This document shows positions 1 to 64,000 of a stretch of DNA of 64,000 nt, piece after piece. The stretch is taken from positions 2,825,509 through 2,889,508 of the forward strand of contig OY969586.1 of assembly GCA_963701305.1 (NCBI GenBank), in the 5' to 3' direction. The DNA comes from Candidatus Aminicenantes bacterium (GTDB taxonomy: Bacteria; Acidobacteriota; Aminicenantia; Aminicenantales; CAVYOD01). A program made the translations under genes and the position numbers. Position 1 is the first letter of the stretch. Every line of letters starts with the position of its first letter. Under the pieces are notes generated by a model. That model saw nothing but the letters and a program-made list of their open reading frames with translations, was not told where the DNA came from and made no database searches.

Positions 1-439
1 CCCCTGTTTGCGACCAGGTGGTGGGCGGTCATGGTCCCTCCCACGGCCAGCCAAAAAAAGTACAGGCTCGGGTTGGAAATGTAGAGGAGGAGGACCCCAA
101 AAATCGGCTTGGGCGATGCCGGGGGCTTTTGGGTCGGTCGGGAAGTCATAAAAGTCTTCGAATGCCGGATCAGGCTGATCCCGATAAAGAATAAGATGAT
201 GGAGGCCAGGACTTTCATGTAGGGGAGAACCTTGGTCAGGTTGATGGTCATGTGGAAAAAACCGACCAGGGCCACCAGGCAATAGATGAAATCCAGTACC
301 GCGGTCGTCAACCCGGCGAGGAGGCCGTGCACAAAGTCGCGTCGGATGGTCTGGGAGACGACAAAAACATTCACCGGACCCAGGGGGATTGCGGCGATGA
401 ATCCGACCAGAATGCCGAGAAGCACGAACACGGGACTTC
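1..439 (-). CDS. LysE/RhtB-family amino-acid exporter, partial (C-terminus runs off the left end of the window)
   Basis: Hand translation of the minus strand gives VFVLLGILVGFIAAIPLGPVNVFVVSQTIRRDF...LVALVGFF...LASIILFFIGISLIRHS, which is the typical N-terminal LysE-translocator signature. There is a GTG start near 439 preceded by aaggtaag. It is absent from the ORF track because the frame has no stop inside the window. Confidence 0.55.
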
Positions 440-813
440 TTACCTTTCGTCGGGATTGATCAACCGCACAAGAATGGTATTTTATAACAGAAGCCAGCAG
501 GGGTGTCAATTTGAAACATCAACTCGTTCCTCGTGCTCGGTACCCCGTACCCCGTTCTCCGGAAATCCGCCAAAACCAAGAAATTTTGGGGTGGTTTTTT
601 CCATTGGCGATTGGAACCGTGCATAAAGAAAGCAGAAACGATTTGGGCTTTTCTTGATGAGCTGACCGGAGCACTGGAAACGTGACGTCTGTGACGAAAC
701 AAACGTGATGATGTTAGGACTGACAAAAAGAGTTGCGAGGAGTTAGTGACGGAACAGGGCCGCAAAGATAATCATGGGAGGGATGTTTCCACCAGACGGG
801 GGATTCCGACCGG

Positions 814-1083
814 TCACATCTTTCCCACGGCCTGGGTCGCATCGGATTCTTCATCCTCATCGGCTTCCGTCTCGATCCCGAGCAGCTTGGCGGTGCCTTC
901 ATAGATCATCTTGAAGGATTTCTTGGCCTGCTGAAGGTCAGCCAGTTTCTCTCTGACTTTTTGAAGTTCTTTTTCCACCTGTGAATCGATGCCGTCCAGT
1001 TGCCGTTTGGCTTCGTCCATGGTCTTGCGGTAAAGATCCTCTTGTTCCTTGCTTAAGGGCATCTTTAACTCCTCTTTAATCAT
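814..1083 (-). CDS. Small acidic coiled-coil protein (89 aa), likely co-transcribed downstream of the receiver-TonB gene
   Basis: ORF track. The protein is heptad-like and K/E/Q-rich (EKELQKVREKLADLQQAKK) with an acidic tail. There is a 13-nt gap to the upstream gene on the same strand. Confidence 0.4.
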   Translation of the reverse strand: MIKEELKMPLSKEQEDLYRKTMDEAKRQLDGIDSQVEKELQKVREKLADLQQAKKSFKMIYEGTAKLLGIETEADEDEESDATQAVGKM

Positions 1084-1096
1084 GTTTAATCATGCG

Positions 1097-2959
1097 TTAT
1101 TTTTTTGGCGTCTTGAATGTTATCGAGAGGGGCTTCCAGACTCTTACGTTGACTCCGTCTTTCGTGGCGGGCTTGAATTTCCATCTCCGGACGGCCGCTT
1201 CCGTGGCTTTTTCGAGCCCGTAGCCCTTGACCTGACTATTGAGGGTCACGATCTGCAGAACATCTCCATTCTCGGAGATAAGAGCATTGACGGTCACGGT
1301 CCCCTGAATCTCCCTTTGGAAAGCCAGGGGAGGGTAGACGGGGTCGATCATTTTGAGCACTTGAGGAGGAGTGGCCGTTTGCTCGAGAGGCACCAGGTCT
1401 CCCAATTTTGTTACGGCCGGCTTCGCCGCCGTGTCGGCCGCGGGCTCTTCTCCGGCTGGCTTTTCGGCGCCGGAGTTCAGTTGTTGCTCTCCACCATTTT
1501 CCTTTGGCTGGTTTTCCCCTGTCTGCGTCCCCGCCGGAAAATCAGCCGGCTTTTGGCTTGTCATCTGAGTTTGGAAATTGGGAATCGAGGCCGGAAGGAG
1601 AGGCTCGATTTTATCATCCGTCGCTTCACCGGCGCCGACATTCTGGACAATTTTTTTGGCAGGAGGTATCTTCTGTGGATTATCTTTTTGGGGCTTAGGC
1701 TTCTCGGCCACAACAGTTGGGTTGTCTTGAGCCTGCTGATCGAGCCCCGTATTCTGGATGTCGGCGGTCTGCAAAGCGGTCTGCTCCACAGGAGGCGGAG
1801 AGGCATGTTTGTGCGGCCTGAAGATGACGAAGACCGATCCGACGACCACCAGGACGGCCAGTCCGAAAATCATGACCCGTGGAGGAGGTTGATTCTTTTT
1901 CTTCTCTGCGTACCTGTCGTAGGGACTTGTCTGGGATAGACGCTTTTCGGAAACAGAACCAACTTCCAAGCGGGGCTCTTGAGGCGTCGGCTTCGTTGCC
2001 TCTTTGGGCTCCGGCTTATGTTCAGATTTGCGTCCTGGCTCGATCCCTGGCTGCTGCTTGTGCTCCTGCTTCTTGGGTTCGACCTTGAGCTCCCCCATGA
2101 GCGCTTCCGGCTCGGGTCTCCGTTCTTGGCGCTCGGGATTAGCCTTTTTCTTTTGTTCTGGCACGGCCAAGGCGGGGATTTGGTCCCAGGCCTCATCGTT
2201 CCTATTGGTTGGCTTTGAAGGGGCCACAGCAGCGGTCTTTTTCTTTTCCGGTTTCAAGCCGAATTCGGCCAGAGTATTTTTGAGCATGTTGTCAATCTCA
2301 GGGCTGGCCCCCTGTTTTTTTATTCTTTTTTCCTTTTCTTTCGGCTTTATGGTCAGAGTGCCGAAGGCTTCTTTCAATTCTTCGTCAATAAGGTCATCCA
2401 ACTTTTTTTTCCGGCCGTCTTCAGGTTTGGACGTCGCCTGAAAAGCCTTCAGACTCTGTTGCGAGAGAATTTCTAGCTTGTCGACGGGCTGAGGTGCCTT
2501 TGAGAGCTCGATTTCTTTTTCGGGACCCCGGAGATTCAAGAGCTCCAGGATTGTCGAGAGAAGCTCCTCTTTTTTGACCGGTTTGGGAAAGAACGCCGAG
2601 GCACCGCAAGAACGGAGGGCCTCGGTCTTTGACAGGGAATCCCTGTAGACACCGCTGACAATGATGACCGGGACTTTTGTGGGAAAAGCCGTCGTGATCT
2701 TTGTGCAGAGGTCAAAGCCGTCGAGCCGGGGAAGCATGGCTTCGAGGATGACGAGATGGGGATTCTCGGCCAGGAACATCTCCAGGCCGGCAAGCCCGTC
2801 GTTCGAGGTTACGATCTTGAAGCCTTCGGCCTCGAGGAATCTGGAAAGGGAATGGAGGGATTCCTTGTCAAAATCGATGATCAGAAGCTTCTTGTTCCTC
2901 ATTCTAGAGATTTTTCTACCTTCGAGGTATGTTATTTCATCCGGGAGACTAAAGGTCAA
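1097..2959 (-). CDS. Response-regulator receiver domain fused to a TonB C-terminal domain through a long K/E/P-rich linker and one TM helix
   Basis: The N-terminus is a CheY-like REC domain (LLIIDFD...LVILEAMLPRLDGFDL...IIVSG). Next comes a roughly 230-aa low-complexity linker (KKKLDDLIDEELKE, PEPKEATKPTPQEP), then a TM segment (VMIFGLAVLVVVGSVFVIF), then a proline-rich spacer. The C-terminus is a TonB_C domain (MIDPVYPPLAFQREIQGTVTVNALISENGDV...VRRWKFKPATKDGVNVRVW). Confidence 0.75.
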   Translation of the reverse strand: MTFSLPDEITYLEGRKISRMRNKKLLIIDFDKESLHSLSRFLEAEGFKIVTSNDGLAGLEMFLAENPHLVILEAMLPRLDGFDLCTKITTAFPTKVPVIIVSGVYRDSLSKTEALRSCGASAFFPKPVKKEELLSTILELLNLRGPEKEIELSKAPQPVDKLEILSQQSLKAFQATSKPEDGRKKKLDDLIDEELKEAFGTLTIKPKEKEKRIKKQGASPEIDNMLKNTLAEFGLKPEKKKTAAVAPSKPTNRNDEAWDQIPALAVPEQKKKANPERQERRPEPEALMGELKVEPKKQEHKQQPGIEPGRKSEHKPEPKEATKPTPQEPRLEVGSVSEKRLSQTSPYDRYAEKKKNQPPPRVMIFGLAVLVVVGSVFVIFRPHKHASPPPVEQTALQTADIQNTGLDQQAQDNPTVVAEKPKPQKDNPQKIPPAKKIVQNVGAGEATDDKIEPLLPASIPNFQTQMTSQKPADFPAGTQTGENQPKENGGEQQLNSGAEKPAGEEPAADTAAKPAVTKLGDLVPLEQTATPPQVLKMIDPVYPPLAFQREIQGTVTVNALISENGDVLQIVTLNSQVKGYGLEKATEAAVRRWKFKPATKDGVNVRVWKPLSITFKTPKK

Positions 2960-3065
2960 TCACCCTTTGGGGTGATTTTGAGGATGATATTTCCCCCTGA
3001 TTTTTCCCCCTAAGCAGAGTCCTGTTTTCATCGCCCTACTCCACCAGGCGGGGCGCCTGTTCGGG

Positions 3066-3094
3066 TTGACAGGAAAGGTGCGTTCCGGTATGAT
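3066..3094 (+). promoter_or_regulatory. Sigma70-like promoter TTGACA-17-TATGAT upstream of the BNR gene
   Basis: The -35 element ttgaca, a 17-nt spacer ggaaaggtgcgttccgg and the -10 element tatgat lie about 40 nt upstream of the ATG at 3135. An RBS ggaatgaaggggaaag precedes the start. Confidence 0.4.
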
Positions 3095-3134
3095 GAAACC
3101 AAGTTCTGGGAAGTGGGAATGAAGGGGAAAGACC

Positions 3135-5105
3135 ATGAAAACAACAAAGGAAAAAACCCTGACCGCGCTGTGTTTATCGGTTTTTTTTGCTTTGGGGGGA
3201 CTGGCTCCCGCCGACATATCAGCCCAGGGGGCGACCTGGTCCTCTGTGGGGCCCGACGGCGGGAATGTCGCCGGTCTCGTGTCCATCAGTTCGTCCAGTT
3301 TTCTTGAGCTCTACGCCGTGGTCAAGAGTTTCCCGGCCCAGGTTTTCAAATCGACCAGCGGCGGCTCAACCTGGACGAGGATCGCCACCATCCAGGATAC
3401 AATCTACGACCTGAAAAACGCCCCCTCGAGTCCGAACACGTTCTATGCCCTGGCCAAAGGGGCCGTCTACAAGTCGCTCAACAAGGGTCTGACCTGGACC
3501 CGTCACAACCTGCCCAGCAACTGTTTTGGGGACAAGGGGCAGCTGGCTATCCAGCCGACGACTCCGAACTTTCTCTATGTCGCGAGCTACCGCCTGTACG
3601 ATGTCGCCAACAACAAAACCTGCATCGCCGTCCTCAAGTCCACCAATGGCGGCCAGACCTGGTCCTTTAGGACGCTGGCCCAGACCGGGAGCAATTCGGG
3701 CTTTGCGTCTTGCCTGGCGCTCAGCAAGCTCAATGCCAATCTCGTCTTCACCGGCGGCGTTTTCAATGACGCCTCGGGCGACCATTTCCGCATCTATAAA
3801 AGCACGGACGGGGGTATCAACTATTTGAACAAAACCGGAACGATCAATACGCTTCCGCTGTCGATCGTAACCCATCCCGCAGATATGAACAGAGCCTTGG
3901 TCGGCACGGCCGTGGGAATCTATCGGACCACGAACGGCGGAGACGCCTGGCTGAAAAACAACGGATCCGCTTTTGCTTTTTCGCTCGCCCTCGACAACGT
4001 CAACTCCCAGGTGGTCTATGGGGGATATGATAAGGAGATTTACAAGAGCACCAACGGCGGAGCCGACTGGACAAAGTACGTCGGGCTCCTGGGGGTCTGC
4101 ACGGATCTTCTGGCGAATTCCAGCACCGTCTATTTTGCCTCGACGGCCGGGGTCTTTAAGAGTTCAACCGGCGGGACTTCTTGGGCCGGTGCGATCGGCG
4201 GCATGAAAGCCGCGGAGATCCCGGGAGTGGCCGTCGCCTTCAGCTCTTCCAACATTGTCTACGCCGGAGTCAAAAACAACGGTATCTTTAGATCGATCGA
4301 CTCGGGAACGAGTTGGACGCGGACACCCCTTTTCCCCGGTGCAGACGCCATCACCAGGATCGCTGTCAATCAGGGCAATCCCAGCCTGCTCTATGCCCTT
4401 GCTTCCGTCCCAGGGCCTAATCTGGTTTATGAGTCTAATGACGGCGGCGACAATTGGATGGTCATCCTGACCGATTTTTGCCAGGATATGGCGGTCAGCA
4501 GGCTCAATTTTGCCAGGCTCTTCTTGGCCGGGCAGAAGCTCGTCGGGAGCAATTTCTTCCTGGCTCTCCACAAATCCACGGACAGAGGCGTCACCTGGTC
4601 CCATATCCAGATTTCGGCGACCGCGGGAACCAGCGGCAACGCCGTGGCCGTGCAACCATCGAATGACAACGTTATCCTTGTCGGAGGCCAGCTCGCGACC
4701 GGCGGAATTCTATACAAGTCGACGAACGGCGGCAGTTCCTGGGTTCGTATCACCGGGACGATCAAGGGCATCGTGCGAGCCATCACTTTCGACCCCAATT
4801 CCGTCAGCCGGATTTATGTCGGGGCCGACGACGGGTTCTACAAGAGTGAGAACGGAGGATCTTCCTGGACTCGCAAGCTGAACAGAGGGATCCGGTGCAT
4901 CCAGGTCAACCCGTTGACGCCGAATGTCGTTTTTGCCGGAGGTCCGGAGGGTGTTTTCAAGAGCTCCGATTCCGGAAACACCTGGAAAGATTTTAACCAG
5001 ACGATCCCGGCCAGAACGGTTTATGGGATGGACATCGATGGCGCGCACAGAATCCTCTACGCCGCCACGATTGGAGGAAGCGTCTGCATCAGAGCCCTCT
5101 TTTAG
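3135..5105 (+). CDS. Secreted BNR/Asp-box repeat protein (Ycf48/sortilin-like beta-propeller, glycosyl-hydrolase-like)
   Basis: There is a signal peptide (MKTTKEKTLTALCLSVFFALGGLAPADISAQG). At least ten S-x-D/N-G-G-x-x-W Asp-box motifs are present (STNGGQTW, STDGG, TTNGGDAW, STNGGADW, SIDSGTSW, SNDGGDNW, STDRGVTW, STNGGSSW, SENGGSSW, SDSGNTW). Confidence 0.8.
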   Translation: MKTTKEKTLTALCLSVFFALGGLAPADISAQGATWSSVGPDGGNVAGLVSISSSSFLELYAVVKSFPAQVFKSTSGGSTWTRIATIQDTIYDLKNAPSSPNTFYALAKGAVYKSLNKGLTWTRHNLPSNCFGDKGQLAIQPTTPNFLYVASYRLYDVANNKTCIAVLKSTNGGQTWSFRTLAQTGSNSGFASCLALSKLNANLVFTGGVFNDASGDHFRIYKSTDGGINYLNKTGTINTLPLSIVTHPADMNRALVGTAVGIYRTTNGGDAWLKNNGSAFAFSLALDNVNSQVVYGGYDKEIYKSTNGGADWTKYVGLLGVCTDLLANSSTVYFASTAGVFKSSTGGTSWAGAIGGMKAAEIPGVAVAFSSSNIVYAGVKNNGIFRSIDSGTSWTRTPLFPGADAITRIAVNQGNPSLLYALASVPGPNLVYESNDGGDNWMVILTDFCQDMAVSRLNFARLFLAGQKLVGSNFFLALHKSTDRGVTWSHIQISATAGTSGNAVAVQPSNDNVILVGGQLATGGILYKSTNGGSSWVRITGTIKGIVRAITFDPNSVSRIYVGADDGFYKSENGGSSWTRKLNRGIRCIQVNPLTPNVVFAGGPEGVFKSSDSGNTWKDFNQTIPARTVYGMDIDGAHRILYAATIGGSVCIRALF

Positions 5106-5217
5106 GGATCGAATAATCCGGACAGTTGGAACGGCCCCGCCCCAAAAATCAGTCGCGACCTAAACTCAAAAAAGAACGCAGAGGCATTTTTGTGTTAAAA
5201 TCGGAGAGGAGATAGAG

Positions 5218-5850
5218 ATGGCAAATCGAGCCAAATTCTGGCTGATCATTTTTGTCCTCCTCTCGGCCTTTGTCCGGCCCGCACTGGCGATCCTGAAAAA
5301 AGGGGAGAAATTCCTTCCATTCTCCCTCAAAGGGATCGACGAAAAAACCTACACCGTCAAGATGGAAGGCGGGAGACTTACGGTCCTCGTCGAGTTTCAA
5401 AAGGAGGGGAGGAGGGAAGTCGAGAAGTCCCTCCCGGGGGCTGTTCTGATCGATTTTTGGGCGACCTGGTGCGTGCCGTGCCGGACGGCCATGCCTTACC
5501 TGGAAAAACTCTATGAGCGCTATCAACCCAAGCCGGGCCAGGAGGCAGGCGGACTTTTGCTCTTCGGGATAGGTCTTGATCAAAAGGGATCGAAGGTCAT
5601 AAGGCCCTTCTATGAGAAGCTCAAGATCACATATCCGATGCTTTCCGACCCGTCGGAGGGGGCCGAGAGCGACGACCTGCTGCGCACGACGAGAGGGATG
5701 TCGACGAAATACGGAGTTCAGGAGATCCCGGTCGTTTATCTCATCGACTCCAAAGGAATCATCGATCATGCCCATATCGGGTTCAAGAAAGAAGAAATGA
5801 GCGACCTCGAAAGAACGGTCCAATCGTTGATCAAGGAAGGCACGAAATGA
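5218..5850 (+). CDS. TlpA/ResA-like periplasmic thiol-disulfide oxidoreductase (thioredoxin fold, WCxPC)
   Basis: An N-terminal signal anchor (MANRAKFWLIIFVLLSAFVRPALA) is followed by the active site FWATWCVPCRTAMPYLEKLYERY. Its stop codon overlaps the next start (ATGA). Confidence 0.8.
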   Translation: MANRAKFWLIIFVLLSAFVRPALAILKKGEKFLPFSLKGIDEKTYTVKMEGGRLTVLVEFQKEGRREVEKSLPGAVLIDFWATWCVPCRTAMPYLEKLYERYQPKPGQEAGGLLLFGIGLDQKGSKVIRPFYEKLKITYPMLSDPSEGAESDDLLRTTRGMSTKYGVQEIPVVYLIDSKGIIDHAHIGFKKEEMSDLERTVQSLIKEGTK

Positions 5851-5981
5851 AACGCAGGTGGTCGCTGTGGCTGATTTTTCTTTTTATCGCCCTGATGATC
5901 GCCGGGCTCGCCATGGGCGAATTCAGGTCCGTGCTGGAAAAAGCGATCACCATCTGTCTGGATTGCATCGGGATCGGCTGA
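5847..5981 (+). CDS. 44-aa membrane peptide with a C-terminal CxxC motif (MKRRWSLWLIFLFIALMIAGLAMGEFRSVLEKAITICLDCIGIG)
   Basis: I found this by reading the sequence; it is below the ORF-track length cutoff. Its ATG overlaps the thioredoxin stop (aaATGA), it has a basic N-terminus plus one TM helix plus CLDC, and it ends 21 nt before the ferredoxin gene. Confidence 0.45.
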   Translation: MKRRWSLWLIFLFIALMIAGLAMGEFRSVLEKAITICLDCIGIG

Positions 5982-6002
5982 TCGGAGGAGCGGGGAGCGC
6001 CG

Positions 6003-6881
6003 ATGAAGTTGCGCGATAAGCGGAGGTGGTTCCAGTGGCTGAGCACTCTGGGAAATAACATCTACCTCCCCGCGTTTCTCAAAGGGCAGATCTTCCAGGG
6101 CGGCAGCAAGGGGGTGTGTGTTCCCGTATTGAATTGCTACTCTTGCCCGTCCGCAGTTACGGCCTGCCCGATCGGCTCGCTTCAGAACGCCTTCGGGTCG
6201 ATCAGGTTCAAGCTAACCGTGGCCGAATATCAATTCGGCCTCTATGTCCTCGGCCTCCTGGGCGCCGTCGGCGGCCTCGTGGGAAGGATCCCCTGCGGTT
6301 GGCTCTGCCCGTTTGGCCTGATTCAAGAACTCATTTATAAGATCCCGGGACCGAAGATCAAAGTGCCTAAATTCCTGAGCTATTTGAAATACGTGGTCCT
6401 GGCGGTGATGGTCATCGCCCTGCCCCTCCTCATCGTGGACGAATTCGGCTACGGCCAGACCTGGTTCTGCAAGTGGATCTGTCCGGCCGGGACGCTCGAG
6501 GCCGGCATTCCCCTCGTCCTCCTGAGCGCCGCGATCCGCAAGCAGGTCGCCTTCATGTACGCCTGGAAAGTGGGGGTTCTGGTCTTTTTTGTCGCCTGGA
6601 TGATCGTCAGCCAGCGTCCTTTCTGCCGCACGACCTGCCCTCTGGGGGCATTTCTCGGGATCTTCAATAAAATGAGCCTTTTCCGGATGGTCGTAGACGA
6701 TGAAAGGTGCACGGAATGCAATAAGTGCGTCCGGGACTGCCCGGTCGGAGTCGAAGTCTATAAAACGCCCAACAGCCCGGACTGCATCCGCTGTCTGAAG
6801 TGCGTGGATTCCTGCAAATACGGGTATATCGGATACGAATTCCTGCCCAAAAAATCGAAAAAGGAAGAATCTTTGGCCTAG
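6003..6881 (+). CDS. NapH/MauN/CcoG-type membrane polyferredoxin (four CxxCP motifs plus two 4Fe-4S ferredoxin motifs)
   Basis: The CxxCP motifs are CYSCPSAVTACP, CGWLCPFG, CKWICPAG and CRTTCPLG, sitting between hydrophobic helices. The C-terminus carries CTECNKCVRDCP and CIRCLKCVDSC. An RBS ggaggagcgggg precedes the start. Confidence 0.8.
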   Translation: MKLRDKRRWFQWLSTLGNNIYLPAFLKGQIFQGGSKGVCVPVLNCYSCPSAVTACPIGSLQNAFGSIRFKLTVAEYQFGLYVLGLLGAVGGLVGRIPCGWLCPFGLIQELIYKIPGPKIKVPKFLSYLKYVVLAVMVIALPLLIVDEFGYGQTWFCKWICPAGTLEAGIPLVLLSAAIRKQVAFMYAWKVGVLVFFVAWMIVSQRPFCRTTCPLGAFLGIFNKMSLFRMVVDDERCTECNKCVRDCPVGVEVYKTPNSPDCIRCLKCVDSCKYGYIGYEFLPKKSKKEESLA

Positions 6882-6914
6882 GTGAGACAAGGACGCCTAT
6901 CGGCCCAATTCGTC

Positions 6915-6940
6915 CCTGAACCTCAGGCCGGGATTTTTTT
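6915..6940. terminator. Putative bidirectional intrinsic terminator between convergent genes
   Basis: The hairpin cctga-acc-tcagg is followed by ccgggattttttt, lying between the ferredoxin gene (ends 6881) and the RHH gene (ends 6940). Confidence 0.3.
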
Positions 6941-7224
6941 CATTTCCAGTCTGTAGGATTGACGATTTCTAGGTCTTTGATGGCTTCCGTGAAGCTCGTT
7001 TCGTCTTTTTCTGTCCAAACGCCAAAAAGGTCCATGAATTCATCCTGATGGTCGTTTTTTTTGCCGCCCAGTCCGAGTGATTTTCCTAGAAGTTCCTTCA
7101 CAGTTTTATTGACGCTCATCTGTTCGGATTTTGCTCGTTTTCTTATTAATTTTTCCAATTCCCCATCCATCCCAGGTATTGAGATCGACTTCGCGGCGCC
7201 TTTATGATTATATTTATGATTCAT
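6940..7224 (-). CDS. Ribbon-helix-helix (CopG/VapB-like) putative antitoxin or transcriptional repressor, orphan
   Basis: KSISIPGMDGELEKLIRKRAKSEQMSVNKTVKELL is an RHH beta-strand plus helix pattern. The gene is AT-rich (about 40% GC) in a 58% GC context. No toxin partner is adjacent. Confidence 0.45.
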   Translation of the reverse strand: MNHKYNHKGAAKSISIPGMDGELEKLIRKRAKSEQMSVNKTVKELLGKSLGLGGKKNDHQDEFMDLFGVWTEKDETSFTEAIKDLEIVNPTDWK

Positions 7225-7440
7225 TACGAAGCATGTTATACATTAATATTTGCCAGTGTTCAACCCGTGGGGGAAACCTCAATTATCTATATCTCAAAAT
7301 GCTCCCAGGAGTATTTAACCGGACGGGGGAGCGCCGTCGCGGGGCCCCATCTTATTCGAACGTGGTAGAGATGGCGCATTGGCCCGAAGGAGCCGAGAAG
7401 GACGGGACTCTCAGGCCCCGACAGGAGCAGGGAGAAGCTC

Positions 7441-10400
7441 TTATTTTGTCAGGATATTGGAGATCTGTTTCTCCTTGAGCAGATTATTAAAGGCCGAAAT
7501 ATCTTTGGCTACGAGCTCGCTCAGTTTGTTTTCTGCGCCCGCCAACTCTCTCTTCAGTTCTTCATGAACGGCGACCATTTGATCTGTTGGTGGGAAATCG
7601 GCCGAGCCCCCGGCGATGTCCCCGGCCAGGACGGAAAGTTGGCCATAAAGGTTAAGGGGAACCCGGAAAGACTTCTCATCCCCTTCGGCAAGAACATGAT
7701 GAAAATACAAGTCCTCGACAGCCAAAAGTTTGGCATCGAGCTCATCGGCGCCTTTGATGATCTCAGGAGATCCCTTACTCTCTGTCAATAACTCCTTGAG
7801 GTCGGCGATCTGCTTCCTCATCCATTCAATCCGGTTGATCGAATCCACGACGGTGTTCAGATTATCCCTGACTTCGAGCGCCCTTTTAACCTGAGCTTGG
7901 ATATCCGCTTCGCTCCCGGTTGAATTCGGGTCTTTCTTTACGACGACCTTCTGACTCAGTTCCTCGCCTCCCGCTGATAATTTCACAGTGTAAGTTCCTG
8001 GGACGGCCAGAGGTCCTGCGGAGCCTCCCTCGATTCCCCAGGCAACGAGCGGAATCCAGCCCTCGCGGACCGAATCCTTGAACCTCCTCTCTTCCCAAAC
8101 GTGAGGATTTCCGGCCGGCTTAGTCCTGAGCTTAGCCCGGTGCGGGCCTTCGTATCTTAAGTCCCACCAGATCCGGTTGATCCCAGCCTTGGCTGGTCCG
8201 GTCAGGGTCCGGAGCGCCTTTCCGTCTGCATCAGTGACGGTGACCTTGGCCCCATCTTTCGACTCCGATTTGAGATAATAATTGAGCGAGGCTCCATAGG
8301 GAGGATTCGTCCCGGCGCACAGGTCGTTCGGCGCACTCTGAATCCCCGTCACATTTCTAAAGCGGTAGGCCGGCCGCGGCTCGAAGAAGTGGGCCGGAGC
8401 GCTCAAGGCATCGGAGTTAAGTTGCTGTAGCGGCGAAATATCGTCCATAATCCAGAAGCCGCGGCCATAGGTGGCAACGACGAGATCGCCAAAATTCTTC
8501 TGGACGACCATCCAATGGACGGGCGCGTGGGGCATGTTTGTCTGGAGGGGAACCCAGTTTCCGCCGTCGTTCCAGGAAATGTAGAGCCCATTTTCTGTTC
8601 CCGCATAGAGCAATCCTTTTTGCTTCGGGTCCTCGCGGACACAGTGGACATAGCTAAAGACGCTCTTGGGAATTGCCGAGCTGATCAGCTTCCAGGTTTG
8701 CCCATAGTCTTCGGTCTTATAAATGAAGGGATCCCGATTGTTCACTTGATGCAGGTCAAAGGTGACGTAGCAGATTCCGGCATCATACCTCGAAGGCTCG
8801 ATGTTGCTCACCGTTCCCCATTTGGGCAAGCCGAGGATGTTGTTCGTCGTATTGGACCAGTGGGCCCCGCCATCCTTCGTCAGGTGCAGTTGCCCGTCGT
8901 TTGTGCCGGCCCAGATCAGACCGGGGGTGACAGGGGACTCGGCGATCGCAAAAACTAGGCATCCGTATTCGACGCCGAGGTTGTCATAGGTCAGGCCTCC
9001 CGAATCCCCCAGCTTGGCCGGGTCGTTGGTTGACAGGTCGGGGCTTATGACCTCCCAGCTCTGCCCGCCGTTAGTGGTCATGTGGACATATTGGCTCCCG
9101 ACGTAGACCCGGTTGTGGTCGTGAGGGGATATGGCGATCGGGAAGGTCCAGTTGAATCGATACTTCAGAAGGTTGGCCGGCGTTCCCATCGTCGACTTCG
9201 GCCAAACACGCACCGACCGGTTCTGGCGCGTTCTCAGGTCCCAGCGGTCGAGGCCCGCATCATAGCATCCTCCCCAGACGATGTTGGGGTCGACCGGATC
9301 GGGAATGGCGAACCCGCACTCGCACCCGGAAACATACGTCCACAAGCCCGACGGAATCCCGCCTCCCCACCAGCCCATGCCCATGAGGCTGTTGCTCGGG
9401 CCGCGGTAGGATTCGCCATCCTGCCTGTTCCCGTATACAAAATAGGGAATCTGGTTATCGACCTCGACATGGTACATCTGGGCCACAGGCAGCACGACCT
9501 CGGCCCACTCCCGGCCGTGGGTGACTGAAATCCAGAGCCCGATGTCGTTAGCTATGGTTATGCGGTCGGCATTCTTCGGATCGATCCACATGTCGTGGTT
9601 GTCGCCGCCCCAGGGAACGAGCGTGTTCGTCTCGCCACCGTCCAGGGTTAGGCTCATCGAATTCGATGGGAAATAGACCTCGTTTTCGTCGACAGGTGAG
9701 ATGACCAGGCGCGTGTAATAATGGGGACGCTCGTTGAGAAGCCGGCTGGAATTGACCAGCTTCCATTCCTCGCCGCCGTCATCAGACCTCCAGAGCGAAC
9801 CGCGCTGGCCGGTCTCAATCAGCGCGTAGACGCGCCTGGAATTGCTTTGGGCGACGGCCACTGCGATCTTGCCGAGCGGGGAATCCGGCAGGCCGTGTCC
9901 GGTAAGACGTTTCCAGGAGATTCCGCCGTCGCGGGAGACGAAGACTCCGCTTCCCGGCCCTCCGCTCCACCTTCCCCAGGTCTTGATGTCCAACTGCCAC
10001 ATCCCGGCGAAAAGGATTCTCGGATTATTGGGATCGATGGCAATATCTGAGCAGCCTGTGTTCTCATCGACGAAGAGGACCTGCTGCCAGGTCTTTCCTC
10101 CATCGGCGGTCCGGTAGATGCCGCGCTCGTTCTGGGGACCGTAGCCGTGTCCCATCGCGGCCACGAAAACTATGTCCGAGTTAAGAGGGTCGACGAGAAT
10201 TCGTCCCACCCGGCCGCTTTTCTCCAGTCCCATGTGCTTCCACGTTTTTCCGGCGTCTTCGGATTTGTAAACTCCGTTTCCGATTGAGACGTTACTTCGG
10301 ATGAAGGTTTCGCCTGTGCCGGCCCAGATGACGTTCGGATCCGAGGGGGCGATGGCCAGAGAGCCGATGGATTGGGCAGGCTGGTCGTCAAAGACAGGCT

Positions 10401-10683
10401 TCCAGTTGATTCCCCCATCGGTGGATTTCCAGACTCCGCCCGAAGCGGCCCCGGCGTAGTAGACACGAAGATCTCCCGGAACGCCGACGATAGCAATCAT
10501 CCGGTTCCCTTGGGGGCCGATGTGGCGAAACCTGAGTTGGCCAAAATAGGCCGGGTCGATCTCGGGTCCGCCGGACAGGGCGGGGGCCTTTTGTTTTTGT
10601 GGCTGAAAACCACTGAAAAGAAAAACGGCAGCCAAAGCCATAAGCCCAAGTGCGGCTTTCCAGCCGTCCTTATTTATGGACAT
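7441..10683 (-). CDS. Large secreted BNR/sortilin(VPS10)-like beta-propeller protein with a C-terminal helical domain
   Basis: The ORF is 7441..10737. The likely true start is M19 (MSINKDGWKAALGLMALAAVFLFSG signal peptide) with RBS gggaggagg upstream. Many Asp-boxes are present (KSTDGGINW, KSEDAGKTW, RTADGGKTW, VSRDGGISW, RSDDGGEEW, TTNGGQSW, LTKDGGAHW, KTEDYGQTW, SWNDGGNW). The C-terminal roughly 230 aa are predicted coiled and helical. Confidence 0.8.
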   Translation of the reverse strand: MSINKDGWKAALGLMALAAVFLFSGFQPQKQKAPALSGGPEIDPAYFGQLRFRHIGPQGNRMIAIVGVPGDLRVYYAGAASGGVWKSTDGGINWKPVFDDQPAQSIGSLAIAPSDPNVIWAGTGETFIRSNVSIGNGVYKSEDAGKTWKHMGLEKSGRVGRILVDPLNSDIVFVAAMGHGYGPQNERGIYRTADGGKTWQQVLFVDENTGCSDIAIDPNNPRILFAGMWQLDIKTWGRWSGGPGSGVFVSRDGGISWKRLTGHGLPDSPLGKIAVAVAQSNSRRVYALIETGQRGSLWRSDDGGEEWKLVNSSRLLNERPHYYTRLVISPVDENEVYFPSNSMSLTLDGGETNTLVPWGGDNHDMWIDPKNADRITIANDIGLWISVTHGREWAEVVLPVAQMYHVEVDNQIPYFVYGNRQDGESYRGPSNSLMGMGWWGGGIPSGLWTYVSGCECGFAIPDPVDPNIVWGGCYDAGLDRWDLRTRQNRSVRVWPKSTMGTPANLLKYRFNWTFPIAISPHDHNRVYVGSQYVHMTTNGGQSWEVISPDLSTNDPAKLGDSGGLTYDNLGVEYGCLVFAIAESPVTPGLIWAGTNDGQLHLTKDGGAHWSNTTNNILGLPKWGTVSNIEPSRYDAGICYVTFDLHQVNNRDPFIYKTEDYGQTWKLISSAIPKSVFSYVHCVREDPKQKGLLYAGTENGLYISWNDGGNWVPLQTNMPHAPVHWMVVQKNFGDLVVATYGRGFWIMDDISPLQQLNSDALSAPAHFFEPRPAYRFRNVTGIQSAPNDLCAGTNPPYGASLNYYLKSESKDGAKVTVTDADGKALRTLTGPAKAGINRIWWDLRYEGPHRAKLRTKPAGNPHVWEERRFKDSVREGWIPLVAWGIEGGSAGPLAVPGTYTVKLSAGGEELSQKVVVKKDPNSTGSEADIQAQVKRALEVRDNLNTVVDSINRIEWMRKQIADLKELLTESKGSPEIIKGADELDAKLLAVEDLYFHHVLAEGDEKSFRVPLNLYGQLSVLAGDIAGGSADFPPTDQMVAVHEELKRELAGAENKLSELVAKDISAFNNLLKEKQISNILTK

Positions 10684-11016
10684 TCTCGCGCCTCCTCCCG
10701 ATTTTATAACCGCCTGGATTTGACAATCTTCTCTCATTCAATCTTGTGATGTCAAATCCAGAGGAACGGGGGACGGACCGACGATTTGCTCGGGCTGATC
10801 TCCGCCTCATGATCGCTACAGCCCTTCTCAAAGCCCATCCTCCACCATCACATGATTGGAAACGCTTCACTCGTAAATTCACTTGTTTGGTGCTCTTGAA
10901 TGATACGTGGTAAAATAAAATAGGGTTGTCAGAGGACGAGATGGGTTGACCCCAAAGCTGATTCAGGGACAAAGCTTACGTCCAATTTTGGATCGGCATA
11001 GAAGGGAGAAAGCAAT

Positions 11017-12453
11017 ATGATTACGACAAAAAATATCGTCAAGGGATCAGCGGCCATCTTATTGGACAAAGTCCTGGCGAATGACGGACTGAGGCATCTG
11101 GCAGTGCAATTTGCGGAGAAAGAATCCTACAAGAGTTCTATGGAAGATGCCTATCCACCTCCTATCAAGCGGGCGGAATTCATCGGGAAGAGGAACCTCA
11201 TCTATTCCATTGACAAGGCCCTGGGAAAAGGAATGATCTCCCCCAACGTCAGAAAAAGGATATTGAAGAACCTGGTCGGGCGGGTGATGATGCCCGACTC
11301 CAATGCCAAAGCGACTTTTTTTGAGAAATACGGCATTCAACCGCCTGGTTTTGTCACCATCAGTCCCACCTCTCAGTGCAACCTTTTCTGCGAAGGCTGC
11401 TATGCCAACAGTTCGACCCGGGAAAAAGCTCATCTCGACTTCGATGTCTTCTCGCGAATCCTGGAAGAAAAGGAAAAATTTTGGGGAAGTTATTTTACGG
11501 TGATCTCGGGTGGAGAGCCCCTGATGTGGCGGAGTTCCGGGAAGAGCCTTTTTGACTTGCTCCGAAAATTCCAGAATCAGTACTTCATGATGTACACCAA
11601 TGGGACTCTCATCGGAAAAAATACAGCCGAAGAAATCGCCGAAATCGGAAACCTGACCCCGGCCATTTCTGTCGAAGGCTTTGAAGAGGAAACGGACGCA
11701 AGGAGAGGGAAGGGTACTTTTCATAAGATCATGGATGCCTTTGAGAATCTGCGCCGGGTCGGCGTGCCCTTCGGAGTCTCGTTGACCCTGACCCGCCACA
11801 ACGTGGAAACCGCGCTGAGCGATAAATTCGTAGATTTTATGTTTGAGCAGCAGGGGGCGATCTACGGCTGGTTTTTCCATTATATGCCCATCGGCAGGCA
11901 GTATACGCTCGATCTCCTGATCACGCCCGAACAGAGGCTGGAGGCCTATAAGCGGCAACTGCATTTTATAGAAGACAAAAAGCTTTTCTTCGTCGATTTC
12001 TGGAACGGCGGGCCGATGACCCAAGGATGCTTGTCCGCGGGAAGAAGGGGTGGGTACTTCTATATTAATTGGAACGGGGATGTGACGCCTTGTGTATTCT
12101 TCCCCTACTCAACCCATAATATCTATAAGGTCTTTGAGGGCGGTGGCGATATCAACACGGTTTTATCATCCGGACTGTTTCAGGACATCCGGCAGTGGCA
12201 GAAGGACTACGGATATTCAGAAGACCCTTCGAAGGTCGACGAAAAAATCGGGAACTGGCTGAGACCCTGTCCGATTCGGGACCATTACCGGGTCGCCTAC
12301 GACCTCATTCAAAAACATAAGGCGGAGCCGATCGACCCACCCGCGGAAGAGGCCCTCGAGGACGAAACCTACAGGAGCCTGCTCGAAGAGTACGGGCGCA
12401 AGGTCGGAGAGTTGACTCAAGAGGAGTGGGAAAGAAAGTACATCAAAGGCTGA
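11017..12453 (+). CDS. Radical SAM enzyme with an N-terminal extension of about 120 aa and a partial SPASM/twitch-like C-terminal Cys region
   Basis: CNLFCEGC (Cx3Cx2C) lies at about residue 121. VISGGEPLMW is the SAM-binding GGEP motif. Downstream cysteines are GCLSAGRRGGYFYINWNGDVTPCVFFP and RPCPIRDH, giving six Cys in total. Confidence 0.8.
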   Translation: MITTKNIVKGSAAILLDKVLANDGLRHLAVQFAEKESYKSSMEDAYPPPIKRAEFIGKRNLIYSIDKALGKGMISPNVRKRILKNLVGRVMMPDSNAKATFFEKYGIQPPGFVTISPTSQCNLFCEGCYANSSTREKAHLDFDVFSRILEEKEKFWGSYFTVISGGEPLMWRSSGKSLFDLLRKFQNQYFMMYTNGTLIGKNTAEEIAEIGNLTPAISVEGFEEETDARRGKGTFHKIMDAFENLRRVGVPFGVSLTLTRHNVETALSDKFVDFMFEQQGAIYGWFFHYMPIGRQYTLDLLITPEQRLEAYKRQLHFIEDKKLFFVDFWNGGPMTQGCLSAGRRGGYFYINWNGDVTPCVFFPYSTHNIYKVFEGGGDINTVLSSGLFQDIRQWQKDYGYSEDPSKVDEKIGNWLRPCPIRDHYRVAYDLIQKHKAEPIDPPAEEALEDETYRSLLEEYGRKVGELTQEEWERKYIKG

Positions 12454-12525
12454 TTCGGACCGCGGTCCAAGTCAGGTTAGGCCAGGCCGGTATCTCCGGA
12501 CCTGCCGATTCCGAACCTTTTCCGT

Positions 12526-12554
12526 TTGACTCGACTTTTTGACTGGTTTAAAAT
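12526..12554 (+). promoter_or_regulatory. Candidate sigma70-type promoter TTGACT-17-TAAAAT upstream of dnaK
   Basis: The -35 element ttgact, a 17-nt spacer and the -10 element taaaat were read from the sequence. I saw no CIRCE element. Confidence 0.3.
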
Positions 12555-12731
12555 ACTCTACAAAGGGTCCCGTTTGAACGGCCCGGATAGAAATGTTTAA
12601 AGCGCAGGATGGCAGGTCACGGGAGCGGGTTGCCCTCGGTTAGGTTCTGAAAGAAAGTAATTTTAAAGAGGTCAGATGAGGAATCGTCAATCCAAGCTTC
12701 GTCGAAGCATGATCTAAAAAAGGAGGCAGCT

Positions 12732-14651
12732 ATGGCAAAAGCAATCGGTATCGACCTTGGGACTTCTAACTCCGCCGCGGCCGTTATGCAGGGCGAGAAG
12801 CCTGTTATCATTCCTTCCGCTGAGGGGGCGGGAGTTGCTTCGGGAAAGGCCTTCCCCTCATATGTTGCCTTCACCAAGGACGGGCAGCGTCTCGTCGGCG
12901 AGCCGGCCAGGCGTCAGGCGGCTATCAATCCGGAAGGGACGATCATGGCCGCCAAGAGGAAGATGGGCACTGACTTCAAATTCCAGGTGTTCGGCAAGGA
13001 TTATACTCCCCAGCAGATTTCGTCTTTTATCCTGCAAAAAATAAAACAGGACTCCGAGAGCTACCTTGGAGATAAGGTCGAGGAAGCCGTCATCACCTGC
13101 CCGGCGTACTTCGATGACAACCAGAGGACCGCGACCAAGGATGCCGGCGAGATCGCGGGGCTAAAGGTCTTGAGGATCATCAACGAGCCGACAGCGGCCT
13201 GCCTGGCCTACGGGCTGGACAAGGCGGGCAAGGAACTCAAGATCCTCGTGTTTGATTTCGGAGGCGGAACACTCGATGTGACCGTCATGGAGATGTGGAA
13301 AGAAGGAGGCTTCCGGGTCAAAGCGACGAGCGGCGACACTCAGCTCGGCGGCACGGACATGGACAATGTCCTGGTCGATTTTATCGTTAATCAATTCAAG
13401 ATGGAGACGGGGATCGACCTCAAGAATGATCGTATGGCCATGCAGCGCCTTCGCGAAGCCGCCGAAAAGGCCAAGGTGGAACTCTCGAGCACCCTGTCGA
13501 CGGACCTCAATCTGCCCTTTATTACGGCCGATGCCTCCGGCCCAAAGCACCTGACGATGTCGATCAACCGTGCCAAGCTCGATTCTCTGGTCAATCCGAT
13601 CATCGAACGCTGCCGCGGGCCTCTGGAAAGAGCCGTCCAGGATGCCAAAGACGCGTTCGCCAAAGAGAGTGTCGAGTTCAGCACCAAGGACATCGATAAA
13701 ATCATCATGGTCGGCGGTCCGACCCGGATGCCGATCGTCCAAAAATTCGTCGAGGACTATTTCGGCAAAAAGATAGAGCGGGGAATCGACCCGATGGAGT
13801 GTGTGGCCCTGGGAGCCGCCATCCAGGCCGCCATTATCAAGGGAGAGGTCAAGGATGTATTGCTCTTGGATGTCACACCGCTCTCGCTGGGCATTGAGAC
13901 ACTGGGCGGCGTCAACAGCGTTCTGATCGAGCGGAACACCACCATTCCGACCAGGAAGTCCCAGATTTACTCGACCGCAGAAGATACCCAGACCGCGGTG
14001 ACGATCCGGGTTCTCCAGGGCGAAAGAGCCATGGCCGGTGATAACGTGGAGTTGGGGAGATTTGACTTGGTGGGAATACCTCCCGCTCCGCGGGGCGTTC
14101 CTCAGATCGAAGTGACCTTTGATATCGACGCCAACGGAATCGTCCACGTATCGGCCAAGGACCTGGGCACCGGAAGAGAGCAATCCATCCGCATCACGGC
14201 GCCGCGGAAACTGGCCAAGGATGAGATCGACAAGATGGTCAAGGACGCCAAGCAGTTCGCCGCGGAGGACGCCAAGAAAAAGGAACAGGCCGAGCTTGTC
14301 AACCAGGCTGACACCCTGGCCTACGCTACCGAAAAATCACTCAAGGAGTATGGGGAGAAGGTCAGCCAGAACGAGCGGGCCGAGATCGAAGCTAAGTTGA
14401 ATAACCTCAGGACAGCGATAAAAGACAAAAACATGGACGGCATCAAGAGAGGCATAGATGAGGTGACGAAAGCCTCCCACAAGCTGGCCGAAGAGGTTTA
14501 CAAGCAGGCTGCCTCGAAGGGCCAGCCCGGCGGGGGAGGCGCCGGCCCCGCGGGAGGCGGCGCAGGCGAGACAGGACAAGAAAAACCGAAGCCGAATGAG
14601 GATGAGGTGATCGACGCCCAGTTCGAAGAGGAGGATGACAAGAAGTCCTAA
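12732..14651 (+). CDS. dnaK: Hsp70 chaperone DnaK (divergent paralog)
   Basis: [37 protein letters not shown], the substrate-binding domain and a C-terminal [13 protein letters not shown]...EEDDKKS tail are all present. There is an RBS aaaggagg. Several motifs deviate from canonical DnaK (DFGGGTLD instead of DLGGGTFD, and an insertion [16 protein letters not shown]). Confidence 0.9.
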
Positions 14652-15800
14652 ATGCCGGCCAAGCGCGATTACTACGAAGTCCTGGGCGTTCAAAAGAACG
14701 CCTCTCTCGACGAGATCAAAAAAGCTTTCAGGGAATTGGCCCTAAAGCACCACCCTGACAGAGTCCCGGCCGAACAAAAGAAGGAGGCGGAGGAGAAATT
14801 CAAGGAGATCTCTGAAGCCTACGCCGTTCTGTCGGATTCAAAGAAACGCACCCTGTATGACCGGTACGGGCACTCCGGCATAGACCAGAAATACGCCCAG
14901 GAAGATATCTTCAAGGGAGCAGACTTCGGCAGCATCTTCGAGGGCATGTCCGACTCCGGGTTCGGGGGAGGTTTTTTTGACCAGCTCTTTGGCGACCTGG
15001 GTCTGGACATCTTCGGGACCAGGTCAAGAGGCCGGAGTCGGAAAGGCAGAGATCTTGAAATCACGGTGGACATAAGTTTGGAGGAGGCGGCCAAAGGAAC
15101 GGAGAAAGTCATTTCCGTTCCGAGATACGAAGTCTGCCCCACCTGCAGAGGGAGCGGCGCGAAGCCGGGCACGAAAAAGACAACCTGCCCCGTCTGCAAA
15201 GGAACGGGTCAGGTCGTGAGTTCCCGCGGTTACATGAGGCTGGCTCAACCCTGTCCGAGGTGCCACGGCGCGGGCAGCGTCATCGAGAGTCCCTGCCCGA
15301 CATGCCAAGGGCAGGGGAGGGTTCAAGTCACCGGGCGCATCAAAGTCAAGATCCCGGCCGGTGTTGATACCGGCTCGCGTTTAAAGATGAGGGGCGAGGG
15401 AGAGGTCGGGACCGGCGGAAAGGGAGACCTCTATGTCTTAATCGAAGTGAGACCGCACCCGATCTTTCAGAGGCAGGAAAACGTCATCTTGACCGAAATC
15501 TCGATCGGCTTGGCCAAGGCCATCTTGGGCGGCGAAGTGGAAGTCCAGACTCTTCATGGAAAAGTGAGGATGAAGATCCCACCCGGCACCCAGAGCAACA
15601 GCATCTTCCGTCTGAAGGGAAAGGGAATCCTTGGACTCCACGGCGGTCCCCCGGGAGATGAATTGGTCAAAGTCAACGTCCAGATACCGACCAGGCTGAC
15701 CGCCGACCAGTGCCGCATTATCGAAGAGTACGCCAGGGCTTCCGGAGAGGAAATCGGGGAAACGGGCTCGCCGGGCAGGCGAAAAAAGGGTAATTATTAG
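14652..15800 (+). CDS. dnaJ: Type I DnaJ co-chaperone (J domain, G/F region, four CxxCxGxG zinc-finger repeats, C-terminal domain)
   Basis: [32 protein letters not shown] is the J domain. [24 protein letters not shown] and CPTCQGQG are the zinc repeats. The start abuts the dnaK stop. Confidence 0.9.
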
Positions 15801-15874
15801 ACCCGATCAACCGGGAAAGAACCTAGCCCTTGCAGCTTCGTCCGGCTGCATCGGACGAAAGACTCAGCTGGAAA

Positions 15875-16757
15875 TCATCGAGTCGAAAAGCGATACATAA
15901 ATATGGTATGGCGATTCCCCGTCTGATCGTTCATTGTGGCAGAATCTGTCTCCCGGTCCTCCCAGCCCGGGATCGTGTAATTATGGCTGACGACGCGCGC
16001 CCCGGACTTCAGCTGTTTCTCGAACAGGGGCCTGAGCAGGGCGTTGGATTCTGGAAGGAGATAAATGGTGACGACGGTGGCGGCGGAGAAATCCGTCTTC
16101 ATGGCGTCCTCGACCTTAAACGTTACTAGATTTTTGACACCCGCTTGCTTCGGCTGCTGTTTCCGCCTCTCGAATTCTGGCCGGATCAATGTCTATTCCC
16201 ACGCCCCAGGCCCGGTATTTTCTTGCGGCCAGAATCACGATCCGGCCGTCCCCGCATCCGAGGTCGTAGACCTGATCCGAGCTGTTGACATGCGCCATCT
16301 CCAGCATTTTTTCCGCGACCTCGATCGGGGTGGGGACGTAGGGGGCCAGGTCATCGGCATCCTCCCGCATGTGAGAGCCCAGGTAGAGATGGATGAGATT
16401 ATTCTCGTCGTACCGGAAGCAATAAGCCTTTCCGGGGCTCAGCTTTTCTATGACCTCGCTTCCGGATCGCTGGTAGGAAACCAAATATTCCCGCCGCGCG
16501 GCGAATCTGTCGATTCCCCCCGTCCTCAGACGCCTCTTTTCCGAAGTGCCGAGCGAGCCCAACGGTTTGACTTCATAAACGACCTCGTGCTCGGTGATAT
16601 TGCGAACGAGGATCTCCTCTCCCGGAGCGGCGATGGCCGAGGGGACGGCCTGAGAAACCGAGGGCACTTCCTCACGGCCGCTTCGAGTGATGATGATGGC
16701 CGTGACGCCCAAAAGGACAAAGAGACAGATTGACGCGATCTCGATCTTACGTTTCAT
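15875..16757 (-). pseudogene. Class I SAM-dependent methyltransferase with a signal peptide, split by a 1-nt frameshift in a G/C triplet near 16140-16142
   Basis: ORF 16116..16757 ends ...VYDLGCGDGRIVILAARKY...DPARIREAETAAEASGCQKSSNV*. ORF 15875..16189 continues in another frame with AGVKNLVTFKVED...ATVVTIYLLPE...LKSGARVVSHNY. Together they read as one methyltransferase, so either a real frameshift or a sequencing error is present. Confidence 0.6.
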
Positions 16758-17580
16758 GATGGTGCTTTTGAGTCGCGTTTGTTCGTAACGGGCTGATCAT
16801 CAAAACCGCAGCCCCACGCTGAAACCGCCCGGATAGACACTGAAAAGCCACTGACGGGCCGGCTGCTCTTGGACATAGATTCGCTTGTTTCCCCAGATAC
16901 TTGATTTCATAATTGTCTAGATCTCGGATTGCCCGACGCGGCTGAGTGAAGATATTGAGGAGAGAGACGGTCTCGTTGGTGGCAAATGTGACCAGCCCGT
17001 CGGTCCAGCGCCTGTGGAAGGCGAGAGATGTCACGAGCCCGGCCGCGGCGTTCGCGCCGAGATTCAGGGCATGGCTCTTCCAGCCCCGGCCTTCCTTCTC
17101 CCGCCGTGCGCACTGGCGGAGGAGTTCTTCGGCCTTTTCAAGCTTGACCCTCCGCTCCTCGGGAGTGCCCTCAGGAAGGGGCCGCAGTTTGTTGGCGGCA
17201 TAGGCCGGAGAAAAGGGAGTGATCAACAAATTTCCTGCTCCCAGAGCACAGGTGACCCCACCCACGAGCATGTCCTGGGCAAAAGCTCGGTCTCGGACCC
17301 GGCGAGGGACCGGAGTGCTCTTGTCCAACTTGACATCATTCCAATGAGCTCCCGCCAGGCTAAGCTGCACGACCGCTCCGGCTGAATAGCCTGCGATCCA
17401 GCCATACCACCAGGTTTTTGCCCGGGACTGGGCAGACTGTAAGGCGTTCTCCACGTAGCCGAGACGCTCCTTCACCTGCTCGTCAGGGATCGTGGCTACA
17501 CTTTGCGCGTAAGTTCTTACGAACGAGGTCAAAAGAAGAAGGGACGCCAGAAAAGAACAATGCCTGAAGCTATGAATCAT
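16747..17580 (-). CDS. Hypothetical secreted or periplasmic protein
   Basis: This is ORF 16747..17691 with the probable start at the internal Met (MIHSFRHCSFLASLLLLTSFVRTYAQS signal peptide). I found no recognisable domain. Confidence 0.4.
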   Translation of the reverse strand: MIHSFRHCSFLASLLLLTSFVRTYAQSVATIPDEQVKERLGYVENALQSAQSRAKTWWYGWIAGYSAGAVVQLSLAGAHWNDVKLDKSTPVPRRVRDRAFAQDMLVGGVTCALGAGNLLITPFSPAYAANKLRPLPEGTPEERRVKLEKAEELLRQCARREKEGRGWKSHALNLGANAAAGLVTSLAFHRRWTDGLVTFATNETVSLLNIFTQPRRAIRDLDNYEIKYLGKQANLCPRAAGPSVAFQCLSGRFQRGAAVLMISPLRTNATQKHHHET

Positions 17581-17830
17581 GCGAATCCCCTTATTGAATT
17601 TGAAGTTTTCGGTGCGCCCATGTTCTCGCCGGCCGCCGAAAATAGCCGAAAGCGACAAAAAAAATATATGGGAGCGTGGAGTCGATGTCAAGAACGAAAA
17701 AATATGGCGGCTCCAGGATCACTCCATAATCTTTGACAGCCGAGGAGTATTTTGTTATTTATTTTTTTCCCTTGATCAGAAAGACGGGGGAAGCGGCTGG
17801 TCACAGCAGCTTGGCCACGAGGAGGAAAAG

Positions 17831-19606
17831 ATGACGTGCAAAATGATTCAGGCGAGACTGACGAGAATCTTGCCGGTCCTGCTAGTCTTGGCCCTGGGGT
17901 GTGCTTGTCAATCCACCCAGCAAAGCCAAAAAGCAGGTCTTCGAATTGGTGTTTCTTATTCCAAAGAGCTTGACCAAGGGCCTCTCGACGGGCGGATGCT
18001 CCTGATGATTTCGGATGACGCCAGCCGGGAGCCGAGGTTTCAGATCAGCTCCCGCAATTCGGACGCGCAGCTCATTTTCGGCCTCGATGTGGATGGATTA
18101 AATCCTGGGGAAGCGGCGGTTTTCGATGCCGCCGCCTTTGGCTTTCCGCTGAAGAGCATGGCCGAGATTCCTGCGGGAGACTATGTCGTCCAGGCGCTCC
18201 TTCACAGGTATGAGACTTTCCATCGGGCCGACGGGCACACCGTAAAACTTCCCATGGATCGAGGCGAGGGTCAGCGCTGGAATCTCGCCCCCGGAAATCT
18301 TTACAGCACCCCCAAGAAAATGAGGATCGATCCCCGTAAAGACGAATTGATAAGTGTCAGTTTGGATAAAGTTATTCCTCCTTTTCCCGAAGAAATAGAC
18401 ACAAAATATATCAAACACGTCAAGATCCAGAGCAAGCTTCTTTCCGAATTCTGGGGGCGGCCGATGTTTCTCGGCGCGATCATTCTTCTTCCGCAAGGCT
18501 TTGAGGAACATCCCGAAGCGAAGTACCCCTTGATGGTCTACCAGGGGCACTTCGAGCGCAAGTTCGATACGCTGGTCGGATTCCGCGAACAGCCGCCTGA
18601 TGCCAAGGAAAAATCGGAATACGCCGGAATTCCGGGTGTCTGGGGAGAGTACTATCGCCTCTACGATGAATATAGTTACAAGTTCTATAAGGACTGGACC
18701 GGCCCAGGATTCCCCAGGATGATCCTGGTGACCATCCAACATGCCAATCCGTATTTTGACGACTCATACGCGGTGAATTCGGCCAATTTGGGGCCCTACG
18801 GGGATGCCATCACCTATGAGCTCATCCCCACCATCGAAAAGAAATATCGAGGCATCGGTGCGGGATGGGCCCGGACTCTTTATGGAGGATCCACCGGCGG
18901 CTGGGAATCGCTCGGAGTCCAGGTCTTCTATCCCGATGAGTATAACGGAACCTGGACTTTCTGTCCCGACCCGATCGATTTTCGGGCCTACTCGCTCGTC
19001 AATATCTATGATCACAAAAACGCCTACTATCTCGACGCCCGATGGAAGCGCACTCCGAGACCCGGATTCCAGAACGAAATCGGGGAAGTGCTGTCCACCA
19101 ATGAAGAAATGAATCACCTCGAACTCGTCCTGGGGACGAACAGCCGTTCGGGCTATCAGTACGACATCTGGCAGGCGGTGTTTGGGCCTGTCGGGCAAGA
19201 CGGATATCCGAAGCCCATTTGGGACAAGCGGACCGGCGCTATTGACCATTCGGTGGCCGAGTATTGGCGGGAGCATTACGACCTTCGTCACATCCTCGAG
19301 CGCGATTGGAAGACCCTCGGGCCCAAATTAAAAGGGAAAATTCACATCTATACCGGCAACATGGACAACTGGTATCTGCACAATGCGGTCTACCTGATGG
19401 AGGAATTTCTCAAGAGCACTCAGAATCCGTACTATGACGGGTCCGTGGAGTATGGGGACCGTCAACCCCATTGCTGGTGCGGCGGCCACAACCTTCCGCT
19501 CTCGATTTCGATGTTGACCGTCAACCAGCGCTTCGCCCCGAAAATGGCCGAACACATCACCAAGACAGCCCCTCCCGGCGCAGACACGAAGAGCTGGAGG
19601 TACTAG
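17831..19606 (+). CDS. Esterase-family alpha/beta hydrolase (enterochelin/feruloyl-esterase-like), lipoprotein
   Basis: This is ORF 17579..19606 with the probable start MTCKMIQARL...LALGCAC (lipobox) after RBS ggagga. It carries YPLMVYQGHFERKF and the GxSxG-like RTLYGGSTGGWESLG. Confidence 0.65.
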   Translation: MTCKMIQARLTRILPVLLVLALGCACQSTQQSQKAGLRIGVSYSKELDQGPLDGRMLLMISDDASREPRFQISSRNSDAQLIFGLDVDGLNPGEAAVFDAAAFGFPLKSMAEIPAGDYVVQALLHRYETFHRADGHTVKLPMDRGEGQRWNLAPGNLYSTPKKMRIDPRKDELISVSLDKVIPPFPEEIDTKYIKHVKIQSKLLSEFWGRPMFLGAIILLPQGFEEHPEAKYPLMVYQGHFERKFDTLVGFREQPPDAKEKSEYAGIPGVWGEYYRLYDEYSYKFYKDWTGPGFPRMILVTIQHANPYFDDSYAVNSANLGPYGDAITYELIPTIEKKYRGIGAGWARTLYGGSTGGWESLGVQVFYPDEYNGTWTFCPDPIDFRAYSLVNIYDHKNAYYLDARWKRTPRPGFQNEIGEVLSTNEEMNHLELVLGTNSRSGYQYDIWQAVFGPVGQDGYPKPIWDKRTGAIDHSVAEYWREHYDLRHILERDWKTLGPKLKGKIHIYTGNMDNWYLHNAVYLMEEFLKSTQNPYYDGSVEYGDRQPHCWCGGHNLPLSISMLTVNQRFAPKMAEHITKTAPPGADTKSWRY

Positions 19607-19646
19607 GGGCCATGAACGCGCCAGAGAAGCTCGGCAGCGCACGATT

Positions 19647-22206
19647 GTGGAAGAATCTATAAGCAAGGAAAAATCTGTCATGCCCAGACAAAAATTAAGG
19701 AATTCGGTTTCGATCTCGCTTCTTTTCTTCTTCTTTTTATCGGGGATCCTGATCGCTGGAGAAAGAGTTGTGATCAGGGCGCGAAAAATTTACACGGCTG
19801 TGCAGGGGGTCATCGAGGACGGGATCATTCTGATTGAGGACGGGAAGATTTTTTTTGTCGGGAAGCAATTTCCGATTCCGAGTGGCACCCAGGAAATCAA
19901 AGCCAACATTGTGATCCCGGGACTGATTGATATCCATTCCCATCTCGGTGTCTATGGCGTGCCCGCTGTTCCAGAGAATGAGGATGGAAACGAGATGTCC
20001 ACACCGGTCACTCCCGAAGTCCGGGCGCTCGATTCTTTTAACTTTGAAGACCCGTCACTCAAAACGGCCCTCGCCGGAGGGGTGACGACGATCGTCTCTC
20101 GTCCGGGAAGCGGGAATGTCATCGGAGGAACAAGTGTCGCGGTCAAGTTAAAAAATGCGCCTCCGCAGCGCATGGTTTTGAAAGAGATCTGCGATCTCAA
20201 GATGACGATCGAGGGCAATCCGCCGGCCTTTCATGGCCGGCAGAACCGGATGCCGATGACTCTGATGGCCGTCTATTATCTGGCCCGTAAAGCCCTCATC
20301 GAAGCCCAGGATTATATGCAGGCTTGGGAAAAATACGAAAAAGAGAGAAGCAAGGGAGGAGATAGGCTGCCTCCCAAGAGAGACCTGGGGAAGGATGCCC
20401 TGGTCATGGCCCTGAAAAGAGAAATTCCGGTTCATATCCATACCTGCCGGGCGTCGGAGATCATGAGTTGCATCCGCCTGGCCGATGAATTTCATCTGAG
20501 GCTGACGCTGGGACACTGCGATTTCGCCTTTCTCCTGAGGGACGAACTGAAGGGCAGGAAGGATGTTCATTTCAACGTCGGACCTGCCTGGTTTACGACT
20601 TACTATGATGATCCGATGAAAATTCGGAATGTCGCCGCGATCCTGGCCAACGCTGGACTGAACGTTTCGCTCCAGGTCGATGCCGTTTCGGGCCGCCAGC
20701 CGGGACAACAATATCTTCTTCATGCGGCCGATCTTTGCGTCCGGCACGGGATGAAAGAGGACGATGCCATCAAGGCCATAACGATTCGAGGCGCAGAGGC
20801 GGCGGGATTGGAGAATAGAATCGGGAGTCTTGAGAAAGGGAAGGATGCAGATCTCGTATTTTTGGATGGCGAGCCGTTTGAGCTCCTGACCTCGGTCGAA
20901 AGAGTGATGATCGATGGAAAGACCGAGTATCAAAGAGATCCTCTGGAGAGGGTCCCGTCCATGTCATCCCTTCCCCAAGCAACAAGCAAGCTCTCGATTC
21001 CATCTGAGATCAGGAACGCGGAGGGTTTCGCCATCAGGGGCGGAACGGTCCTGCCCATGAACGGACCCAGAATCAACGGCGGAATAGTCCTCGTCAAAAA
21101 CGGGAAAATCGAAAAAGTGGGCCAGGATATCGCCATTCCCAAGGGATGGGCGGTCATAGACGCTCACGATTTCGTCATCATGCCCGGGCTCATCTCTCCC
21201 AGGTCTCAAGTGGGAATTTCACAGAATTGGAGGTTTCAGGAATCGGTTGACGAATTGTCGATGCCGGTCGTGCCCGAGATGGAAGTCAAACACGCCATCG
21301 AGCCCCAGGATGTCCTTTTCTCCTCGTCAAGGACCGTCGGAATCACGACACTCCAGGTGACGCCGGGTGACATGAATGTTATCGGAGGACAGGGGGTGGC
21401 GATCAAGACGGCGGGATCTGTGGTCGACAAGATGATCCTCAAAGATAAGTCCGTCATGGTCTTTGGGCTGGGAGTCGCCGCAAAGAGAAAGAACCAGATG
21501 CCTTCAACGCGGATGGGAATCGTCGCTCTCCTCAGGGAAAATTTGCAGAAAGCCCGGGAGTATAGCAGCCGGCTGGAAAAAGATAAAAGCGGAGGGGAGG
21601 GAGTTCGGACGCCAAGGGATTTTTCCCTGGAAGCATTAGTCCCCGTCGTCCGAGGTGAAATGCCGGTCCTGATCCATTGCGAAAGGCAAGATGACATCAT
21701 GACCGCCTTGAGGATCGCGGACGAATTTCATCTGAAAATAATCCTCTCCGGAGCCGCTGAGGCTTTTGGAGTCGCGGACGAGATAAAAAGGAGAAATATC
21801 CCTGTCATTTTGGAGAGGATTTTCCGCGGCGGAGGAAACACCGAAGATCATGATTTCGATCGCAAAAAAGATCTCGGTCCTGGCCAAGTCCGGCGTCAGA
21901 ATCTCCTTCACCCTCGGAGATTATTTGGCCTGGTATATTCCCCTCGCGCTCATCGGCGCCGACCCTCTCGAAGTGGCCGCCCTGGCCTTCAAGAACGGGT
22001 TGCCTGAAGAAGAAGCTCTGAGGTCTTTCACTATTGAGGCGGCGAGGATCATCGGATGCGAGAACAGGGTAGGCAGCCTGGAGGCGGGAAAGGACGCGGA
22101 CATTCTCATCCTGCGAGGGCACCCGTTTCTGACGCATTCGATCCCCGAGGCCGTCTTCGTTGACGGGAGGCTCGTCTATCAGAGGACGGATCAAGAGAAT
22201 TTATAA
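19647..22206 (+). pseudogene. Tandem two-domain amidohydrolase (metal-dependent hydrolase superfamily), interrupted by a frameshift in an A6 run at about 21864-21869
   Basis: Domain 1 has LIDIHSHLGV (HxH) and ...AIKAITIRGAEAAGLENRIGSLEKGKDADLVFLDG. Domain 2 begins at about aa 470, and its C-terminus continues in ORF 21850..22206 (ALRSFTIEAARIIGCENRVGSLEAGKDADILILRG) in a different frame. The junction is at cgcaaaaaag. Confidence 0.65.
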
Positions 22207-22306
22207 GGAATCGTGACCGCGAGGATCCGCTGGGGCCTGCCCACGAGCTTGTGGCCTCCCCAGAACTCACTCCTCCGGGAGATGAATCGGAGGGGATCTC
22301 AGGTCC

Positions 22307-23605
22307 TCAGAACATCCTCACAATCCCTCTCCCTCCGGAGCCAAACCGGGGGTTGACGACATTGCTATAGACAGAGCCGAATGTATAACTGAATCCGACC
22401 ATGATGAAATATTGGTAGGTCGTGGCCTGCTCCTTGCGGCGTAACAAAATCTCTTCCAGGGATGCTCCGCCTTTGGCCAACGAGAGTTGATCGTGAATCC
22501 TCGAAGCGCTTCCGTAAACGTTGAAAGAGAGACCCTTGTAGAGCCTCAACGAGACTTCGCCGTCGAGCACCAGGCGGTTTTTTTTGAGGTCATGAAAATA
22601 GTGGGATCCCTCGAGAGACGCGCTCGCTGTTCCCCACTTCTCTTTGACCTCGAGTGTCCCCGACAGATTTTCGTTCCAGAGATTTTCTTTAACCTTGTCA
22701 AAAATGGTTTCTTCCCTGTACCTAGCGTTGGTGTAACCAACTCTGTAGAGAAAACGAAGCTGGCGTCTCGTGGATTGAGAATATGGAAAAAGATTATACT
22801 CAACGGCAGGGGTCAAGCTCAGAGCGAACTTGATATTTTGATAGGTGGACGACTGAACAGCCAAAAATCCCCCAACCGACCAGTGCTTACCCAAACTCTT
22901 GACAACGAGTCCGCTGAAGCTTTGGCTGCTTGAGCTGCTCCGAATTGTCTCCTCATCTACCTTAAAATCGCTTTCATTGCGGGACGCGGAGAGATAGGCA
23001 TTGATCTTGAGCTCGGGAGTCACTCGGTTGGCCGAGAAAGTGCCATAGATGGACTTGGAGGTGTAGGATTTTTCCCCGCTGAAGAACCCGTCCGCACTGA
23101 GGCTGAACACCCAAGAGTTCCATTTGTCCACAACCGAAGTGGGCTTCGGCTGTTCGGTGAGTCCGATCGCAACACACTCGACGATCGGCGTCTTGGCCAC
23201 ATAGCGGACGAGCCCGACCTTCAAGACCCTGACCAATCCCTGTCGGATTTCGTCTTCCGTGTCCGCCTTATGGGAGAAGTATTTCAGGGTTTCATCCATC
23301 CCCTTGAATTCCTTCTGACCGCTGAAGGAAAGGGTGAACTCAAGGCCTCCGCTCCCCGTGCCTTGCAAGGTGATCAGGACGTGGACCTGGGCCTCCCTGC
23401 GTTCCCGGACGTGGTTGACGAAGGTGATTTCGGTTCGGACATAATCGAGATCGCAGTAATACGACTGGCAATCGATGAAAACCCGCGGGGCGCTTTTCTT
23501 CAGTTCTTCAATATCGACCGGCACTTTCTGCGAGAATGCCAGGGAAACCAGAAGGCCAAAAAAAATGAAAGACCAGACGGTGGCCTGTTTTCGGGACCTT
23601 GACAT
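22307..23605 (-). CDS. Putative outer-membrane beta-barrel protein (hypothetical)
   Basis: This is ORF 22307..23671 with the probable start MSRSRKQATVWSFIFFGLLVSLAFSQ (signal peptide). It shows an alternating amphipathic pattern and a C-terminal ...RGIVRMF ending in Phe. Confidence 0.45.
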   Translation of the reverse strand: MSRSRKQATVWSFIFFGLLVSLAFSQKVPVDIEELKKSAPRVFIDCQSYYCDLDYVRTEITFVNHVRERREAQVHVLITLQGTGSGGLEFTLSFSGQKEFKGMDETLKYFSHKADTEDEIRQGLVRVLKVGLVRYVAKTPIVECVAIGLTEQPKPTSVVDKWNSWVFSLSADGFFSGEKSYTSKSIYGTFSANRVTPELKINAYLSASRNESDFKVDEETIRSSSSSQSFSGLVVKSLGKHWSVGGFLAVQSSTYQNIKFALSLTPAVEYNLFPYSQSTRRQLRFLYRVGYTNARYREETIFDKVKENLWNENLSGTLEVKEKWGTASASLEGSHYFHDLKKNRLVLDGEVSLRLYKGLSFNVYGSASRIHDQLSLAKGGASLEEILLRRKEQATTYQYFIMVGFSYTFGSVYSNVVNPRFGSGGRGIVRMF

Positions 23606-23763
23606 CTCTCGCCTCCGTTCGCGGGTGTCCTGCTCTCGACTTGGGATAAAAGTTAACAAGATACAACACAAGTGTCAATGCCGCGTTCCCAAGACCGTAT
23701 CCGGCTTAGGGAGGCGCGCCAAAACTCAGGCCCGTGAGGCGGCCGGGCGCTCTGCCTGGAAAC

Positions 23764-24153
23764 TTAATCGCAGGCCAACCAGGCTACGCAGAGACCCCCG
23801 CTGCCAGAACTCGTTTTCTCGCTCAGACTCATGTTTGCTTCGGGAGATGGCTCTGGCGCCGTCCCACAGCGGACGATAACACTGCAAAATCCGTTGCAGC
23901 ACTGCGGGCACGAGCAGTTCCCCAAAATCTGCACATCGTCCGCAAGGGGAACGACATCGATAACCTCCATGATTTTCCCACGGCAGGTGACGAATTTTGT
24001 CCCCGGGGGCAGGTAGGCCGTTCCGTGAGAGCAAACCTCAATGTACTTGGGCGAGCTCGAGGTGACCTCTGTTGCCTTTGTTCCGGCCGAGTAAGCGGTA
24101 ACCAATAAGACGACCAGGACAACACCAACGAGATACTTCCACAATTTTTTCAT
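23764..24153 (-). CDS. Small secreted cysteine-rich protein (129 aa; 10 Cys in the mature part)
   Basis: A strong RBS aaaggaggagg lies 8 nt upstream. The signal peptide is MKKLWKYLVGVVLVVLLVTAYSAG. The Cys cluster reads NCSCPQCCNGFCSVIVRCG ... LCVAWLACD. Confidence 0.6.
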   Translation of the reverse strand: MKKLWKYLVGVVLVVLLVTAYSAGTKATEVTSSSPKYIEVCSHGTAYLPPGTKFVTCRGKIMEVIDVVPLADDVQILGNCSCPQCCNGFCSVIVRCGTAPEPSPEANMSLSEKTSSGSGGLCVAWLACD

Positions 24154-24291
24154 CGGAAAATCCTCCTCCTTTTTAAGATAAAAAATACTCCATATAGATA
24201 ATACGCTTCTCGGGAAGGAATTTTCTCACGAAGACCCTCCTCAACCCCGCCCGTCCTTTGAGGTTTTTCGGTTTTCACCCGTCCGCGCCCG

Positions 24292-24903
24292 ATGGGGAAG
24301 CACGCCGCTGCGAGCCTGGAAATTGACATCAGCCATAAAATGCCTTATAAGACTCGTAAATCAATGAAGGAGAGCAACCTCGCCGCGGCCGACCTCGAGC
24401 TCGTTTTGCGGAAATTCTCAAACTCAATTAGGTCCAGCGTCTTGAAATTCGGCTTGGAGAAGAGGGGCATTGATCCCGAGGACATCATTCAGGAAGTCCG
24501 GATCAAAATATGGAAGAAATTCGTCAATGAGAAAAAAGTCAATAACCATTCGTCTTATATTAATAGAATTGTAAATTCCACCTTAATAGACTGCATTCGA
24601 AGATCGAGACGGCAAGAGAGGCTCATCTGGCATGCGCAACAACGCGCTCTTCTTCAAGAGGGATGCTGTCAAGAGCCTGGGTCTGAAGACAACCTCTTCA
24701 GAGAGACGATCACCAAAGCCACGGATACGCTCCTGGAATCACGCCGGACGGTTGTCAAGATGTTTCTGTCGGACATGAACATCGAAGAAATTTCTCTTGC
24801 TTTGAAATGGAGCCAAGACAAGACCAGGAACCTGCTTTACAGGGGTCTGGCTGATCTCAAGAGCAGGCTTCTGGAAATGGGGATCGAATATGAACATCGA
24901 TGA
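24292..24903 (+). CDS. ECF-family RNA polymerase sigma factor (sigma-70 regions 2 and 4)
   Basis: Region 2 is DIIQEVRIKIWKKF...YINRIVNSTLIDCIRRSRRQ. Region 4 is RRTVVKMFLSDMNIEEISLALKWSQDKTRNLLYRGLADLKSRL. There is an unusual insert between the two regions (QEGCCQEPGSEDN). The true start may be an internal Met (MPYKTRK or MKESNL). Confidence 0.8.
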   Translation: MGKHAAASLEIDISHKMPYKTRKSMKESNLAAADLELVLRKFSNSIRSSVLKFGLEKRGIDPEDIIQEVRIKIWKKFVNEKKVNNHSSYINRIVNSTLIDCIRRSRRQERLIWHAQQRALLQEGCCQEPGSEDNLFRETITKATDTLLESRRTVVKMFLSDMNIEEISLALKWSQDKTRNLLYRGLADLKSRLLEMGIEYEHR

Positions 24904-25624
24904 TCAGATACTCAGAGCGATTTACCAGGGTCGTGATGAGGCAAAAAAGCCCTCTTCCGGGAAGAGCTGTCCCTCTCCCAAAAAAATGATAAGGCTGCTG
25001 AGATCGCGGTCATCAGAAAGGGAAGCGACGAAACTCGTTGACCACATCTCCCGCTGCCGCGCTTGCGCGGGAGAGTTCGGCTTCCTGCTGGAGGCCCTCA
25101 GACATGAGGAGAAGTTGATCCAGGATCTAAGGCAATGGCTTTCCAGCAAGAATTCCGCTGAGGTCCGGGAGCCGGAGCGCCTAAGAAGTTTTGATCCCGG
25201 GATACACAGGCGGCCTTCCTTTCTCCGGTTTTCAAGGGGCACGGCCTTCTTGCTAAGCGGATTCGTCCTTGTCGGTCTGATTGTTACGGGGCTTTTGATT
25301 TTTCGGGCCCCTGAAAAATATCGGGCCGGAGCGGGATCGAAAGTTGAATTGCTCCAGCCGGTTGATGAAAAGATCTCTTCCTCCGGCTTGGTTTTCCGAT
25401 GGAAGAAGACCAAGAATTCAGAATATTACGTTCTCGAACTGTTTAACAAAGACCTCTCTCCGGTCTGGAAGAGCGAAAGGACAGCAGAAAATTCTGTCGT
25501 CCTTCCCAGAGCCGTAGCGGAAAAGCTGGAGATCAACGGCTCCTATTTCTGGATGATCACAGCCCACGGCACAAACGGGGAGGACATCACTTCACGCCTG
25601 GACGAATTCACCGTCAAGAAGTGA
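24890..25624 (+). CDS. ZAS-type (HxxxCxxC zinc) anti-sigma factor with one TM helix and a periplasmic C-terminal domain
   Basis: The gene overlaps the sigma gene by 14 nt. The zinc motif is HISRCRACAGEF, the TM segment is AFLLSGFVLVGLIVTGLLIF, and about 110 aa follow it. Confidence 0.7.
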   Translation: MNIDDQILRAIYQGRDEAKKPSSGKSCPSPKKMIRLLRSRSSEREATKLVDHISRCRACAGEFGFLLEALRHEEKLIQDLRQWLSSKNSAEVREPERLRSFDPGIHRRPSFLRFSRGTAFLLSGFVLVGLIVTGLLIFRAPEKYRAGAGSKVELLQPVDEKISSSGLVFRWKKTKNSEYYVLELFNKDLSPVWKSERTAENSVVLPRAVAEKLEINGSYFWMITAHGTNGEDITSRLDEFTVKK

Positions 25625-25659
25625 CATCGGGGTCTTGACCTGCCCCTCGACGTTGTGAA

Positions 25660-28560
25660 TCAATCGACATCCACCGTCGACGCGGGTTCGCCGTGCAGAA
25701 CAAACGCGGCCCAATAAAACGGATGGGAATACCTTGATCTGAGCATACCGAGCTTGGCCAGACGAAGGGCTTGAGCTTGGTCATTTCTTTGCGAAAGACG
25801 ATGATAAAAATCGCCCATAAACCTGGCTGTGGCTTTGTCGCTAATTTCCCAGAGGGTCGAAAGCACGGACCTGGCTCCGGAAAAGAAAAAACTCCTGGTC
25901 AAGCCCAGAATTCCTTCTCCTCGCTCATCATACCCCCTGCTGGTCTGGCAGGCTGAGAGCACAACCAGCTCGGCAGCCAATCGAAGATTGGAAATTTCGC
26001 GAACCTGCAGGAAACCATCCTCGCCTGATCTTTCATCCGAAGATAAAACGAGGGCGGACCGAAAAGGTATTTTTTCGTCGAGGAAACCGTGGCAAGCGAA
26101 ATGAATAACCTGGTAGTCCTCTAAACTAAGCTTTTTTATGGTCTCTTCGGCGGCTTCCTTCCCCAGATAGACGGACCGGTTGTTTTTCGAAAAATAGCGA
26201 GAGACATTCTTGATCTCCTGGGCGCTATGGGCGAGGGGAGAAAAGTCGAATCCTTGACCCCGATAAGTCTCTTTCATAATATTGGCCAGACTAATTTTGC
26301 CCTTCTTTCCCGACGAAACATCCGAGGCGTCTAACGCATCCCCGAAAGCTAAGAGGCCCCGAGGATACCGATTTTCCTTCTTTTTCTCCTTCAAAACCAG
26401 AAGCGATGAACAGGAAGAGCCGTAAGATACGATGTACTTTGAAATCAACAATTCCCCGCCGCAGGTTTGATCTCGGAGGAGAGGAAGCGTCTCGAAAGGG
26501 AGGCCAAACAGCGAACCGTCGGGAATGATGATCAAACGGTCGATCCCCTCAGGCAGGTTATTCAGGGCCGAAAAAAGAAGGCCGCGTGACAAGCGTTCCG
26601 CCGCCGGGGCCCCTTTCCATCTTCCTTTAGGAGGGTCGGAGAGGAGCTTCACGTAGGCGCTGATCGAATTTTCGATTTCGGTCCGCGGGGGAAGAGGGAA
26701 AATCATGAATTTGTTTCTGGCCATGGAAATAAGAAGAGAGCCGTTCTCGCCAAGGAAGTATTCGAGGATTGCGGTTTTCTCATCCAGGAGACGTTCCTGA
26801 ACCTGTTTCACTCGAAGGGGAAGGGGAAGGATGACGTTTGCGACGTCGGGCTCCCCGGCGCTCATTCTCGGGTCGAGCGCGAGGTATTCATCTTCAAGCC
26901 GCTTGAGCGTCCTCTGAAGCTCCACGAGCCTGCTCTGGGGCAAATCTCCTGCGGACATTTCGCGAATAACGGCGGAAATACGGCTTGATATCTCATCTTC
27001 TTTCTTCTTCAGGGACGGTTCCGAGGTGCGCCGGCTAGCTTCCCTTGGTTCGCCCAGGCTCTCTAGGAAAGACCTGGCTTTCGCCCTTTCGACGAGACGG
27101 AAGATCTCTTCTTCTTTGCCCGGAGAGACATCTTTTGCGCGAAGTCTGGACAAAAGGTCGATGGCTGACTCATAAACTCTGAATTTGTTTTTCCCAAACC
27201 CCACTTTGTAATAATCAGATGGAATTCGACTTCTCTGAAAATCAATTGTGTCCATAGAACTTTCGTAGCAAGCCATCGCCTGATCATACGCTTGGCTTTT
27301 TTCGTAACACTGTCCGAGGTGGAACAAAGGTTCCCAGAGGAGCCTGGGAGAGACTTTTTCGTCCGCGCTCTGAAGGGCCTTCCGAAAATACGTTTGCGCT
27401 TTTTCGCTATCTCCCGTCTTGAGGGAGCAATTTCCCAAATTGATGAAGATTTCTGCGAGTGCCTCGTGGGCGCCGTTTTTTTCGGCGAGCTCGTAGGCTG
27501 ATTGGAGATAACTTTTTGCCGTATGATAATAGGTCAGATCGAGGTAAGTGTTGCCGACGTTATTGAGGGCCTGTAGCTCAGCCCATGGATCTGCCTTGCT
27601 TCTGGCCGAATCGAGCGCCTCGTTGAAATAGGTCAGCGCTTGATAAAGATCCGATTTGCCGGAAAAAATAAGTCCTTTGTTTCGAAAGCCCTCGCCAAGA
27701 GCGTTGAGATCCTGCGGAAGGGAAACGGTATTTCCCAATCGCAGGTCGATTTCATGTCCCGACAACAGGTAATCTAACGACCTCTCGTAGAGGCCGAACT
27801 GAATTAAGATAAGACCTATGTTTTTTAAGCAAAAGGACTCGTATTCTTTTTTCGAGATGTTGCTGGAAAGGTCCCTCGCCTCGGAATAATTGTTGAGAGC
27901 TTTAGAGTAGTCACCAGAATTGAGATAATAATAGCCAATGTTCATTAGAGATTTGGCTTGTTCCAACCGATCGTTCGATTCTTGGGCAGCTTGAAGGGAC
28001 CGCTGATTGGCCAAGAGAAAGCCACCCAGATCGTGCCTTGCCAGATGCGTCAAGCTCAATTGGCGAAGGCATCTGACTTCGTGCTCCCGGCTTCCGATCG
28101 TTTTGGCCAATTTGACGGCCGAATCGAAATTCTCAACCGATCTGTCATATTTGCCGGCGAGACGATCCTCTTTGCCTCGAGAATAGAGCTCCCAGATCTT
28201 GATGGCCGCCTGGCATTCTTTCATCTCTCTTTTAAAATTGAGGTCCTTCGCGCGCGAAAAGGCGTCTGAGTAAAACTTCAGGGAATCTTCAGGTCGCCCG
28301 CCGGCCCAGCACAATTTTCCCAGAAGCATCGAACACTGGACTTCGTTCTTCGCGTCTTTCATGCTTCGCGCCAGCCCGAGCGCCTGATTCAGCAAATCTG
28401 AGGACTCCTGGATATTTCCCTCTCTCCACCGGGATTCGGCTGATTTGAAAACCTTGATATATTGCTCGAGGGGGCTTTCCGGCTTTCCGGCGGCCGGGTT
28501 TTGGCCGAACGAAAAATGGAGTGCAATGAGGATTTCCAAAAGGATTACCGATAACCTCAT
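25660..28560 (-). CDS. Secreted TPR-repeat plus CHAT-domain (caspase-like) protease
   Basis: This is ORF 25660..28635 with the likely start MRLSVILLEILIALHFSFGQNP (signal peptide). The N-terminal two-thirds is TPR-like (many AxxxYxxA/LG repeats). The C-terminal CHAT domain carries the His/Cys dyad (IHFACHGFLD ... VVLSACQTSRGY). Confidence 0.8.
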   Translation of the reverse strand: MRLSVILLEILIALHFSFGQNPAAGKPESPLEQYIKVFKSAESRWREGNIQESSDLLNQALGLARSMKDAKNEVQCSMLLGKLCWAGGRPEDSLKFYSDAFSRAKDLNFKREMKECQAAIKIWELYSRGKEDRLAGKYDRSVENFDSAVKLAKTIGSREHEVRCLRQLSLTHLARHDLGGFLLANQRSLQAAQESNDRLEQAKSLMNIGYYYLNSGDYSKALNNYSEARDLSSNISKKEYESFCLKNIGLILIQFGLYERSLDYLLSGHEIDLRLGNTVSLPQDLNALGEGFRNKGLIFSGKSDLYQALTYFNEALDSARSKADPWAELQALNNVGNTYLDLTYYHTAKSYLQSAYELAEKNGAHEALAEIFINLGNCSLKTGDSEKAQTYFRKALQSADEKVSPRLLWEPLFHLGQCYEKSQAYDQAMACYESSMDTIDFQRSRIPSDYYKVGFGKNKFRVYESAIDLLSRLRAKDVSPGKEEEIFRLVERAKARSFLESLGEPREASRRTSEPSLKKKEDEISSRISAVIREMSAGDLPQSRLVELQRTLKRLEDEYLALDPRMSAGEPDVANVILPLPLRVKQVQERLLDEKTAILEYFLGENGSLLISMARNKFMIFPLPPRTEIENSISAYVKLLSDPPKGRWKGAPAAERLSRGLLFSALNNLPEGIDRLIIIPDGSLFGLPFETLPLLRDQTCGGELLISKYIVSYGSSCSSLLVLKEKKKENRYPRGLLAFGDALDASDVSSGKKGKISLANIMKETYRGQGFDFSPLAHSAQEIKNVSRYFSKNNRSVYLGKEAAEETIKKLSLEDYQVIHFACHGFLDEKIPFRSALVLSSDERSGEDGFLQVREISNLRLAAELVVLSACQTSRGYDERGEGILGLTRSFFFSGARSVLSTLWEISDKATARFMGDFYHRLSQRNDQAQALRLAKLGMLRSRYSHPFYWAAFVLHGEPASTVDVD

Positions 28561-28784
28561 TCTTAGACACCGGCGCTCGGTGTTTACGCTGGGAAGGTGC
28601 TTGAAAAGGGGAACTCGTAATCTCATTGTTACCATTATACTCGAATTTTGCTCTGCAATCGTATTTCCGGCACAGATACCCAGGATGAGAAAAAAACCAG
28701 ATTTCGATCGTCTAATATTATGAGGACGGAGTGTATTTGGTTCTTTCGATGAATCGAACGACTCCTCGATTTTAGCTCCAGCAT

Positions 28785-29168
28785 ATGGAAAAAAACGAAA
28801 TTCTGATTGTCGACGATGACATCATCGCCCAAAATATGTTAAAGGCAACGTTGGCCAATGCCGGGTATTCCGTGCTCCTCGCTTCCAACGGTGAGGAAGC
28901 TCTCGAGAAAGCGAAAGAATACCACCCTAGGGTGATTATTCTTGATATCATGATGCCCGGAATCGACGGCGGGGAAGTCGCAAACACGCTCAGGAAAGAT
29001 CCCCAGACAAAAAAAATCCCAATCATATTCCTATCCACGCTCATTTCCGAAAGCGAGGAAAGGGCTGGTATCAGGGGAGGCTCGACCAGTTTTTTTTCTA
29101 AGCCGTTTTCGCGAGATAAGTTGCTCAATGAAATCGGCAGATATATACGCCGACAGAGCTCCAACTGA
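28785..29168 (+). CDS. Single-domain CheY-like response regulator receiver
   Basis: ILIVDDDIIAQNMLKATLANAGYSV...VIILDIMMPGIDGGEV...IPIIFLST. It is divergent from the CHAT gene. Confidence 0.8.
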   Translation: MEKNEILIVDDDIIAQNMLKATLANAGYSVLLASNGEEALEKAKEYHPRVIILDIMMPGIDGGEVANTLRKDPQTKKIPIIFLSTLISESEERAGIRGGSTSFFSKPFSRDKLLNEIGRYIRRQSSN

Positions 29169-29441
29169 TTTAAAGCTCCTCGATCTTTTTTCTTAGATTC
29201 ATACGCCACCGTTCGGGTTGCTCCGGGGACTTTGGGCCTTTCCCTCCTCCAAATCTTTTCTATGAGATTTGGGTCACAAATTATGTGGTGAATCCATGCG
29301 GGCGATTGACAAGGCCGCCATGCAGAAGATATGGTACCGATATGGATAGGAGAGGGGGTCTATTGTCCGGAGCGCCAATTCACGGCGCCGTGGAAAAAAG
29401 ATATTTCTGTAAATCTAGAATCAAAAAACAAAGGAGTCCAT

Positions 29442-30215
29442 ATGAAACTCTCTGATAAAGTTGCGATCATCACCGGAGCGACATCCGGGATCGGGAAAGC
29501 GACTGCTCTCTTATTTGCGGAAGAGGGCGCGAGCGTTGTGATCACTGGACGCCGCGGGGTGTTAGGTGCAGGCGTGGAAGCAGAGATAAGGCAAAAAAAA
29601 GCGCGATGCCTATTCGTCCAGGCGGATCATTCTCGAGCCGAGGATTGCTCTCGCGTCATCGAGCGGACTCTCGCCCAATTCGGCCGGGTCGATATCCTCT
29701 TCAACAATGCGGGCGTTGTCACAAAAGGGACAGCGGAAACCACGACCGATGAGATTTGGAACGAGACCTTCGCCATCAATGTGACAGCAATATGGCGCAT
29801 GTGCAAACTGGTTATCCCGATCATGAAGGAGCAGGGAAAAGGAGTGATCATCAATAATGGGTCGGACTGGTCGGTGGTGGCGGGCAAGAATGCATTTTCT
29901 TACATCATGAGCAAAGGCGCGGTCGGCATGATGACAAAAGCCATGGCGATTGATTTCGCGCACGAGAACATCCGTGTGAACGCGGTCTGCCCGGGGGATA
30001 CGTTCGTAGATCGCTGGCTGGAAAGAGGCTACTTTGAATATTCAGACCCTGACAGTCTGGAAGTGGCGATCAAGGAATCCAGCGCATATATCCCGATGGG
30101 ACGTTTCGGTAAACCCGAGGAGATCGCTCGAGCTGTGTTGTTTTTGGCTTCGGACGATTCGTCTTTTGTGACAGGCCACCTATTACTGGTGGATGGAGGC
30201 AATACAGCACAGTAG
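29442..30215 (+). CDS. Short-chain dehydrogenase/reductase (SDR) family oxidoreductase
   Basis: This is ORF 29331..30215 with the start at MKLSDKVAIITGATSGIGKA after RBS aaaggag. It has TGxxxGIG, NNAG and YxxxK-type motifs (SYIMSKGAV). Confidence 0.85.
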   Translation: MKLSDKVAIITGATSGIGKATALLFAEEGASVVITGRRGVLGAGVEAEIRQKKARCLFVQADHSRAEDCSRVIERTLAQFGRVDILFNNAGVVTKGTAETTTDEIWNETFAINVTAIWRMCKLVIPIMKEQGKGVIINNGSDWSVVAGKNAFSYIMSKGAVGMMTKAMAIDFAHENIRVNAVCPGDTFVDRWLERGYFEYSDPDSLEVAIKESSAYIPMGRFGKPEEIARAVLFLASDDSSFVTGHLLLVDGGNTAQ

Positions 30216-30413
30216 GGACCTGACAGGGTTCCACAATAAATATCGGCCGCGCCGCTCATGGGAGCATAATCCGGAGGTACCACTTTTGTACGAAATAGGT
30301 TCGAAACCTTGCCAAACGGCGTCAGCCAAATTATCATGAGAGACGGAATCCGTAGTTTAAGAAATCAACACGCGAATCCGAGATGGCCCGATAGTTTTGA
30401 CGGGAGGAACGAA

Positions 30414-32132
30414 ATGAACAGAAAAACCGGCATTCTATTCTTCACCCTTGTTGCCCTCTTTGCTTTTCTCAATGCAGCACTCCTCGCAGAAACAGGATCC
30501 AAAGACGTAAAAAAGGAACTGGAGAGCCTATATGGAACATGGGGCAATGCACTCAAAAATAAGGATCTTGTGGTGATTGATAGGCTGCTGAACTCAGACT
30601 TTACGGCCGAACAATCAGGTTTCATCCATAGTCGCAAAAAAATTATGGACATATTGAAAAGCCAATTGGCCGGAGAGGATACCACGGGCTGGGAGGCCTC
30701 AATCGACGATCCCATAGTTAAGGATGACTCGGCCTCGGCAACAGTCAGCACAAGAGAATTCTATACTGCTGCTATGCCGGCAGGCGCTCCGTTGTACAGA
30801 GAGAGCAGATACCTGGACACCTGGGTTCATACCGTGGGAGGTTGGAGACTCCAGCACAGCAAGCAAATTTACACGGCCACTGGCATGATACTTCCTGCCC
30901 AAACCGAGGTAGGGTATGACAGTCCACGTCTCATGAGCCTGGCAAAAGAATTGAAATCAGGCAAAACGTCGGCCACAGAAGAATTCTGGAAGGATATGGA
31001 CGGAAAAGCACCGCTGATTGAGCCGATCGCAGATGACAAGGAGAATTTTTGGGTGACATATCTCTGGCGATCAGGGAAAGAAATCGGGAATGTTTTGGTC
31101 TCCGGGGGGTACCCCACCGTCACCGGAAATCTTCAGAAGACACTTCTTCGCATGGCGGATACAGATATCTTTTATCTAACAGAACGGATTCCCAAGGATG
31201 CGCGTTACATCTACTCCTTCGTGGTCATGAAGACGATTCAAAAGCCGCCATCAGGAAGCAAGGAACCTGAGACTGTGACGGTGGCCATGAGCGCACCCGA
31301 TCCTCTGAATCCGAATTACTTTATCTTCGGTTCTGTTTGTGAATTGCCGGGCGCCTTACCACAGCCATGGTCCAAACCTCTGCCCGGCGTGGCAGCGGGA
31401 CAACTCGAGGATCACATCATCCAGAGCTCGATCTTGAAGCAAGACAGAAAGATCACGGTCTATACACCGGTGGGCTATAAAAAAACGGAGAAGCCCTACG
31501 GCCTCGTCGTCTTTTTTGACGGCCTCCTTGAATTCCCGGCTGTCCCGGCCGCTGTTATCCTCGACAACCTCATCGCCAAGGGAAAGATTCCTCCAATAGT
31601 GGCAGCGACCATTCACAACATCAGCGGAAAAACACGCAGTCCCGATCTGAGCTGTTCCAAGGACTTCGCCGATTTTTTGGCTACGGAAATGGTTCCCTGG
31701 ATTCGAAAGAACTATCATGTCACTTCGGATCCTCAGCAAACGACCATACAAGGCATCAGTCTGGGTGGCCTGATGTCATTCTATGTCGGTCTGAAGCATT
31801 CTGAAGTCTTCGGGAATGTCCTCGCTCAGTCCTCCTCACTCTGGTACTATCCCCAATGGTTGGAGACGACCCTGCCTTTCTACGCCTCAGATAGAGGATG
31901 GCTTTCTCGTCAATATGCTCTGAGTCCAAAATTCAACTTACGGATTTGGATGGAAGTGGGTCGCTTTGAGGCAGAGTTTCAAAATGACATGATTCGTGAA
32001 AACCGCAGGATGCGGGATGTGCTCGAAGCGAAAGGTTATCCGGTCGCCTATTCCGAATACAACGGCGGTCACGACTATGTAACCTGGAGAGGCACCCTAG
32101 CCGAGGGGCTAATTGCACTCTTGGGTAAGTAG
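30414..32132 (+). CDS. Secreted esterase-family (PF00756-like) alpha/beta hydrolase with an N-terminal NTF2/SnoaL-like (DUF4440-type) domain
   Basis: This is ORF 30309..32132 with the start MNRKTGILFFTLVALFAFLNAALLA after RBS gggagga. The N-terminal domain has GTWGNALKNKDLVVIDRLLNSDF...GGWRLQHSK. The C-terminal esterase has ITVYTPVGYKK...GLVVFFDG...IQGISLGGLMSF. Confidence 0.7.
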   Translation: MNRKTGILFFTLVALFAFLNAALLAETGSKDVKKELESLYGTWGNALKNKDLVVIDRLLNSDFTAEQSGFIHSRKKIMDILKSQLAGEDTTGWEASIDDPIVKDDSASATVSTREFYTAAMPAGAPLYRESRYLDTWVHTVGGWRLQHSKQIYTATGMILPAQTEVGYDSPRLMSLAKELKSGKTSATEEFWKDMDGKAPLIEPIADDKENFWVTYLWRSGKEIGNVLVSGGYPTVTGNLQKTLLRMADTDIFYLTERIPKDARYIYSFVVMKTIQKPPSGSKEPETVTVAMSAPDPLNPNYFIFGSVCELPGALPQPWSKPLPGVAAGQLEDHIIQSSILKQDRKITVYTPVGYKKTEKPYGLVVFFDGLLEFPAVPAAVILDNLIAKGKIPPIVAATIHNISGKTRSPDLSCSKDFADFLATEMVPWIRKNYHVTSDPQQTTIQGISLGGLMSFYVGLKHSEVFGNVLAQSSSLWYYPQWLETTLPFYASDRGWLSRQYALSPKFNLRIWMEVGRFEAEFQNDMIRENRRMRDVLEAKGYPVAYSEYNGGHDYVTWRGTLAEGLIALLGK

Positions 32133-32430
32133 GAATAAATGAAGATTCATGGCCTGCCTTAAGTCGAGGCCGCCAGGCAGCGGCTGGCCGGGCGTTTAAA
32201 TAGCCAATTCCCTGCGACGATACTGATCTCCTCCTCCATCGGTGTGTATGCTGGTCTCTTGGATCTTCTCCTGTTTGATGCAGGGCTGGTGGACCTCCAT
32301 AAATGCGATGGCATTTTGGCGAAAATCCTGATATACATACATTCGGCAATTATCTGCCGGCATGGAATTGAAAAACTGCATAATTCATGATCTGCCGGAG
32401 AAAAATAACCAAATCAGGGAGGAGGAAGAA

Positions 32431-32901
32431 ATGGAATTAAGGCGGAAGCAGATACCAATGCGGCAAAAGGCGTATTTCGAGCAAAAACTGCAAGATCGAC
32501 TGGCTTTCCTGTCTGGGAAGGGGATCGAATCTCCCAAGGCCGACAAAGATACTCTCGTTAGAAAATTGCAGGCAAGAATCAGGGCCGTGAATAATAGGCT
32601 GAGGCTGATTGACGACCACGAAAAGAGAACGGAAGAAATAGCGAAGATAAAGGCCGAAAGGGCGGCAGCCCCCAAGAAAGAAAAAGAAGGCGGCAAAGGA
32701 GAGAAGCCCAAGAAAGCCCCCGAAGAGGGCAAGGGAAAAAAGATAAAGGCGGAAAGGGCGGCAGCGTCTCAGAAAGCGCCGGAAGGCGGCAAAAGCCAGA
32801 AGACGACGGAATCCTCCGAAGAAGGCAAGCCAACAATGAAAAAGAAAGAGGAAGAAACGAGGGAGGAACCGGCAGGCCAGGTGAAGGCAGATAAACAATA
32901 A
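32431..32901 (+). CDS. Lysine/glutamate-rich protein with tandem KIKAERAAA...EGGK repeats (histone H1-like low complexity)
   Basis: This is ORF 32362..32901 with the probable start MELRRKQIPMRQ after RBS gggaggagg. A nucleotide tandem repeat of about 105 bp gives KIKAERAAAPKKEKEGGKGEKPKKAPEEGKGK twice. Confidence 0.4.
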   Translation: MELRRKQIPMRQKAYFEQKLQDRLAFLSGKGIESPKADKDTLVRKLQARIRAVNNRLRLIDDHEKRTEEIAKIKAERAAAPKKEKEGGKGEKPKKAPEEGKGKKIKAERAAASQKAPEGGKSQKTTESSEEGKPTMKKKEEETREEPAGQVKADKQ

Positions 32902-32940
32902 AAAACCGAACGCCCGGCCACTGCCAGAGGAGGTGAAATC

Positions 32941-33117
32941 ATGGCCATAGGAGTTGATTCCCTCTTGCGCGATCAGCTTGTCGACCGCCGGCGAAAGCTG
33001 GAGCTGGCGGTTGATGCGGCCGGAGAGAGGCGCCAGGTTCGAAGCCTTATCTGTGAATTTAATTTTCCCGGAGCTTCTTTACTCTCATTAAGCTTTTGTC
33101 TTTTTCAGATGTTTTGA
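32941..33117 (+). CDS. 58-aa ORF with a strong RBS, possibly a 5' gene fragment truncated at the GC/AT composition boundary
   Basis: RBS agaggaggtgaaatcATG. The first 40 codons are GC-rich (MAIGVDSLLRDQLVDRRRKLELAVDAAGERRQVRSLI). It then runs into AT-rich sequence (NFPGASLLSLSFCLFQMF*) and overlaps the convergent gene. It is below the ORF-track cutoff. Confidence 0.3.
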   Translation: MAIGVDSLLRDQLVDRRRKLELAVDAAGERRQVRSLICEFNFPGASLLSLSFCLFQMF

Positions 33118-33610
33118 CACCAATCATGTTTATGGGGATGCCTCGTTTCTTTAATTCTTCATGAATGGCTTTCATAAACAGGCCCATACCGCCAACTTCC
33201 TCACTATTCATGGATGTTGATTCCACTCCACAACTGGGGGATCGGTTTATCCCGATTATGCCCAGGATTGAAAAGCCATTCTTTAGATATTCTTCTATTT
33301 GATAAATAACTTGGTCTACGATTATCTTTAGTTTTTGGGCGGGAACCGATTGATTCAAGGCATTCCTTATTCTCGTATTTTCGACAAGAAGCGGCCTTTC
33401 TGCCCCATGGACATCTCCGCGATCCAACCCCAGGCAGATCAACTCCGGACACGGCAGTTGTAAGATGCCCACATTCCATTCGAGTAACAAATCGACGATT
33501 TCTTTGAAAGTACCCGGAAAATCCGCAGTATTATCTGAGATCGAGTTCTGATTTAGGATACAGTGCGCCGCTAAAACTAGCTTTTTGCTCCTTGCGTCTG
33601 AAAACATCAA
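33059..33610 (-). CDS. Hypothetical Cys-containing protein (possibly DUF523-like or Fe-S/metal binding), AT-rich
   Basis: VLAAHCILNQNS...LQLPCPELICLGLDRGD...RSPSCGVES. GC is about 43% against about 58% nearby. The family assignment is tentative. Confidence 0.45.
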   Translation of the reverse strand: MMFSDARSKKLVLAAHCILNQNSISDNTADFPGTFKEIVDLLLEWNVGILQLPCPELICLGLDRGDVHGAERPLLVENTRIRNALNQSVPAQKLKIIVDQVIYQIEEYLKNGFSILGIIGINRSPSCGVESTSMNSEEVGGMGLFMKAIHEELKKRGIPINMIGVKTSEKDKSLMRVKKLREN

Positions 33611-33745
33611 GCACCTCCAGGTTTTGTGTCACACCCAACACAAAATCGTCCACAGGCCATTCAAGTCACAATTGAGAATCTCTTGCAGCTAATTCGCTCA
33701 TCTATTTTTTATTCATGTATCTTCCCGAATTGCGCGCTGAGTGAG

Positions 33746-35125
33746 CTAATCGCAGAGAAAACGCAATTTGACAGTCGCGGGAGAAGGGCTCCAGTCTATT
33801 TTTCCTAATTTTAAATCGATCGGATTCATGACGTAATTCAAAGGAGTGGGGACAATATAGGTCTTTCCGATGGATATCTTCACTCTCCCCAGGAATCCGC
33901 ATGAGCCTATGTTTCCATCGCGAGATAGTTTGATGAGTAGAATATTTCGATTTGGCCATCTTACGCCTGGGCTCTCTACGCCGAGCCTGTCAGTGGACCC
34001 TATTATTGCAAATCCCCCGTCTGCTGCTTGGCAAACGCCCGCCGCCTCTTCATCAGACTGATAAGGATAGTCCTGCTCTCCGAAGGTCCTCACCCATCCG
34101 ATTTCTCCCTGCGCAGAAAGCTTAAAAATCAGGCAATCTCCTGAATTATTATTCCTTGACGTCCCAGTCATGATGTATCCGCCGCCCTTTGTTTGGATGA
34201 TTTTTCCCCAGCTATCATCGCCCGGCCCACCATAGGTTTTCTGCCAATCGATGGCGCCGCTTGGAACAAGTTTCAAAATCCAGACGTCTTCGCCGCCTGC
34301 ACCAAAGGAAGATGTTTGTCCAGCAACGATAAATCCGCCATCCGAGGTTGGGGAAAGGCAGGAGGCATAATCTCGCCGTGCCCTTCCCAGTTTTTCTTGC
34401 CATTCGATCTCACCTTGGAAAGAAAGCTTCATGATCCAGAAGTACTCTATACTGCCCTCGTAGTTGCCCATAGCGACAAAACCACCGTCCTGCGTTTGCA
34501 GGATAGAGTTGTATCCTCCATGTCTGGTTCCGAATTTCTTTGCCCACTCAACTTCCCCGTGTTCGTCGAGTTTTAAGATACATTCAGCAGAATTAAACTC
34601 GACAGGGTCCGGCCACGATATTCTTCCGATTAGAATATAGCCGCCATCTTCTGTCTGTTGAACGGATTGAAAATACGAATCATCCACTGATATTGCTAAT
34701 TTGAGCCACTCGACTTGACCCGACCGACTCAGCTTGATGATCGTCTTGCCGGCAAGAATGTATCCGCCGTCTTTTGTTTGGCAAGAGCATCCGCAAAGCC
34801 ACCCTAATTTATTCGCCCACTCGAGATCTCCATTTTCAGAAAATTTGTAGACCCATCCATCCGGGCCTTGCGTGTAAGTTAAGTGCCCTGTGATGAGATA
34901 TCCTCCATCATCCGTTTTCAAAATTGAAGTCGCATAGTTTGACCCCGTCCTCTCTCCAAAAGATATCGCCCAATGATTGCCGGGATTGCGACCTGGCCTG
35001 CCTTCGCGGCCGAATTGCTCATTTTTTCTATCTTCTCTCTGCTCGGCGCCGTCAAAAGAGACGAAAAATCCGATAATAAAGATGAGCAAAACCGTCCAAA
35101 GGGATTTCCCCTTGCCACTCTCCAT
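33746..35125 (-). CDS. Secreted beta-propeller repeat protein (seven or more T-x-DGGY/F-I-x-x-G ... W-x-K-x-x-G repeats)
   Basis: This is ORF 33746..35374. Its N-terminal 83 codons are a read-through across the tRNA-Sec fragment. The real start is MESGKGKSLWTVLLIFIIGFFVSF after RBS aaggggg. The repeats are TDDGGYLITGHL, TKDGGYILAGKT, TEDGGYILIGRI, TQDGGFVAMGNY, TSDGGFIVAGQT, TKGGGYIMTGTS, ADGGFAIIGST. GC is about 47%. Confidence 0.6.
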   Translation of the reverse strand: MESGKGKSLWTVLLIFIIGFFVSFDGAEQREDRKNEQFGREGRPGRNPGNHWAISFGERTGSNYATSILKTDDGGYLITGHLTYTQGPDGWVYKFSENGDLEWANKLGWLCGCSCQTKDGGYILAGKTIIKLSRSGQVEWLKLAISVDDSYFQSVQQTEDGGYILIGRISWPDPVEFNSAECILKLDEHGEVEWAKKFGTRHGGYNSILQTQDGGFVAMGNYEGSIEYFWIMKLSFQGEIEWQEKLGRARRDYASCLSPTSDGGFIVAGQTSSFGAGGEDVWILKLVPSGAIDWQKTYGGPGDDSWGKIIQTKGGGYIMTGTSRNNNSGDCLIFKLSAQGEIGWVRTFGEQDYPYQSDEEAAGVCQAADGGFAIIGSTDRLGVESPGVRWPNRNILLIKLSRDGNIGSCGFLGRVKISIGKTYIVPTPLNYVMNPIDLKLGKIDWSPSPATVKLRFLCD

Positions 35126-35179
35126 GACGTACCCCCTTATTATGTATAAAGAAAAAAAGGGCCTTGTCAAGGAGAGGAT

Positions 35180-35326
35180 AAGCAGATCTTCTCCCGTGTG
35201 CCAACAGTGTGACAAAATCGATTGAAAAGCGCTGAAAATTAGGGTTTCGGATTGAAAGACAAAAAAGAGGCTCGTGCTTGCCGAGCATGATGCAAGTTGC
35301 TTAAAATCAAGAGCATTAGGGGCTGG
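35180..35326. repeat. Diverged direct repeat (about 85% over about 80 nt, then patchy) of the selC downstream flank; the second copy is at 37128..37261
   Basis: tctcccgtgtgccaacagtgtgacaaaatcgattgaaaagcgctgaaaattagggtttcggattgaaagacaaaaaagagg aligns with tctccccgtgtgccaacagtgtgccaaaaccgattgaaaagcgcagaaaattacggtttcgggttgaaagacaaaaataggg. Confidence 0.6.
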
Positions 35327-35390
35327 CGGGAAGGTATGGGAGTCGAACCCATCCGGGACTTTTGAAGGCCACATACTGGATTTGAAGTCC
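35327..35390 (-). repeat. Partial 3' copy (about 64 nt, from the anticodon stem through the discriminator) of tRNA-Sec, an att-like direct repeat of selC
   Basis: ggaaggtatgggagtcgaacccatccgggacttttgaaggccacatactggatttgaagtcc is identical to 37263..37326 apart from one mismatch. Homology to the tRNA stops at 35390, so the 5' half (acceptor 5' strand and D arm) is absent. Confidence 0.65.
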
Positions 35391-35512
35391 CGGGAAAGCT
35401 GGCAATCGTGTCGGTCCGATTCTCTCCCAGAGCGCCGGACGTCCCATGATTACAAGTATTTACCCTGATTGCAAAACTGCGTCTTAACAGTAATACTTTA
35501 ATTTCATCCTCA

Positions 35513-36394
35513 CTATTTCTCGAACATTCCCTTCGGCGTTTTTCCCTGCAAGAAAGGTTCGATATAAGAATGCAGCAGGTCGGTCTGCGTGATAACGGCG
35601 GTGTGCGAGGTCGCCGGCAGAACAGCGAGGCGCGAGGCGGGCAGCGGCTTCCCCATGTCGCCCATAGCGCCGCCGCCGAGCAGCCGGAACATCGCAACCG
35701 AATGTTCGAGAGTCACAACGTCGGCGTCGCCGGTGATGATCAGCACCGGAGTCTTCATCGCCCTTCACATCTTTTTCCCACGCCATCGGTTCGTGCTCGA
35801 GCTGCGATCAGTTTTTTGACCAGTGCGGGAAAGCCTTCGGGATTGGCAGCGAGTTTGCGATATTCTTCTACCATCGTCGGCATACCGACGAACATCTCCA
35901 CCGTCATCTGCGGGATGAATGCCTTGAATTCCGGCTGCCAGCCCTCTCATCGTATGCAACGGAAGCCGCGACAAGCTTATTCACCTTTTCCGGGTGGCGG
36001 ATAGCGAGTTGCAGCCCGGCCGCAGCACCCATGGAATAACCGAACACGTCGGCTTTCGCGAGACCTACCGCGTCCATGAAGGCGCCACGTCGTCCGCAAG
36101 GTTGGGATAGGTGATGGGGCGGTCGATGTCAGTGGTGCGGCCGTGGCCCTGGAATTCGAGCGCATAGACCTTATGCGTCTTGGCGAGCGTGGGGATGATG
36201 GCACCCATGGTCGGGATATTCATGTAGGCACCGTGCAGCACGATCAACGGGTCCCCTGTGCCGGAAACTTCGTAATACATTTTCATTCCGTTCACAGTTG
36301 TGTATCCGCTCTTCGGTTGAGCGACTGCGGCGATACTTACGGCGATGCATAACAACGCAATCGCTGTCACAATATTGAAATTCTTTCTGAGCAT
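35513..36394 (-). pseudogene. Alpha/beta hydrolase (signal peptide, GxSxG, C-terminal lid) degraded by four or more frameshifts
   Basis: The N-terminal ORF 36065..36394 reads MLRKNF...LIVLHGAYMNIPTMGAIIPTLAKTHKVYALEFQGHGRTTD. The C-terminal ORF 35513..35758 reads MKTPVLIITGDADVV...ATSHTAVITQTD. By hand translation the middle is readable only by switching frames (MDAVGLAKADVFGYSMGAAAGLQLAIRHPEKVNKLVAASVAYDE / GWQPEFKAFIPQMTVEMFVGMPTMVEEYRKLAANPEGFPALVKKLIAARARTDGVGK). The indels are in mixed contexts. Confidence 0.7.
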
Positions 36395-36405
36395 TTTTAT
36401 CTTCC

Positions 36406-36999
36406 TTATGAAGTTTTATCTTTACGATAGTGAAGCACAACAACGCCCGATTTGAATTTTTTTGTATCGATAAGTTTCAGATTATTCTTTTCGTTCACAT
36501 CGGGGAACAGCCGCTTACCTTTCTTCCAGATGAGCGGTTGCACTGCGAGCCAGTATTCATCAATTAAGCCATGCCTCATGATCTCCTGAAAAACGGTTAT
36601 TCCGCCTACCGAAATGTTCTTACCCGGCCGCTGCTTAAGTTTGACAACTTCTTCTATCACATTGTCTCTCACTATTCTCGTATTGTTCCAATCTGTCTTC
36701 TGAAGTGTTCGTGAAAAGACAATCTTGGGTATTGCGTTAAACTTATCGGCGAATTTGATCATGCTCTTTGTCGCTTGAGGATCGTTATGAGCACTAGGCC
36801 AGTAGCTTTCCATCAGCTGATATGTTACGCGTCCGAACAACAGTGTGTCCACATTGTCCAATAAATTCGCATAGAAGTCATGCAACTCATCATCCGCAAT
36901 TGTCACAGTATGATCAGCGTAGCCGTCAACTGTTACATTGATCGCAAAGATCACTTTTCTTTCCTTGCAAACGGCGTTCTTAATGTTATTTATATTCAT
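36406..36999 (-). CDS. Dihydrofolate-reductase-like protein (RibD C-terminal domain family, YwjB-like)
   Basis: VIFAINVTVDGYADHTVTIADDELHDFY...LLFGRVTYQLMESYW...NISVGGITVFQEIMRHGLIDEYWLAVQPLIWKKGKRLF. It is very AT-rich (about 38% GC). Confidence 0.75.
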   Translation of the reverse strand: MNINNIKNAVCKERKVIFAINVTVDGYADHTVTIADDELHDFYANLLDNVDTLLFGRVTYQLMESYWPSAHNDPQATKSMIKFADKFNAIPKIVFSRTLQKTDWNNTRIVRDNVIEEVVKLKQRPGKNISVGGITVFQEIMRHGLIDEYWLAVQPLIWKKGKRLFPDVNEKNNLKLIDTKKFKSGVVVLHYRKDKTS

Positions 37000-37127
37000 C
37001 TGAAAGATTAAGCCCGCTATCGGTATGAGTATAGAAGGTATTATATAACGTTCTTTTTCAAAATGCTAAGTGTTCTCATCATGAGATCCTCCACGGCTTT
37101 CAATAGGTTAATCTCAATAGACCTCTC

Positions 37128-37261
37128 CCCGTGTGCCAACAGTGTGCCAAAACCGATTGAAAAGCGCAGAAAATTACGGTTTCGGGTTGAAAGACAAAAA
37201 TAGGGTTATGCCGGGTCGAGCATGATGTAACTCTCTGATAATTAAGGAAGATAAGGGGGAG
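37128..37261. repeat. Second copy of the selC downstream flank repeat (partner of 35180..35326)
   Basis: See the feature at 35180..35326. Confidence 0.6.
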
Positions 37262-37354
37262 CGGGAAGGTATGGGAGTCGAACCCATCCGGGACTTTTGA
37301 AGGCCCCATACTGGATTTGAAGTCCAGAAGGCCCACCGGGACCTTGACCCTCCC
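37262..37354 (-). tRNA. selC: tRNA-Sec (anticodon UCA), 93 nt without an encoded CCA
   Basis: I folded it by hand from the reverse complement. The acceptor stem is 8 bp (GGGAGGGT/ACCTTCCC with one G-U). The D stem is 6 bp with a 4-nt loop (AGGTCC-CGGT-GGGCCT). The anticodon arm is CTGGA-CU-UCA-AA-TCCAG. The long variable arm is GGGGC-CTTCAAAA-GTCCC. The T arm is 5 bp (ATGGG-TTCGACT-CCCAT). The discriminator is G. The 8/5 acceptor/T geometry, the 6-bp D stem with 4-nt loop and G73 are the bacterial tRNA-Sec signature. It lies immediately downstream of selB. Confidence 0.8.
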
Positions 37355-37358
37355 GCGG

Positions 37359-39275
37359 CTATCTTAGCACATGCCGGTCTTCGATTCTCTTGGTCAGGCC
37401 GATTCTGTCGAAATATTCCAGGATGGCCTGGCCATATTTGCGCGAAATCCTGAGGCTGTCCCTCAGTTCAGCAATGGTGATGCTTTTGTGCTTTTGCAGG
37501 TGATTGAGGACGAGCGTGCGCGCCGACTCGAGCGCATCCCGGTGATAGGTTACCTTGGCCGAAAGCCGGACGAGATTTCCCCGCTGGATGAGGCTCCCGA
37601 CGATGCTTTTAAACAGGGCCGGCTTCAGGTCGAGCTGTTTCTCAACTTCTTCCTCGAGCGGGCTTTCATACCGGGTGCTCCTGTAAATTTGCTCTATCCT
37701 GTCGGCCGCCTCCTGATCTTTGGGCCTGAACTTGGCTTCGTGGCCGACAAGCCCGACTCCCGCCTCCTTCTTCAAAAGCAGATTTTTCCGGAATAAGTCC
37801 TCGAGGACGACTTTGAAAACCAGGGAATCGCTCGTCTTCAGAAGATGTGAGCGCAGGTCGGCTGCGGGCATGAAAAGACGATGCGGATAAGTCTCGAAGT
37901 ATTCGCGGGCCGCGGAAAGCAGGTTTTCGCCCAGCTTTGCATAAACATTGTGGTGGATGTACATTCCGTCTGGATCGGCCGCCAATGGAACGAGTTTTCC
38001 CTGCCCAACCAGCTTATCAATCGCCTCCTTAACATCGCTCACGTTCTTTCCGGCGCGTATGGCCACGTCTTGTGCGCTCTGGGGGCGGAATCCAGCTTTG
38101 AAAAATATCTGCTCGACAAACTCTCCCAGGCTCCCCTCGAGCTTCTTAAGTGCTTCTATGGCTAGAGGATCCTCTCTCTTGTGTTTTTCGGGCGCGCCTT
38201 CAAGAATTATCCCGCCTCCGATCGTCGTGAGCGGCGAAAACGAGCGGATAACGAAGCGGTCGCCCGGCAAAGCGACAGTCGGAGCCTCGCAGATGAATTG
38301 GGCCAATGAGGACTCTCCCGGCTGCACGGATCTTTTTTCGAGCAGCACCAGCCGGGCGATGACTTCGTCGGTCCCGATATGGAGGCGGATCCTCTCCCGG
38401 TTTCTCAGCTCCCGGCCGTAGCTCTTGAGGAGGTTCAGGCGGGCATCCAACCGGATCGTGGCCAATAGAGATTTGGGAGCCGCGGCGACCTGGCCCCGAC
38501 GGAGAAGCTCTTTATTTATATCCTGGAGGTTGATCGCGGTGCGCTTCCCAAGACCGGAATATTCTTCCTTTTCATTGTGGACCTGGATGCCTCGGACTCG
38601 GACTTCGAGACTCTCCGGATAGATTTCGAGGGCGTCTCCCACCCTGACCTCCCCGGAGAGAATGGTCCCGGCGATGACGGTGCCGAATCCACGGATAGAG
38701 AAAATCCGGTCGATAGGCATCCGAAAGACGCCGCTATCCGCCCGTTTTTTGATTCGCCGGCCGAGAGCGATGAGCTCAGCCTTGATTTCATTGATTCCCT
38801 GGCGGCTCACCGAGGATACCGGGACAATCGGCGCGCCCTCGAGAAATGTTCCCCTGACGAGATCTTTAATCTTAAAGGTCAGCTCGAGTATCTGATCCTG
38901 GTTCACCAAGTCCGCCTTTGTCAGCGCGACGATTCCGAGATTGACTCCCAGGAGCTGCAGGATATCGAAATGCTCGCGGGTCTGGACGCAGATCCCTTCG
39001 TCTGCCGCGATGACCAGCATGACGGCGTCTATGGAGCTGGCGCCGGCGGCCATCGTCTTGATGAATTTTTCGTGGCCGGGGACATCGATGAAAACAATCT
39101 GTTTCTCGTAGTCCGGGGCCTCTAAGAAGACAAACCCCAGCTCGATCGTCAGGCCGCGCTCTTTTTCCTCGGGGAGGGTGTCAGGATCGATCCCGGTCAA
39201 GGCCTTGACGAGCGAGGACTTGCCGTGGTCAATGTGTCCCGCCGTCCCGACGATGACGTGTTCTTTTCCTGACAT
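37359..39275 (-). CDS. selB: Selenocysteine-specific elongation factor SelB
   Basis: The GTPase motifs are [19 protein letters not shown] and TKADL. Domains II and III are followed by a long C-terminal winged-helix extension (638 aa). It sits between selD and selC. Confidence 0.9.
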
Positions 39276-39294
39276 GGCTTTTCGGCCGGCGGGT

Positions 39295-40485
39295 TTATTT
39301 TTTGAGCCTGATTTTGCCTTTGGATTTTGCCGTGATTCTGCCCACGACGGCCGCCCGCCCGACGCCGCGTCTCAGCAACTCTCTTAGCAGGGCTTTCGAC
39401 TTTTTCTCTTCGATGGCCATGAGAAGCCCGCCCGAGGTCTGTGGGTCATAAAGGATCGTTTCCATGTCGTCGCTGACGTCTTTCGCCCTCTGGATGAACT
39501 GGGCCGAATACTCACGGTTACGTTCTATCGCGCCCGAAATAAGTCCTTCCCTCACCAATTCGAGTACTCCCGCAAAGAGGGGGATATTGCCCGCCTGGAC
39601 CTCTGCCGTAACGCCGCTCTGGCAGACGATCTCACTCAGGTGTCCGGCGAGCCCGAAGCCTGTTACGTCCGTAGCCGTGCGGACGCCCATTTTGACCATG
39701 ACCTCTGCGGCGGCCTTGTTGAGCTCGGTCATGGATCGTTCGGCTTCGCGCAATCCCTCCTCCGGCGCCCTGCACAGTTGCCGGGCAAAGCTCAATATCC
39801 CGGTCCCGATAGGCTTGGTCAAGACGAGGAGGTCTCCGGGTTTGGCCGTATCATTGGTGATAATCCGGGCTGGATTGATGGTCCCCGTGACGGCAAAACC
39901 AAACTTGATCTCTTTGTCCTTGATGCTGTGGCCACCGAGCAAGGCTACCCCCGCTTCTTTCAGCTTATCGATCCCGCCTTGGAGCATCTTGTTCATGATG
40001 CGGTGGCTCAGCTTTTCGATCGGAAAGGCGATGATGGAGAGGGCGGTGAGCGGTTTCCCGCCCATCGCGTAGATGTCGCTCACGGAATTGGCGGCGGCGA
40101 TCTGGCCGAATATATAGGGGTCGTCGACGACCGGGGTGAAGACGTCGACCGACTGGACGAGGGCCATCCGGCTCGAGATCTTGAAGACTCCGGCATCGTC
40201 GCAGGTGCTGGCGCTCACCAGGACCCGGGGATCAAAAATCTCGGGGAGACCGGCCAGGGCTTTTTTCAGGTCTTCCTGGCTGATCTTGGAAGCGCAGCCG
40301 GCGTTCTCGACCAGCCCGGTCAGATGGACTTCTTCGACGGCCTCTTCTTCCCGTTCCCCGGAGCAGAGGCAGATATTTTTCTGTTTGAAGAGGTCGCATG
40401 GGCAGGGCTCTTTGGGGTTGCAGATGCAGTGACCGAGCTTGATCGAGCGGCCCATGATGCGCTTGCGCTTCTGGTAATCGATCAT
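39295..40485 (-). CDS. selD: Selenophosphate synthetase SelD (Cys-type) with an N-terminal Cys-rich extension of about 45 aa
   Basis: The PurM-like core has the active-site [10 protein letters not shown] (aligns to E. coli GAGCGCKIS), DDAGV and AMGGKP. The N-terminal extension is [23 protein letters not shown]. Confidence 0.85.
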
Positions 40486-40500
40486 CGTCCGATTCCCTCT

Positions 40501-41907
40501 CTACGGGCCGAGGATCTCCAGAATCGCCTTCTCAACCAAGACGTCTTCCTCGGGCTGGATTGTCCGCAAATCGAAGAGGACATAATCTTTATAAACCCTG
40601 GCAAAAACAGGCGGCTCGTGAAAGCGGAGGCCTCTGGCCAGCGCATCCACTGAGATGTCCAACGGCCTTACGGCCAGCACTTTAGTGGGGATCGTTTCTA
40701 TGGGGACGGATCCGCTTCCTACCTGGGATCCGCTGTCCTCAATCGAAAATATCGCTTTTTCCGGAAGGACCTTGAGGAGCCTGACAGCAAGTTTCTTGGC
40801 CCGCCGCTCCAGTTCTTTAGGACTCGAGGAAAGCATCCGGTAGAGCGGATGGGTTTCGTTGATTTTCTCGAGGTTTAAGAACAACTTAAGCGTGGCCTCC
40901 ATGGCCGCAATCGTTAGCTTCCCGACCCGAAAGGCCCGCATCAAGGGGTTTTTTTTGATCTGCGAAACGACAGCGGCCCGGCCGACGATTATTCCCGACT
41001 GAGGGCCGCCGATGAGCTTATCACCCGAGAAACAGGCAACGTCGACGCCGGCCGCAAGGCTTGTGTGGACCAGCGGTTCGGCCTCGAGACCGTAGCCTTT
41101 GAGGTCAATCAGGGCGCCGCTGCCCAGGTCGTCGATGACCGGCACCTGGTGTTTTTTTGCGAGCTCAACCAGCTCTCCGATCCCAGGTTCTTCGGCAAAG
41201 CCCACGATCCTGTAGTTACTGTGATGGACACGCATAATGGCGCCGGTGCGCTCGCTGATGGCAGATTCGTAATCGCGGAGGTGAGTTTTGTTGGTCGCTC
41301 CCACTTCCCGGAGAATCGCCCCCGATGTGGCCATGACTTCGGGCATCCGGAAAGACCCGCCGATTTCGACGAGCTGTCCTCGGGAGAGAATGACTTCCTT
41401 TCCTTTGGCCAGGGTGTTAAGGATCAGGACCGTCGCCGCGGCGTTGTTGTTGACGACGACGGCTGCCTCGGCTCCGGTCAGTTCGCAGAGAAGCCCGGCG
41501 ACATGGCTGTAACGGTCGCCGCGCCGCCCTGTTTCGCGGTCGATGGCCAGATTGCAGTACCCGTCACTGATCAGTGCGAGCGCCTGCGCCGCCTCCCTGG
41601 AGAGAACCGCCCGTCCCAATCCCGAATGCATCAGAATGCCTGTCGCGTTGATCACTTTTCGCAGCGATGGCGCCATTCTCGCTTCGAGGTCAAGCCGGAG
41701 CTTCGCGGTCACGCTCTCAAGAGCCAGGTCATCTTCTACGACGGAGGGGGATGCATCTTTCAAAATCTTTGCCCTCAGCTCGTCAATCGCGGCGCGCGCC
41801 CGGCGGAGCACCGCCTCACGTCCATAGGTCTCTATGAGGGCAGCGGCGTCCGGATGGGCGAGGAGGGCGTCCACGGAAGGTAGTTTTCGTAAAAGCTCCT
41901 TGTTCAA
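40501..41907 (-). CDS. selA: L-seryl-tRNA(Sec) selenium transferase SelA
   Basis: 468 aa. The PLP-fold core has NATGILMHSGLGRA...NNNAAAT...GDKLIGGPQ. It is the first gene of the selA-selD-selB-selC array. Confidence 0.9.
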   Translation of the reverse strand: MNKELLRKLPSVDALLAHPDAAALIETYGREAVLRRARAAIDELRAKILKDASPSVVEDDLALESVTAKLRLDLEARMAPSLRKVINATGILMHSGLGRAVLSREAAQALALISDGYCNLAIDRETGRRGDRYSHVAGLLCELTGAEAAVVVNNNAAATVLILNTLAKGKEVILSRGQLVEIGGSFRMPEVMATSGAILREVGATNKTHLRDYESAISERTGAIMRVHHSNYRIVGFAEEPGIGELVELAKKHQVPVIDDLGSGALIDLKGYGLEAEPLVHTSLAAGVDVACFSGDKLIGGPQSGIIVGRAAVVSQIKKNPLMRAFRVGKLTIAAMEATLKLFLNLEKINETHPLYRMLSSSPKELERRAKKLAVRLLKVLPEKAIFSIEDSGSQVGSGSVPIETIPTKVLAVRPLDISVDALARGLRFHEPPVFARVYKDYVLFDLRTIQPEEDVLVEKAILEILGP

Positions 41908-41920
41908 GATTCCACCTGAC

Positions 41921-42478
41921 TTAATTGATCTCTTTTGGGAATTGAATCTTGGCGAAGATATCTTGGTTTATTTCCTTGCTGGCCTCAGAGCCCGGCACGA
42001 CCTCCACCGGAATTTCGAGCCCGATTTCCTTGGGCGGCAAGCAGAAACGGTCGTTGCAGGCCTGGTAGCTCACTTTCAGCTTGAGTTTATGGCCGCCCAA
42101 AGCCATACTCTCGTCTGCTTTTACCGCGAGGCCCAGCACCGCATCGGTCGAATAGATCTGGAGCTCAACTTCGGAGTACTCGAACTTGCCCGTTTTTGGC
42201 TGCGGATAAGAGGTCTGGAGGACTCGGAAGCCGTTGTTCTCTTCAGCGGTCAGCGTCGTCGGAATCAGAAATTCATCGTTGACGGGGTTCGCGTTGATGT
42301 GCCATCCGCCGTTGATCGTAAGCACGACGGCGATTTTAAAGATCTCCCCGGGATGGATCTTGTCACGGGAAAGAAACCCCCTTGCCTGGACGGCTTCCTC
42401 ATCTCCTGAGGAGAGGCAAGGCAGGCAGAAGAACGCCGTGGCGATAAACATCGAGAGCCAGATTCTTGTTTTGGCCAT
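41921..42478 (-). CDS. Stand-alone DsbD N-terminal (DsbD-alpha) domain protein, periplasmic
   Basis: This is ORF 41921..42559 with the probable start MAKTRIWLSMFIATAFFCLPCLSSG (signal peptide). The diagnostic C-x4-FC-xPP motif is present (QACNDRFCLPP), compared with E. coli nDsbD GCADAGFCYPP. Confidence 0.65.
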   Translation of the reverse strand: MAKTRIWLSMFIATAFFCLPCLSSGDEEAVQARGFLSRDKIHPGEIFKIAVVLTINGGWHINANPVNDEFLIPTTLTAEENNGFRVLQTSYPQPKTGKFEYSEVELQIYSTDAVLGLAVKADESMALGGHKLKLKVSYQACNDRFCLPPKEIGLEIPVEVVPGSEASKEINQDIFAKIQFPKEIN

Positions 42479-42629
42479 ACTTGTGAGTCCTCTTATATTT
42501 TCGCCCTTCTGGTTCGCGAATTCAAATATTGACTCAGGATCGAGGCGCCGTTTTTGCATTTCCAGCCTTCTCTTTCGGGCAGTAAGATGATATCGAAAAA
42601 CAGTCGTCTGTCAATCGGAAAAGAGAACA

Positions 42630-42738
42630 GGGACGTTCCCCAAGGGGACACCCTTGATGATCTAGAGCTCGCCATTTGAGCTTCCAGGGATGGAAAGGTT
42701 CTCAAGAGACGAAGGGTGTCCCCTTGGGGAACGTCCCC
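42630..42738. repeat. Long imperfect inverted repeat (26-nt arms, about 56-nt spacer) in the promoter-proximal intergenic region
   Basis: gggacgttccccaaggggacaccctt ... aagggtgtccccttggggaacgtccc. Each arm also holds an internal tcccc-aa-gggga mini-palindrome. Confidence 0.5.
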
Positions 42739-42773
42739 CAGTTTGGGAAAGCGCGGCTGCCTGATGGCCTCCG

Positions 42774-42802
42774 TTGACAGAAACTGGAGCCTCTGGTATA
42801 AG
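42774..42802 (+). promoter_or_regulatory. Sigma70-like promoter TTGACA-17-TATAAG
   Basis: ttgaca, the spacer gaaactggagcctctgg and tataag lie about 27 nt upstream of the ATG at 42829 and directly downstream of the inverted repeat. Confidence 0.4.
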
Positions 42803-42828
42803 ACACTCAAAAAGCGAGGTGGTTCGAA

Positions 42829-44307
42829 ATGTCTCGTGACAAAAAGTTCTTAGTTATTGCCTTAGTGATTCTTTTATCTATTCCCATAGGGGTCATTGCC
42901 TCCCAAAAGGACACAGATCTTGGAGAGAGAATCGCCCGCGTTGAGGCCGGTCTTCTCGGAGCTGTTCAAATCAAGGGCCAGCCCCTGTCGCCGATGAAGC
43001 TCTCCGACCGGATGTGCTATTACAAGGTCCCCGGCGTCAGCATTGCCGTGATCAGAGGCCTTGTGATCGAATGGGCGAAGGGTTATGGCCTTAAAGAGGC
43101 AGGGAAAAATAGCCCGGTCCTCGCAGAGACACTTTTTCAGGCGGCTTCCATCAGCAAACCAGTGGCTGCTCTGGCTGCGCTGCGCCTGGTCCAGGATGGT
43201 GTCCTCGACCTGGATGAGGACGTGAATGCGAAGCTTCTCTCCTGGAAAGTGCCGGAAAATTCGTTCACGGCGAAAAAAAAAGTCACTCTTCGGGAGCTCC
43301 TGAGTCACTCCGCCGGACTCACCGTCCATGGTTTCCGCGGCTATGCCCAGGGGGAGCCAGTTCCCACGTTGAGGCAGATTTTGGACGGAGCAAAGCCCTC
43401 CAACTCTGCGGCCATCCGCGTCGATATTCTGCCCGGAAGCCAATTCCGTTATTCCGGGGGCGGCTTTACGATCATGCAGCAACTTCTCATGGATGTCGAA
43501 AAGAAGCCGTTCCCCACGATCATGGACGAGCTCGTCCTCAGGCCCGTGGGAATGAGCCAGAGCACTTATATTCAGCCCTTGCCGGAAAGCCGATGGGGGA
43601 CCGAAGCCCTGGCCCACGGTCCGGACGGCCTGCCCGTGAAAGGGAAGTGGCACACCTATCCTGAGATGGCTGCGGCCGGGCTCTGGACGACTCCCTCCGA
43701 CCTGGCCCGTTTTGCGATCATGATCGCCCAAGCCTGGTCGGGGAAATCGGACAAGATTATCAGCCAGGAGACGGCCAAAAAGATGCTCACCCGGCAGCTT
43801 GATCCGTGGGGACTCGGCCTTCAGCTCATCGGAGAAGGGGAGAGCTTCGCTTTCGAGCACGGCGGAAGCAACGAAGGGTACAGATGCAATTTTGTCCTTT
43901 ATCCGGTCAAGGGGGTGGGAGTGGCGGTGATGACCAACGGCGACAACGGCTCCTATCTTGTTTCCGAGATCCAGCGGAGCATCGGCCGGGAATATGGAAT
44001 CGCCGATCTCCTCCCCAAGGTGAAAGAGGTCAAGACGATAGATCCCAAAATCCTGGATTTGTACGTGGGCAAATATCAGATCACGCCCGATTTCATTCTG
44101 ATTCTCTCGGCTGAAAACGGCCGTTTGTTTATCGCCCCTCCGGGCCAGCTCAAATTCGAACTTCTGCCCGAGTCCGAGACGAAATTTTTCGGCCAAGAAA
44201 ACGGAGTCGAAGTCACGTTCGTCAAAGACAAAAACGGCCGGTTTGATGAGCTTGTGCTTAATTTCGGCGGCGGCAGCCCTTTTCAGGGGAAGAGAGTCAA
44301 ACAATGA
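42829..44307 (+). CDS. Serine hydrolase of the beta-lactamase/transpeptidase fold (class C / esterase EstB-like) with a C-terminal accessory domain
   Basis: A signal anchor is followed by the SxxK motif FQAASISKPVAALAALRL, then YSGGG and HGG-type motifs, and a C-terminal extension of about 120 aa. Confidence 0.85.
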   Translation: MSRDKKFLVIALVILLSIPIGVIASQKDTDLGERIARVEAGLLGAVQIKGQPLSPMKLSDRMCYYKVPGVSIAVIRGLVIEWAKGYGLKEAGKNSPVLAETLFQAASISKPVAALAALRLVQDGVLDLDEDVNAKLLSWKVPENSFTAKKKVTLRELLSHSAGLTVHGFRGYAQGEPVPTLRQILDGAKPSNSAAIRVDILPGSQFRYSGGGFTIMQQLLMDVEKKPFPTIMDELVLRPVGMSQSTYIQPLPESRWGTEALAHGPDGLPVKGKWHTYPEMAAAGLWTTPSDLARFAIMIAQAWSGKSDKIISQETAKKMLTRQLDPWGLGLQLIGEGESFAFEHGGSNEGYRCNFVLYPVKGVGVAVMTNGDNGSYLVSEIQRSIGREYGIADLLPKVKEVKTIDPKILDLYVGKYQITPDFILILSAENGRLFIAPPGQLKFELLPESETKFFGQENGVEVTFVKDKNGRFDELVLNFGGGSPFQGKRVKQ

Positions 44308-44424
44308 CTCTCAAAGCGAATCGAGGATGCCCGCGATCGGCTTGGCCGCGGCCGTGGGTATTTGGAGTGAGGACGCGATCGGCAAACCGACATATGTCCT
44401 GAAATCCGAGGAAGGAGCAGAAGA

Positions 44425-45846
44425 ATGGCTTTTCGCTTCCCTCGCTTGACGGAAGAACAATCGCGCAGGATCTGTTGGGCGAGTCTCGAAATCCTCGAGC
44501 GGGTGGGAGTTCGTCTGTTTCTGGATGAGGCGATTGACCTGCTCAAGAAGGCGGGGGCGAGGGTTACGGATGGAAATCTGGTCCATCTGCCTTCTCATCT
44601 CATCGAGAAAGCCCTCTCGACAGTTCCCAAAAAAATCGTCCTCTTTGACCGCTACCACTATCCCGGTATGCCCGTCGAGGGGGACAACTGTTTCTACGGT
44701 CCCGGCTCCGATTGCCTGAATGTCGTTGACCTGCGCACCGGAATCCGCCGAAAGCCCATTCTGAACGACGTGAGGGCGGGCCTGGCGCTCTGCGACGCCC
44801 TGCTCAACATCGATTTTGTCATGTCCCTGCTCTTGCCCATTGATGTGAACACGTCCATCGCAGATCGATACCAGATGGAGGCGATGTTAAATTCAACGAT
44901 CAAACCGATCATTTTTGGGACCCGCGATTTCGAAGGCTGTGTCGATTGCGTCGAAATGGCTGAGTTGGTGGCCGGGGGAGAGGAGGCGCTCAGGGAAAAG
45001 CCATTTGTCGCCTGCCACATAAGTGTCGCGTCCGGCCTCCGGCACAATAAGGAGGGACTCGAAAAACTTCTTTACCTGGCCTCAAAAAATCTTCCCGTAC
45101 TCTACATCCCCTCTTCGACCGCCGGAGTCGCGAGCCCGAGCACGCCGGCCGGTTCCATCGCTCTGGATTATGCCGGGGTCTTCGTGGGGTTGACGCTGGC
45201 CCAACTGAAACGGGAGGGCACGCCCGTCATTGTCACCGGCATGCCGCCGGGCCATCTAGACATGAAAACCCTTGTCTCTCCCCGCTCCGAGCCGGAGAGG
45301 GGGACGACAGAAGCCCTGAGTCATTTTTACAAGCTCCCGATGTTTTCGGTTGGCGGCGCTTCCGAATCCAAAATCGTGGACCAGCAGGCGGCCGCAGAGG
45401 CGGCTCTGAGCCTTCTCGTGGAAACGCTGGCCGGGGCGAACATCATCCATGACCTCGGGTGTCTGGAGTCCGGACTCGCTTTTTCTCTGTCCCAACTGGC
45501 CATCTGTGATGAGATCGTGAGCTGGATCAAAGCCTTTGGCCGCGATATCGAGGTCGACGACGAGGCCCTGGCCCTGGACGTCATCGCCGAGGTCGGCCCC
45601 GACGGACAATTCCTGCACACGGAGCACACGATCCGTCATTACCGGGAGAGATGGTATCCTGAGATTTTTGAACGAGAGACTCACGACGCCTGGATTCGCA
45701 GGGGAGGGAAGAGTCTTCTGGAGAGGGCCCAGGAGAGAGTGGAACACATCCTGGCCGACCGTAAGGTTGAAGAATTGCCTCGCGATATCAAGAAGAAGCT
45801 GCGAAAGATTATTCAGCGTGCCGAGAAAAAGGTTAAAAGACAATGA
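44425..45846 (+). CDS. MttB-superfamily (trimethylamine/quaternary-amine:corrinoid methyltransferase-like) protein, non-pyrrolysine
   Basis: 473 aa. RICWASLEILERVGVRLFLDEAIDLLKKAGARV is the typical MttB N-terminus, and the protein is TIM-barrel length. There is no in-frame TAG. Confidence 0.75.
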   Translation: MAFRFPRLTEEQSRRICWASLEILERVGVRLFLDEAIDLLKKAGARVTDGNLVHLPSHLIEKALSTVPKKIVLFDRYHYPGMPVEGDNCFYGPGSDCLNVVDLRTGIRRKPILNDVRAGLALCDALLNIDFVMSLLLPIDVNTSIADRYQMEAMLNSTIKPIIFGTRDFEGCVDCVEMAELVAGGEEALREKPFVACHISVASGLRHNKEGLEKLLYLASKNLPVLYIPSSTAGVASPSTPAGSIALDYAGVFVGLTLAQLKREGTPVIVTGMPPGHLDMKTLVSPRSEPERGTTEALSHFYKLPMFSVGGASESKIVDQQAAAEAALSLLVETLAGANIIHDLGCLESGLAFSLSQLAICDEIVSWIKAFGRDIEVDDEALALDVIAEVGPDGQFLHTEHTIRHYRERWYPEIFERETHDAWIRRGGKSLLERAQERVEHILADRKVEELPRDIKKKLRKIIQRAEKKVKRQ

Positions 45847-46613
45847 TCCAAAGAAAGCGTCTGAAAGAAAGAGTCGCTCTGATAACGGGCGGAAATTCGG
45901 GGATCGGCCGGGCCACGGCGCTCCTCTTTGCTCAAGAGGGAGCCAAGGTCGTTATTACCGGACGAGACAAGGAAAGGGGCCTGCGGGTCGTGGAAGAGAT
46001 AGAGAGAGCGGCCGGCACGGCCCTCTTCGTTCCCTGCGACGTCCGCTCCGCGGATGACTGCAGGAGCGCGGTCGGGGAAACAATCCGGGTTTACGGCCGG
46101 CTGGATATTTTGTTCAATAACGCCGGAGTTTATTATCCTCGCACGGCTGTCGAGTGTACCGAAGAAGAATGGGACCTGACGATCGATATCAACCTGAAGG
46201 GCACCTTTTTGATGTCGAAATATGCCCTTCCCGCAATGATCGCCGCGAAGAAGGGCGTCATCATCAACAATTCCTCAGGCTGGGGAATCGTGGGAGGCGA
46301 CAAGGCGGTCTCGTATTGCGCATCCAAAGGCGGTGTCGTGCTCATGACTAAGGCGATGGCCATCGACCACGGCCGGCAGGGGATCCGGGTGAACTGCATT
46401 TGTCCCGGTGATGTCGATACTCCGATGCTTCCGGTCGACGCCAGGCTTCGGGGCATGGCCTGGAAGGAATATCTGGCCGCAGCCGCGAACCGGCCGATGG
46501 GGCGCGTCGGGAAATCGGAAGAGATCGCCACGGCCGCGCTTTTCCTGGCCTCGGATGAATCATCATTTGTGACCGGAGCGGTCCTGGTGGTCGACGGCGG
46601 CGGCACAGCTTGA
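45843..46613 (+). CDS. SDR-family oxidoreductase
   Basis: ALITGGNSGIGRATA, NNAG and SYCASKGGV are present. It overlaps the MttB stop by 4 nt. Confidence 0.85.
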   Translation: MIQRKRLKERVALITGGNSGIGRATALLFAQEGAKVVITGRDKERGLRVVEEIERAAGTALFVPCDVRSADDCRSAVGETIRVYGRLDILFNNAGVYYPRTAVECTEEEWDLTIDINLKGTFLMSKYALPAMIAAKKGVIINNSSGWGIVGGDKAVSYCASKGGVVLMTKAMAIDHGRQGIRVNCICPGDVDTPMLPVDARLRGMAWKEYLAAAANRPMGRVGKSEEIATAALFLASDESSFVTGAVLVVDGGGTA

Positions 46614-46710
46614 CAAAGTCCCCTCTTTCTAATTATTAGTTAATCGTACGCATGAGGGAAAATCAAGCTTCATCAACACGGCTGAGTCGTTTTTTCATGG
46701 GGAGGAGACG

Positions 46711-49458
46711 ATGAACATTAGAAGGCAATCCGTCAGACTCTTTATCCTTCCGGCTATCATTCTGGCCTTTGGGTCGGGGGTGTCGTATGCCCAGAGGCTA
46801 ACGGGGAATATCAAGGGGACGGTCTCGGATGAGGGCGGGGCGCCCCTGCCGGCCGTTTCCGTTGGGATCTCGAGCAGCGAGCTCATGGGAGGCACTCAGA
46901 CGCAGCTCTCGGATGAGAGGGGATTGTACCGTTTTGTCAACCTTCCGCCCGGGCTTTACAAGGTCGTTTTCAGCCTCCAGGGGTTTCAGACGGTCGAACG
47001 GATGAATATCAGGGTGAGCGTCAAGGGCACCGTCACCGTGGATATTACCATGAAGCAAGCCACTCTTGAAAAATCTGTAACGGTGACCGCCGAATCTCCA
47101 GTTGTTGATGTGACGAGTTCGGGGATGTCCACAAACTTCGATAAGGACCTTTTGGAAAAGATCCCTTCCGGACGATATTCTTTTATCGATGTCATCAAAC
47201 AGACTCCGGGCATTGTCACCCTATCAGGTTATAGCGGAAGTCCTCTCATGAGTGCCTTCGGCTCGAATAATGAATCCAATGCCTTCCAGATCGACGGCCT
47301 GGATATCACGAATCCGCGCCAAGGCGACACCTATCTTTTCCCCAACCAGGATCTCTTTACAGAGGTCGAAGTGTCCGGCATAGGGGCGCCGGCCGAGTAC
47401 GGAAGCTTCTCGGGAGCGGTCGTCAATATTGTCACCAAATCCGGCGGGAACATCCTCTCTGGAAGCCTAGGCTATTACGGCCAATTTCAATCATTGACAG
47501 GCGATAACAACCCTCCGCCTCGGGAATTTTATTCTTACCATCGCCACGAATTCCTGGACGGAGCCTTCACCCTGGGAGGGCCTGTTCTCAGGGATAAACT
47601 ATGGTTCTTCGGCTCGGCTAACGTCACCCGCGATGACGCGACGGCCTGGAAAGAAAATCCCCAATATCATTCCGCGACCAAGGAGGATAACTATTTCCTC
47701 AAACTCTCTTTTCAAATCTCAACCAAACACAAGTTGGTAGGAGTCATAGCCTACAGAAACTGGGCTTATCCCGAAGTGCCCAATCCCACTTTGACAAAGG
47801 AAGCGACAAGGACATGGCGAACGAAAATTCCCAACTGGAACGTCATGTATACCTGGCTCATCAGCGGCAGCACGTTTCTGGAGCTAAAAACGGCAGGTTA
47901 CCGGAGCAAAGATGACGGGCTCAATCAATATGGTTCCACGCTCGATGATCCCGTCCATATCGATCTCAACACGGGGATTCAATCCGGCGCGCCCCTATGG
48001 CCTTACTACGCTTACTATTCCCGGTTTCAAGCCCATGCCAGCGTATCTCATTTCGCCGAGGATTTTTTGGGGGGCGATCATGAATTCAAGATGGGCGTTC
48101 AGTTCAACAGGGGAGAGCAGGGGTCGATCTGCGGTTACAGCGGCGGGAAGCTCTACTATGATTATGGCGGCTATAACTATTATCTCTACACCCAGCAACC
48201 TTTTTATTATGGCGGCAAAGTCGACAATATCGGCGTCTTTTTTGATGATTCATGGAAGATCGGAAAACGCCTGACGCTCAACATCGGCCTCAGGTATGAC
48301 AATTATAAAGGAAGCATCCCATCTTTCGACCTCTGGTCCGGCTGGCACAAGGTCGCTGGACAGAAGACCCCCCAAATCAAAGACCTGATAACCTGGAACG
48401 CCATCTCTCCTCGAATCGGGTTCGCCTGGCAGCTGACTTCTGACAAAAAAACCCTTTTCAAGGCCCATTATGGGCGGTATTTTGACCCTCTCTATGTGGG
48501 GACCTTTGAATGGCCTGGTCCTAATAATACAGACTGGGCAGCTTATTACTGGGATGGGTCTCAATGGGTGCAGTACAATTCTATCACCGGGTCGTTCGGC
48601 TGGTCTCTGGCCCCGGGACTTAAAGCCCCGGTTTCAGACCAGGTCTCTGCCGGCCTGGAGAGGGAGATTTCTCCAAATTTTTCAATCGAGATCATGGGGG
48701 TTTATAAAAGACAAGTTCACCAGGTCGCCCTTGAGAATGTGGGAGGAAGGTACAATCTGGTGCCCATGGTTTCTCCGGATAACGGCCAGTCCTACATGGT
48801 TTATGATCAGCTTAACGTGGGTGAAAATAGATATGTGCTGGCCAATCCGAAGGGATTCGAACAGACGTACAAAGGCCTCGTCATTAGCCTCAATAAGAGA
48901 TTTTCGGACAAATGGCTTTTCAATTCTTCGGTGACCTGGTCCAGGTCCGAGGGTCTCACAACAATCTCTCCCAGCACGGGAACCAGGCAGTTGGGGATCA
49001 TCGCTGAGACTTCTTACAACACGGGCAAAGATCCCAATGATTGGACAAATGCCAAAGGGTTGATGCAATTTGACCGCACCTGGGTCTTTAAACTCCAAGC
49101 GGGCTATAGCCTCCCCTGGGACATCATGGCCAGCGCGAATTTCCAGTGGCTGTCGGGAAGACCCTACACGTCAAGAGTCCAGGTTTATCCGGCCCAGGGA
49201 AGGCGGGTCATTTTGGCCGCGCCCAGGGATGGAACCCACAGATTCGACGCTTTGAGCATGCTGGATTTCAGGCTGCAGAAATCCTTCTCTCTCTACGGCA
49301 ACTTCAGGCTGAGCGCGCTGATCGATATCTTCAATGTCTTCAATGCCAAGACGAACTTGAATTTTGAGAATTTTGATGAGTGGTCGACGATCTATCTCCA
49401 GCCGTCCCAGATCCCATACCCGCGGCGGGCCCAGGTCGGGTTGAAACTGGAATTCTAG
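46711..49458 (+). CDS. TonB-dependent receptor-like outer-membrane protein with an N-terminal carboxypeptidase-regulatory-like domain (Oar-like)
   Basis: A signal peptide is followed by GNIKGTVSDEGGAPLPAVSVGISS...YRFVNLPPGLYKV (CarbopepD_reg), a plug-like region and a long barrel. The C-terminus is ...AQVGLKLEF. Confidence 0.8.
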   Translation: MNIRRQSVRLFILPAIILAFGSGVSYAQRLTGNIKGTVSDEGGAPLPAVSVGISSSELMGGTQTQLSDERGLYRFVNLPPGLYKVVFSLQGFQTVERMNIRVSVKGTVTVDITMKQATLEKSVTVTAESPVVDVTSSGMSTNFDKDLLEKIPSGRYSFIDVIKQTPGIVTLSGYSGSPLMSAFGSNNESNAFQIDGLDITNPRQGDTYLFPNQDLFTEVEVSGIGAPAEYGSFSGAVVNIVTKSGGNILSGSLGYYGQFQSLTGDNNPPPREFYSYHRHEFLDGAFTLGGPVLRDKLWFFGSANVTRDDATAWKENPQYHSATKEDNYFLKLSFQISTKHKLVGVIAYRNWAYPEVPNPTLTKEATRTWRTKIPNWNVMYTWLISGSTFLELKTAGYRSKDDGLNQYGSTLDDPVHIDLNTGIQSGAPLWPYYAYYSRFQAHASVSHFAEDFLGGDHEFKMGVQFNRGEQGSICGYSGGKLYYDYGGYNYYLYTQQPFYYGGKVDNIGVFFDDSWKIGKRLTLNIGLRYDNYKGSIPSFDLWSGWHKVAGQKTPQIKDLITWNAISPRIGFAWQLTSDKKTLFKAHYGRYFDPLYVGTFEWPGPNNTDWAAYYWDGSQWVQYNSITGSFGWSLAPGLKAPVSDQVSAGLEREISPNFSIEIMGVYKRQVHQVALENVGGRYNLVPMVSPDNGQSYMVYDQLNVGENRYVLANPKGFEQTYKGLVISLNKRFSDKWLFNSSVTWSRSEGLTTISPSTGTRQLGIIAETSYNTGKDPNDWTNAKGLMQFDRTWVFKLQAGYSLPWDIMASANFQWLSGRPYTSRVQVYPAQGRRVILAAPRDGTHRFDALSMLDFRLQKSFSLYGNFRLSALIDIFNVFNAKTNLNFENFDEWSTIYLQPSQIPYPRRAQVGLKLEF

Positions 49459-51542
49459 TTGAACATCCGCGGAATGGTCTCTTTCCATTCCCGTTGGCGC
49501 AAAAGCTTATCGTTTTCGAAGATCTGGCGCGTGATGGTCACGAAGAAATTCTTTTCGTCGGCTGTGATCACCCCCTTGGTCAGCAGGTAAATATTCCTTC
49601 CAGGGAGTAATATTCGGTCGCTGTCTTCGCCCAGAAAGCGGGCTTGGACCGGATTCTTCTCGTTGACCTCATAATAATTCTTTTCCGTTGCCTCGTAGCG
49701 GACGCCTCTGATCTCGTGGCTGCTCTTGCCTTGCCAATTGACGCTGACGACGCCGCGCTCGAAATCGCGTTTCCATTCATAAATCCCGTGAGGCCAGGTA
49801 TCTCCTCCCAAGCTGCGGGCGTCCTTGGCCTCTTCGTGGGGCTCCGGCGCCTTGAAGTTCGGCGCTTGGCGCTCTTTCATGGGGATCACCGGGAGTTCGA
49901 TACGCGTGTTTTCCACTCCGGCATAGAGTTTTGTCGTCATGGGGAAGGGGGTCGGCCAGATCATGGGGAACAGCGAATTGGTGACGGAAAGGCGGATGCG
50001 GTGGCCTGGCTTGAACGCCCAAGTCGTGAAGTGCATCTCAAAGGCAAGGTCGTAACTCTTTCCCGGAACAAGAGGCTCTGGTGCGAGGCGGGAATTCCGC
50101 TGCGCCCCGGGAAGAAGCGCGCCGGCCACGAGCGACGCCGCGCCGTCCGGGAAGACGTCTTCGAGCCTCGCGACCCAGTGGGCGGTCGAGGCGTCCGACG
50201 AAACCTTTAAGTGGACCTGGGGGAATCCGACGATTTCGAACCCTTTCCCGAGCGGCAGACTGTCGAAGACGAGACTCCCGGCATCGTCGACACGCATGTC
50301 GTCAGTGGGCTCACCCCACCACATGCCTGTGTTTATGCCGTAGCTCGGAATGTAGCGCAGAGATTCGTCGACAGGCTTCCCTGCGCTGTCCAAGAGCTGA
50401 TGATTCTCGGCCGGGAAAAGCTTCTTCCAGGTTGTCCCCGGGATGGGCCAATCGTCCGAGACCCAGCGCCCGGGCGTCTTCATCAGTTGAAAATCCGGCT
50501 CGTGTCCTTCGCGCAGGAAAAAAGTGAACCTCGGATCGTCGCGGACGCCTGTGTTTTTGCCCTTGAGCCACTGGTCCCACCAGCGGACGGCTTCATGCCG
50601 CCACTCATAGTTGGGACCGGGCAGCCCGTCGTCTGGCCAGGCATGATTCCAGGGGCCGATCTCGGCCTTGATCGGGACCTTCATGTTTTCGAGCATGCGG
50701 GGGATGCTGTCCCGGTAGCCGTCGAGAAGGCCGCCGATAAGATAACAGGGGATCTGGATCTTATCGAACTGCCAGCGGAGCGAATTCTTGCGCCAGAAGT
50801 CCCCATCCTTCTGCTGCTTGAAATAAGTCAGGAGGCCCGGATAGGATTCGAAGCGGTTCTTGAAATAATCCTCATCCAGAGGATAATCGGGCGATTTTGG
50901 AATGGCCTTGGCGTGGTCGAACCAGAAAGCCCACTCGTCGACGTGGATGGCGCCGTCGATGTAGTGGATGTCATCGTGGTAGAGATCATCCGTCGCGCAA
51001 CCGGAAAGGATAGCCTTGAGGGCGGGCGGCCGTCGCATGGCCAGTTGGATGGCATTGAATCCGCCCCAGGAAATTCCCCACATCCCGACGTTGCCGTTGG
51101 ACTCGGGAAGCTTCGAAATCTGGTCGATGAGTTCGAGGCCGTCGGCCATCTCTTGATCGGAGTATTCGCGGAGCGGAAAGAGACCTTCTGATGAACCGGT
51201 TCCGCGAAGATCTGCCCTGACCATGATGAAGCCTCTGCGGGCGAAATAGGAGTATTGCGGATAGGTCCCGAGGTAGCCGGAGTCGTCTTTGCGGTAAGGC
51301 AGGAATTCGAAGATGACAGGGAATTTTTCGCCGGGGGAGCGAGGAGCGGGTTTGTAAAACGTGGCCGATATCCTCGTTCCATCTTTCAGCTTGAGCCAGC
51401 CCGTTTCAACCTTGAATTCGTAGACGGGTTGGGAGACCTCCTCTCTGGACGCGGGGGCATTTTTCTGGCCGGCGTCGGCCGCGCCATGAAACAAGAAAAT
51501 CAGGAAGACAAAGAGAGAATAAGCCAAGAGTTTGCGGTTCAT
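49455..51542 (-). CDS. CocE/NonD-family (S15, Xaa-Pro dipeptidyl-peptidase-like) hydrolase
   Basis: A signal peptide, then VMVRADLRGTGSSEG and the nucleophile motif GMWGISWGGF, then a C-terminal beta-sandwich domain. It is convergent with the TonB receptor, with a 4-nt overlap. Confidence 0.85.
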   Translation of the reverse strand: MNRKLLAYSLFVFLIFLFHGAADAGQKNAPASREEVSQPVYEFKVETGWLKLKDGTRISATFYKPAPRSPGEKFPVIFEFLPYRKDDSGYLGTYPQYSYFARRGFIMVRADLRGTGSSEGLFPLREYSDQEMADGLELIDQISKLPESNGNVGMWGISWGGFNAIQLAMRRPPALKAILSGCATDDLYHDDIHYIDGAIHVDEWAFWFDHAKAIPKSPDYPLDEDYFKNRFESYPGLLTYFKQQKDGDFWRKNSLRWQFDKIQIPCYLIGGLLDGYRDSIPRMLENMKVPIKAEIGPWNHAWPDDGLPGPNYEWRHEAVRWWDQWLKGKNTGVRDDPRFTFFLREGHEPDFQLMKTPGRWVSDDWPIPGTTWKKLFPAENHQLLDSAGKPVDESLRYIPSYGINTGMWWGEPTDDMRVDDAGSLVFDSLPLGKGFEIVGFPQVHLKVSSDASTAHWVARLEDVFPDGAASLVAGALLPGAQRNSRLAPEPLVPGKSYDLAFEMHFTTWAFKPGHRIRLSVTNSLFPMIWPTPFPMTTKLYAGVENTRIELPVIPMKERQAPNFKAPEPHEEAKDARSLGGDTWPHGIYEWKRDFERGVVSVNWQGKSSHEIRGVRYEATEKNYYEVNEKNPVQARFLGEDSDRILLPGRNIYLLTKGVITADEKNFFVTITRQIFENDKLLRQREWKETIPRMFN

Positions 51543-51621
51543 TGTCCCTCCATCCGATTGAGGAAATTCTTAACACATGGGGCGACAAGAGTCAATGGCG
51601 CGCTGCGCCCGGGATTAAAAA

Positions 51622-53061
51622 TCAGGATGTCTGTTCATACGCGGCCAGTACGTCGGCCATCTCCCGTCTGATGTCATCCGAAAGAGCCGGGGGCCGGTGG
51701 GTTTCCAATATCTGCTTTGTTTTCAATCGGGCCGCATCGACACGTGAGAGGGCGCCTTTCTTAGACCATTGATCATAACTGTCCCGATTGCTGAGGGTGG
51801 GAACGGACAAGGCAGAGCGCATATGCTCAACCGTATGCATCGTATCTATATAGACTCCGCCCGGGCCCAATTCTTTGATAATATCCAGAGCAAATGCGTC
51901 ATCGCTCAGGTCGACTTCCGATAGGAGCCGTCGCACGGTCGCTCCGATCTCTGCGTCAAGCACGAGCCCCTCATAGGTGAGCAGGTTTGATCCGTCCAAA
52001 AGGCCCAGCCCGAAGAGAAGGTCGGCGCCGGCGAGGGAATTGAGGAGAAAAGAGAAAGCGTGTTCCCAGGCCGATTGGGGTCCCAGATCTTTGGACATGG
52101 TGGCGCCGGAGCCGACGATCGAAGGCAGATTATAAAAGTTGGCCATCTCTGCGACCATGAGCCTCAGCCAGAGGGCCTCCGGCGAGCTTGAGGTATAGTT
52201 TCCCGTCGGAAGATCCATCGTCGCCGGACCGCCGGCATAAAAGATCTTGCACCCGGGCACCGCGATCTGGAGGAGCGCCAGGCCGCAGATCACTTCGGCG
52301 TTCAGCACCGCCATGGTCCCGGCCAACGTAACCGGAGAAGTCACCCCGGCTGTGGCCATACTGTACAAACCTGCGGGGATTCCCGCCCTGGCGAATTCTA
52401 GGGCGGCTCCAATGCCTCCCCGGTCCTGGGTCAACGGGGATATCGTGCAGATAACGTTGGTGAAAAGCGGCCGATGGCGCAGAGCATCTTTCCCCCCGGC
52501 AACGGCAGCCGCCAGGTCGATTTGCGAGCGCGCCTGGCGGGCATCGGAAACCGAAACGGTGATGACGTGTTTGCCGGAGTTGACAAAGCAGGCCTCCAAT
52601 TCATGTGCCGGGATGGCCCGCAGCGGCGCATCCTGGGCGCTCACCATCGGCGAGACGACATCTATCGTTTCGAGATAGTCGCCGATCAGCGCCATTTTTT
52701 CGACATCCTCTTTGCGCGACGAGCGCCTGGCTCCGGTCTGCGGATCGAGGGTGAGAGCGGAACATCCATCCTGGCAGAAATAAGTGTGCTCTCCGTCAAC
52801 GGTCAGATCGTGCTTTCCGTCGCGGGAATATAAGGCCAGACTGGGGGGGGCCTTTTTCAGCGCCTGCACGATCACATCACCATTGACGCGGACCAGGTGG
52901 CCGTCGATCTTCGCCCCGCATCCGTGCCAAATTTCGAGGGCCTCATTGGAATGGAACCTGATGCCGCAGCTCTCGATGATGTCGAGAGAGGACTGGTGGA
53001 TTTTTTTTAGGATCGCTTCGTCATGGCGAAAGAAACCCATGGACTGCAAGGCGCGTTTCAT
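51622..53061 (-). CDS. Second MttB-superfamily methyltransferase paralog
   Basis: 479 aa. ILKKIHQSSLDIIESCGIRFHSNEALEIWHGCGAKI is the MttB-type N-terminus. It is collinear with the first copy. Confidence 0.75.
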   Translation of the reverse strand: MKRALQSMGFFRHDEAILKKIHQSSLDIIESCGIRFHSNEALEIWHGCGAKIDGHLVRVNGDVIVQALKKAPPSLALYSRDGKHDLTVDGEHTYFCQDGCSALTLDPQTGARRSSRKEDVEKMALIGDYLETIDVVSPMVSAQDAPLRAIPAHELEACFVNSGKHVITVSVSDARQARSQIDLAAAVAGGKDALRHRPLFTNVICTISPLTQDRGGIGAALEFARAGIPAGLYSMATAGVTSPVTLAGTMAVLNAEVICGLALLQIAVPGCKIFYAGGPATMDLPTGNYTSSSPEALWLRLMVAEMANFYNLPSIVGSGATMSKDLGPQSAWEHAFSFLLNSLAGADLLFGLGLLDGSNLLTYEGLVLDAEIGATVRRLLSEVDLSDDAFALDIIKELGPGGVYIDTMHTVEHMRSALSVPTLSNRDSYDQWSKKGALSRVDAARLKTKQILETHRPPALSDDIRREMADVLAAYEQTS

Positions 53062-53215
53062 TGTTAGATTTTAAACCAGCCCCGCGACAAATGTCCATCG
53101 TTCATTGTCCAGGGACCTAGACCCCTTGAGACGCGCATCTCAAGGTCCTCCATCTAAGCGAAGAGTTAAGCAGAACCGTAATGCCGCGAGTATTGCTTTG
53201 TTATTGAGATATGAT

Positions 53216-54247
53216 ATGGTAGAAGAGATGAAAACGCTGGTCACCGGAAGCACGGGGTTTATCGGCAGCCATCTCGTCGAAGGGCTTCTTCGCCAGGGTC
53301 ATCAAGTCTCCTGCTTGGTCAGAAAGACCAGCCGCCTCGGTCTCATTGAGAGGCTTGACGTGTCCATCGTCTCGGCCGATCACCGGGATCCGGATTCCTT
53401 GGCGAACGTTGTCAAAGGCATGGATTATGTCTTCCATTGCGCGGCCGCCATCAGGGCCCTCGATTGGGAGACTTACTACCAGGCGAATGTCCTCTACACG
53501 AAAAACCTCATCGAGGCTTGCGCGGCCGAGGCTCGGGACCTCAAGAAGTTCGTCTTTGTCTCAAGTATCAGCGCGACCGGTCCCAGCCCAAAACGGAAGG
53601 CCCTGGATGAAGGCTCTGCCTGTCGTCCCGTTTCGGATTACGGTCGGAGCAAGCTCTTGGCCGAAGAGGCACTCGCGCCGTTTCAGAATTTGATCCCGAT
53701 CGTCATCCTCCGTTTTCCAAATGTGATTGGCCCGCGGCAGAATGAACTCCACCAAGCCGTGAAACTGATGGCCAAAAGAATCCTGCCCGTTATCGGGAAC
53801 GGGGATGTGCAGACAAGCCTGTGTTCCGTGGATGACGCCGTCAGGGCCCTGATCATGGCTGCAGACAAAAAAGAGGCTTCGGGCCAAGTTTATTTTGTCA
53901 CGGATTCCCGGGCCTATCGCTGGAGCGAAATTTCCGATGCCGTCGCCGAATGTCTGGGTGTGCGATTTTTTCTGTTGAAAGTTCCCTTCTGGTTCCAGTA
54001 CATCTTGGCCGGAATTTCTGAGGTCGCCGCGCGAGTTTCTGGCGGAGTCCCTCTCCTCACCCGGGGAGGCGTCAGTGCCGCGCGCAGGCACTACTGGCTC
54101 TATGACGGCTCGAAATTCCGGGAAGAGATCGGTTTCGAAGCGGAGGACGGCCTCAAAGACGCCGTGGGGAAAGCCGTCCGATGGTACAGGACTCGAAAAG
54201 AGCCGACCGACGATGTCACTCATGGTCGGAAAAGAAATCCAGGATAG
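53216..54247 (+). CDS. NAD-dependent epimerase/dehydratase (extended SDR)
   Basis: This is ORF 53105..54247. The start is probably the internal Met at 53216 or 53228 (MKTLVTGSTGFIGSHL). There is a YxxxK-like motif. Confidence 0.8.
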   Translation: MVEEMKTLVTGSTGFIGSHLVEGLLRQGHQVSCLVRKTSRLGLIERLDVSIVSADHRDPDSLANVVKGMDYVFHCAAAIRALDWETYYQANVLYTKNLIEACAAEARDLKKFVFVSSISATGPSPKRKALDEGSACRPVSDYGRSKLLAEEALAPFQNLIPIVILRFPNVIGPRQNELHQAVKLMAKRILPVIGNGDVQTSLCSVDDAVRALIMAADKKEASGQVYFVTDSRAYRWSEISDAVAECLGVRFFLLKVPFWFQYILAGISEVAARVSGGVPLLTRGGVSAARRHYWLYDGSKFREEIGFEAEDGLKDAVGKAVRWYRTRKEPTDDVTHGRKRNPG

Positions 54248-54283
54248 AGCTCAGAGGCAAAGCGGCATTCATCCTTCAAGAAC

Positions 54284-55279
54284 ATGAGGATCTTGGTAAC
54301 AGGGGCAACCGGATTTGTCGGATCAGTCCTCATTCCAGCGCTCCTGAAAAAGCGCGGCGGGGAACGTCTTTCCGCTTTCGTCCTCCCCGGGGAAGCGATT
54401 CCCGGGAATTGGGCAAAAGAAGATGTCGATATCTATCATGGCGATATCACGGACGAAGCGGCCGTTCTTCAAGCGGTCCAAGGTCACTCGCATGTCATTC
54501 ATCTCGCCGGCCTGATTTCGTACAGGCAAAAGGACCGCTCTCGCTTAGTCAGGGTTAACAGGGATGGAGTCCGGAACGTTGTCGAGGCCTGCCTTCAAAC
54601 CGGCGTGGAAAGGCTGATCCACATCTCTTCCGTAGGCGCCGTCGGCGTTTATAAAAATGGAAGACCGGCAGACGAATCGACACCATTCAACTGGCCAGCG
54701 AGTTTCTACTACATGACGTCGAAGTATGAGGGTCAACGAATCGTGGAGGAAGCCGTTAAGCTCAAGGGGCTCAAGGCCGTCATTCTATGCCCCGCTTCGA
54801 TTATGGGCCCCGGGGATGGGAATATTCTCACGCCCCACAATCAACTTTATCTTCGGATCTATCGTGGCCCTTTTTTTGGATCGTTCTCGGGAAGCCTGGC
54901 CGTCGTCGATGTGAGAGACCTCGTGGAGATCATCGTTCAGTCCATCGAAAGAGGAAGAGTCGGGGAAAAATATTTGATTTCCGGAGCCAACACCAGCTAC
55001 CGAGACGTCATTCGGCTTATCGGCAGGTACGCGCGCACAAAGACACATGCTCTGCGGGTCCCCGCCGCACTGGTCATGGCGGCCGGCTTTGTCCTGGAAA
55101 TTGTCAGCGATCTCACGGGGAGCACGCCTCTTCTGACCTTTTCCTATGGGCGCCTGAGCGGCTGGAAAGCCCATTGTTCAAATGCAAAAAGCCGCGCAGA
55201 ATTCGATCATGATTATTTGCCTATTGAGCAAACAATCAAAGATTCGTGTGCCTATTTTGAAAAGACCTTTCTGAAATGA
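54284..55279 (+). CDS. NAD-dependent epimerase/dehydratase (extended SDR), second paralog
   Basis: MRILVTGATGFVGSVL and YMTSKYEGQR (YxxxK) are present. Confidence 0.8.
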   Translation: MRILVTGATGFVGSVLIPALLKKRGGERLSAFVLPGEAIPGNWAKEDVDIYHGDITDEAAVLQAVQGHSHVIHLAGLISYRQKDRSRLVRVNRDGVRNVVEACLQTGVERLIHISSVGAVGVYKNGRPADESTPFNWPASFYYMTSKYEGQRIVEEAVKLKGLKAVILCPASIMGPGDGNILTPHNQLYLRIYRGPFFGSFSGSLAVVDVRDLVEIIVQSIERGRVGEKYLISGANTSYRDVIRLIGRYARTKTHALRVPAALVMAAGFVLEIVSDLTGSTPLLTFSYGRLSGWKAHCSNAKSRAEFDHDYLPIEQTIKDSCAYFEKTFLK

Positions 55280-55327
55280 AAACTGCACAATCCACCATCG
55301 GCCCCCGGCTCCGTTGCACCGGTTCGT

Positions 55328-58201
55328 TTATTTTTTTGGCTCCTCGGCTTTTTTCTCTTCGGGCTTCTTGAAAAGAGCGTTGACATCGCGTTTCCCCCGC
55401 TCGAGGTAGCGCACGCCCTTCTCCATCCACTCCGGCCGAGGCCTGCCGAGCAGGTAGTGGTCGAAGAACTCGTCCAGGAAGACGGTCCAGTATTTCTGGT
55501 TCTCGCGCTCCCTCAAGCCGTGCTTCTCGCCGTTGAAGTTGAACATGTAGGCTTCCTTGCCGAGGTGCCGCAGGGCCGAGAAGAACTCGATCCCCTGGTA
55601 CCAGGGCACGGCGTCGTCCTCGTCGTTGTGAATGGTGAGGTAAGGGGTGTTCACTCGCTCCACCCAGAAGAGGGGAGAGTTCTCGATGAATTGAGCGACA
55701 CGCGACCAGAGCGGCGCGCCGATCCGGCTCTGCGACTTCTCGTATTGCCAGGCCCGTGACATCCCAGACCCCCACCGGATGCCACCGTAGGCGCTCGTCA
55801 TGTTAACGACCGAAGCGCCCGCTTCCACCGCGGCGAACATGTCGGTCTGGGTGATCATGTAGGAAATCTCGTAACCACCCCAGCTATGGCCTTGAATGCC
55901 GACGCGCTTCGGGTCGATGAAACCCATGCCGAGGACCTTCTCCACGGCCGGGATGACGCACTTGAGAGCGCTCGGCCCCGGGTAGCCGACCTTGTAGATG
56001 ATGTCGGGCAGGAGTATGACGTAGCCGTTGCTGACGTAACGGGTGAAATTGATGTTCGTCCCAGGCGCCGGCGAATAATGTCGGTGCAGCCCGTCGGCCA
56101 TGGTTTCGTAGATATAGACCATGAGCGGGTATTTTTTCGAGCCATCGAAATCGTCGGGCTTGATAAGGACGGCCGGGAGGACGATGCCATCCCCGTTGAC
56201 ATAATCAATGAGCTCGGCCTTCCCCCAATTGTACTCGGCCTGCTGAGGGTTGGCGTCGGTTACCTTGTGGGCGCCGGCGAAGTCGGCGTCGCTCACCCAC
56301 AGGTTCGGGAACTCATCGAACCGCTGCCAGGTGAAAGCGTAGACGTCCGCGTTCTTGGCTTTGAGGAGGCCGTCGAAAAGCTTGTCGATCATGATGACTT
56401 GACCCGGTTCGGCCGGGTTCGCGAGGGTCACTCGGTATGCGCCTGAGGCCTTGGTCACGTCATTGGTGGCCGTCAAGACGATGGCTTCCTTGGTGGGGAC
56501 CGTTTTCTGGTCCGGGTCGAGGCCCTCGTATCTAAAGACAAGTCTGTCCCGGCGCCCGACGCCGTTCGTGATCATTCTGGCTCCGCCCCCGTCAGGGAAG
56601 ATTTCCCAGATGTCGTAGCGGTCGAAAATAAGGACCGACTTGTCTCCATCCGTCCAGCCCCCGGTTCCGCAAGGAGGCGGCTCGCTCGGCATGTCCCAGG
56701 TTTCGTCGACGATGCCGACGCCGAGCTTGCCGGTCAGGTTGAACGTTTTTCCATCCGAGACGCGATAAGCGTAATAATTCCGGTCCCCATCATTAAAATA
56801 GAGCAGATAATTCCCGCCGGGCGAAATGGTTGCGCCGTAGCGCGACTTTTCCACGATCTTTTTCCTCGAGCCGTCGGCCAGGCTTACGAGATAAATGTCC
56901 TCATAATTCTGATCCCAAGAGCTGAGCTGGCGATAGGGGAGGTTGGAGCTGCCGACGGCAAGCTTCGCGTCCTCAGACAGTGTGATCTCAGGCACCTCCT
57001 CCGTTGCCAGCTGAACGAACCTCTTCCCTTTGGGACCGAAATGGATGACGCACATCAGGGAGCGCTTTTTTTCGTCGTCGGCCTGGACCTTCTGCATGGT
57101 CTGGAGATAGGGGTCTTTCCAGCTCCAGATGTCGACTTTGACAGGCTCCGGAGCGTCCTTCGGCTCCTGCTTCGGAGCCGTGGCGATGCCGAAGAAGAGC
57201 CGGCTGCCGTCTTTCGAAAAGGTGAGCTTGCCATTTTCGCTTACGGCCATGCCGGCCGGGAAATTGTTGGCCTGGGCCGACACGAGTTCCACAGCTGCCG
57301 CAGAAGGCAGCGCCCAATAGTAGAGCTTGGAGACGGATTTATCCGGCTTGTAGTCGTCGCGGTCGCTGGTGAAGGCCAACTGGCCGCCCTTCTCGTCGAA
57401 GGCGAAGCCCTTGTAGTTCCCGAAACCCTTAAGAAGGGTGACGGTCTTTCCGGAGGCCGTCTCCCGGGCGAAGGCGCCGTCGTTTTCCGGAGTCTTGGAG
57501 GAGACGCCGTAGGCCAGCCACACACCGCTCTTTGGCCAAGCGTACTCAACAACCTCGGCGACCTTCGTCTCCTTTCCCGTGCCCAACTCCCGGACGATGA
57601 GGTCTGTTCCGGGCTCCTTTTTCTTTTCCTCTTTCTTTTGGTCCTTGCCCTCCTCTTTTTTGGCCTCTTCCTTCTTTTCGTCCGCCTTCTTCTCTTCAGC
57701 GGACTTGAGCGGCGGCTCCAGGAGGTAGGCGATCGAGGCGCCGGATTCTTCCGGGATCTTGAAGCTCTTGACCCGCTCGACCGTTGAGACCTCACCGGTA
57801 GACAGGTTCATGATGCCGAGGCCGGGCTTGGGCTGCTCCTCGGGTTTTTTCTTATCCTTTTTTGCCTTGTCCACCTCTGCCTTGAGCGGCGCGATAGTGA
57901 ATGCGACGAATTTGCCGTCGCTTGTGATCACAGGCTGCTTTCCGCGCGCGGAACGGAACTCCTTGTTTGTTTTCAGGTTCAGGGCGACGAGCTCGCCGTC
58001 TCCGTCCTCGAGGACAAGGGCGTAAACGAGCCATGTGCCGTCCCGCGAAATCTGCGTCCCCTGGATCGACCGCCAGCCGTCGTAAGCGTCGTAGGAGAGC
58101 GGCTTCTTGGAAGCCAGCGCGTGGCTCGCAGCCGACGCAAACGCCAAAATCAAGAAACTGCTAAGAAAAACAAACCTGATGCTCGGATGACGACGTTTCA
58201 T
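55328..58201 (-). CDS. S9-family serine peptidase (prolyl oligopeptidase / dipeptidyl aminopeptidase type) with an N-terminal beta-propeller
   Basis: This is ORF 55328..58243 with the start at MKRRHPSIRFVFLSSFLILAFASAASHA after RBS ggagga. The catalytic motif is GIQGHSWGGYEISYMI, and the C-terminal region has D and H. There is a lysine/glutamate-rich low-complexity insert. Confidence 0.85.
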   Translation of the reverse strand: MKRRHPSIRFVFLSSFLILAFASAASHALASKKPLSYDAYDGWRSIQGTQISRDGTWLVYALVLEDGDGELVALNLKTNKEFRSARGKQPVITSDGKFVAFTIAPLKAEVDKAKKDKKKPEEQPKPGLGIMNLSTGEVSTVERVKSFKIPEESGASIAYLLEPPLKSAEEKKADEKKEEAKKEEGKDQKKEEKKKEPGTDLIVRELGTGKETKVAEVVEYAWPKSGVWLAYGVSSKTPENDGAFARETASGKTVTLLKGFGNYKGFAFDEKGGQLAFTSDRDDYKPDKSVSKLYYWALPSAAAVELVSAQANNFPAGMAVSENGKLTFSKDGSRLFFGIATAPKQEPKDAPEPVKVDIWSWKDPYLQTMQKVQADDEKKRSLMCVIHFGPKGKRFVQLATEEVPEITLSEDAKLAVGSSNLPYRQLSSWDQNYEDIYLVSLADGSRKKIVEKSRYGATISPGGNYLLYFNDGDRNYYAYRVSDGKTFNLTGKLGVGIVDETWDMPSEPPPCGTGGWTDGDKSVLIFDRYDIWEIFPDGGGARMITNGVGRRDRLVFRYEGLDPDQKTVPTKEAIVLTATNDVTKASGAYRVTLANPAEPGQVIMIDKLFDGLLKAKNADVYAFTWQRFDEFPNLWVSDADFAGAHKVTDANPQQAEYNWGKAELIDYVNGDGIVLPAVLIKPDDFDGSKKYPLMVYIYETMADGLHRHYSPAPGTNINFTRYVSNGYVILLPDIIYKVGYPGPSALKCVIPAVEKVLGMGFIDPKRVGIQGHSWGGYEISYMITQTDMFAAVEAGASVVNMTSAYGGIRWGSGMSRAWQYEKSQSRIGAPLWSRVAQFIENSPLFWVERVNTPYLTIHNDEDDAVPWYQGIEFFSALRHLGKEAYMFNFNGEKHGLRERENQKYWTVFLDEFFDHYLLGRPRPEWMEKGVRYLERGKRDVNALFKKPEEKKAEEPKK

Positions 58202-58361
58202 GGGATGTTCCTCCACGAAGAGATGGTAAAGGCCGATGGCCATAGTTCTCTGACTTTATCAAGGCACGGCGCTGAATGTCAATCGGCCCGGATGTCTTCG
58301 GAGCTTCAGCGTGATTTTCGGCTGTCCAACAGATGTCGGATGGCCGATATCGGATGGCGTC

Positions 58362-58862
58362 TCATCGCTCTTTGAGCAGCTTTTTTTTGTCCCGTACGGC
58401 CCGGAGAATATCAAGCGCCAGGCGTTTGAGGTCTGTCTCGGCGTAATCCGAGCTCCGCATCGTGACCATGCCCGCGGCGATGAAACAGGAGAGGTTTTTC
58501 ATGGATTTTGCATACCTGACATTCGGGTTGTTTTTTGTTTTTTCGAGAGCGGTGATCTGGATGGTCATGATCTCCTGGCCATCAAGCGTCTGGATCAAAA
58601 CGACAACGTGTTGGTCTTTGTTGGTATCATCGTCATCCAGGCCGATAAAAAACTCTCTTTTAATAAAGTCCTCACCGGGGTATTTGCCGAGATCTTTGAC
58701 TTCGCGATAGATCGTTCCCAGGACCTCAAGATGATCCTGGTTCCGATTCGAACGACCGGCGGACCCCGAGGCCCGGGGTGGACACGCAGAGACTGATAAT
58801 AGAACCAGGATGAGAACGGACGGAAGCGGGCCGATCATGCGCTTGGGCAAGCTCATTGTCAC
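58362..58862 (-). CDS. Hypothetical lipoprotein
   Basis: A signal peptide with a possible lipobox (LLSVSAC). I found no recognisable domain. Confidence 0.4.
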   Translation of the reverse strand: MTMSLPKRMIGPLPSVLILVLLSVSACPPRASGSAGRSNRNQDHLEVLGTIYREVKDLGKYPGEDFIKREFFIGLDDDDTNKDQHVVVLIQTLDGQEIMTIQITALEKTKNNPNVRYAKSMKNLSCFIAAGMVTMRSSDYAETDLKRLALDILRAVRDKKKLLKER

Positions 58863-59099
58863 TACCTATATGTCCGCCTTGCCCTATCATCAGGCGGACG
58901 TTGACGCCGGCCCCGCAGCTCCGGGCAGACTAAGGTATCCGACTCCTCTTCGCTTGCCGGGGTGTCAATCCCTCGAAGGGAAAATCGCCACCAACGATTT
59001 TTGGATCTATGAGCCGGGGAATCCTGACGGCCAAAAAGCACCGCCTTCTCTCCCGCGCACTTCCCAGCTGCGCCCGGAGATCCCTGAAAAAATCAGTCC

Positions 59100-59261
59100 T
59101 TATTTTTTCTTCTTTTTGGTCGGCTCGGATTTGGCCGGCTCATCATGGTGATGTTCGTGTCCAGCTTCTTCCGGCTTTTCCTTGGTCAAGGGTATCTTGC
59201 ACGTGGTGCACTCGATGAAATCCTTGGGGTATTGCTCCCAGCACTTGGGGCAGAAAGGCAT
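59100..59261 (-). CDS. 53-aa zinc-ribbon protein with a His-rich and Lys-rich tail
   Basis: This is ORF 59100..59315 with the start at MPFCPKCWEQY after a strong RBS aggaggag. It has two CxxC pairs (CPKC, CTTC), then HEHHHDE, then KKKKK. Confidence 0.5.
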   Translation of the reverse strand: MPFCPKCWEQYPKDFIECTTCKIPLTKEKPEEAGHEHHHDEPAKSEPTKKKKK

Positions 59262-59448
59262 GATCTCCTCCTGTTTTGGAGTTGGGGACAGGGCCACTGG
59301 GCTTCCTATCTCCACTCATAGATATAATAATAGGTTTCGGCGGAATTCTCAAGTGGGCCGGCTCTTCCAAGCTAAAATTGCTTTCGAACAACCCGGATAT
59401 GGTGCTTTTCCAGGGCGGGGATGACATCTCACGCTCCTTGAGCTTGCG

Positions 59449-60924
59449 TCATTTTTCTATGGTCTTATTTCTCCTCCAATGGAAGTAGAACGGGAGGGAG
59501 AGAAGCAGCAAGAAGATGCCGATGATCGCGTTTCGCGTGTCTTCGACCAAGGTGTTGTAAAGAAACCAGCCCGCAACGGCCACGAACAAAAGCGTTGCGT
59601 ACGGATATCCCCAGGCCTTGTATGGTCTCGGTGCGTCGGGCATTTTTCGCCTGAGCACGACGACCGACAAGGCGGTCAGGGCATAGAAACCCCACGAGCC
59701 GAAGACGACGTAGGAGATGATCTGGTCATACCGGCCGCTCAGGGTGAGAAATCCTCCCCAGATTCCGATCGTCGTGATGGCGACCGAGGGCGTCCGGAAA
59801 CGAGGGTGCACTCTGCCGAAGCTCTTCGAAAATGTCCCGTCGGCGCCGGCCGCATAAATGGCCCGGGGAGCGCTCAGGATGGACCCGTTGGTCGTCCCAA
59901 AAGTCGAGCAGAGAATGCCGGCAATGATCAAAGAGACGCCAAGAGGGCCGAGCACGACCCGCGCCACATCAGCCGCGATGCGCGGAGAACCGGCCATCGC
60001 GTTAAGGGGAATAACATAGGCGTAGGCGAGATTCGCGGCCAGGTAGAGCAGAATCACGACGAGGGTGCCGAAGAGGAGCGAGAGTGGGACATTTCGTTTC
60101 GGATTCTTTATCTCCCCGGCGGTCAGGGTCACGGTGATCCATCCGTCGAAGGCCCACAGGGCCGAGATCATGGAAAGGCCGAACGCGGCCGTCAATTCTT
60201 TCGTCCACTCCTTGGGCCACCAGGGCAAAAAGTTCGCAGCGCTGCCCTTGCCCGAAAAGCAAACGGCGATGATCAAAGAGACGAGCGCGGCGACTTTTGC
60301 GAGGGTGAAGATGTTCATCACCCACCCGCCGAATCTCACCCCTCGCACATTGATGAAGGTGATGAGCGCGATCGTGGCCATCGCCACGATCTGGATCCAG
60401 CCGAAGGTGAATTCTTGGGGATGACCGAAAAGAGAATAACGGAACTTGAGGATCGAATTCTGAGGAGAAAGGGCGGGGAAGAAATGCCCGAGATAGGTCG
60501 CAAAGGCCACCGCGATGGCCGCGATGGACCCGGCGGCGTTGATGAAAAAATGATTCCAGCTGAACATGAAGCCCCAGACCCGGCCGAAGCTGTGGCTGAG
60601 GTAGACATAAGGGCCTCCAGCTTGAGGAAGCACAGAGCTGAGCTCGGCCAGGGTCAGGGCTCCGACGAGGGATAAGAATCCGCCCAGAATCCAAACCAGG
60701 AGAATGGGGCCCATGGCATGAAGATGGCCCGCGATCGTGGCCGGCACGACAAAGATGGCCGAGCCGATGACCATCCCGATATGGATCGACAGCCCCTCAC
60801 GCAGGCCGAGGGCCCGTATGAGCTGAGGTTGAGATGATTGTTTTTCCGAAGATTTAGTATCGTATCGTGGGGACAAGCTCATCGTTGACCCAGGAAGGGT
60901 ACCTAAAAGCGGAGATAATTTCAA
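59449..60924 (-). CDS. APC-superfamily amino-acid permease
   Basis: There are 12 predicted TM segments. LIRALGLREGLSIHIGMVIGSAIFVVP is the typical APC N-terminal motif. Confidence 0.85.
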   Translation of the reverse strand: MKLSPLLGTLPGSTMSLSPRYDTKSSEKQSSQPQLIRALGLREGLSIHIGMVIGSAIFVVPATIAGHLHAMGPILLVWILGGFLSLVGALTLAELSSVLPQAGGPYVYLSHSFGRVWGFMFSWNHFFINAAGSIAAIAVAFATYLGHFFPALSPQNSILKFRYSLFGHPQEFTFGWIQIVAMATIALITFINVRGVRFGGWVMNIFTLAKVAALVSLIIAVCFSGKGSAANFLPWWPKEWTKELTAAFGLSMISALWAFDGWITVTLTAGEIKNPKRNVPLSLLFGTLVVILLYLAANLAYAYVIPLNAMAGSPRIAADVARVVLGPLGVSLIIAGILCSTFGTTNGSILSAPRAIYAAGADGTFSKSFGRVHPRFRTPSVAITTIGIWGGFLTLSGRYDQIISYVVFGSWGFYALTALSVVVLRRKMPDAPRPYKAWGYPYATLLFVAVAGWFLYNTLVEDTRNAIIGIFLLLLSLPFYFHWRRNKTIEK

Positions 60925-61025
60925 CAGCTGGATATCGAGTCCGTGTCGCCTAAGCTCGGAATTCCTTGGATCCCGGTTTAACCCTATTTTGCTTCGACCA
61001 GTTGCGAACCGGCTCCCCGATTAGG

Positions 61026-61412
61026 CTATCGCCGGTAGCGTACGGCGACGCCGACGATGAGTCTTTCGCGATAAACCGCCGTTCCCCGCCAGTAGCTCCT
61101 GGCCACGACCCGGTCGCCGAAGTGTTTATCTTCAACTATCACGAGAGCATCGGCGCCCATCCGCGCTGCTTCCTCCCGAAGTCGGCCCTCGACGTAGTAA
61201 CGACTCTCTCTTGGGTCCGGTTTGATCCAGACTTCGCCCAGCTGGATATGGTCCCGTCGCGGCTCATTCCTCAGGAGCTCAACGCTTCCCGGATAGGTCG
61301 GGGCAAAGCGCGGCACTCCGGGATAAAAATGATACCCGACTCGTCTATAGCAGGAAACCAAACCCAGCGATAAGAATGCCAGGAGAAGCGCGATGAGCCT
61401 TTTGCCTTTCAT
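61026..61412 (-). CDS. Hypothetical lipoprotein
   Basis: This is ORF 61026..61433 with the start MKGKRLIALLLAFLSLGLVSC after RBS gggagga. Confidence 0.5.
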   Translation of the reverse strand: MKGKRLIALLLAFLSLGLVSCYRRVGYHFYPGVPRFAPTYPGSVELLRNEPRRDHIQLGEVWIKPDPRESRYYVEGRLREEAARMGADALVIVEDKHFGDRVVARSYWRGTAVYRERLIVGVAVRYRR

Positions 61413-61769
61413 TTTTCTTCCTCCCAACAGCAACTATTTTATATCCGTCTTTTACTATTCTAGCAAGAACCATACCAAGCAGTCAGGCACAAACGCAGGA
61501 TTTTCTTAATTTGCTTATTACCAGCAGGTTGGAGCCGAAATAAACCGTTGTCCGCCGCCTTTGAACGAACATTTTATTTCGTCCGGAGCGTTCACAAAAT
61601 GTCCTGTTTCGAGGACAGGGGAACTTCCAAGCGCCGCTCACCATTGTGGCCGCGGTCGTGCTGAGCTTCGGACTCGGGATGGTCGGGGCCAAGGAAAAGC
61701 TGGGAGTCCAAGTCTACGAGGGCCTGAAGCGAGACGACAGGCCTCTGCTTTTCTCTAAGCAGAGCGGGG

Positions 61770-62186
61770 TCACCAAAGATTCCTGAGTCCCAAGAATGAC
61801 TGAAAGACATAGAGGGACAGGATGCAGATTCCCAGGATGAAATGGGGTGTGCGCAGCGGAGAAGCGGGGCCCTTAATCTTCCTGGATATGAGGTAGGTGC
61901 TGACCAGCAGAACAACGATGCTCAGTCCGGTAAAGAGATGGAGGGGGAACTCGAAAAGCCTGCCTGTGTCGATAAGAACGAGGGCAAGGCCAGAGATGAA
62001 TCCAAACACGCCGAGTTTCATCAGCAGCGGGCCGTTCCGCCTGTGCCGTCTGACGGCGGGCATTGGAAAGGGCGCTTTTTTGCGCCTTGCCCTTCTGATC
62101 CGCAAGCCAAGCGCAGCCTGATAAAATAACAGGATCATGATCACGGCATTATATGAGCCGTGAACGTATTTAAGATACTGGAGCAT
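61770..62186 (-). CDS. Hypothetical membrane protein with 3-4 TM segments
   Basis: Its hydrophobic segments are VIMILLFYQAALGL, LGVFGFISGLALVLI, LSIVVLLVSTYLI and FILGICILSLYVF. It is directly downstream of the cupredoxin gene on the same strand. Confidence 0.45.
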   Translation of the reverse strand: MLQYLKYVHGSYNAVIMILLFYQAALGLRIRRARRKKAPFPMPAVRRHRRNGPLLMKLGVFGFISGLALVLIDTGRLFEFPLHLFTGLSIVVLLVSTYLISRKIKGPASPLRTPHFILGICILSLYVFQSFLGLRNLW

Positions 62187-62222
62187 CTTTTGAGCCCCAA
62201 GGCGCTTCGTCGTCCGCTGAGT

Positions 62223-62633
62223 CTACTCCACGACCTCAAGGATGCCGTGCATACCGCGGTCCGTGTGGCTCTTGGAAAAGGGCGCCTTCTTGGTGCACTT
62301 AAAAGGATATTTCCCGGCTTTCGTGGGTGTGAATTTGATCGTCTTCGGTTCTTTCCCCAGGGATTCGGAGAAGTCGACCCCCGCTTCGGGAGCTTTGAGA
62401 ACAATATTGTGCGGAGTGGAGCCTTCTTTCTTCACTTTGAGCTCCACCGGGACGTTCACCTTGACGACAATGACATTCGGGTCGAAATAGTAGCTCCCGC
62501 CGGTGATCTCCACTCGCTGGACGCCATCCGAATCGACAGAGGCGACAAGCCTCTTTTCAGTCCACTCTTGCGCCCAAACCAAGGAAGCGACGAGGAGTAC
62601 GAATATAGCGGCAAGCGTCTTAATGTATTTCAT
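62223..62633 (-). CDS. Secreted cupredoxin (type-1 blue copper) domain protein
   Basis: A signal peptide, then the candidate ligand set H(NIVL)...C(TKK)...H(TDRG)M(HG), giving a His-Cys-His-Met spacing. Confidence 0.6.
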   Translation of the reverse strand: MKYIKTLAAIFVLLVASLVWAQEWTEKRLVASVDSDGVQRVEITGGSYYFDPNVIVVKVNVPVELKVKKEGSTPHNIVLKAPEAGVDFSESLGKEPKTIKFTPTKAGKYPFKCTKKAPFSKSHTDRGMHGILEVVE

Positions 62634-62664
62634 GATACTCTCCTTTTGCCAATTATTTATATTT

Positions 62665-63177
62665 TTATTCTAGCATAGCTTGAAGAATCGATTGAAGAAT
62701 TGATACGAGAATTCTCGGGCTTCGCCATGCTAACCCTCCTGATCTTAAGTATATCATGGTTCCCGTCCCCGCAACCGGCCCGATAGTGGCACTGCCTCTA
62801 TTGATGCGGGAAGGTTTTCCGAGCGGCTCCCTCGGATCGAACCCGAACAAGAAGAGCGTCACCGGTCTTCCCTTGATCTTTGTGCTGGCCAGGACCCGCA
62901 GAACTCCCGCTGTGTCCTGAACGCCTTCCGACTTTTTGAATTCCTCGCCGAGGGCTATCGGCAGGAAAGACGAACTCCTGAGGAGGTTTGTGGAATTGCT
63001 TTCGCAAACCCAGATATCGGCCCTGTTTGCCTCAACATAGCCGGTCGATCCTCTCTTGACGCCCTCATACACCCCGAGCAGGAACATCATGAGCATGGCC
63101 GTCAGTCCCAGCCCCGCGGCGGTGATGAAAAAACGCGCTTTTTCCCTCCAGATCATGCGGCGCGCGATGGGAATCAT
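62665..63177 (-). pseudogene. N-terminal fragment (periplasmic-domain half) of an FtsX/MacB-like ABC transporter permease, truncated
   Basis: MIPIARRMIWREKARFFITAAGLGLTAMLMMFLLGV...VLRVLASTKIKGRPVTLFLFGFDP matches the TM1 plus MacB-periplasmic-core pattern. The ORF stops after about 170 aa without the C-terminal 3-TM bundle and is followed by AT-rich non-coding DNA. Confidence 0.4.
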
Positions 63178-64000
63178 TGCTCGAGCCTCCATTTTTTGCC
63201 CCAGGCATGATGCTCTTCGAGGAGCTGCTCCAAAGACGAGGTGCCCATTGCCCAGAGATTTCGGAGCGGGGCCATATCGACGGCGGATCTATCTCCGGAC
63301 GGGAGGACGAGTTCGAAACCCGGCCTTTCCATTACGAGGCCCAGCCGGATGGGACAGAAGTCCGTCTTCTCCGCGGCCGCCAAAAACTCTTGGACCGCTC
63401 GCTCCGGGACCGTAAAAACGAGCTCAAATTCACCGTGAATACCCGCTGCCATGAACCAATGTGGAATTCCTGTCCGGTCGCAGAATTGATAGACATCAGG
63501 GGAGAGGATCTTTCCCCAGTCAGCCTCGATGCTGAAACCGGCTTGATTCAGCCGGACGAGCTGGTCGAGTGTAATGAACAGTCCGTCGCTCGTGTCCATG
63601 CAGGAGGTGGCGAATCTTCGGATCAGTTTCCCTTCCTTGAGGCGCGCCACAGGCCTGTAGGAGGCCTCTGGGAAATAATGCTCGGGCATTCCGGCCAGCG
63701 CCCTCAAGCCCAGGGCGTTGCCGCGGCCCGCGCCCCCGCTGAGGAAGACCACGTCTCCCGGCCTGCCGCCGACGCGCATCAATTTTTCGCCCCGGGGCAC
63801 GAATCCGAAGGCGCAGCCTGTCAGGCTGAGCTCTCGGGCCGTGCTCGTATCACCCCCCAAGATAAACACGCCGAGCGCCTGACAGGCTGCGGCCATTCCT
63901 CGAGCGATTCCATCCCGGAAAATGTCCGCCTTAAGAGGGTCCAGGGCAACGCTGATGACGATTCCCAGGGCCTCGGCGCCCACCGCGGCCAGGTCGCTGA
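63174..64000 (-). CDS. AIR-synthase-related (PurM-superfamily) protein, likely thiamine-monophosphate kinase ThiL; the N-terminus lies beyond the window end
   Basis: VFILGGDTS...GEFELVFTVPERAVQEFLAAA resembles the ThiL GGDtt / DYELlFTvP motifs. The frame stays open to position 64000. Confidence 0.5.
   Translation of the reverse strand, partial: SDLAAVGAEALGIVISVALDPLKADIFRDGIARGMAAACQALGVFILGGDTSTARELSLTGCAFGFVPRGEKLMRVGGRPGDVVFLSGGAGRGNALGLRALAGMPEHYFPEASYRPVARLKEGKLIRRFATSCMDTSDGLFITLDQLVRLNQAGFSIEADWGKILSPDVYQFCDRTGIPHWFMAAGIHGEFELVFTVPERAVQEFLAAAEKTDFCPIRLGLVMERPGFELVLPSGDRSAVDMAPLRNLWAMGTSSLEQLLEEHHAWGKKWRLEQ

Follow-up and report, generated by a model that had tools for sequence, protein, structure and literature searches.

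TonB proteins are textbook energy transducers. For TonB of Escherichia coli it is established that the SxxxH motif of the N-terminal transmembrane (TM) anchor couples the protein to ExbB/ExbD. The TM helix and contacts in the periplasm provide the coupling, and a preliminary description of the locus presented here was inaccurate in placing the contact with ExbB/ExbD at the cytoplasmic stub of TonB. TonB proteins generally have no cytoplasmic domain (PMC8262864). There are, however, TonB-like bitopic proteins with cytosolic N-terminal regulatory or interaction modules and with roles that reach past nutrient uptake, i.e., GltJ/GltG of the Agl-Glt machine for gliding in Myxococcus (PMC11135422) and SjdR of Anabaena (PMC8262864). 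GltJ carries ZnR and GYF domains and a linker that binds MglA (PMC11135422). Among receivers, the bacterial examples of aspartate-less domains (ALR) that two reviews discuss, ChxR and RitR among them, are soluble regulators (PMC4395418, PMC12632262), and how bacterial pseudo-receivers operate has been called largely a mystery (PMC12632262). The residue that most often replaces the Asp in these domains is Glu, which can imitate phosphorylation (PMC4395418, PMC12632262). [quoted passage not shown] We found no description in the literature of a fusion of TonB_C to a receiver (REC) or to a kinase.

The gene studied here lies in a 64-kb stretch of Candidatus Aminicenantes (Acidobacteriota) DNA, which is referred to as the window. 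The features are listed in Table 1. The gene had been described as encoding a single protein of 620 aa, and there is indeed one uninterrupted ORF (1097..2959, minus strand) whose listed 5' end is a TTG at 2959. However, the start is likely the ATG at 2902. The resulting product of 601 aa is exactly what public assemblies call (P0001 is identical). That a response regulator gene was joined to tonB by an assembly chimera or a frameshift would be suggested by nothing other than the unusual architecture, and we give this explanation practically no weight. The identical 601-aa protein was found with the same neighbours on an independent Logan contig, and a homologue 88% identical to it in ENA. Colinear full-length orthologues are present at 20 related loci, mostly Aminicenantes MAGs, both domains occur together in 123 cluster representatives, and the composition shows no break along the gene. 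The check for a chimera was thus negative, and the architecture is that of a genuine membrane protein, conserved in Aminicenantes, in which a receiver-like domain is joined to a periplasmic TonB domain.

Table 1. Coordinates of the two genes and of their features within the window.
Feature	Position	Strand	Details and evidence
Pseudo-receiver/TM/TonB_C gene	1097..2902	minus	601 aa; stop codon 1097..1099
Cytoplasmic pseudo-receiver, aa 1-124	2531..2902	minus	Pfam Response_reg, PDB alignments, family columns, AF2 and Foldseek
Glu54 codon, position of the phospho-acceptor Asp	2741..2743	minus	PDB alignments, family columns
Disordered K/E/P-rich cytoplasmic linker, aa 125-341	1880..2530	minus	Composition, pLDDT <50, low conservation
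Linker helix A, short, predicted amphipathic, KKKLDDLIDEELKEAFGT	2357..2410	minus	AF2 helix 169-179, alignment
Conserved linker motif B, amphipathic helix, then a basic patch, SPEIDNMLKNTLAEFGLKPEKKK	2237..2311	minus	Alignment, AF2
Juxtamembrane cytoplasmic motif Y-x-x-Y-x-E, then a basic cluster	1889..1921	minus	Conserved in alignment
Single transmembrane helix, aa 342-363	1814..1879	minus	Hydrophobic segment
Disordered Pro/Ala/Gln-rich periplasmic spacer, aa 364-505	1388..1813	minus	AF2, composition
Periplasmic TonB C-terminal domain, aa 506-601	1100..1387	minus	Pfam TonB_C, NCBIfam tonB_Cterm, PDB, Foldseek
82-aa coiled-coil partner gene	814..1062	minus	Start ATG 1062, 34 nt after the stop of the large gene

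The domain architecture and membrane topology given in the preliminary description, i.e., an N-terminal CheY-like receiver, a K/E/P-rich linker, one TM helix, a proline-rich spacer and a bona fide periplasmic TonB C-terminal domain, turned out to be right, and the HMM thresholds for both Response_reg and TonB_C were passed. The C-terminal domain matched Pfam TonB_C with 60.7 bits (cut-off 24.6) and NCBIfam tonB_Cterm with 46.6 bits, and retains the YP motif along with conserved Trp and Phe residues. Its sequence matches in the PDB were exclusively TonB; by sequence or fold, the matching TonB C-terminal domains (CTD) were 2k9k, 6fip, 6i97 and 1u07. In the Foldseek comparison the model (pLDDT about 90) superposes with a TM-score of 0.86 (rmsd 1.8) on 6i97_D, the TonB CTD of P. 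aeruginosa in complex with the TonB box of FoxA. The likeness to TonB of E. coli, P. aeruginosa and V. anguillarum (TonB2) covers the sequence and fold of the CTD with its Trp/Phe core, the Pro-rich periplasmic spacer (142 aa here, with P 13%, A 13% and Q 11%; 136-181 aa in the family), and the single TM anchor with N-in topology. Unlike the truncated TonB-like domain of SjdR (PMC8262864), the domain is complete. TolA was discarded as an alternative assignment, since the PDB sequence matches were all TonB and the spacer is disordered, not helical like TolA domain II. Judged from sequence and model, the TonB_C domain is fully canonical and strongly conserved, and fits a working TonB equally well.

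The differences from TonB lie on the other side of the spacer. The only hydrophobic TM segment, RVMIFGLAVLVVVGSVFVIFRP, is preceded by a cytoplasmic region of 341 aa, in contrast to the short stub of TonB. The helix has no SxxxH motif because it contains neither His nor Asn, and both residues are likewise absent in 117/123 family members. Over 21 aligned sequences it was also less conserved than the receiver-like and TonB_C domains. A predicted TonB_C fold and a Pro-rich spacer are present, as in a TonB transducer, but the SxxxH anchor is missing. This absence argues against canonical ExbBD coupling, although it is suggestive only, as the criterion comes from E. coli TonB and may not be that of this phylum. 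The cytoplasmic linker has the composition previously reported (K 17%, E 14%, P 12%), over a length of 217 aa instead of 230. Y328 and E333 in its juxtamembrane motif each predominate at their positions, being found in 95% of the 21 aligned sequences. A motif similar to linker motif B is visible in two kinase-bearing relatives (P0009 and P0016).

The N-terminal domain matched Pfam Response_reg (PF00072) with 62.3 bits (cut-off 30.2) and has a REC fold, with Foldseek matches to the receivers of PhoP, YycF and Spo0F (PDB matches by sequence or fold, 3eq2, 1mvo and 1nxo). However, the "usual acidic pocket" attributed to it is absent. The residues at the relevant positions are D10-F11-D12, E54, S83 and K107. 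In alignments to solved receivers, Glu54 falls on the phospho-acceptor Asp with which beta-3 ends in RssB, PhoP and RR02, and Phe11 takes the place of the second acidic residue, the metal-binding Asp after beta-1; canonical receivers aligned to the same model have DDD/D in these columns. The switch residues, Ser S83 in beta-4 and the Lys K107 in beta-5 that had been pointed out as conserved, are both kept. In other words, the fold and the Ser/Lys pair of a functional receiver are there, and the phospho-Asp and the Mg2+-binding acidic pair are not. The signature D[FY][DE]/E/[ST]/K was found in 21/21 full-length loci and in ~125/139 top family representatives. Glu occupies the phospho-site at all 21 loci and in about 90% of the representatives, and Phe or Tyr the second acidic position in most members. 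Only 3/139 have Asp at the phospho-site, and one distant relative with it is P0009. Because the Glu54/Phe11 signature is common to ~125/139 of the family receivers, we refer to the domain as a pseudo-receiver, which, by its residues, has lost the phosphorylation site across the family. It agrees with the definition of an aspartate-less receiver, recognised as a receiver but without the residues for phosphotransfer (PMC12632262). With ALR domains such as those of ChxR and plant PRRs (PMC4395418, PMC12632262) it shares the REC fold and Pfam match, the missing phosphorylatable Asp, the Glu at the D position, the loss of the second acidic residue and the retention of T/S and K. In contrast to the soluble bacterial examples, it sits at the cytoplasmic end of a bitopic envelope protein and has a coiled-coil protein as its dedicated partner.

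The small coiled-coil gene noted before is present downstream, although it encodes 82 aa rather than 89, because the real start is the ATG at 1062 located behind the Shine-Dalgarno sequence AAAGAGGAG (about 1069..1077). The two genes form a two-gene operon and are co-transcribed; the promoter scan detected no sigma-70-like promoter for it on the minus strand. When we looked at the conservation of the small gene, it was found immediately downstream and on the same strand in 21/21 loci, and between two genomes it was 68% identical, whereas the large proteins of the same pair were only 40% identical. The AF2 model consists of one long coiled-coil helix (aa 5-61, 57 residues, pLDDT >90) followed by an acidic tail. 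Comparison with Pfam and NCBIfam gave sub-threshold coiled-coil noise only, and among PDB sequences no chain of natural origin was matched, only designed repeat proteins. The names of the JGI homologues (ElaB/YqjD, FlaC, PspA, ZnuA, etc.) are mutually inconsistent and look like coiled-coil artefacts. The arrangement recalls RomR-RomX, where a receiver followed by a disordered Pro-rich region also has a small all-helical partner, RomX, a three-helix bundle that binds the REC domain of RomR (bioRxiv 10.1101/2024.02.20.581209). However, RomR is soluble and keeps its Asp, and a RomX-like partner was ruled out here by the single predicted helix and the matches to designed proteins only.

A word-indexed homologue search recovered only 8 true homologues amid generic receivers, and the family size had to be obtained by a profile search of representatives. 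This way, we found 634 clusters (50% identity) at E<=1e-30, and both domains were present in 123 of the best 151 of them. The operon is frequent in Candidatus Aminicenantes and for the most part restricted to it. Among the relatives longer than 860 aa, 8/8 scanned had a Ser/Thr kinase inserted between the pseudo-receiver and the TM helix (pseudo-receiver, Pkinase, TM, TonB_C), and in P0009 and P0016 the kinase domains are motif-complete, with VAIK, HRD and DFG kept. These sister proteins resemble receptor-type Ser/Thr kinases (e.g., PASTA kinases) in that a kinase in the cytoplasm is connected by one TM helix to a binding domain on the other side of the membrane. The difference is that the ectodomain position of a receptor kinase is taken by TonB_C and not by PASTA; the 601-aa protein itself has no kinase domain. 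Stand-alone paralogues of the pseudo-receiver exist as well. The partner gene is also found after the kinase-bearing forms and after one stand-alone pseudo-receiver (L026). Its presence with all three forms indicates that it tracks the pseudo-receiver and not the TonB_C domain. The strictly paired coiled-coil gene, the kinase-bearing sisters and the stand-alone paralogues, with the partner accompanying all three forms, are new here.

The absence of an adjacent exbB or exbD reported earlier was confirmed, and extends to the window, where the Pfam scan of ~45 larger ORFs gave no exbB/exbD, MotA/TolQ or tolQR, and no histidine kinase (HisKA/HATPase_c). Neither ExbB/ExbD, MotA/TolQ nor a histidine kinase was found among the conserved neighbours across the 21 loci, and clustering of these neighbours yielded only housekeeping synteny (GH38, URO-D, RlmN, GFO/IDH, LysE). 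A set of small minus-strand ORFs at 61770..63983, exbD/exbD/exbB-like by size, was rejected, as they correspond to DUF4079, a cupredoxin, an unknown ORF and an AIR-synthase-like gene. The exbBD genes could sit anywhere else in the genome of roughly 4 Mb. In contrast with GltJ, neither ZnR or GYF domains nor an MglA-binding linker were detected in the protein (Pfam gave Response_reg and TonB_C only), and Agl/Glt neighbours are absent.

We infer that the protein is an envelope-spanning tether/adaptor or signalling protein that does not depend on His-Asp phosphotransfer, and probably not on canonical ExbBD coupling either, a reading to which we give an even chance. It is a bitopic inner-membrane protein with N-in orientation, with the pseudo-receiver and the disordered linker, which has two short helical motifs that are conserved, in the cytoplasm, followed by the TM anchor, and with the spacer and TonB_C in the periplasm. 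The TonB_C domain would act as a periplasmic tether or sensor and, by analogy, might dock by beta-strand pairing onto a TonB box in a barrel of the outer membrane, or else onto the wall. The pseudo-receiver, presumably locked by Glu in one conformation, would constitute together with the coiled-coil partner a cytoplasmic interaction module, as gene linkage and analogy suggest. With both ends engaged in this manner, the protein would link the state of the outer envelope to a cytoplasmic partner.

A possible but less probable explanation is that the protein is a working TonB paralogue energised by the PMF through an ExbB/ExbD or a TolQR/AglRQS-like motor encoded elsewhere, and that the cytoplasmic pseudo-receiver, linker and partner localise or gate transduction by protein-protein interaction, without Asp phosphorylation, a part taken by GltJ in the gliding machine of Myxococcus. 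The canonical TonB_C with its TonB-only PDB sequence matches and its superposition on a CTD bound to the FoxA box would agree with it, as would a Pro-rich spacer long enough to span the periplasm, the precedents of GltJ (PMC11135422) and SjdR (PMC8262864) with their cytosolic regulatory regions, and a TBDT-like gene located in the window at 46711..49458. However, the TM helix is weakly conserved and is devoid of the His/Asn of SxxxH in nearly all members, motor genes are absent from the window and from the conserved neighbourhood, and the kinase-bearing sisters look more like receptors than transducers. These same sisters, with their motif-complete kinases in the same frame of pseudo-receiver, linker motif, TM and TonB_C and with the same coiled-coil partner, would be compatible with the protein being a substrate or adaptor of the paralogous receptor kinases, phosphorylated on Ser/Thr in the linker or pseudo-receiver and not at the Asp site. 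Plant PRRs with Glu at the D site are phosphorylated elsewhere too (PMC12632262), but no kinase gene lies within the window and we consider this improbable. More improbable still is what the preliminary description had proposed, an energy transducer gated by phosphorylation, in which a cognate histidine kinase phosphorylates the receiver and so controls outer-membrane transport. The match to the Response_reg HMM, the conserved switch residues and the few distant relatives with Asp at the site speak for it. Nevertheless, the sequence already contradicts it, and the replacement of the phospho-acceptor and of one metal ligand by Glu54 and Phe11 is near-invariant across the family. A phospho-regulated transducer is unsupported because the phospho-Asp is lost, a histidine kinase is absent from the 64 kb, and so is the His-containing TM motif from the protein. 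The module is an uncharacterised, envelope-spanning one, and is not a phosphorylation-gated TonB.

A further reading, which we regard as speculative and rather unlikely, is an outside-in signalling route. The TonB_C ectodomain would sense TonB boxes exposed by ligand-loaded outer-membrane transporters and report to the pseudo-receiver/partner module (and to the Ser/Thr kinase in the sisters). If true, this would amount to a counterpart of FecA-FecR-FecI cell-surface signalling that is built on kinases or adaptors, and an entire bacterial class would have taken over TonB_C domains as ectodomains of receptors. For genes of this kind the labels "response regulator" or "TonB family protein" are unsafe, and so is the inference of iron or nutrient uptake from their presence in Aminicenantes metagenomes. 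The family unites TonB_C and a pseudo-receiver in one polypeptide, with a strictly linked partner and kinase-bearing sisters, and provides a natural system for asking what a Glu-locked receiver does and whether TonB_C domains are envelope sensors or tethers instead of transducers.

The receiver-TonB gene lies in an unbroken ORF of 620 codons that opens with TTG, and its first ATG, codon 20 (position 2902), gives a product of 601 aa identical to P0001, the protein called in the public assemblies (NCBI genome contig and ENA). Its N-terminus scored 62.3 bits with the Pfam model Response_reg (cut-off 30.2), the comparison proposed in the preliminary description, and its C-terminus 60.7 bits with TonB_C (cut-off 24.6). 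The NCBIfam model tonB_Cterm (46.6 vs. 27.1) agreed with the latter, and numerous NCBIfam response-regulator models matched, all confined to the receiver part. The receiver is followed by a linker of 217 aa (K 17%, E 14%, P 12%), a single, strongly hydrophobic TM segment (RVMIFGLAVLVVVGSVFVIFRP) and a spacer of 142 aa (P 13%, A 13%, Q 11%) that is long enough to span a periplasm. Nothing is conserved in the cytoplasmic linker except a short motif (EIDNMLKNTLAEFGL then lysines) and a juxtamembrane Y-x-x-Y-x-E. An AlphaFold2 model, with eight homologues as input, predicted the receiver fold (pLDDT 60–86), two short linker helices (aa 169–179 and 201–212), the TM helix and the TonB_C domain (pLDDT about 90), the rest being disordered; with Foldseek the N-terminal domain superposed on ordinary receivers. 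Given these sequence and fold matches for both domains, including relatives in the PDB, the receiver-to-TonB architecture first described is present. TonB proteins “in general lack a cytoplasmic domain” (SjdR paper, PMC8262864), and fusions of a receiver or a kinase to TonB_C did not turn up in our literature search.

The gene is real, and an assembly chimera, a concern raised at the outset, is ruled out. An independent 13-kb Logan contig carries the identical protein with the same neighbors (thioredoxin-like, BNR propeller, 89-codon ORF and LysE), one homologue with 88% identity and several with 33–52% cover its full length, and composition shows no break along the gene. When one genome of each species was scanned, a single ORF with both domains was found in the window and in 20 of the 51 related loci, mostly from Candidatus Aminicenantes MAGs. 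Many family loci are titled “uncultured Eubacteriales” and look like mislabelled records.

In alignments to solved receivers, Glu54 stands opposite the phospho-acceptor Asp (“vilE” in the query, “vicD” in RssB and “vlDvmlP” in PhoP) and Phe11 takes the place of the second acidic residue of the metal-binding pair (“iiDFD” vs. “iiDDD” in RssB). The protein thus lacks the Asp and the metal ligands, two features that define a functional receiver; Ser83 is retained, as is the conserved Lys described before (Lys107). With an HMM made from the family receiver, we aligned all its matches in the window and 52 loci. The family members without exception read D[FY][DE]/E/[TS]/K and the unrelated receivers in the same DNA DDD/D, including the stand-alone receiver of the window, which is canonical (DDD/D/K) and the only true receiver found there. 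Searched with a profile, 1.84 billion cluster representatives yielded 634 proteins at E<=1e-30; in the best 151 of these the receiver was present in 139, about 125 of them with the Glu signature and only 3 with Asp. With Glu at the phospho-acceptor site and Phe or Tyr at the metal site nearly throughout the family, the “usual acidic pocket” of the preliminary description is wrong and the basis for His-Asp phospho-regulation is gone: the domain is a pseudo-receiver that has lost its phosphorylation site. Glu is the commonest replacement in aspartate-less receivers, in which mimicry of the phosphorylated state is possible, not obligatory (PMC4395418, PMC12632262). A different Glu-type pseudo-receiver, in an Anaeromyxobacter MAG (locus L044, 2213..3706, +), is flanked by an MshEN domain and TPR repeats; Glu-locked receivers are evidently also part of other architectures, outside Aminicenantes.

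The C-terminal domain is canonical TonB. It superposed on the TonB CTD of P. aeruginosa bound to FoxA (6i97_D, target TM-score 0.86, rmsd 1.8 Å) and on E. coli TonB (1u07, 0.82), and its solved sequence relatives are TonB proteins only, not TolA. In an alignment that these matches support, its YP motif, its terminal Phe and the Trp of RRW correspond to E. coli TonB. Coupling of E. coli TonB to ExbB/ExbD requires one TM residue, the His of the SxxxH motif. The likeness to TonB lies in the C-terminal half; this TM motif of canonical TonB is absent, the helix having neither His nor Asn, and the same is true of 117 among the 123 relatives with both domains. Conservation is lower in the TM segment (mean pairwise BLOSUM62 of 1.5) than in the two domains (2.7–2.8). 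The reported absence of adjacent exbB and exbD was borne out, with no MotA_ExbB or ExbD family protein in the window or among the neighbors conserved across 21 loci. Taken together, these results for the helix, the window and the conserved neighborhood make canonical energy transduction less likely. The one TBDT-like outer-membrane protein of the window, encoded 44 kb away, is a candidate TonB-box partner. Two relatives' loci (L009 6046..7338, - and L017 11210..12424, -) encode, a few kb from the pseudo-receiver-TonB_C gene, secreted or lipoprotein-like proteins with two tandem TonB_C-like domains and no TonB-type TM anchor; another such protein (L040 11620..12948, +) has a TonB_C-like domain followed by an apparent peptidase M23 region.

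The small coiled-coil gene noted behind the large one is there, but it encodes 82 aa rather than 89, from an ATG at 1062 located behind AAAGAGGAG and 34 nt past the stop of the large gene. The conservation of this operon partner, flagged for checking, was confirmed: in each of the 21 loci a homologue is the next gene downstream, in the same orientation, and beyond it there is housekeeping synteny only. Between the window and locus L001 the small proteins are 68% identical, the large ones only 40% over the best local alignment. There are at least 132 clusters at 90% identity; the members listed have 75–104 aa, nearly all without a Pfam family (weak precomputed matches exist for a few), and the names given at source conflict with each other. 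AlphaFold2, with 43 homologues as input, predicted one continuous helix (aa 5–61, pLDDT above 90) and a disordered acidic tail, and a heptad pattern of hydrophobic positions is visible by eye.

All eight scanned relatives longer than 860 aa combine pseudo-receiver, Pkinase, TM and TonB_C, as do the homologues P0009 and P0016, in which the VAIK, HRD and DFG motifs are intact; downstream of the kinase forms, too, lies a small-protein homologue of 79–80 aa. Aminicenantes genomes also encode the pseudo-receiver in stand-alone form, as paralogues of about 160 aa and roughly 48% identity whose tail is acidic at first and then basic; these are found directly upstream of accD in at least ten loci among L023–L036 (e.g., L025 2670..4059; L026 7965..9913). 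In L026 a small-protein homologue lies between the two, and two MAGs have both the TonB and the stand-alone form (L009/L027 and L017/L029). As the small protein is common to all three forms, the constant pair is pseudo-receiver and coiled-coil protein, the kinase and TM-TonB_C parts being variable additions. At the locus of homologue P0161 (L055 251..5096) the gene order is kinase form, small coiled-coil gene, accD and folC-like Mur-ligase-family gene, which, together with the stand-alone genes upstream of accD, suggests an ancestral pseudo-receiver/partner/accD arrangement.

Other genes of the window are collected in the table; the ORF overlapping the sigma factor gene possibly encodes its anti-sigma factor.

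Coordinates of the features in the window
Feature	Position	Strand	Remarks
Small coiled-coil gene	814..1062	-	
Receiver-TonB ORF	1097..2959	-	
Promoter	3066..3094		near-consensus, sigma-70-like; goes with the beta-propeller gene at 3135..5105
Large BNR/sortilin-type beta-propeller	3135..5105	+	divergent from receiver-TonB gene
Large BNR/sortilin-type beta-propeller	7441..10737	-	
ECF-type sigma factor (Sigma70_r2) and 244-aa ORF	24292..25624	+	14-nt overlap between the two; ORF without Pfam match
Large TPR + CHAT (caspase-like) protein with stand-alone receiver	25660..29168	-	strand is that of TPR + CHAT gene, divergent from the receiver
Stand-alone receiver	28785..29168		
Selenocysteine-insertion cluster	37261..41907	-	complete
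tRNA-Sec	37261..37354	-	
selB	37359..39275	-	
selD-like AIR-synthase-family gene	39295..40485	-	
selA	40501..41907	-	
MTTB-family (trimethylamine methyltransferase-like)	44425..45846	+	two within 8 kb; between them short-chain dehydrogenase, TBDT-like gene, X-Pro dipeptidyl peptidase
TBDT-like gene	46711..49458	+	CarboxypepD_reg, Plug, beta-barrel
MTTB-family	51622..53061	-	

In the kinase-bearing sisters TonB_C takes the place of a receptor-kinase ectodomain, which suggests that in this family it may dock or sense in the periplasm, with a TonB box or the wall as its binding target. On the cytoplasmic side, the pseudo-receiver, fixed in one state by Glu, would form an interaction module with its coiled-coil partner. 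The reading we favor, with about an even chance of being right, is an envelope-spanning adaptor or signaling protein without His-Asp phosphotransfer. A distinctly weaker second is a TonB paralogue energised by the PMF, with its cytoplasmic head as regulator, as in GltJ (PMC11135422): the canonical C-terminal domain and the length of the spacer speak for it, but the TM composition, its weaker conservation and the lack of ExbB/ExbD neighbors speak against it. The protein is not GltJ/GltG, having no ZnR or GYF domain, nor is it TolA. Regulation through Ser/Thr phosphorylation by the kinase paralogues is improbable. Still less credible is the original phospho-Asp model, against which stand the replacements at Glu54 and Phe11, near-invariant in the family, and the absence of a histidine kinase from the roughly 45 larger window ORFs that were scanned; only a chimeric gene ranks lower. 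The N-terminal head resembles pseudo-response regulators. A pair of the RomR-RomX type was rejected, RomX being a three-helix bundle (bioRxiv 10.1101/2024.02.20.581209) and the partner here a single predicted helix.

The family is real, sizeable and uncharacterised, and its novelty is a new combination of known parts. The surprise is not a phospho-gated TonB but a Glu-locked receiver that has its own coiled-coil partner, is joined to TonB_C and has receptor-kinase sisters.

Follow-up and report, generated by a model that had tools for sequence, protein, structure and literature searches.

Three open reading frames lie on the + strand at positions 5218–5850, 5847–5981 and 6003–6881 of the window, i.e., the whole stretch of 64,000 nucleotides from Candidatus Aminicenantes that was analysed. 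They encode a thioredoxin-fold protein, a small peptide and a membrane polyferredoxin, in this order. The ATG of the peptide gene (5847–5849) and the TGA of the thioredoxin gene (5848–5850) form an ATGA overlap, and a gap of 21 nt (5982–6002) separates the peptide gene from the polyferredoxin gene. The coordinates agree with the three-gene module proposed in an earlier, sequence-only reading of this DNA. Scanning for promoters and terminators gave no more sites than were found in shuffled sequence. The features are as follows.

5203–5211, + strand: Shine-Dalgarno-like sequence GGAGAGGAG, 5′ of the thioredoxin start codon
5218–5850, + strand: TlpA/ResA-like thioredoxin-fold protein of 210 aa, predicted to be exported (Pfam, NCBIfam and PDB matches)
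5467–5481, + strand: thioredoxin active-site motif W84-C85-V-P-C88, from the translation
5833–5840, + strand: Shine-Dalgarno-like sequence AAGGAAGG, 5′ of the peptide start codon
5847–5981, + strand: CD1871A-family peptide of 44 aa, adjoining the polyferredoxin (NF040920 match)
5955–5966, + strand: peptide motif C37-L-D-C40, with invariant cysteines
5984–5990, + strand: Shine-Dalgarno-like sequence GGAGGAG, 5′ of the polyferredoxin start codon
6003–6881, + strand: NapH-like membrane polyferredoxin of 292 aa, with about four transmembrane segments and a C-terminal 2×[4Fe-4S] ferredoxin domain
6117–6170, + strand: subfamily-specific cluster C39-x5-C45-x2-C48-P-x5-C55-P in the TM1-TM2 loop (81/81 sequences; absent from E. 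coli NapH)
6294–6311, + strand: first canonical Cx3CP, C98-C102-P103, common to NapH
6468–6485, + strand: extra Cx3CP, C156-C160-P161, in the TM3-TM4 loop (81/81 sequences; absent from E. coli NapH)
6624–6641, + strand: second canonical Cx3CP, C208-C212-P213, common to NapH
6708–6815, + strand: [4Fe-4S] motifs C236xxC239xxC242xxxC246P and C261xxC264xxC267xxxC271 (Pfam Fer4 families; cysteines invariant)

The first protein was matched above threshold by the Pfam families AhpC-TSA (47.4 bits, threshold 26) and Redoxin (41.7 bits, threshold 26.6) and also by Thioredoxin (36.4 bits), and its nearest PDB sequences are DsbE- and ResA-like. With WCVPC at residues 84–88, it is evidently the TlpA/ResA-type thioredoxin it had been taken for. 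By its CxxC and Pfam matches it has the TlpA/ResA/DsbE-type fold, but it meets no named equivalog (ResA, DsbE/CcmG, TlpA or StoA). The top-ranked NCBIfam models all remained below cutoff: ResA, the best match, with 59.2 bits against 170, DsbE with 41.1 against 123, StoA with 39.1 against 210 and TlpA with 35.8 against 230. The CxPC motif is kept in the Aminicenantes orthologues. The N-terminus carries a hydrophobic segment with its hydropathy peak at residues 14–20, followed by A-L-A (residues 22–24). Residues 1–24 look like a cleavable Sec-type signal rather than a signal anchor; export is inferred from these sequence features alone.

The peptide has a K/R-rich N-terminus, one transmembrane helix, a kink at G24-E25, a second helix and the C-terminal sequence CLDCIGIG; it had been described as ending in CLDC, which is not the true end. 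The claimed single-transmembrane CxxC peptide of 44 residues is otherwise borne out by a hydropathy peak at residues 11–20, by an AF2 model with helices at 3–23 and 26–41 (pLDDT 73.5), and by the NCBIfam model NF040920, "CD1871A family CXXC motif-containing protein", of which it is a member (47.3 bits, cutoff 32, E 1.3e-12). The match spans residues 9–44 of the peptide and positions 3–38 of the 38 in the model, and the peptide fits the description of this family as small single-transmembrane proteins with a CxxC near the C-terminus. It therefore cannot be called unannotated, being a member of a curated family (3134 clusters at 50% identity) and called by gene callers in related assemblies. No paper was found that mentions the CD1871A family; the literature matches to CD1871 refer to a different gene or to the conjugative transposon CTn5. 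Among 36 diverse copies, and likewise among 59 members from the database, C37, C40 and G42 never vary, and every copy terminates in C-L-x-C-[IV]-G-[IL]-G-stop.

Two other interpretations of the peptide were tried and rejected. A RiPP precursor is not expected to fit a membrane-anchored peptide whose invariant motif is C-terminal and which is tied to the polyferredoxin in five phyla; a radical SAM gene at 11017–12453 recurs in the near-identical relative L001 and does not count as a conserved neighbour elsewhere in the set of loci. Natural fusions of peptide and polyferredoxin were considered as a clue to topology, but the long database entries are frameshift or assembly artefacts. The extended peptide entry P0299 contains an indel and then reads into the polyferredoxin N-terminus.

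The polyferredoxin was matched in three stretches by the Pfam family Fer4_5 (PF12801; 69.8 bits, threshold 22) and also by Fer4_7, while no FMN_bind match was obtained with Pfam anywhere in its 292 residues. Aligned with E. coli NapH, it shares with that protein C98/C102/P103, C208/C212/P213 and the full set of eight ferredoxin cysteines, and it has the two Cx3CP motifs, two [4Fe-4S] motifs and four transmembrane segments of the NapH-type scaffold. Nevertheless, it falls short of the cutoffs of the NapH/MauN models (TIGR02163, 59.3 vs. 213; PRK09477, 52.8 vs. 234), of the CcoG/RdxA/FixG model (TIGR02745, 21.6 vs. 316.7 bits) and of the NosR model (NF046105, 44 vs. 1000 bits), the last being aligned with its C-terminal part only. 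The proposal of a NapH/MauN/CcoG-type protein thus holds for the Fer4_5 superfamily and the NapH scaffold and fails for the NapH and CcoG families proper. The two CxxCxxCxxxC ferredoxin motifs foreseen are present at residues 236–246 and 261–271. Instead of four CxxCP motifs, there are one CxxCP (C45-C48-P49, flanked by C39 and C55-P56) and three Cx3CP motifs (at C98, C156 and C208). All 18 cysteines are invariant in 81 sequences down to 43% identity, and six of them (C39, C45, C48, C55, C156 and C160) are absent from E. coli NapH. A PDB sequence search matched the ferredoxin domain only (residues 225–290) and found no solved Fer4_5 membrane module.

Comparison across genomes revealed that the peptide and the polyferredoxin travel together. 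In a set of 80 loci from Acidobacteriota/Aminicenantes, Thermodesulfobacteriota, Firmicutes, Actinobacteria and Spirochaetes, the peptide adjoins the polyferredoxin in 78, covering five phyla. The order of the two genes is swapped in L036, the peptide copy is degenerate in L028, and one of the 80 loci lies on a cut contig where the peptide could not be assessed. The codon of the invariant R7 of the polyferredoxin lies 11–111 nt (median 34) past the peptide stop codon. When look-ups started from the peptide instead, a Fer4_5 protein adjoined it in 5/5. The small ORF therefore passes the check on its conservation, and a physical complex between the members of what appears to be an obligate pair is inferred from sequence. 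As to its role, the peptide had been thought to be a relay or a substrate; a substrate of the thioredoxin is not supported, and it acts as an obligate partner of the polyferredoxin instead.

The module reading would have suffered if the polyferredoxin gene belonged to a nap, nos or cco operon in relatives, and no such membership was found. Neither the window nor loci L001–L091 gave a nap operon when probed with NapA, NapB and NapC, while the NapG and NapF probes matched solely the polyferredoxin's own ferredoxin domain. Pfam scans of the genes neighbouring the polyferredoxin gave no nos or cco families.

A TlpA-like redoxin adjoins 41 of the 80 loci, lying on the module's own strand upstream in 25 and downstream in 13, and on the opposite strand in 3. 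The Firmicutes redoxins carry lipoboxes, and in Oscillospiraceae the lipoprotein redoxin is followed by a lipoprotein MsrA-MsrB; this MsrAB linkage is confined to the Oscillospiraceae loci L082–L084 and occurs in 0/80 genome loci. An additional DsbD_N-like protein with a Cx5C motif is present in L006 and L007, and an exported rhodanese replaces the redoxin in L024 and L048. Such nDsbD-like, exported rhodanese and lipoprotein MsrAB neighbours are typical clients of DsbD/CcdA. Many Firmicutes loci are also adjoined by a two-component system, an arrangement resembling the ModRS-Trx-CcdA-MsrAB locus of Fusobacterium (PMC9239216).

No CcdA/DsbD was found in the window or in L001–L091 with a DsbD probe from E. 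coli. A metagenome scan with the thioredoxin yielded one orthologue (L095) and 79 generic TlpA-like genes, the latter in such number because the search pattern IDFWATWC is itself generic; the generic loci then served as controls. With the same probe, CcdA/DsbD genes were nearby in 0/50 thioredoxin-containing module loci and in 10/79 generic TlpA loci (Fisher p = 0.0067), and none of these control loci has the peptide or the polyferredoxin. This absence concerns the neighbourhoods only; 64 kb of the source genome are visible and a ccdA elsewhere is not excluded. As none of the 79 generic TlpA loci carries the peptide-polyferredoxin pair, the association of redoxin and module is specific. The idea of a dedicated, monophyletic thioredoxin partner was discarded, since the partners from other phyla score 17–50 bits and the generic TlpA-like genes 44–77 bits.

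These neighbourhoods could also mean that the pair is a general NapH-like quinol dehydrogenase or conduit serving some other, unidentified periplasmic acceptor, with thioredoxin adjacency secondary or lineage-specific. Such an explanation would accommodate the 39/80 loci without an adjoining redoxin, and the reuse of NapH-like modules with many partners is on record (PMC8238504). It would also suit the Thermodesulfobacteriota, where the pair is coupled in translation to a gene for a cytoplasmic Thiamine_BP-family protein, with an SH3b protein next in line and a Ham1 gene also among the neighbours, an arrangement left unexplained by our proposal. Nevertheless, redoxin adjacency recurs in five phyla and three arrangements, the generic TlpA loci lack the pair, and the six extra cysteines and the peptide CxxC point to thiol chemistry. 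Moreover, no recurring cytochrome, FMN-binding, NapG-like or molybdoenzyme partner was seen among the neighbour genes. We consider the general conduit unlikely, though it is the strongest of the competing explanations.

The side of the membrane on which the extra cysteines lie is essential to any mechanism. The AF2 model of the polyferredoxin (pLDDT 54), for which the alignment held 75 sequences with homologues of at least 62% identity only, was unusable for topology or fold search, and the topology therefore rests on the analogy to NapH and on charge counts. The six extra cysteines sit in the two loops of lowest K+R density (3/48 and 3/39 residues), while the predicted cytoplasmic segments have 5/8 and 4/27. 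Hence the six are predicted to be in periplasmic loops. TM1 is only weakly hydrophobic, and an alternative topology would leave most of the extra cysteines in the cytoplasm. The K/R-rich N-terminus of the peptide suggests that its CxxC faces the same outer side as these cysteines.

Taken together, we lean, if only slightly, towards the interpretation that the peptide and the polyferredoxin form an obligate two-subunit membrane redox core, of which the TlpA-like thioredoxin is an extracytoplasmic client; direction, donor, topology and complex are all inferred. Electrons would enter at the cytoplasmic 2×[4Fe-4S] domain, the likely donor being reduced ferredoxin or a ferredoxin-linked reductase. 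They would cross the membrane module bearing the two canonical Cx3CP motifs and reach, on the side predicted to face outwards, C39, C45, C48, C55, C156 and C160 along with C37/C40 of the peptide. The WCVPC disulfide of the exported thioredoxin would be reduced next, and the reduced thioredoxin would then reduce envelope substrates. In other lineages the same core may serve lipoprotein redoxins beside lipoprotein MsrAB, nDsbD-like proteins or exported rhodanese. The core would thereby functionally replace the DsbD/CcdA transmembrane thiol relay. Whether the extra cysteines are thiol-disulfide relays, as in DsbD, or ligate additional Fe-S clusters, as in ferredoxin:thioredoxin reductase and Hdr, is unresolved. 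No pathway is known that would build Fe-S clusters on the external side of a membrane protein inserted through Sec, which counts against the proposal. The donor could instead be quinol, NapH itself being regarded as a quinol dehydrogenase. No member of the module has been studied experimentally, and about half of the loci are without an adjoining thioredoxin. The delivery of electrons to a periplasmic thiol reductase without CcdA/DsbD, as first suggested from the sequence, is thus supported by redoxin adjacency, by client-type neighbours and by the absence of CcdA nearby, and by no experiment.

The direction of flow is not given by sequence alone. In reverse, the core would re-oxidise an extracytoplasmic thioredoxin-like oxidase, as an analogue of DsbB/VKOR, and pass the electrons to quinone or to a cytoplasmic acceptor. 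The core does resemble a quinone protein, NapH being reported to be a menaquinol dehydrogenase (PMC3475470; PMC5928378), and no DsbB or VKOR gene was seen near any locus. On the other hand, the partners are of the reductive-pathway type: the top NCBIfam matches are ResA, DsbE, TlpA and StoA, and the MsrAB and nDsbD-like neighbours consume reductant. WCVPC is also the motif of the reductant TlpA. Furthermore, the organisms carrying the module are strictly anaerobic, and their ferredoxin pools are of low potential. Reverse flow appears a little less probable even than the general conduit.

Metal handling in the manner of CcoG with TlpA and Sco, with the polyferredoxin as reductase of Cu(II) or another metal and the peptide CxxC as metal ligand, is very improbable: CcoG belongs to the same Fer4_5 superfamily (TIGR02745 match), CxxC is a common Cu(I)-binding motif and TlpA in Bradyrhizobium reduces Cu-chaperone thiols, but the CcoG score is far under its cutoff, no cco, cop or sco genes are among the neighbours, the peptide lacks an MxCxxC metallochaperone context and the hosts include many gut Clostridia, which are not known to have haem-copper oxidases.

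The module as a reductant exporter is best compared with the DsbD/CcdA relay and its TlpA, ResA, CcmG and Etrx clients, as in Fusobacterium (PMC9239216) and in the MsrAB system of S. gordonii (PMC7034828), with which it shares clientele and locus logic: exported or lipoprotein TlpA-like redoxins, an nDsbD-like protein, MsrAB, an adjoining two-component system and a presumed supply of envelope reductant. Unlike in these systems, neither Pfam nor the E. coli DsbD probe links its membrane protein to the DsbD transmembrane domain (PF02683), and the module consists of an Fe-S polyferredoxin plus a separate CxxC subunit of 44 aa. The presumed donor is a ferredoxin-type carrier and not cytoplasmic thioredoxin. 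To NapH of the NapGH quinol dehydrogenase (E. coli, Wolinella), the polyferredoxin is similar in having about four transmembrane segments, Cx3CP after TM2 and TM4, 2×[4Fe-4S] and Fer4_5; it differs by six extra invariant cysteines, an obligate CxxC mini-subunit and the lack of napG, napA, napB or napC nearby.

NapH-like proteins have already been viewed as modular transmembrane electron conduits (PMC8238504). In the flavinylated systems NosR and RdhC/PceC the same membrane module feeds an extracytosolic mediator (PMC8238504; PMC5928378), and the function of the Cx3CP motif is equally unknown there (PMC5928378). The mediator of our module is thioredoxin-like and not an FMN-binding domain, and no ApbE or FMN_bind genes were found in the module loci. 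The combination of NapH-like and thioredoxin-like proteins is not among the systems listed in the survey (PMC8238504).

A preprint of November 2025 reported an operon of a 4Fe-4S protein, a TlpA-family reductase and a CxxC protein in gut Clostridia (bioRxiv 10.1101/2025.11.06.686285). Its authors described a novel operon for redox homeostasis, present in Blautia, Anaerostipes and Phascolarctobacterium, and gave no mechanism, topology or comparative analysis. Our Lachnospiraceae loci, e.g., L081 from Blautia, fit it by description, no direct sequence comparison having been made, and the window holds a distant Aminicenantes version with the order thioredoxin, peptide, polyferredoxin. The sequence-only reading knew of no described system of this kind. 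That remains true of the mechanism and no longer of the parts, as the peptide family is curated in NCBIfam and the operon appears in the preprint. With the Fe-S-dependent disulfide reductases, namely ferredoxin:thioredoxin reductase, HdrB and DsrK, the module may share its chemistry but no detected sequence similarity; these enzymes work in the cytoplasm and, unlike the proposed module, carry no electrons through a membrane. In ferredoxin:thioredoxin reductase and in the CCG domains of HdrB and DsrK, a [4Fe-4S] cluster beside a cysteine pair reduces a disulfide with ferredoxin-level electrons.

To our knowledge, all characterised routes of reductant to envelope thiols use membrane proteins of the DsbD/CcdA family fed by cytoplasmic thioredoxin. 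These routes serve cytochrome c maturation, repair by MsrAB, disulfide isomerisation and the assembly of copper sites. With less than even confidence, we suggest that the peptide and the polyferredoxin subfamily represent a new class of transmembrane reductant exporter apart from DsbD/CcdA: a NapH-like Fe-S scaffold, probably ferredoxin-driven, with an outer-face relay of 44 aa to thioredoxin-like, nDsbD-like or rhodanese clients, widespread in anaerobes including abundant human gut Clostridia. If true, this Fe-S alternative would couple the repair of envelope proteins in anaerobes directly to their ferredoxin pool and would provide a first concrete function for the Cx3CP motifs, which remain enigmatic in the NapH/NosR/RdhC superfamily. 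The polyferredoxin subfamily occurs in at least 589 species-level genomes, and the module is widespread in anaerobes, dominant gut Clostridia among them. Abundance of the operon has been linked to immunotherapy toxicity (10.1101/2025.11.06.686285). Given its presence in dominant gut Clostridia and this link, a testable mechanism would also be of practical value.

Three plus-strand ORFs are found in the window exactly where the sequence-only reading had placed them, each confirmed by ORF translation:

5218-5850, + strand, thioredoxin-like protein, 210 aa
5847-5981, + strand, CxxC peptide, 44 aa
6003-6881, + strand, polyferredoxin, 292 aa

An ATGA overlap joins the thioredoxin and peptide genes, 21 nt separate the peptide from the polyferredoxin, and a Shine-Dalgarno-like sequence precedes all three start codons. 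Close homologues place the organism in Aminicenantes (Acidobacteriota). The thioredoxin carries WCVPC and matches the Pfam families AhpC-TSA, Redoxin and Thioredoxin, while the polyferredoxin matches Fer4_5 in three stretches (69.8 bits) together with 4Fe-4S dicluster families. The two ferredoxin motifs claimed for the latter were found, but the four CxxCP motifs were not: there is a single CxxCP (C45-C48-P49, with C39 and C55-P56 on either side) and three Cx3CP motifs beginning at C98, C156 and C208.

The peptide had been regarded as unannotated. It does have a family: the NCBIfam model NF040920, "CD1871A family CXXC motif-containing protein", with a cutoff of 32, gives it 47.3 bits. Pfam has no match for it. 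The CLDC assigned to its C-terminus is present but not terminal, as the protein ends in CLDCIGIG. All copies are built alike. A single hydrophobic helix follows the K/R-rich N-terminus, and after a G-E kink come a second helix and the terminal motif C-L-x-C-[IV]-G-[IL]-G. The AF2 model of the peptide places helices at 3-23 and 26-41 (pLDDT 73.5). At 90% identity the family falls into 1856 clusters. The 50% set has 3134 representatives, of which 150 were listed, and nearly all of these carry the motif at their very C-terminal end. Judged by locus-tag numbering only, the namesake CD1871A falls within CTn5 of C. difficile 630, a conjugative transposon spanning CD1845-CD1878a (PMC3158075), and the module may thus move as mobile-element cargo. 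A further copy of the module resides on the 809 kb megaplasmid of Peptoclostridium acidaminophilum (L094), where RefSeq names nothing more specific than "TlpA disulfide reductase family protein", "CD1871A family CXXC motif-containing protein" and "4Fe-4S binding protein".

Subfamily-specific patterns, applied to one genome per species, confirmed at least 589 polyferredoxin relatives, and the best 80 loci, from Aminicenantes/Acidobacteriota, Thermodesulfobacteriota, Firmicutes, Actinobacteria and Spirochaetes, were compared. Loss of the small ORF from related loci would have spoken against the module; a peptide homologue adjoins the polyferredoxin in 78 of these 80. In L036 the usual order is reversed, with the peptide after the polyferredoxin; in L028 the peptide is degenerate, ending in SLSCIGIG; and L023, truncated by the contig end, cannot be judged. 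The peptide stop codon and the codon of the invariant R7 of the polyferredoxin are 11-111 nt apart (median 34), so tight coupling of the pair is conserved. Searching in reverse from the peptide, a Fer4_5 protein was adjacent in 5/5 look-ups.

The third gene is less constant. A TlpA-like redoxin adjoins the pair in 41/80 best loci, lying upstream on the same strand in 25 (Aminicenantes, Syntrophales and other Thermodesulfobacteriota, one Spirochaetaceae MAG), downstream on the same strand in 13 (Lachnospiraceae, Oscillospiraceae, Ellagibacter) and on the opposite strand in three. The upstream arrangement also occurs in two separately retrieved Treponema contigs (L089, L090). The thioredoxin partners, compared by sequence, do not form a dedicated clade, which suggests that TlpA-like proteins at large were the source of a modular recruitment. 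In Firmicutes the redoxins are lipoproteins, followed in Oscillospiraceae by a lipoprotein MsrA-MsrB; many Firmicutes loci also contain a two-component system, and in this they resemble the ModRS-Trx-CcdA-MsrAB locus of Fusobacterium (PMC9239216). Two of the compared loci encode an exported tandem-rhodanese protein upstream of the peptide, in the place of the thioredoxin:

L024 4904-5836 and L048 4891-5832, exported tandem-rhodanese protein

Its best NCBIfam match, 3-mercaptopyruvate sulfurtransferase, stays under cutoff (138 bits), and the arrangement is reminiscent of rhodanese/DsbD fusion proteins such as TsoB. In two Aminicenantes MAGs an nDsbD-like protein directly follows the polyferredoxin and extends the thioredoxin-peptide-polyferredoxin trio to four genes:

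L006 6902-7477 and L007 1761-2336, DsbD_N-like exported protein, 191 aa, PF11412, Cx5C

Redoxins, nDsbD-like, rhodanese and MsrAB-type proteins are classical clients of DsbD/CcdA. An E. coli DsbD probe found no match in the 64-kb window or the compared loci (L001-L091), a local result that does not cover the rest of the genome. The same probe detected CcdA/DsbD transmembrane domains in 10/79 generic TlpA-like metagenome loci, none of which (0/79) contains the peptide or the polyferredoxin. For module loci with thioredoxin against these controls (0/50 vs 10/79), Fisher p = 0.0067.

All 18 polyferredoxin cysteines are invariant across 81 sequences. In the alignment, E. coli NapH keeps two Cx3CP motifs (C98/C102, C208/C212) and both Fe-S motifs but is without C39, C45, C48, C55, C156 and C160. 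All six of these cysteines, extra relative to NapH, sit in the TM1-TM2 and TM3-TM4 loops, where positive-charge density is lowest. NapH has four transmembrane segments with both termini cytoplasmic; if this topology holds, the extra-cysteine loops are inferred to face the periplasm, and the peptide CxxC would be on the same side. The weak hydrophobicity of TM1 is a caveat. The AF2 model of the polyferredoxin (pLDDT 54) is too poor for use, a PDB sequence search gave no solved structure spanning the membrane module, and in no phylum does the protein pass the cutoff of an NCBIfam model. That it might belong to a nap operon can be dismissed, none being found beside it in the window or the compared loci. 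Even for NapH, NosR and RdhC it is not known what the Cx3CP motifs do (PMC5928378).

The best-supported interpretation is that peptide and polyferredoxin would form an obligate membrane redox core passing electrons to extracytoplasmic thiol oxidoreductases in substitution for DsbD/CcdA, though the direction of flow is not established. Between the two roles proposed for the mini-protein, a subunit or relay of the polyferredoxin is most likely and a thioredoxin substrate is disfavoured, since the peptide tracks the polyferredoxin with or without the thioredoxin. The electron donor could be ferredoxin or quinol, the former being, by our own reasoning, thermodynamically more comfortable for thioredoxin reduction. 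The extra cysteines could serve as disulfide relays or ligate additional Fe-S clusters.

Against the redox core, 39/80 best loci have no adjacent redoxin. In 17/80, all Thermodesulfobacteriota, a cytoplasmic Thiamine_BP/MTH1187-family gene (PF01910, ~100 aa) replaces the thioredoxin, its coding region overlapping the start of the peptide gene, and the polyferredoxin is followed by SH3b or Ham1. The same gene is present in L087 (4705-5135) and L091 (4680-5147). This linkage is not accounted for by the redox core. In two Thermodesulfobacteriota MAG loci the pair is immediately preceded by an FdhE-like gene and a split molybdopterin oxidoreductase (~195-aa and ~820-aa ORFs; L026 951-4049, L027 953-4027). 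The oxidoreductase is probably a formate dehydrogenase containing selenocysteine.

The surroundings in the window are as follows:

1097-2959, - strand, 620-aa protein, N-terminal response-regulator receiver domain and C-terminal TonB_C
3135-5105, + strand, secreted Sortilin/BNR-repeat protein, 656 aa
6940-7224, - strand, 94-aa ORF without Pfam match, downstream of the module
7441-10737, - strand, secreted Sortilin/BNR-repeat protein, 1098 aa
37261-37354, - strand, tRNA-Sec
37359-39275, - strand, SelB
39295-40485, - strand, SelD-like AIRS protein
40501-41907, - strand, SelA

The selenocysteine machinery (37261-41907) is complete, indicating that the organism makes selenoproteins. The receiver/TonB_C protein is an unusual fusion with a long low-complexity linker; in the near-identical relative L001 the region is annotated as two genes. 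The Sortilin/BNR proteins on either side of the module are kept in L001 and absent from more distant loci, and are probably unrelated neighbours. L001 (97% identical) has a PIN-domain gene (10899-11474) in place of the 94-aa ORF; this site appears variable and may contain a toxin-antitoxin-like insertion.

No functional study of the module was found in the literature. A survey of NapH-like conduits describes flavinylated partners only; for thioredoxin-like mediators, the membrane partner that it gives is DsbD (PMC8238504). A November 2025 preprint reports in gut Clostridia a "novel operon" of a 4Fe-4S protein, a TlpA-family reductase and a CxxC protein, the abundance of which predicted immune-related adverse events, without proposing a mechanism (10.1101/2025.11.06.686285). 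The arrangement, not known to the sequence-only reading as a described system, has therefore already been noticed and its peptide family curated, while the system itself remains uncharacterised. We classify the module with the NapH-like electron conduits; the chance is substantial that it defines a new class of envelope reductant exporters.

Follow-up and report, generated by a model that had tools for sequence, protein, structure and literature searches.

A secreted TPR-CHAT protein encoded beside an ECF sigma/anti-sigma pair in uncultured Aminicenantes bacteria: a possible site-1 protease acting in trans

Does a caspase-like protease encoded beside a sigma factor and its anti-sigma factor take part in their control, and if so by what route? 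The question is raised by a stretch of 64,000 nucleotides from a Candidatus Aminicenantes bacterium (contig OY969586.1, positions 2,825,509 to 2,889,508; the whole stretch is referred to here as the window). An initial annotation had drawn there a cluster of five parts, likened it to type III-E CRISPR loci and suggested that the CHAT protein acts as site-1 protease on the anti-sigma factor. All five open reading frames are present in the window, at the following coordinates:

23,764 to 24,153, minus strand: secreted Cys-rich mini-protein, 129 aa, with 10 Cys and a signal peptide that ends at AYSA, before GTKAT
24,364 to 24,903, plus strand: ECF sigma factor, 179 aa, read from M25 of a 203-aa open reading frame that starts at 24,292
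24,890 to 25,624, plus strand: single-pass anti-sigma factor, 244 aa, its gene overlapping the sigma gene by 14 nt
25,660 to 28,560, minus strand: exported TPR-CHAT caspase-like protease (predicted), 966 aa, read from M26 of an open reading frame that reaches 28,635 (991 aa)
28,785 to 29,168, plus strand: stand-alone CheY-like receiver, 127 aa (Pfam Response_reg PF00072, E=2.3e-25)

Synteny surveys of genomes and metagenomes established that the placement of the sigma/anti-sigma pair beside a TPR-CHAT gene, to which the initial annotation had drawn attention, is real and strictly conserved. With the anti-sigma factor as seed, the triad of sigma, anti-sigma and CHAT genes was found in the window and in 18 of 18 other non-redundant loci, across which anti-sigma identity falls as low as 26% and the flanking genes are unrelated. 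With the CHAT domain as seed, a convergent anti-sigma gene was present in all 30 metagenome loci of at least 45% CHAT-domain identity and in none of the 20 loci at 34-37%, which belong to distant CHAT clades without the triad. The tail-to-tail adjacency of the CHAT and anti-sigma genes is strict over GC contents of 29-70%, and on one contig of 70% GC the three genes are co-directional, as in an operon, instead of convergent, so the linkage survives rearrangement. Conservation over dozens of loci puts the gene arrangement far beyond chance, and the triad is widespread in many uncultured Aminicenantes bacteria. With high confidence the ECF sigma factor, the single-pass anti-sigma factor and the convergent, exported TPR-CHAT protein are regarded as one functional unit. 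The triad loci share no further protease gene in their surroundings.

The cluster of five is thus a core of three genes and two additions. All five exist, but only three belong to the core; the receiver and mini-protein genes are clade-specific, each accessory and each behind a candidate sigma-dependent promoter. Genes for the mini-protein, the receiver and a sigma-54 activator come and go among the loci, the CHAT gene being the constant. The receiver, whose CheY-like nature is borne out by the Pfam match and by an acidic pocket and a phospho-acceptor Asp visible in the sequence (D10-D12, D54 and K106), has neither an output domain nor an adjacent kinase. It occurs only in the window and in loci L001, L009 and L022, and with four loci in all it was ruled out as a core part.

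The sigma factor scores 28.1 bits against Pfam Sigma70_r2 (cutoff 24), 19.9 bits against Sigma70_r4_2 (below the cutoff of 25.7) and 46.8 bits against NCBIfam TIGR02937, sigma70-ECF (cutoff 42.9). These domain models, together with a length of 179-203 aa, place it among the ECF (group 4) sigma-70 factors, and it is accompanied by a cognate anti-sigma factor and by candidate target promoters with a CGT -10 element, which this sigma presumably uses. A search of PDB sequences with the sigma factor returned nothing useful. Its real start is probably 24,364 and not 24,292, because the family alignment supports the shorter protein and a promoter lies inside the longer open reading frame:

24,323 to 24,351, plus strand: sigma-70-type promoter of the sigma/anti-sigma operon, TTGACA-N17-TATAAG, read from the sequence

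This promoter is kept in the window's clade (L001, L002, L006, L008, L009 and L012). It ends 12 nt before the ATG at 24,364, so that the sigma mRNA would be nearly leaderless. A literature search yielded no description of an ECF group of this kind, and CHAT is not mentioned in the main text of the paper on ECF reclassification (PMC7826278).

The anti-sigma factor had been described as an HxxxCxxC protein with a periplasmic tail, a description with which the zinc motif, a transmembrane helix and a predicted FN3-like domain agree. The motif H52-x3-C56-x2-C59 and C27, the fourth ligand upstream, are invariant or nearly so in 21 sequences; this is the pattern of ZAS (class I) anti-sigma factors, and binding of zinc and sigma is predicted from it. 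The AF2 model consists of an N-terminal cytoplasmic domain of helices, modelled with moderate confidence, a transmembrane helix at 117-138, a disordered juxtamembrane linker and a confidently modelled, periplasmic FN3-like domain at 154-243. Inspection of an alignment of 62 sequences revealed a conserved Arg in the linker, within E-K-Y-R145; it could merely be a residue that flanks the membrane. The window's anti-sigma factor is matched by no Pfam, NCBIfam or PADLOC model, zf-HC2 (PF13490) finding no match even at E<=10 and matching one of 21 relatives (E=0.005), and a PDB profile search gave no relevant match. Clustered at 50% identity, the family falls into at least 268 groups, most of them from Aminicenantes. 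Of its 150 best representatives 149 measure 182-259 aa, and none is of a size expected for a TPR-CHAT fusion; the remaining one, at 2,975 aa, owes its match solely to 25 copies of the FN3-like domain.

For the TPR-CHAT protein the features claimed earlier (966 aa, signal peptide, TPR array, HFACHG and LSACQT) were all present. The signal peptide is predicted to be MRLSVILLEILIALHFSFG, cleaved before Q, the TPR array extends over residues of about 60-500 and the CHAT domain over 679-982, with the catalytic pair at H849 and C896 (numbering of the 991-aa frame). Pfam matches are strong for both CHAT (PF12770, E=1.8e-66, 225 bits) and TPR_12 (8e-32). Loss of the His/Cys dyad on alignment, which had been named as grounds for giving up the original proposal, was not seen: all 22 family CHATs compared retain the dyad, which aligns to those of Csx29 and DdvA. 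The CHAT model and the dyad place the protein among the clan CD CHAT proteases, with proteolytic activity a prediction. That it is exported, as had also been supposed, is very probable. By heuristic leader detection, which yields a predicted location, N-terminal signal or lipoprotein leaders occur in 34 of 39 partner CHATs (lipoboxes in 3), and the other five have a poly-T tract where the leader would be encoded. In two of three that were inspected this tract carries a frameshift, repair of which restores the leader. The CHAT gene of the closest relative (L001/L010) is split, probably through a homopolymer error in the assembly of a long-read MAG and not through decay.

The type III-E Craspase resembles the locus in that a TPR-CHAT protein and an ECF-type sigma factor are encoded together and proteolytic release of the sigma factor has been proposed. 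A degraded or CRISPR-independent offshoot of that system (Csx29/Csx30/Csx31/RpoE) would explain why the gene categories are alike, and the CHAT protein does have a weak match of 30 bits to the Csx29 model and a PDB profile match to Csx29 at E=1.4e-5. However, the score against this model (NF041237) is 30.3 bits against a cutoff of 300, a tenth of what the family requires, and the 64-kb window holds no cas genes, no tandem array, no Rfam CRISPR match and no PADLOC match. Nor are cas genes listed among the Pfam-annotated flanking genes of the first nine related loci. The absence of cas genes and of a CRISPR array, already remarked upon in the initial annotation, is upheld, and the system is one without a CRISPR connection. 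Csx29 works in the cytoplasm, whereas the CHAT protein here is predicted to be exported, and the anti-sigma factor is a membrane protein of ZAS-like type and not Csx30. Cleavage of Csx30 by Cas7-11 and Csx29, by which RpoE is released, is cytoplasmic, RNA-guided and cas-associated, none of which applies here; neither Csx29 orthology nor cas7-11, an array or csx30/csx31 is found. The analogy is superficial and descent from such a system is of negligible probability. As a type III-E remnant the locus is ruled out by the Csx29 score and the missing cas genes and array.

The closest precedent is DdvA/DdvS of Myxococcus, in which the TPR-CHAT region is fused to the anti-sigma factor, and of which the locus is a split version in trans. 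Common to both are an ECF sigma factor bound by a cytoplasmic CHCC zinc-type domain (predicted here), a single transmembrane helix, a flexible periplasmic linker, a TPR-CHAT region of periplasmic location (again predicted here) with a His/Cys dyad and a suggested role as the site-1 protease licensing RseP, and target promoters with CGT in the -10 element. The ZAS domain, transmembrane helix and TPR-CHAT that form a single DdvA polypeptide are here divided between an anti-sigma factor of 244 aa and a separate, convergently encoded protein with its own signal peptide, and the anti-sigma factor has an FN3-like periplasmic domain of its own. Since the TPR-CHAT protein is separate and the anti-sigma factor bears FN3, cleavage would take place between two proteins and not within a dimer. 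The -35 element is GTAA in the DdvA system and TGAGAA here, the relationship between the two CHAT domains is remote (E=2.4e-4), the phylum is a different one (Aminicenantes) and the module has neither CBASS nor CRISPR genes next to it. In DdvA the periplasmic TPR-CHAT has to be removed before RseP can act, and CHAT was put forward in that study as the site-1 protease; mutants of the dyad had no phenotype without the signal, and the site-1 role is a proposal there too (PMC11506125).

Two further pathways, RseA/DegS/RseP of E. coli and RsiW/PrsW/RasP of B. subtilis, are similar in having a single-pass anti-sigma factor with a periplasmic domain of ~100 residues, removal of which is thought to permit site-2 cleavage, and a dedicated signal-sensing site-1 protease. 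The latter is a PDZ serine protease or the metalloprotease PrsW, whereas a caspase/CHAT protease with a TPR sensor, its gene adjoining that of the presumed substrate, is proposed here. The TPR-CHAT architecture and the caspase-type dyad are shared with separase/securin and with bacterial CHAT proteins or orthocaspases such as HetF, the likeness to separase being at the level of fold family only (E about 0.9). The conserved linker motif reads E-K-Y-R, and its resemblance to the ExxR motif after whose Arg separase cuts is a lead only.

The leading hypothesis is that CHAT is a site-1 protease that cuts the anti-sigma factor, although its probability is put slightly short of even. The sigma factor would be held at the inner membrane by the anti-sigma factor, the cytoplasmic CHCC zinc-type domain of which would bind it. 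A periplasmic protein cue may be sensed by the TPR array, upon which the activated CHAT domain, acting in trans, would cut the juxtamembrane linker and so remove the FN3 domain; a candidate cut site follows the Arg of the conserved E-K-Y-R145, before A/G. An RseP-type site-2 protease and cytoplasmic proteases might then free the sigma factor. The hypothesis draws on the synteny, the predicted topology and export signals, the invariant dyad, the conserved linker Arg, the near-restriction of the promoter motif described below to the module, and the DdvA precedent. Against it count the convergence of the CHAT and anti-sigma genes, which are therefore not co-transcribed, the status of the DdvA site-1 role as itself a proposal, the lack of zf-HC2 and PDB matches for the N-terminal domain of the anti-sigma factor, and the alternative reading of the linker Arg.

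The freed sigma factor would act at promoters of the form TGAGAA-N17-CGTCT, a family-specific ECF-type motif that is found almost exclusively at genes of the module itself and is presumably used by this sigma. A PWM scan of the 64-kb window gave only three sites, with shuffles reaching at most 15 bits:

24,200 to 24,228, minus strand: candidate promoter of the mini-protein gene, -35 TGAGAA at 24,228-24,223, 17-nt spacer, -10 CGTATT at 24,205-24,200; 31 bits
28,686 to 28,714, plus strand: candidate promoter of the receiver gene, TGAGAA at 28,686-28,691, 17 nt, CGTCTA at 28,709-28,714; 31 bits
24,528 to 24,556, plus strand: candidate promoter inside the sigma open reading frame, TGAGAA-N17-CGTCTT; 24 bits, outside the training set of the PWM

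In the window the mini-protein and receiver genes would thus be the targets. The motif lies upstream of mini-protein genes in 12 unique instances and of receiver genes in four in all, those of L001 and L009 included. In other clades it precedes the CHAT gene, the sigma-54 activator gene or the sigma operon, which it would drive there; in most clades it stands before the CHAT gene, with 20 (plus 2) unique instances at that position. Such a putative sigma-dependent promoter, carried by CHAT genes at 20 or more loci, would suit an output or effector function no less than positive feedback. The copy inside the sigma gene stays precisely in register in 37 of the 45 unique sigma genes while the encoded amino acids vary. 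At this site the Glu codon is GAG in 37 of 37 against a background of 30%, and the Ser/Ala/Pro codon is NCG, also in 37 of 37, against 20%. The internal copy is, to judge from codon usage, maintained by selection at the nucleotide level. It would transcribe the 3' half of the sigma gene and the whole anti-sigma gene, and by re-supplying the anti-sigma factor it could provide negative feedback.

The promoters also bear on whether the TPR-CHAT protein is an output of the sigma factor and not its activator. It would then be an effector protease of the periplasm, serving for instance in defence, self-destruction or the remodelling of the envelope. Another signal would inactivate the anti-sigma factor, through its zinc/thiol site or another site-1 protease, and adjacency would reflect membership of the regulon. 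The motif upstream of so many CHAT genes is what would be expected of such an output, as is the ability of ZAS-type anti-sigma factors to respond to redox directly, which has been discussed for this type (PMC11506125). Yet in the window's own clade the motif is absent before the CHAT gene and the adjacency is kept all the same, the strict tail-to-tail order and the one operon locus amount to a stronger linkage than is usual for a member of a regulon, and the other genes with the motif are variable whereas CHAT is never lost. An output role alone is considered rather unlikely.

The same synteny that speaks for a site-1 protease would equally be produced by a TPR-CHAT protein that binds the FN3 domain of the anti-sigma factor without cutting it, a co-sensor like RseB on RseA or securin/separase in reverse, with its protease aimed elsewhere and its binding or release gating a conventional site-1 protease. 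Both TPR arrays and FN3 domains are modules of protein-protein interaction, and third genes of ECF operons, RseB being an example, often modulate the anti-sigma factor. However, the dyad is invariant in every partner, so that catalysis matters, and a conserved neighbouring gene for the conventional protease is lacking; a co-sensor of this kind is distinctly unlikely.

The mini-protein was confirmed as a divergently encoded protein with a signal peptide, and its 10 Cys are all invariant in the 13 homologues that make up the family in a word-index search of 5.8 billion sequences. Its gene is divergent from the sigma gene in nine of nine other loci with a full-length copy, and weak mini-like ORFs in L049 and L056 adjoin the CHAT gene instead. 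It has no Pfam, NCBIfam or PADLOC match, and its AF2 model is of low confidence (pLDDT 58.7) and found no Foldseek match at E<1. Between two conserved Cys-rich parts lies a variable, low-confidence insert (residues about 97-118), and the CHAT protease might mature the mini-protein by cutting this disordered stretch, the sigma and anti-sigma factors only regulating production. That the mini-protein gene has the top-scoring motif site in the window's clade, and that L049 and L056, where CHAT is the neighbour, are distant loci, would be in keeping with this. The insert is deleted in L008, L009, L012 and L045, though, and the mini-protein is absent from the clades with a sigma-54 activator or an HTH protein, in which CHAT and the FN3-bearing anti-sigma factor persist. 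Maturation of the mini-protein is very unlikely to be what the CHAT protein is kept for.

The locus is best explained as an envelope signalling module of three genes, the outputs of which differ between clades. The fuller proposal, that the secreted CHAT protein is the dedicated site-1 protease in trans of a large, undescribed family of ECF/anti-sigma pairs with its own promoter code and an embedded feedback promoter, is possible and is advanced tentatively. To our knowledge the only characterised link between a periplasmic CHAT domain and an ECF sigma factor is DdvA, where protease and presumed substrate form a single polypeptide and the site-1 role is still a proposal. With protease and anti-sigma factor separate, the site-1 hypothesis becomes directly testable, by mixing the proteins, mapping the cut and mutating C896 or R145. 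If true, this would be the first two-protein, caspase-like control of bacterial transcription without CRISPR and a tractable model for the mechanism of DdvA, and the theme of caspase-like proteases that free sigma factors would extend beyond CRISPR and defence. The work also defines a sizeable ECF group with a predicted promoter and local regulon, in a phylum of which we know of no cultured representative, and a sigma-dependent promoter apparently kept inside the sigma gene by selection at synonymous sites is unusual.

Two observations concern the surroundings of the module. The cluster had been reported to be lower in GC than its surroundings, and at 50.3% it is indeed below the mean of the window (54.2%), but the difference is weak and not distinctive, as it corresponds to the 15th percentile of 5.4-kb windows and the 10 kb to the right are at 50.5%, like the cluster itself; a horizontally acquired island of low GC is unsupported by this profile. 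A protein of 432/454 aa with a signal peptide, encoded at 22,307-23,671, recurs in five loci and was considered as a part of the module. Its more than 6,400 homologues at ~60% identity, against the few dozen of the module, led to its being dropped; merely syntenic, it looks like a common protein of the lineage.

All five genes named in the initial annotation were confirmed by the ORF list and by profile searches, and lie as follows:

23764-24153 (-): secreted mini-protein of 129 aa, carrying a signal peptide and 10 Cys (ORF list)
24292-24903 (+): ECF sigma ORF, with Sigma70_r2 and r4_2 matches; TIGR02937 at 46.8 bits, cutoff 42.9
24890-25624 (+): anti-sigma factor, 244 aa, with H52-ISR-C56-RA-C59; 14-nt overlap with the sigma gene
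25660-28635 (-): TPR-CHAT protein, 991-aa ORF, CHAT E=1.8e-66, many TPR matches
28785-29168 (+): stand-alone CheY-like receiver, Response_reg E=2e-25

Counted from M26 the TPR-CHAT protein is the 966-aa product originally described and begins MRLSVILLEILIALHFSFGQ; residue numbers here are those of the 991-aa ORF. Profile searches with the anti-sigma factor and the mini-protein matched no Pfam or NCBIfam models, even at E<=10. The true sigma start is probably 24364, giving 179 aa, and the annotated-length ORF of 203 aa probably over-extends, since the aligned Met is the start in all relatives and a conserved promoter, TTGACA-N17-TATAAG (24323-24351, +), lies within the longer ORF. As this promoter is 12 nt ahead of the ATG at 24364, the sigma/anti-sigma mRNA is predicted to be nearly leaderless. 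The remark that the cluster is low in GC proved weak, its 50.3% against 54.2% for the window being the 15th percentile, with the right flank at 50.5%.

A word-index search with the anti-sigma factor yielded a small family of 25 proteins, and the contigs of this family plus a scan of species-representative genomes provided loci L001-L021, most of whose titles name Candidatus Aminicenantes MAGs. When family HMMs were placed on all six-frame ORFs, the order sigma, anti-sigma, convergent TPR-CHAT was found in every non-redundant locus (18 and the window) and was kept down to 26-29% anti-sigma identity, with unrelated genes flanking the triad. A reverse test, in which the CHAT-domain alignment (A3) was compared with metagenome contigs followed by the same HMM mapping, took in loci only where 700 nt or more lay beyond the CHAT gene on its downstream side. 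A convergent anti-sigma gene was present in 30/30 loci with CHAT-domain identity to the window of at least 45%, in 6/9 at 40-44%, in 4/13 at 38-39% and in 0/20 at 34-37%, which ties the sigma/anti-sigma pair to one particular CHAT clade and not to neighbouring CHAT clades. The proposed linkage of the pair to a TPR-CHAT gene is thus upheld across other genomes. The GC content of triad loci ranges from 29 to 70%, and on the 70% GC contig (L077, 1730-5848, +) sigma, FN3 anti-sigma and TPR-CHAT are all co-directional, showing that the linkage outlasts rearrangement. The triad is very probably one functional unit.

Some loci have further peculiarities. The L077 CHAT has an Arg-rich leader, and the hydrophobic segment at the end of its ORF might anchor the C-terminus. 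Two ORFs stand in place of one CHAT gene in long-read MAGs (L001/L010, 8714-11580, -; L021, 7441-11616), and the sigma and anti-sigma genes of L021 are likewise split; homopolymer errors are likelier than true decay.

Within the anti-sigma alignment (A1) C27 and H52 are invariant, C56 and C59 are kept in at least 90% of members, and a hydrophobic helix (117-138) precedes a conserved C-terminal domain. An AF2 model has helices at 30-89, disorder at 89-118, a TM helix, a juxtamembrane stretch at 136-149 that is disordered, and a beta-sandwich (154-243, pLDDT ~88). On inspection of the alignment by eye, an Arg in the linker was present in most of 62 unique family members, usually as [E/K]-[Y/F/I]-R-[G/A/S/T], and the window has PEKYR145-A.

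The catalytic residues of the TPR-CHAT protein, H849 (ACHG) and C896 (SACQT), are invariant in 22/22 family CHATs and align with those of Csx29 and DdvA (H862/C907), so the His/Cys dyad is intact as originally described; that the protein is a non-cleaving co-sensor is unlikely. In all partner CHATs the residue just ahead of the catalytic His is Cys (F-A-C-H-G, residues 847-850; 26086-26097, -), replaced by Ala or Thr in the second-copy paralogues of other loci; a redox latch of a periplasmic cysteine protease is a speculation. Export also stands, on heuristic calls: an N-terminal hydrophobic leader (a 12-mer averaging 1.9 or more on the Kyte-Doolittle scale) was found in 34/39 full-length partner CHATs, 3 of the 34 being lipobox-like. 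The five without (L007, L013, L014, L026, L027) come from AT-rich genomes and have a T9-T10 tract at the leader-coding position. In two of the three inspected, L007 (~6280-6300, -) and L013 (~6230-6250, -), there is an apparent frameshift at the tract, either slipped-strand phase variation or assembly error, whose repair gives back a signal peptide; in the third, L014 (~11700, -), the tract is read through in frame and the leader is weak. From these leaders and the heuristic topology calls, the protease and the anti-sigma FN3 domain are both predicted to be periplasmic. Predicted signal peptides of this lineage often end in G/A then Gln (SFG|Q, YA|Q, YG|Q, FS|Q; window 28495-28560, -, and 23606-23671, -; L002, L009, L011), recalling the Gln-after-cleavage rule of Bacteroidetes.

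The comparison with type III-E CRISPR loci, by contrast with linkage, export and dyad, did not hold. The Csx29 model scored only 30 bits where its cutoff is 300, there are no cas genes, and no CRISPR array, Rfam CRISPR family or relevant PADLOC match was found in the window, in agreement with the initial annotation. Csx29 acts in the cytoplasm, unlike the exported CHAT here, and a type III-E remnant is hardly credible. The analogy is better drawn with DdvA.

The data directly show the synteny, the predicted topology and export signals, the catalytic dyad, and a promoter motif together with the places where it occurs. By inference from these, the exported TPR-CHAT protein would detect a periplasmic cue via its TPR array and cut the disordered linker of the anti-sigma factor, taking off the FN3 domain; an RseP-type protease would next cut the TM segment and free the sigma factor. 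RseA/DegS/RseP and RsiW/PrsW follow the same logic with another protease family. The closest working analogue is the Myxococcus pair DdvA/DdvS, in which truncating the periplasmic TPR-CHAT turns the anti-sigma factor into an RseP substrate and linker cleavage by the CHAT was put forward as a trans reaction inside a dimer, a step unproven there (PMC11506125). The site-1 model mirrors that proposal, and the CHCC ligand pattern of the anti-sigma factor is that described for DdvA. The E-K-Y-R linker motif may resemble the ExxR motifs in which separase cuts after Arg (cited in PMC11506125), as a lead only. Against the model, the TPR-CHAT and anti-sigma genes are convergent and contact between their products is only a hypothesis; TPR-CHAT as site-1 protease is the leading reading, plausible if still tentative. 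The defining feature of the DdvA family, one fused polypeptide, is absent. An exhaustive profile search gave 268 representative anti-sigma clusters (50% identity) at E<=1e-30; among the best 150, most aligned over nearly full length, 149 have lengths of 182-259 aa and no TPR-CHAT fusion occurs. The lone long exception, P0205 of the representative library (2,975 aa), repeats the FN3-like domain 25 times in tandem; the domain therefore has a second use, as a repeat unit, beyond anti-sigma factors. On links between periplasmic CHAT proteins and sigma factors, full-text literature searches gave DdvA papers only, and CHAT is not mentioned in the main text of the paper that reclassified ECF factors (PMC7826278). 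The module is a split form of the ECF switch under TPR-CHAT control, which would act in trans and has a defined promoter code.

That code lies in the sigma-proximal intergenic regions, which have a common, family-specific motif, TGAGAA(W3-4)-N13-C[G/A]T[C/T]T. Judged by its sequence it is an ECF-type promoter with -35 TGAGAA, a 17-nt spacer and -10 CGTCT; the DdvA/DdvS motif differs in its -35 element (GTAA-N16-CGT). Across the window's 64 kb a PWM picked out three sites and no others, against a maximum of 15 bits in shuffled sequence:

24231 (-): 31 bits, ahead of the mini-protein gene
28683 (+): 31 bits, ahead of the receiver gene
24525 (+): 24 bits, outside the training set, within the sigma ORF

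Over the 69 loci having an anti-sigma gene, unique instances numbered 35 within sigma, 20 upstream of CHAT (plus 2 in over-extended ORFs), 12 upstream of the mini-protein, 11 each upstream of the sigma-54 activator and of sigma, 4 upstream of the receiver and 7 elsewhere. This distribution places receiver and mini-protein behind a candidate sigma-dependent promoter; they are not chance neighbours. In most clades the CHAT gene itself is, by its motif, sigma-dependent, which also counts against the site-1 model: CHAT might be an output, or else an element of positive feedback. The PWM found no TGAGAA-N17-CGTCT site at the window's CHAT gene, which has a perfect TATAAT (28639-28634, -). That CHAT is an output of the sigma factor only is somewhat unlikely.

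The internal motif, TGAGAA-N17-CGTCTT (24528-24556, +), is embedded in sigma coding sequence, and 'T GAG AA' and 'NCG T' are both in register in 37/45 unique sigma genes. Codon 1 (H, N, G, S, D or R) has T as its third base throughout, the Glu codon is GAG in 37/37 (30% of Glu codons elsewhere in the same genes), and codon 9, for S, A or P, is NCG in every case (background G there 20%). Nucleotides thus stay in register through synonymous and amino-acid-changing substitutions, indicating nucleotide-level selection. A transcript starting here would include only the 3' half of sigma but all of the anti-sigma gene, and on the simplest reading the site may be a sigma-dependent promoter re-supplying anti-sigma.

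Accessory genes vary by clade. Members of the window's clade carry the Cys-rich mini-protein gene in divergent orientation, its family numbering 13 by word-index search with 10/10 Cys invariant, and some of the clade also have the stand-alone receiver; maturation of the mini-protein by CHAT is quite improbable. In a second clade the divergent gene encodes a sigma-54 activator (AAA+ and HTH_8), often accompanied by a second TPR-CHAT, and in a third it encodes a protein of ~440 aa with an N-terminal HTH. A 432/454-aa signal-peptide protein (22307-23671, -) adjoining the mini-protein gene, and found in five loci, was excluded from the module because it has >6,400 metagenomic homologues at ~60% identity. 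This uncharacterised protein, very common in the lineage, matched no Pfam or NCBIfam family, and its C-terminus (...VRMF) recalls outer-membrane barrels.

Elsewhere in the window, a two-domain amidohydrolase gene (19647-22206, +) is frameshifted near 21870 into ORFs of 786 and 118 aa, either a pseudogene or a sequencing error; an intact 842-aa orthologue in L001 is 95-96% identical either side of the break. A purine-rich tandem repeat (32644-32829, +; 96-nt unit, 1.9 copies, 77% matches) has a consensus that would encode a Lys/Glu/Ala-rich stretch. A tRNA-Sec gene (37263-37354, -; Rfam RF01852, 71.9 bits) indicates that the organism probably uses selenocysteine.
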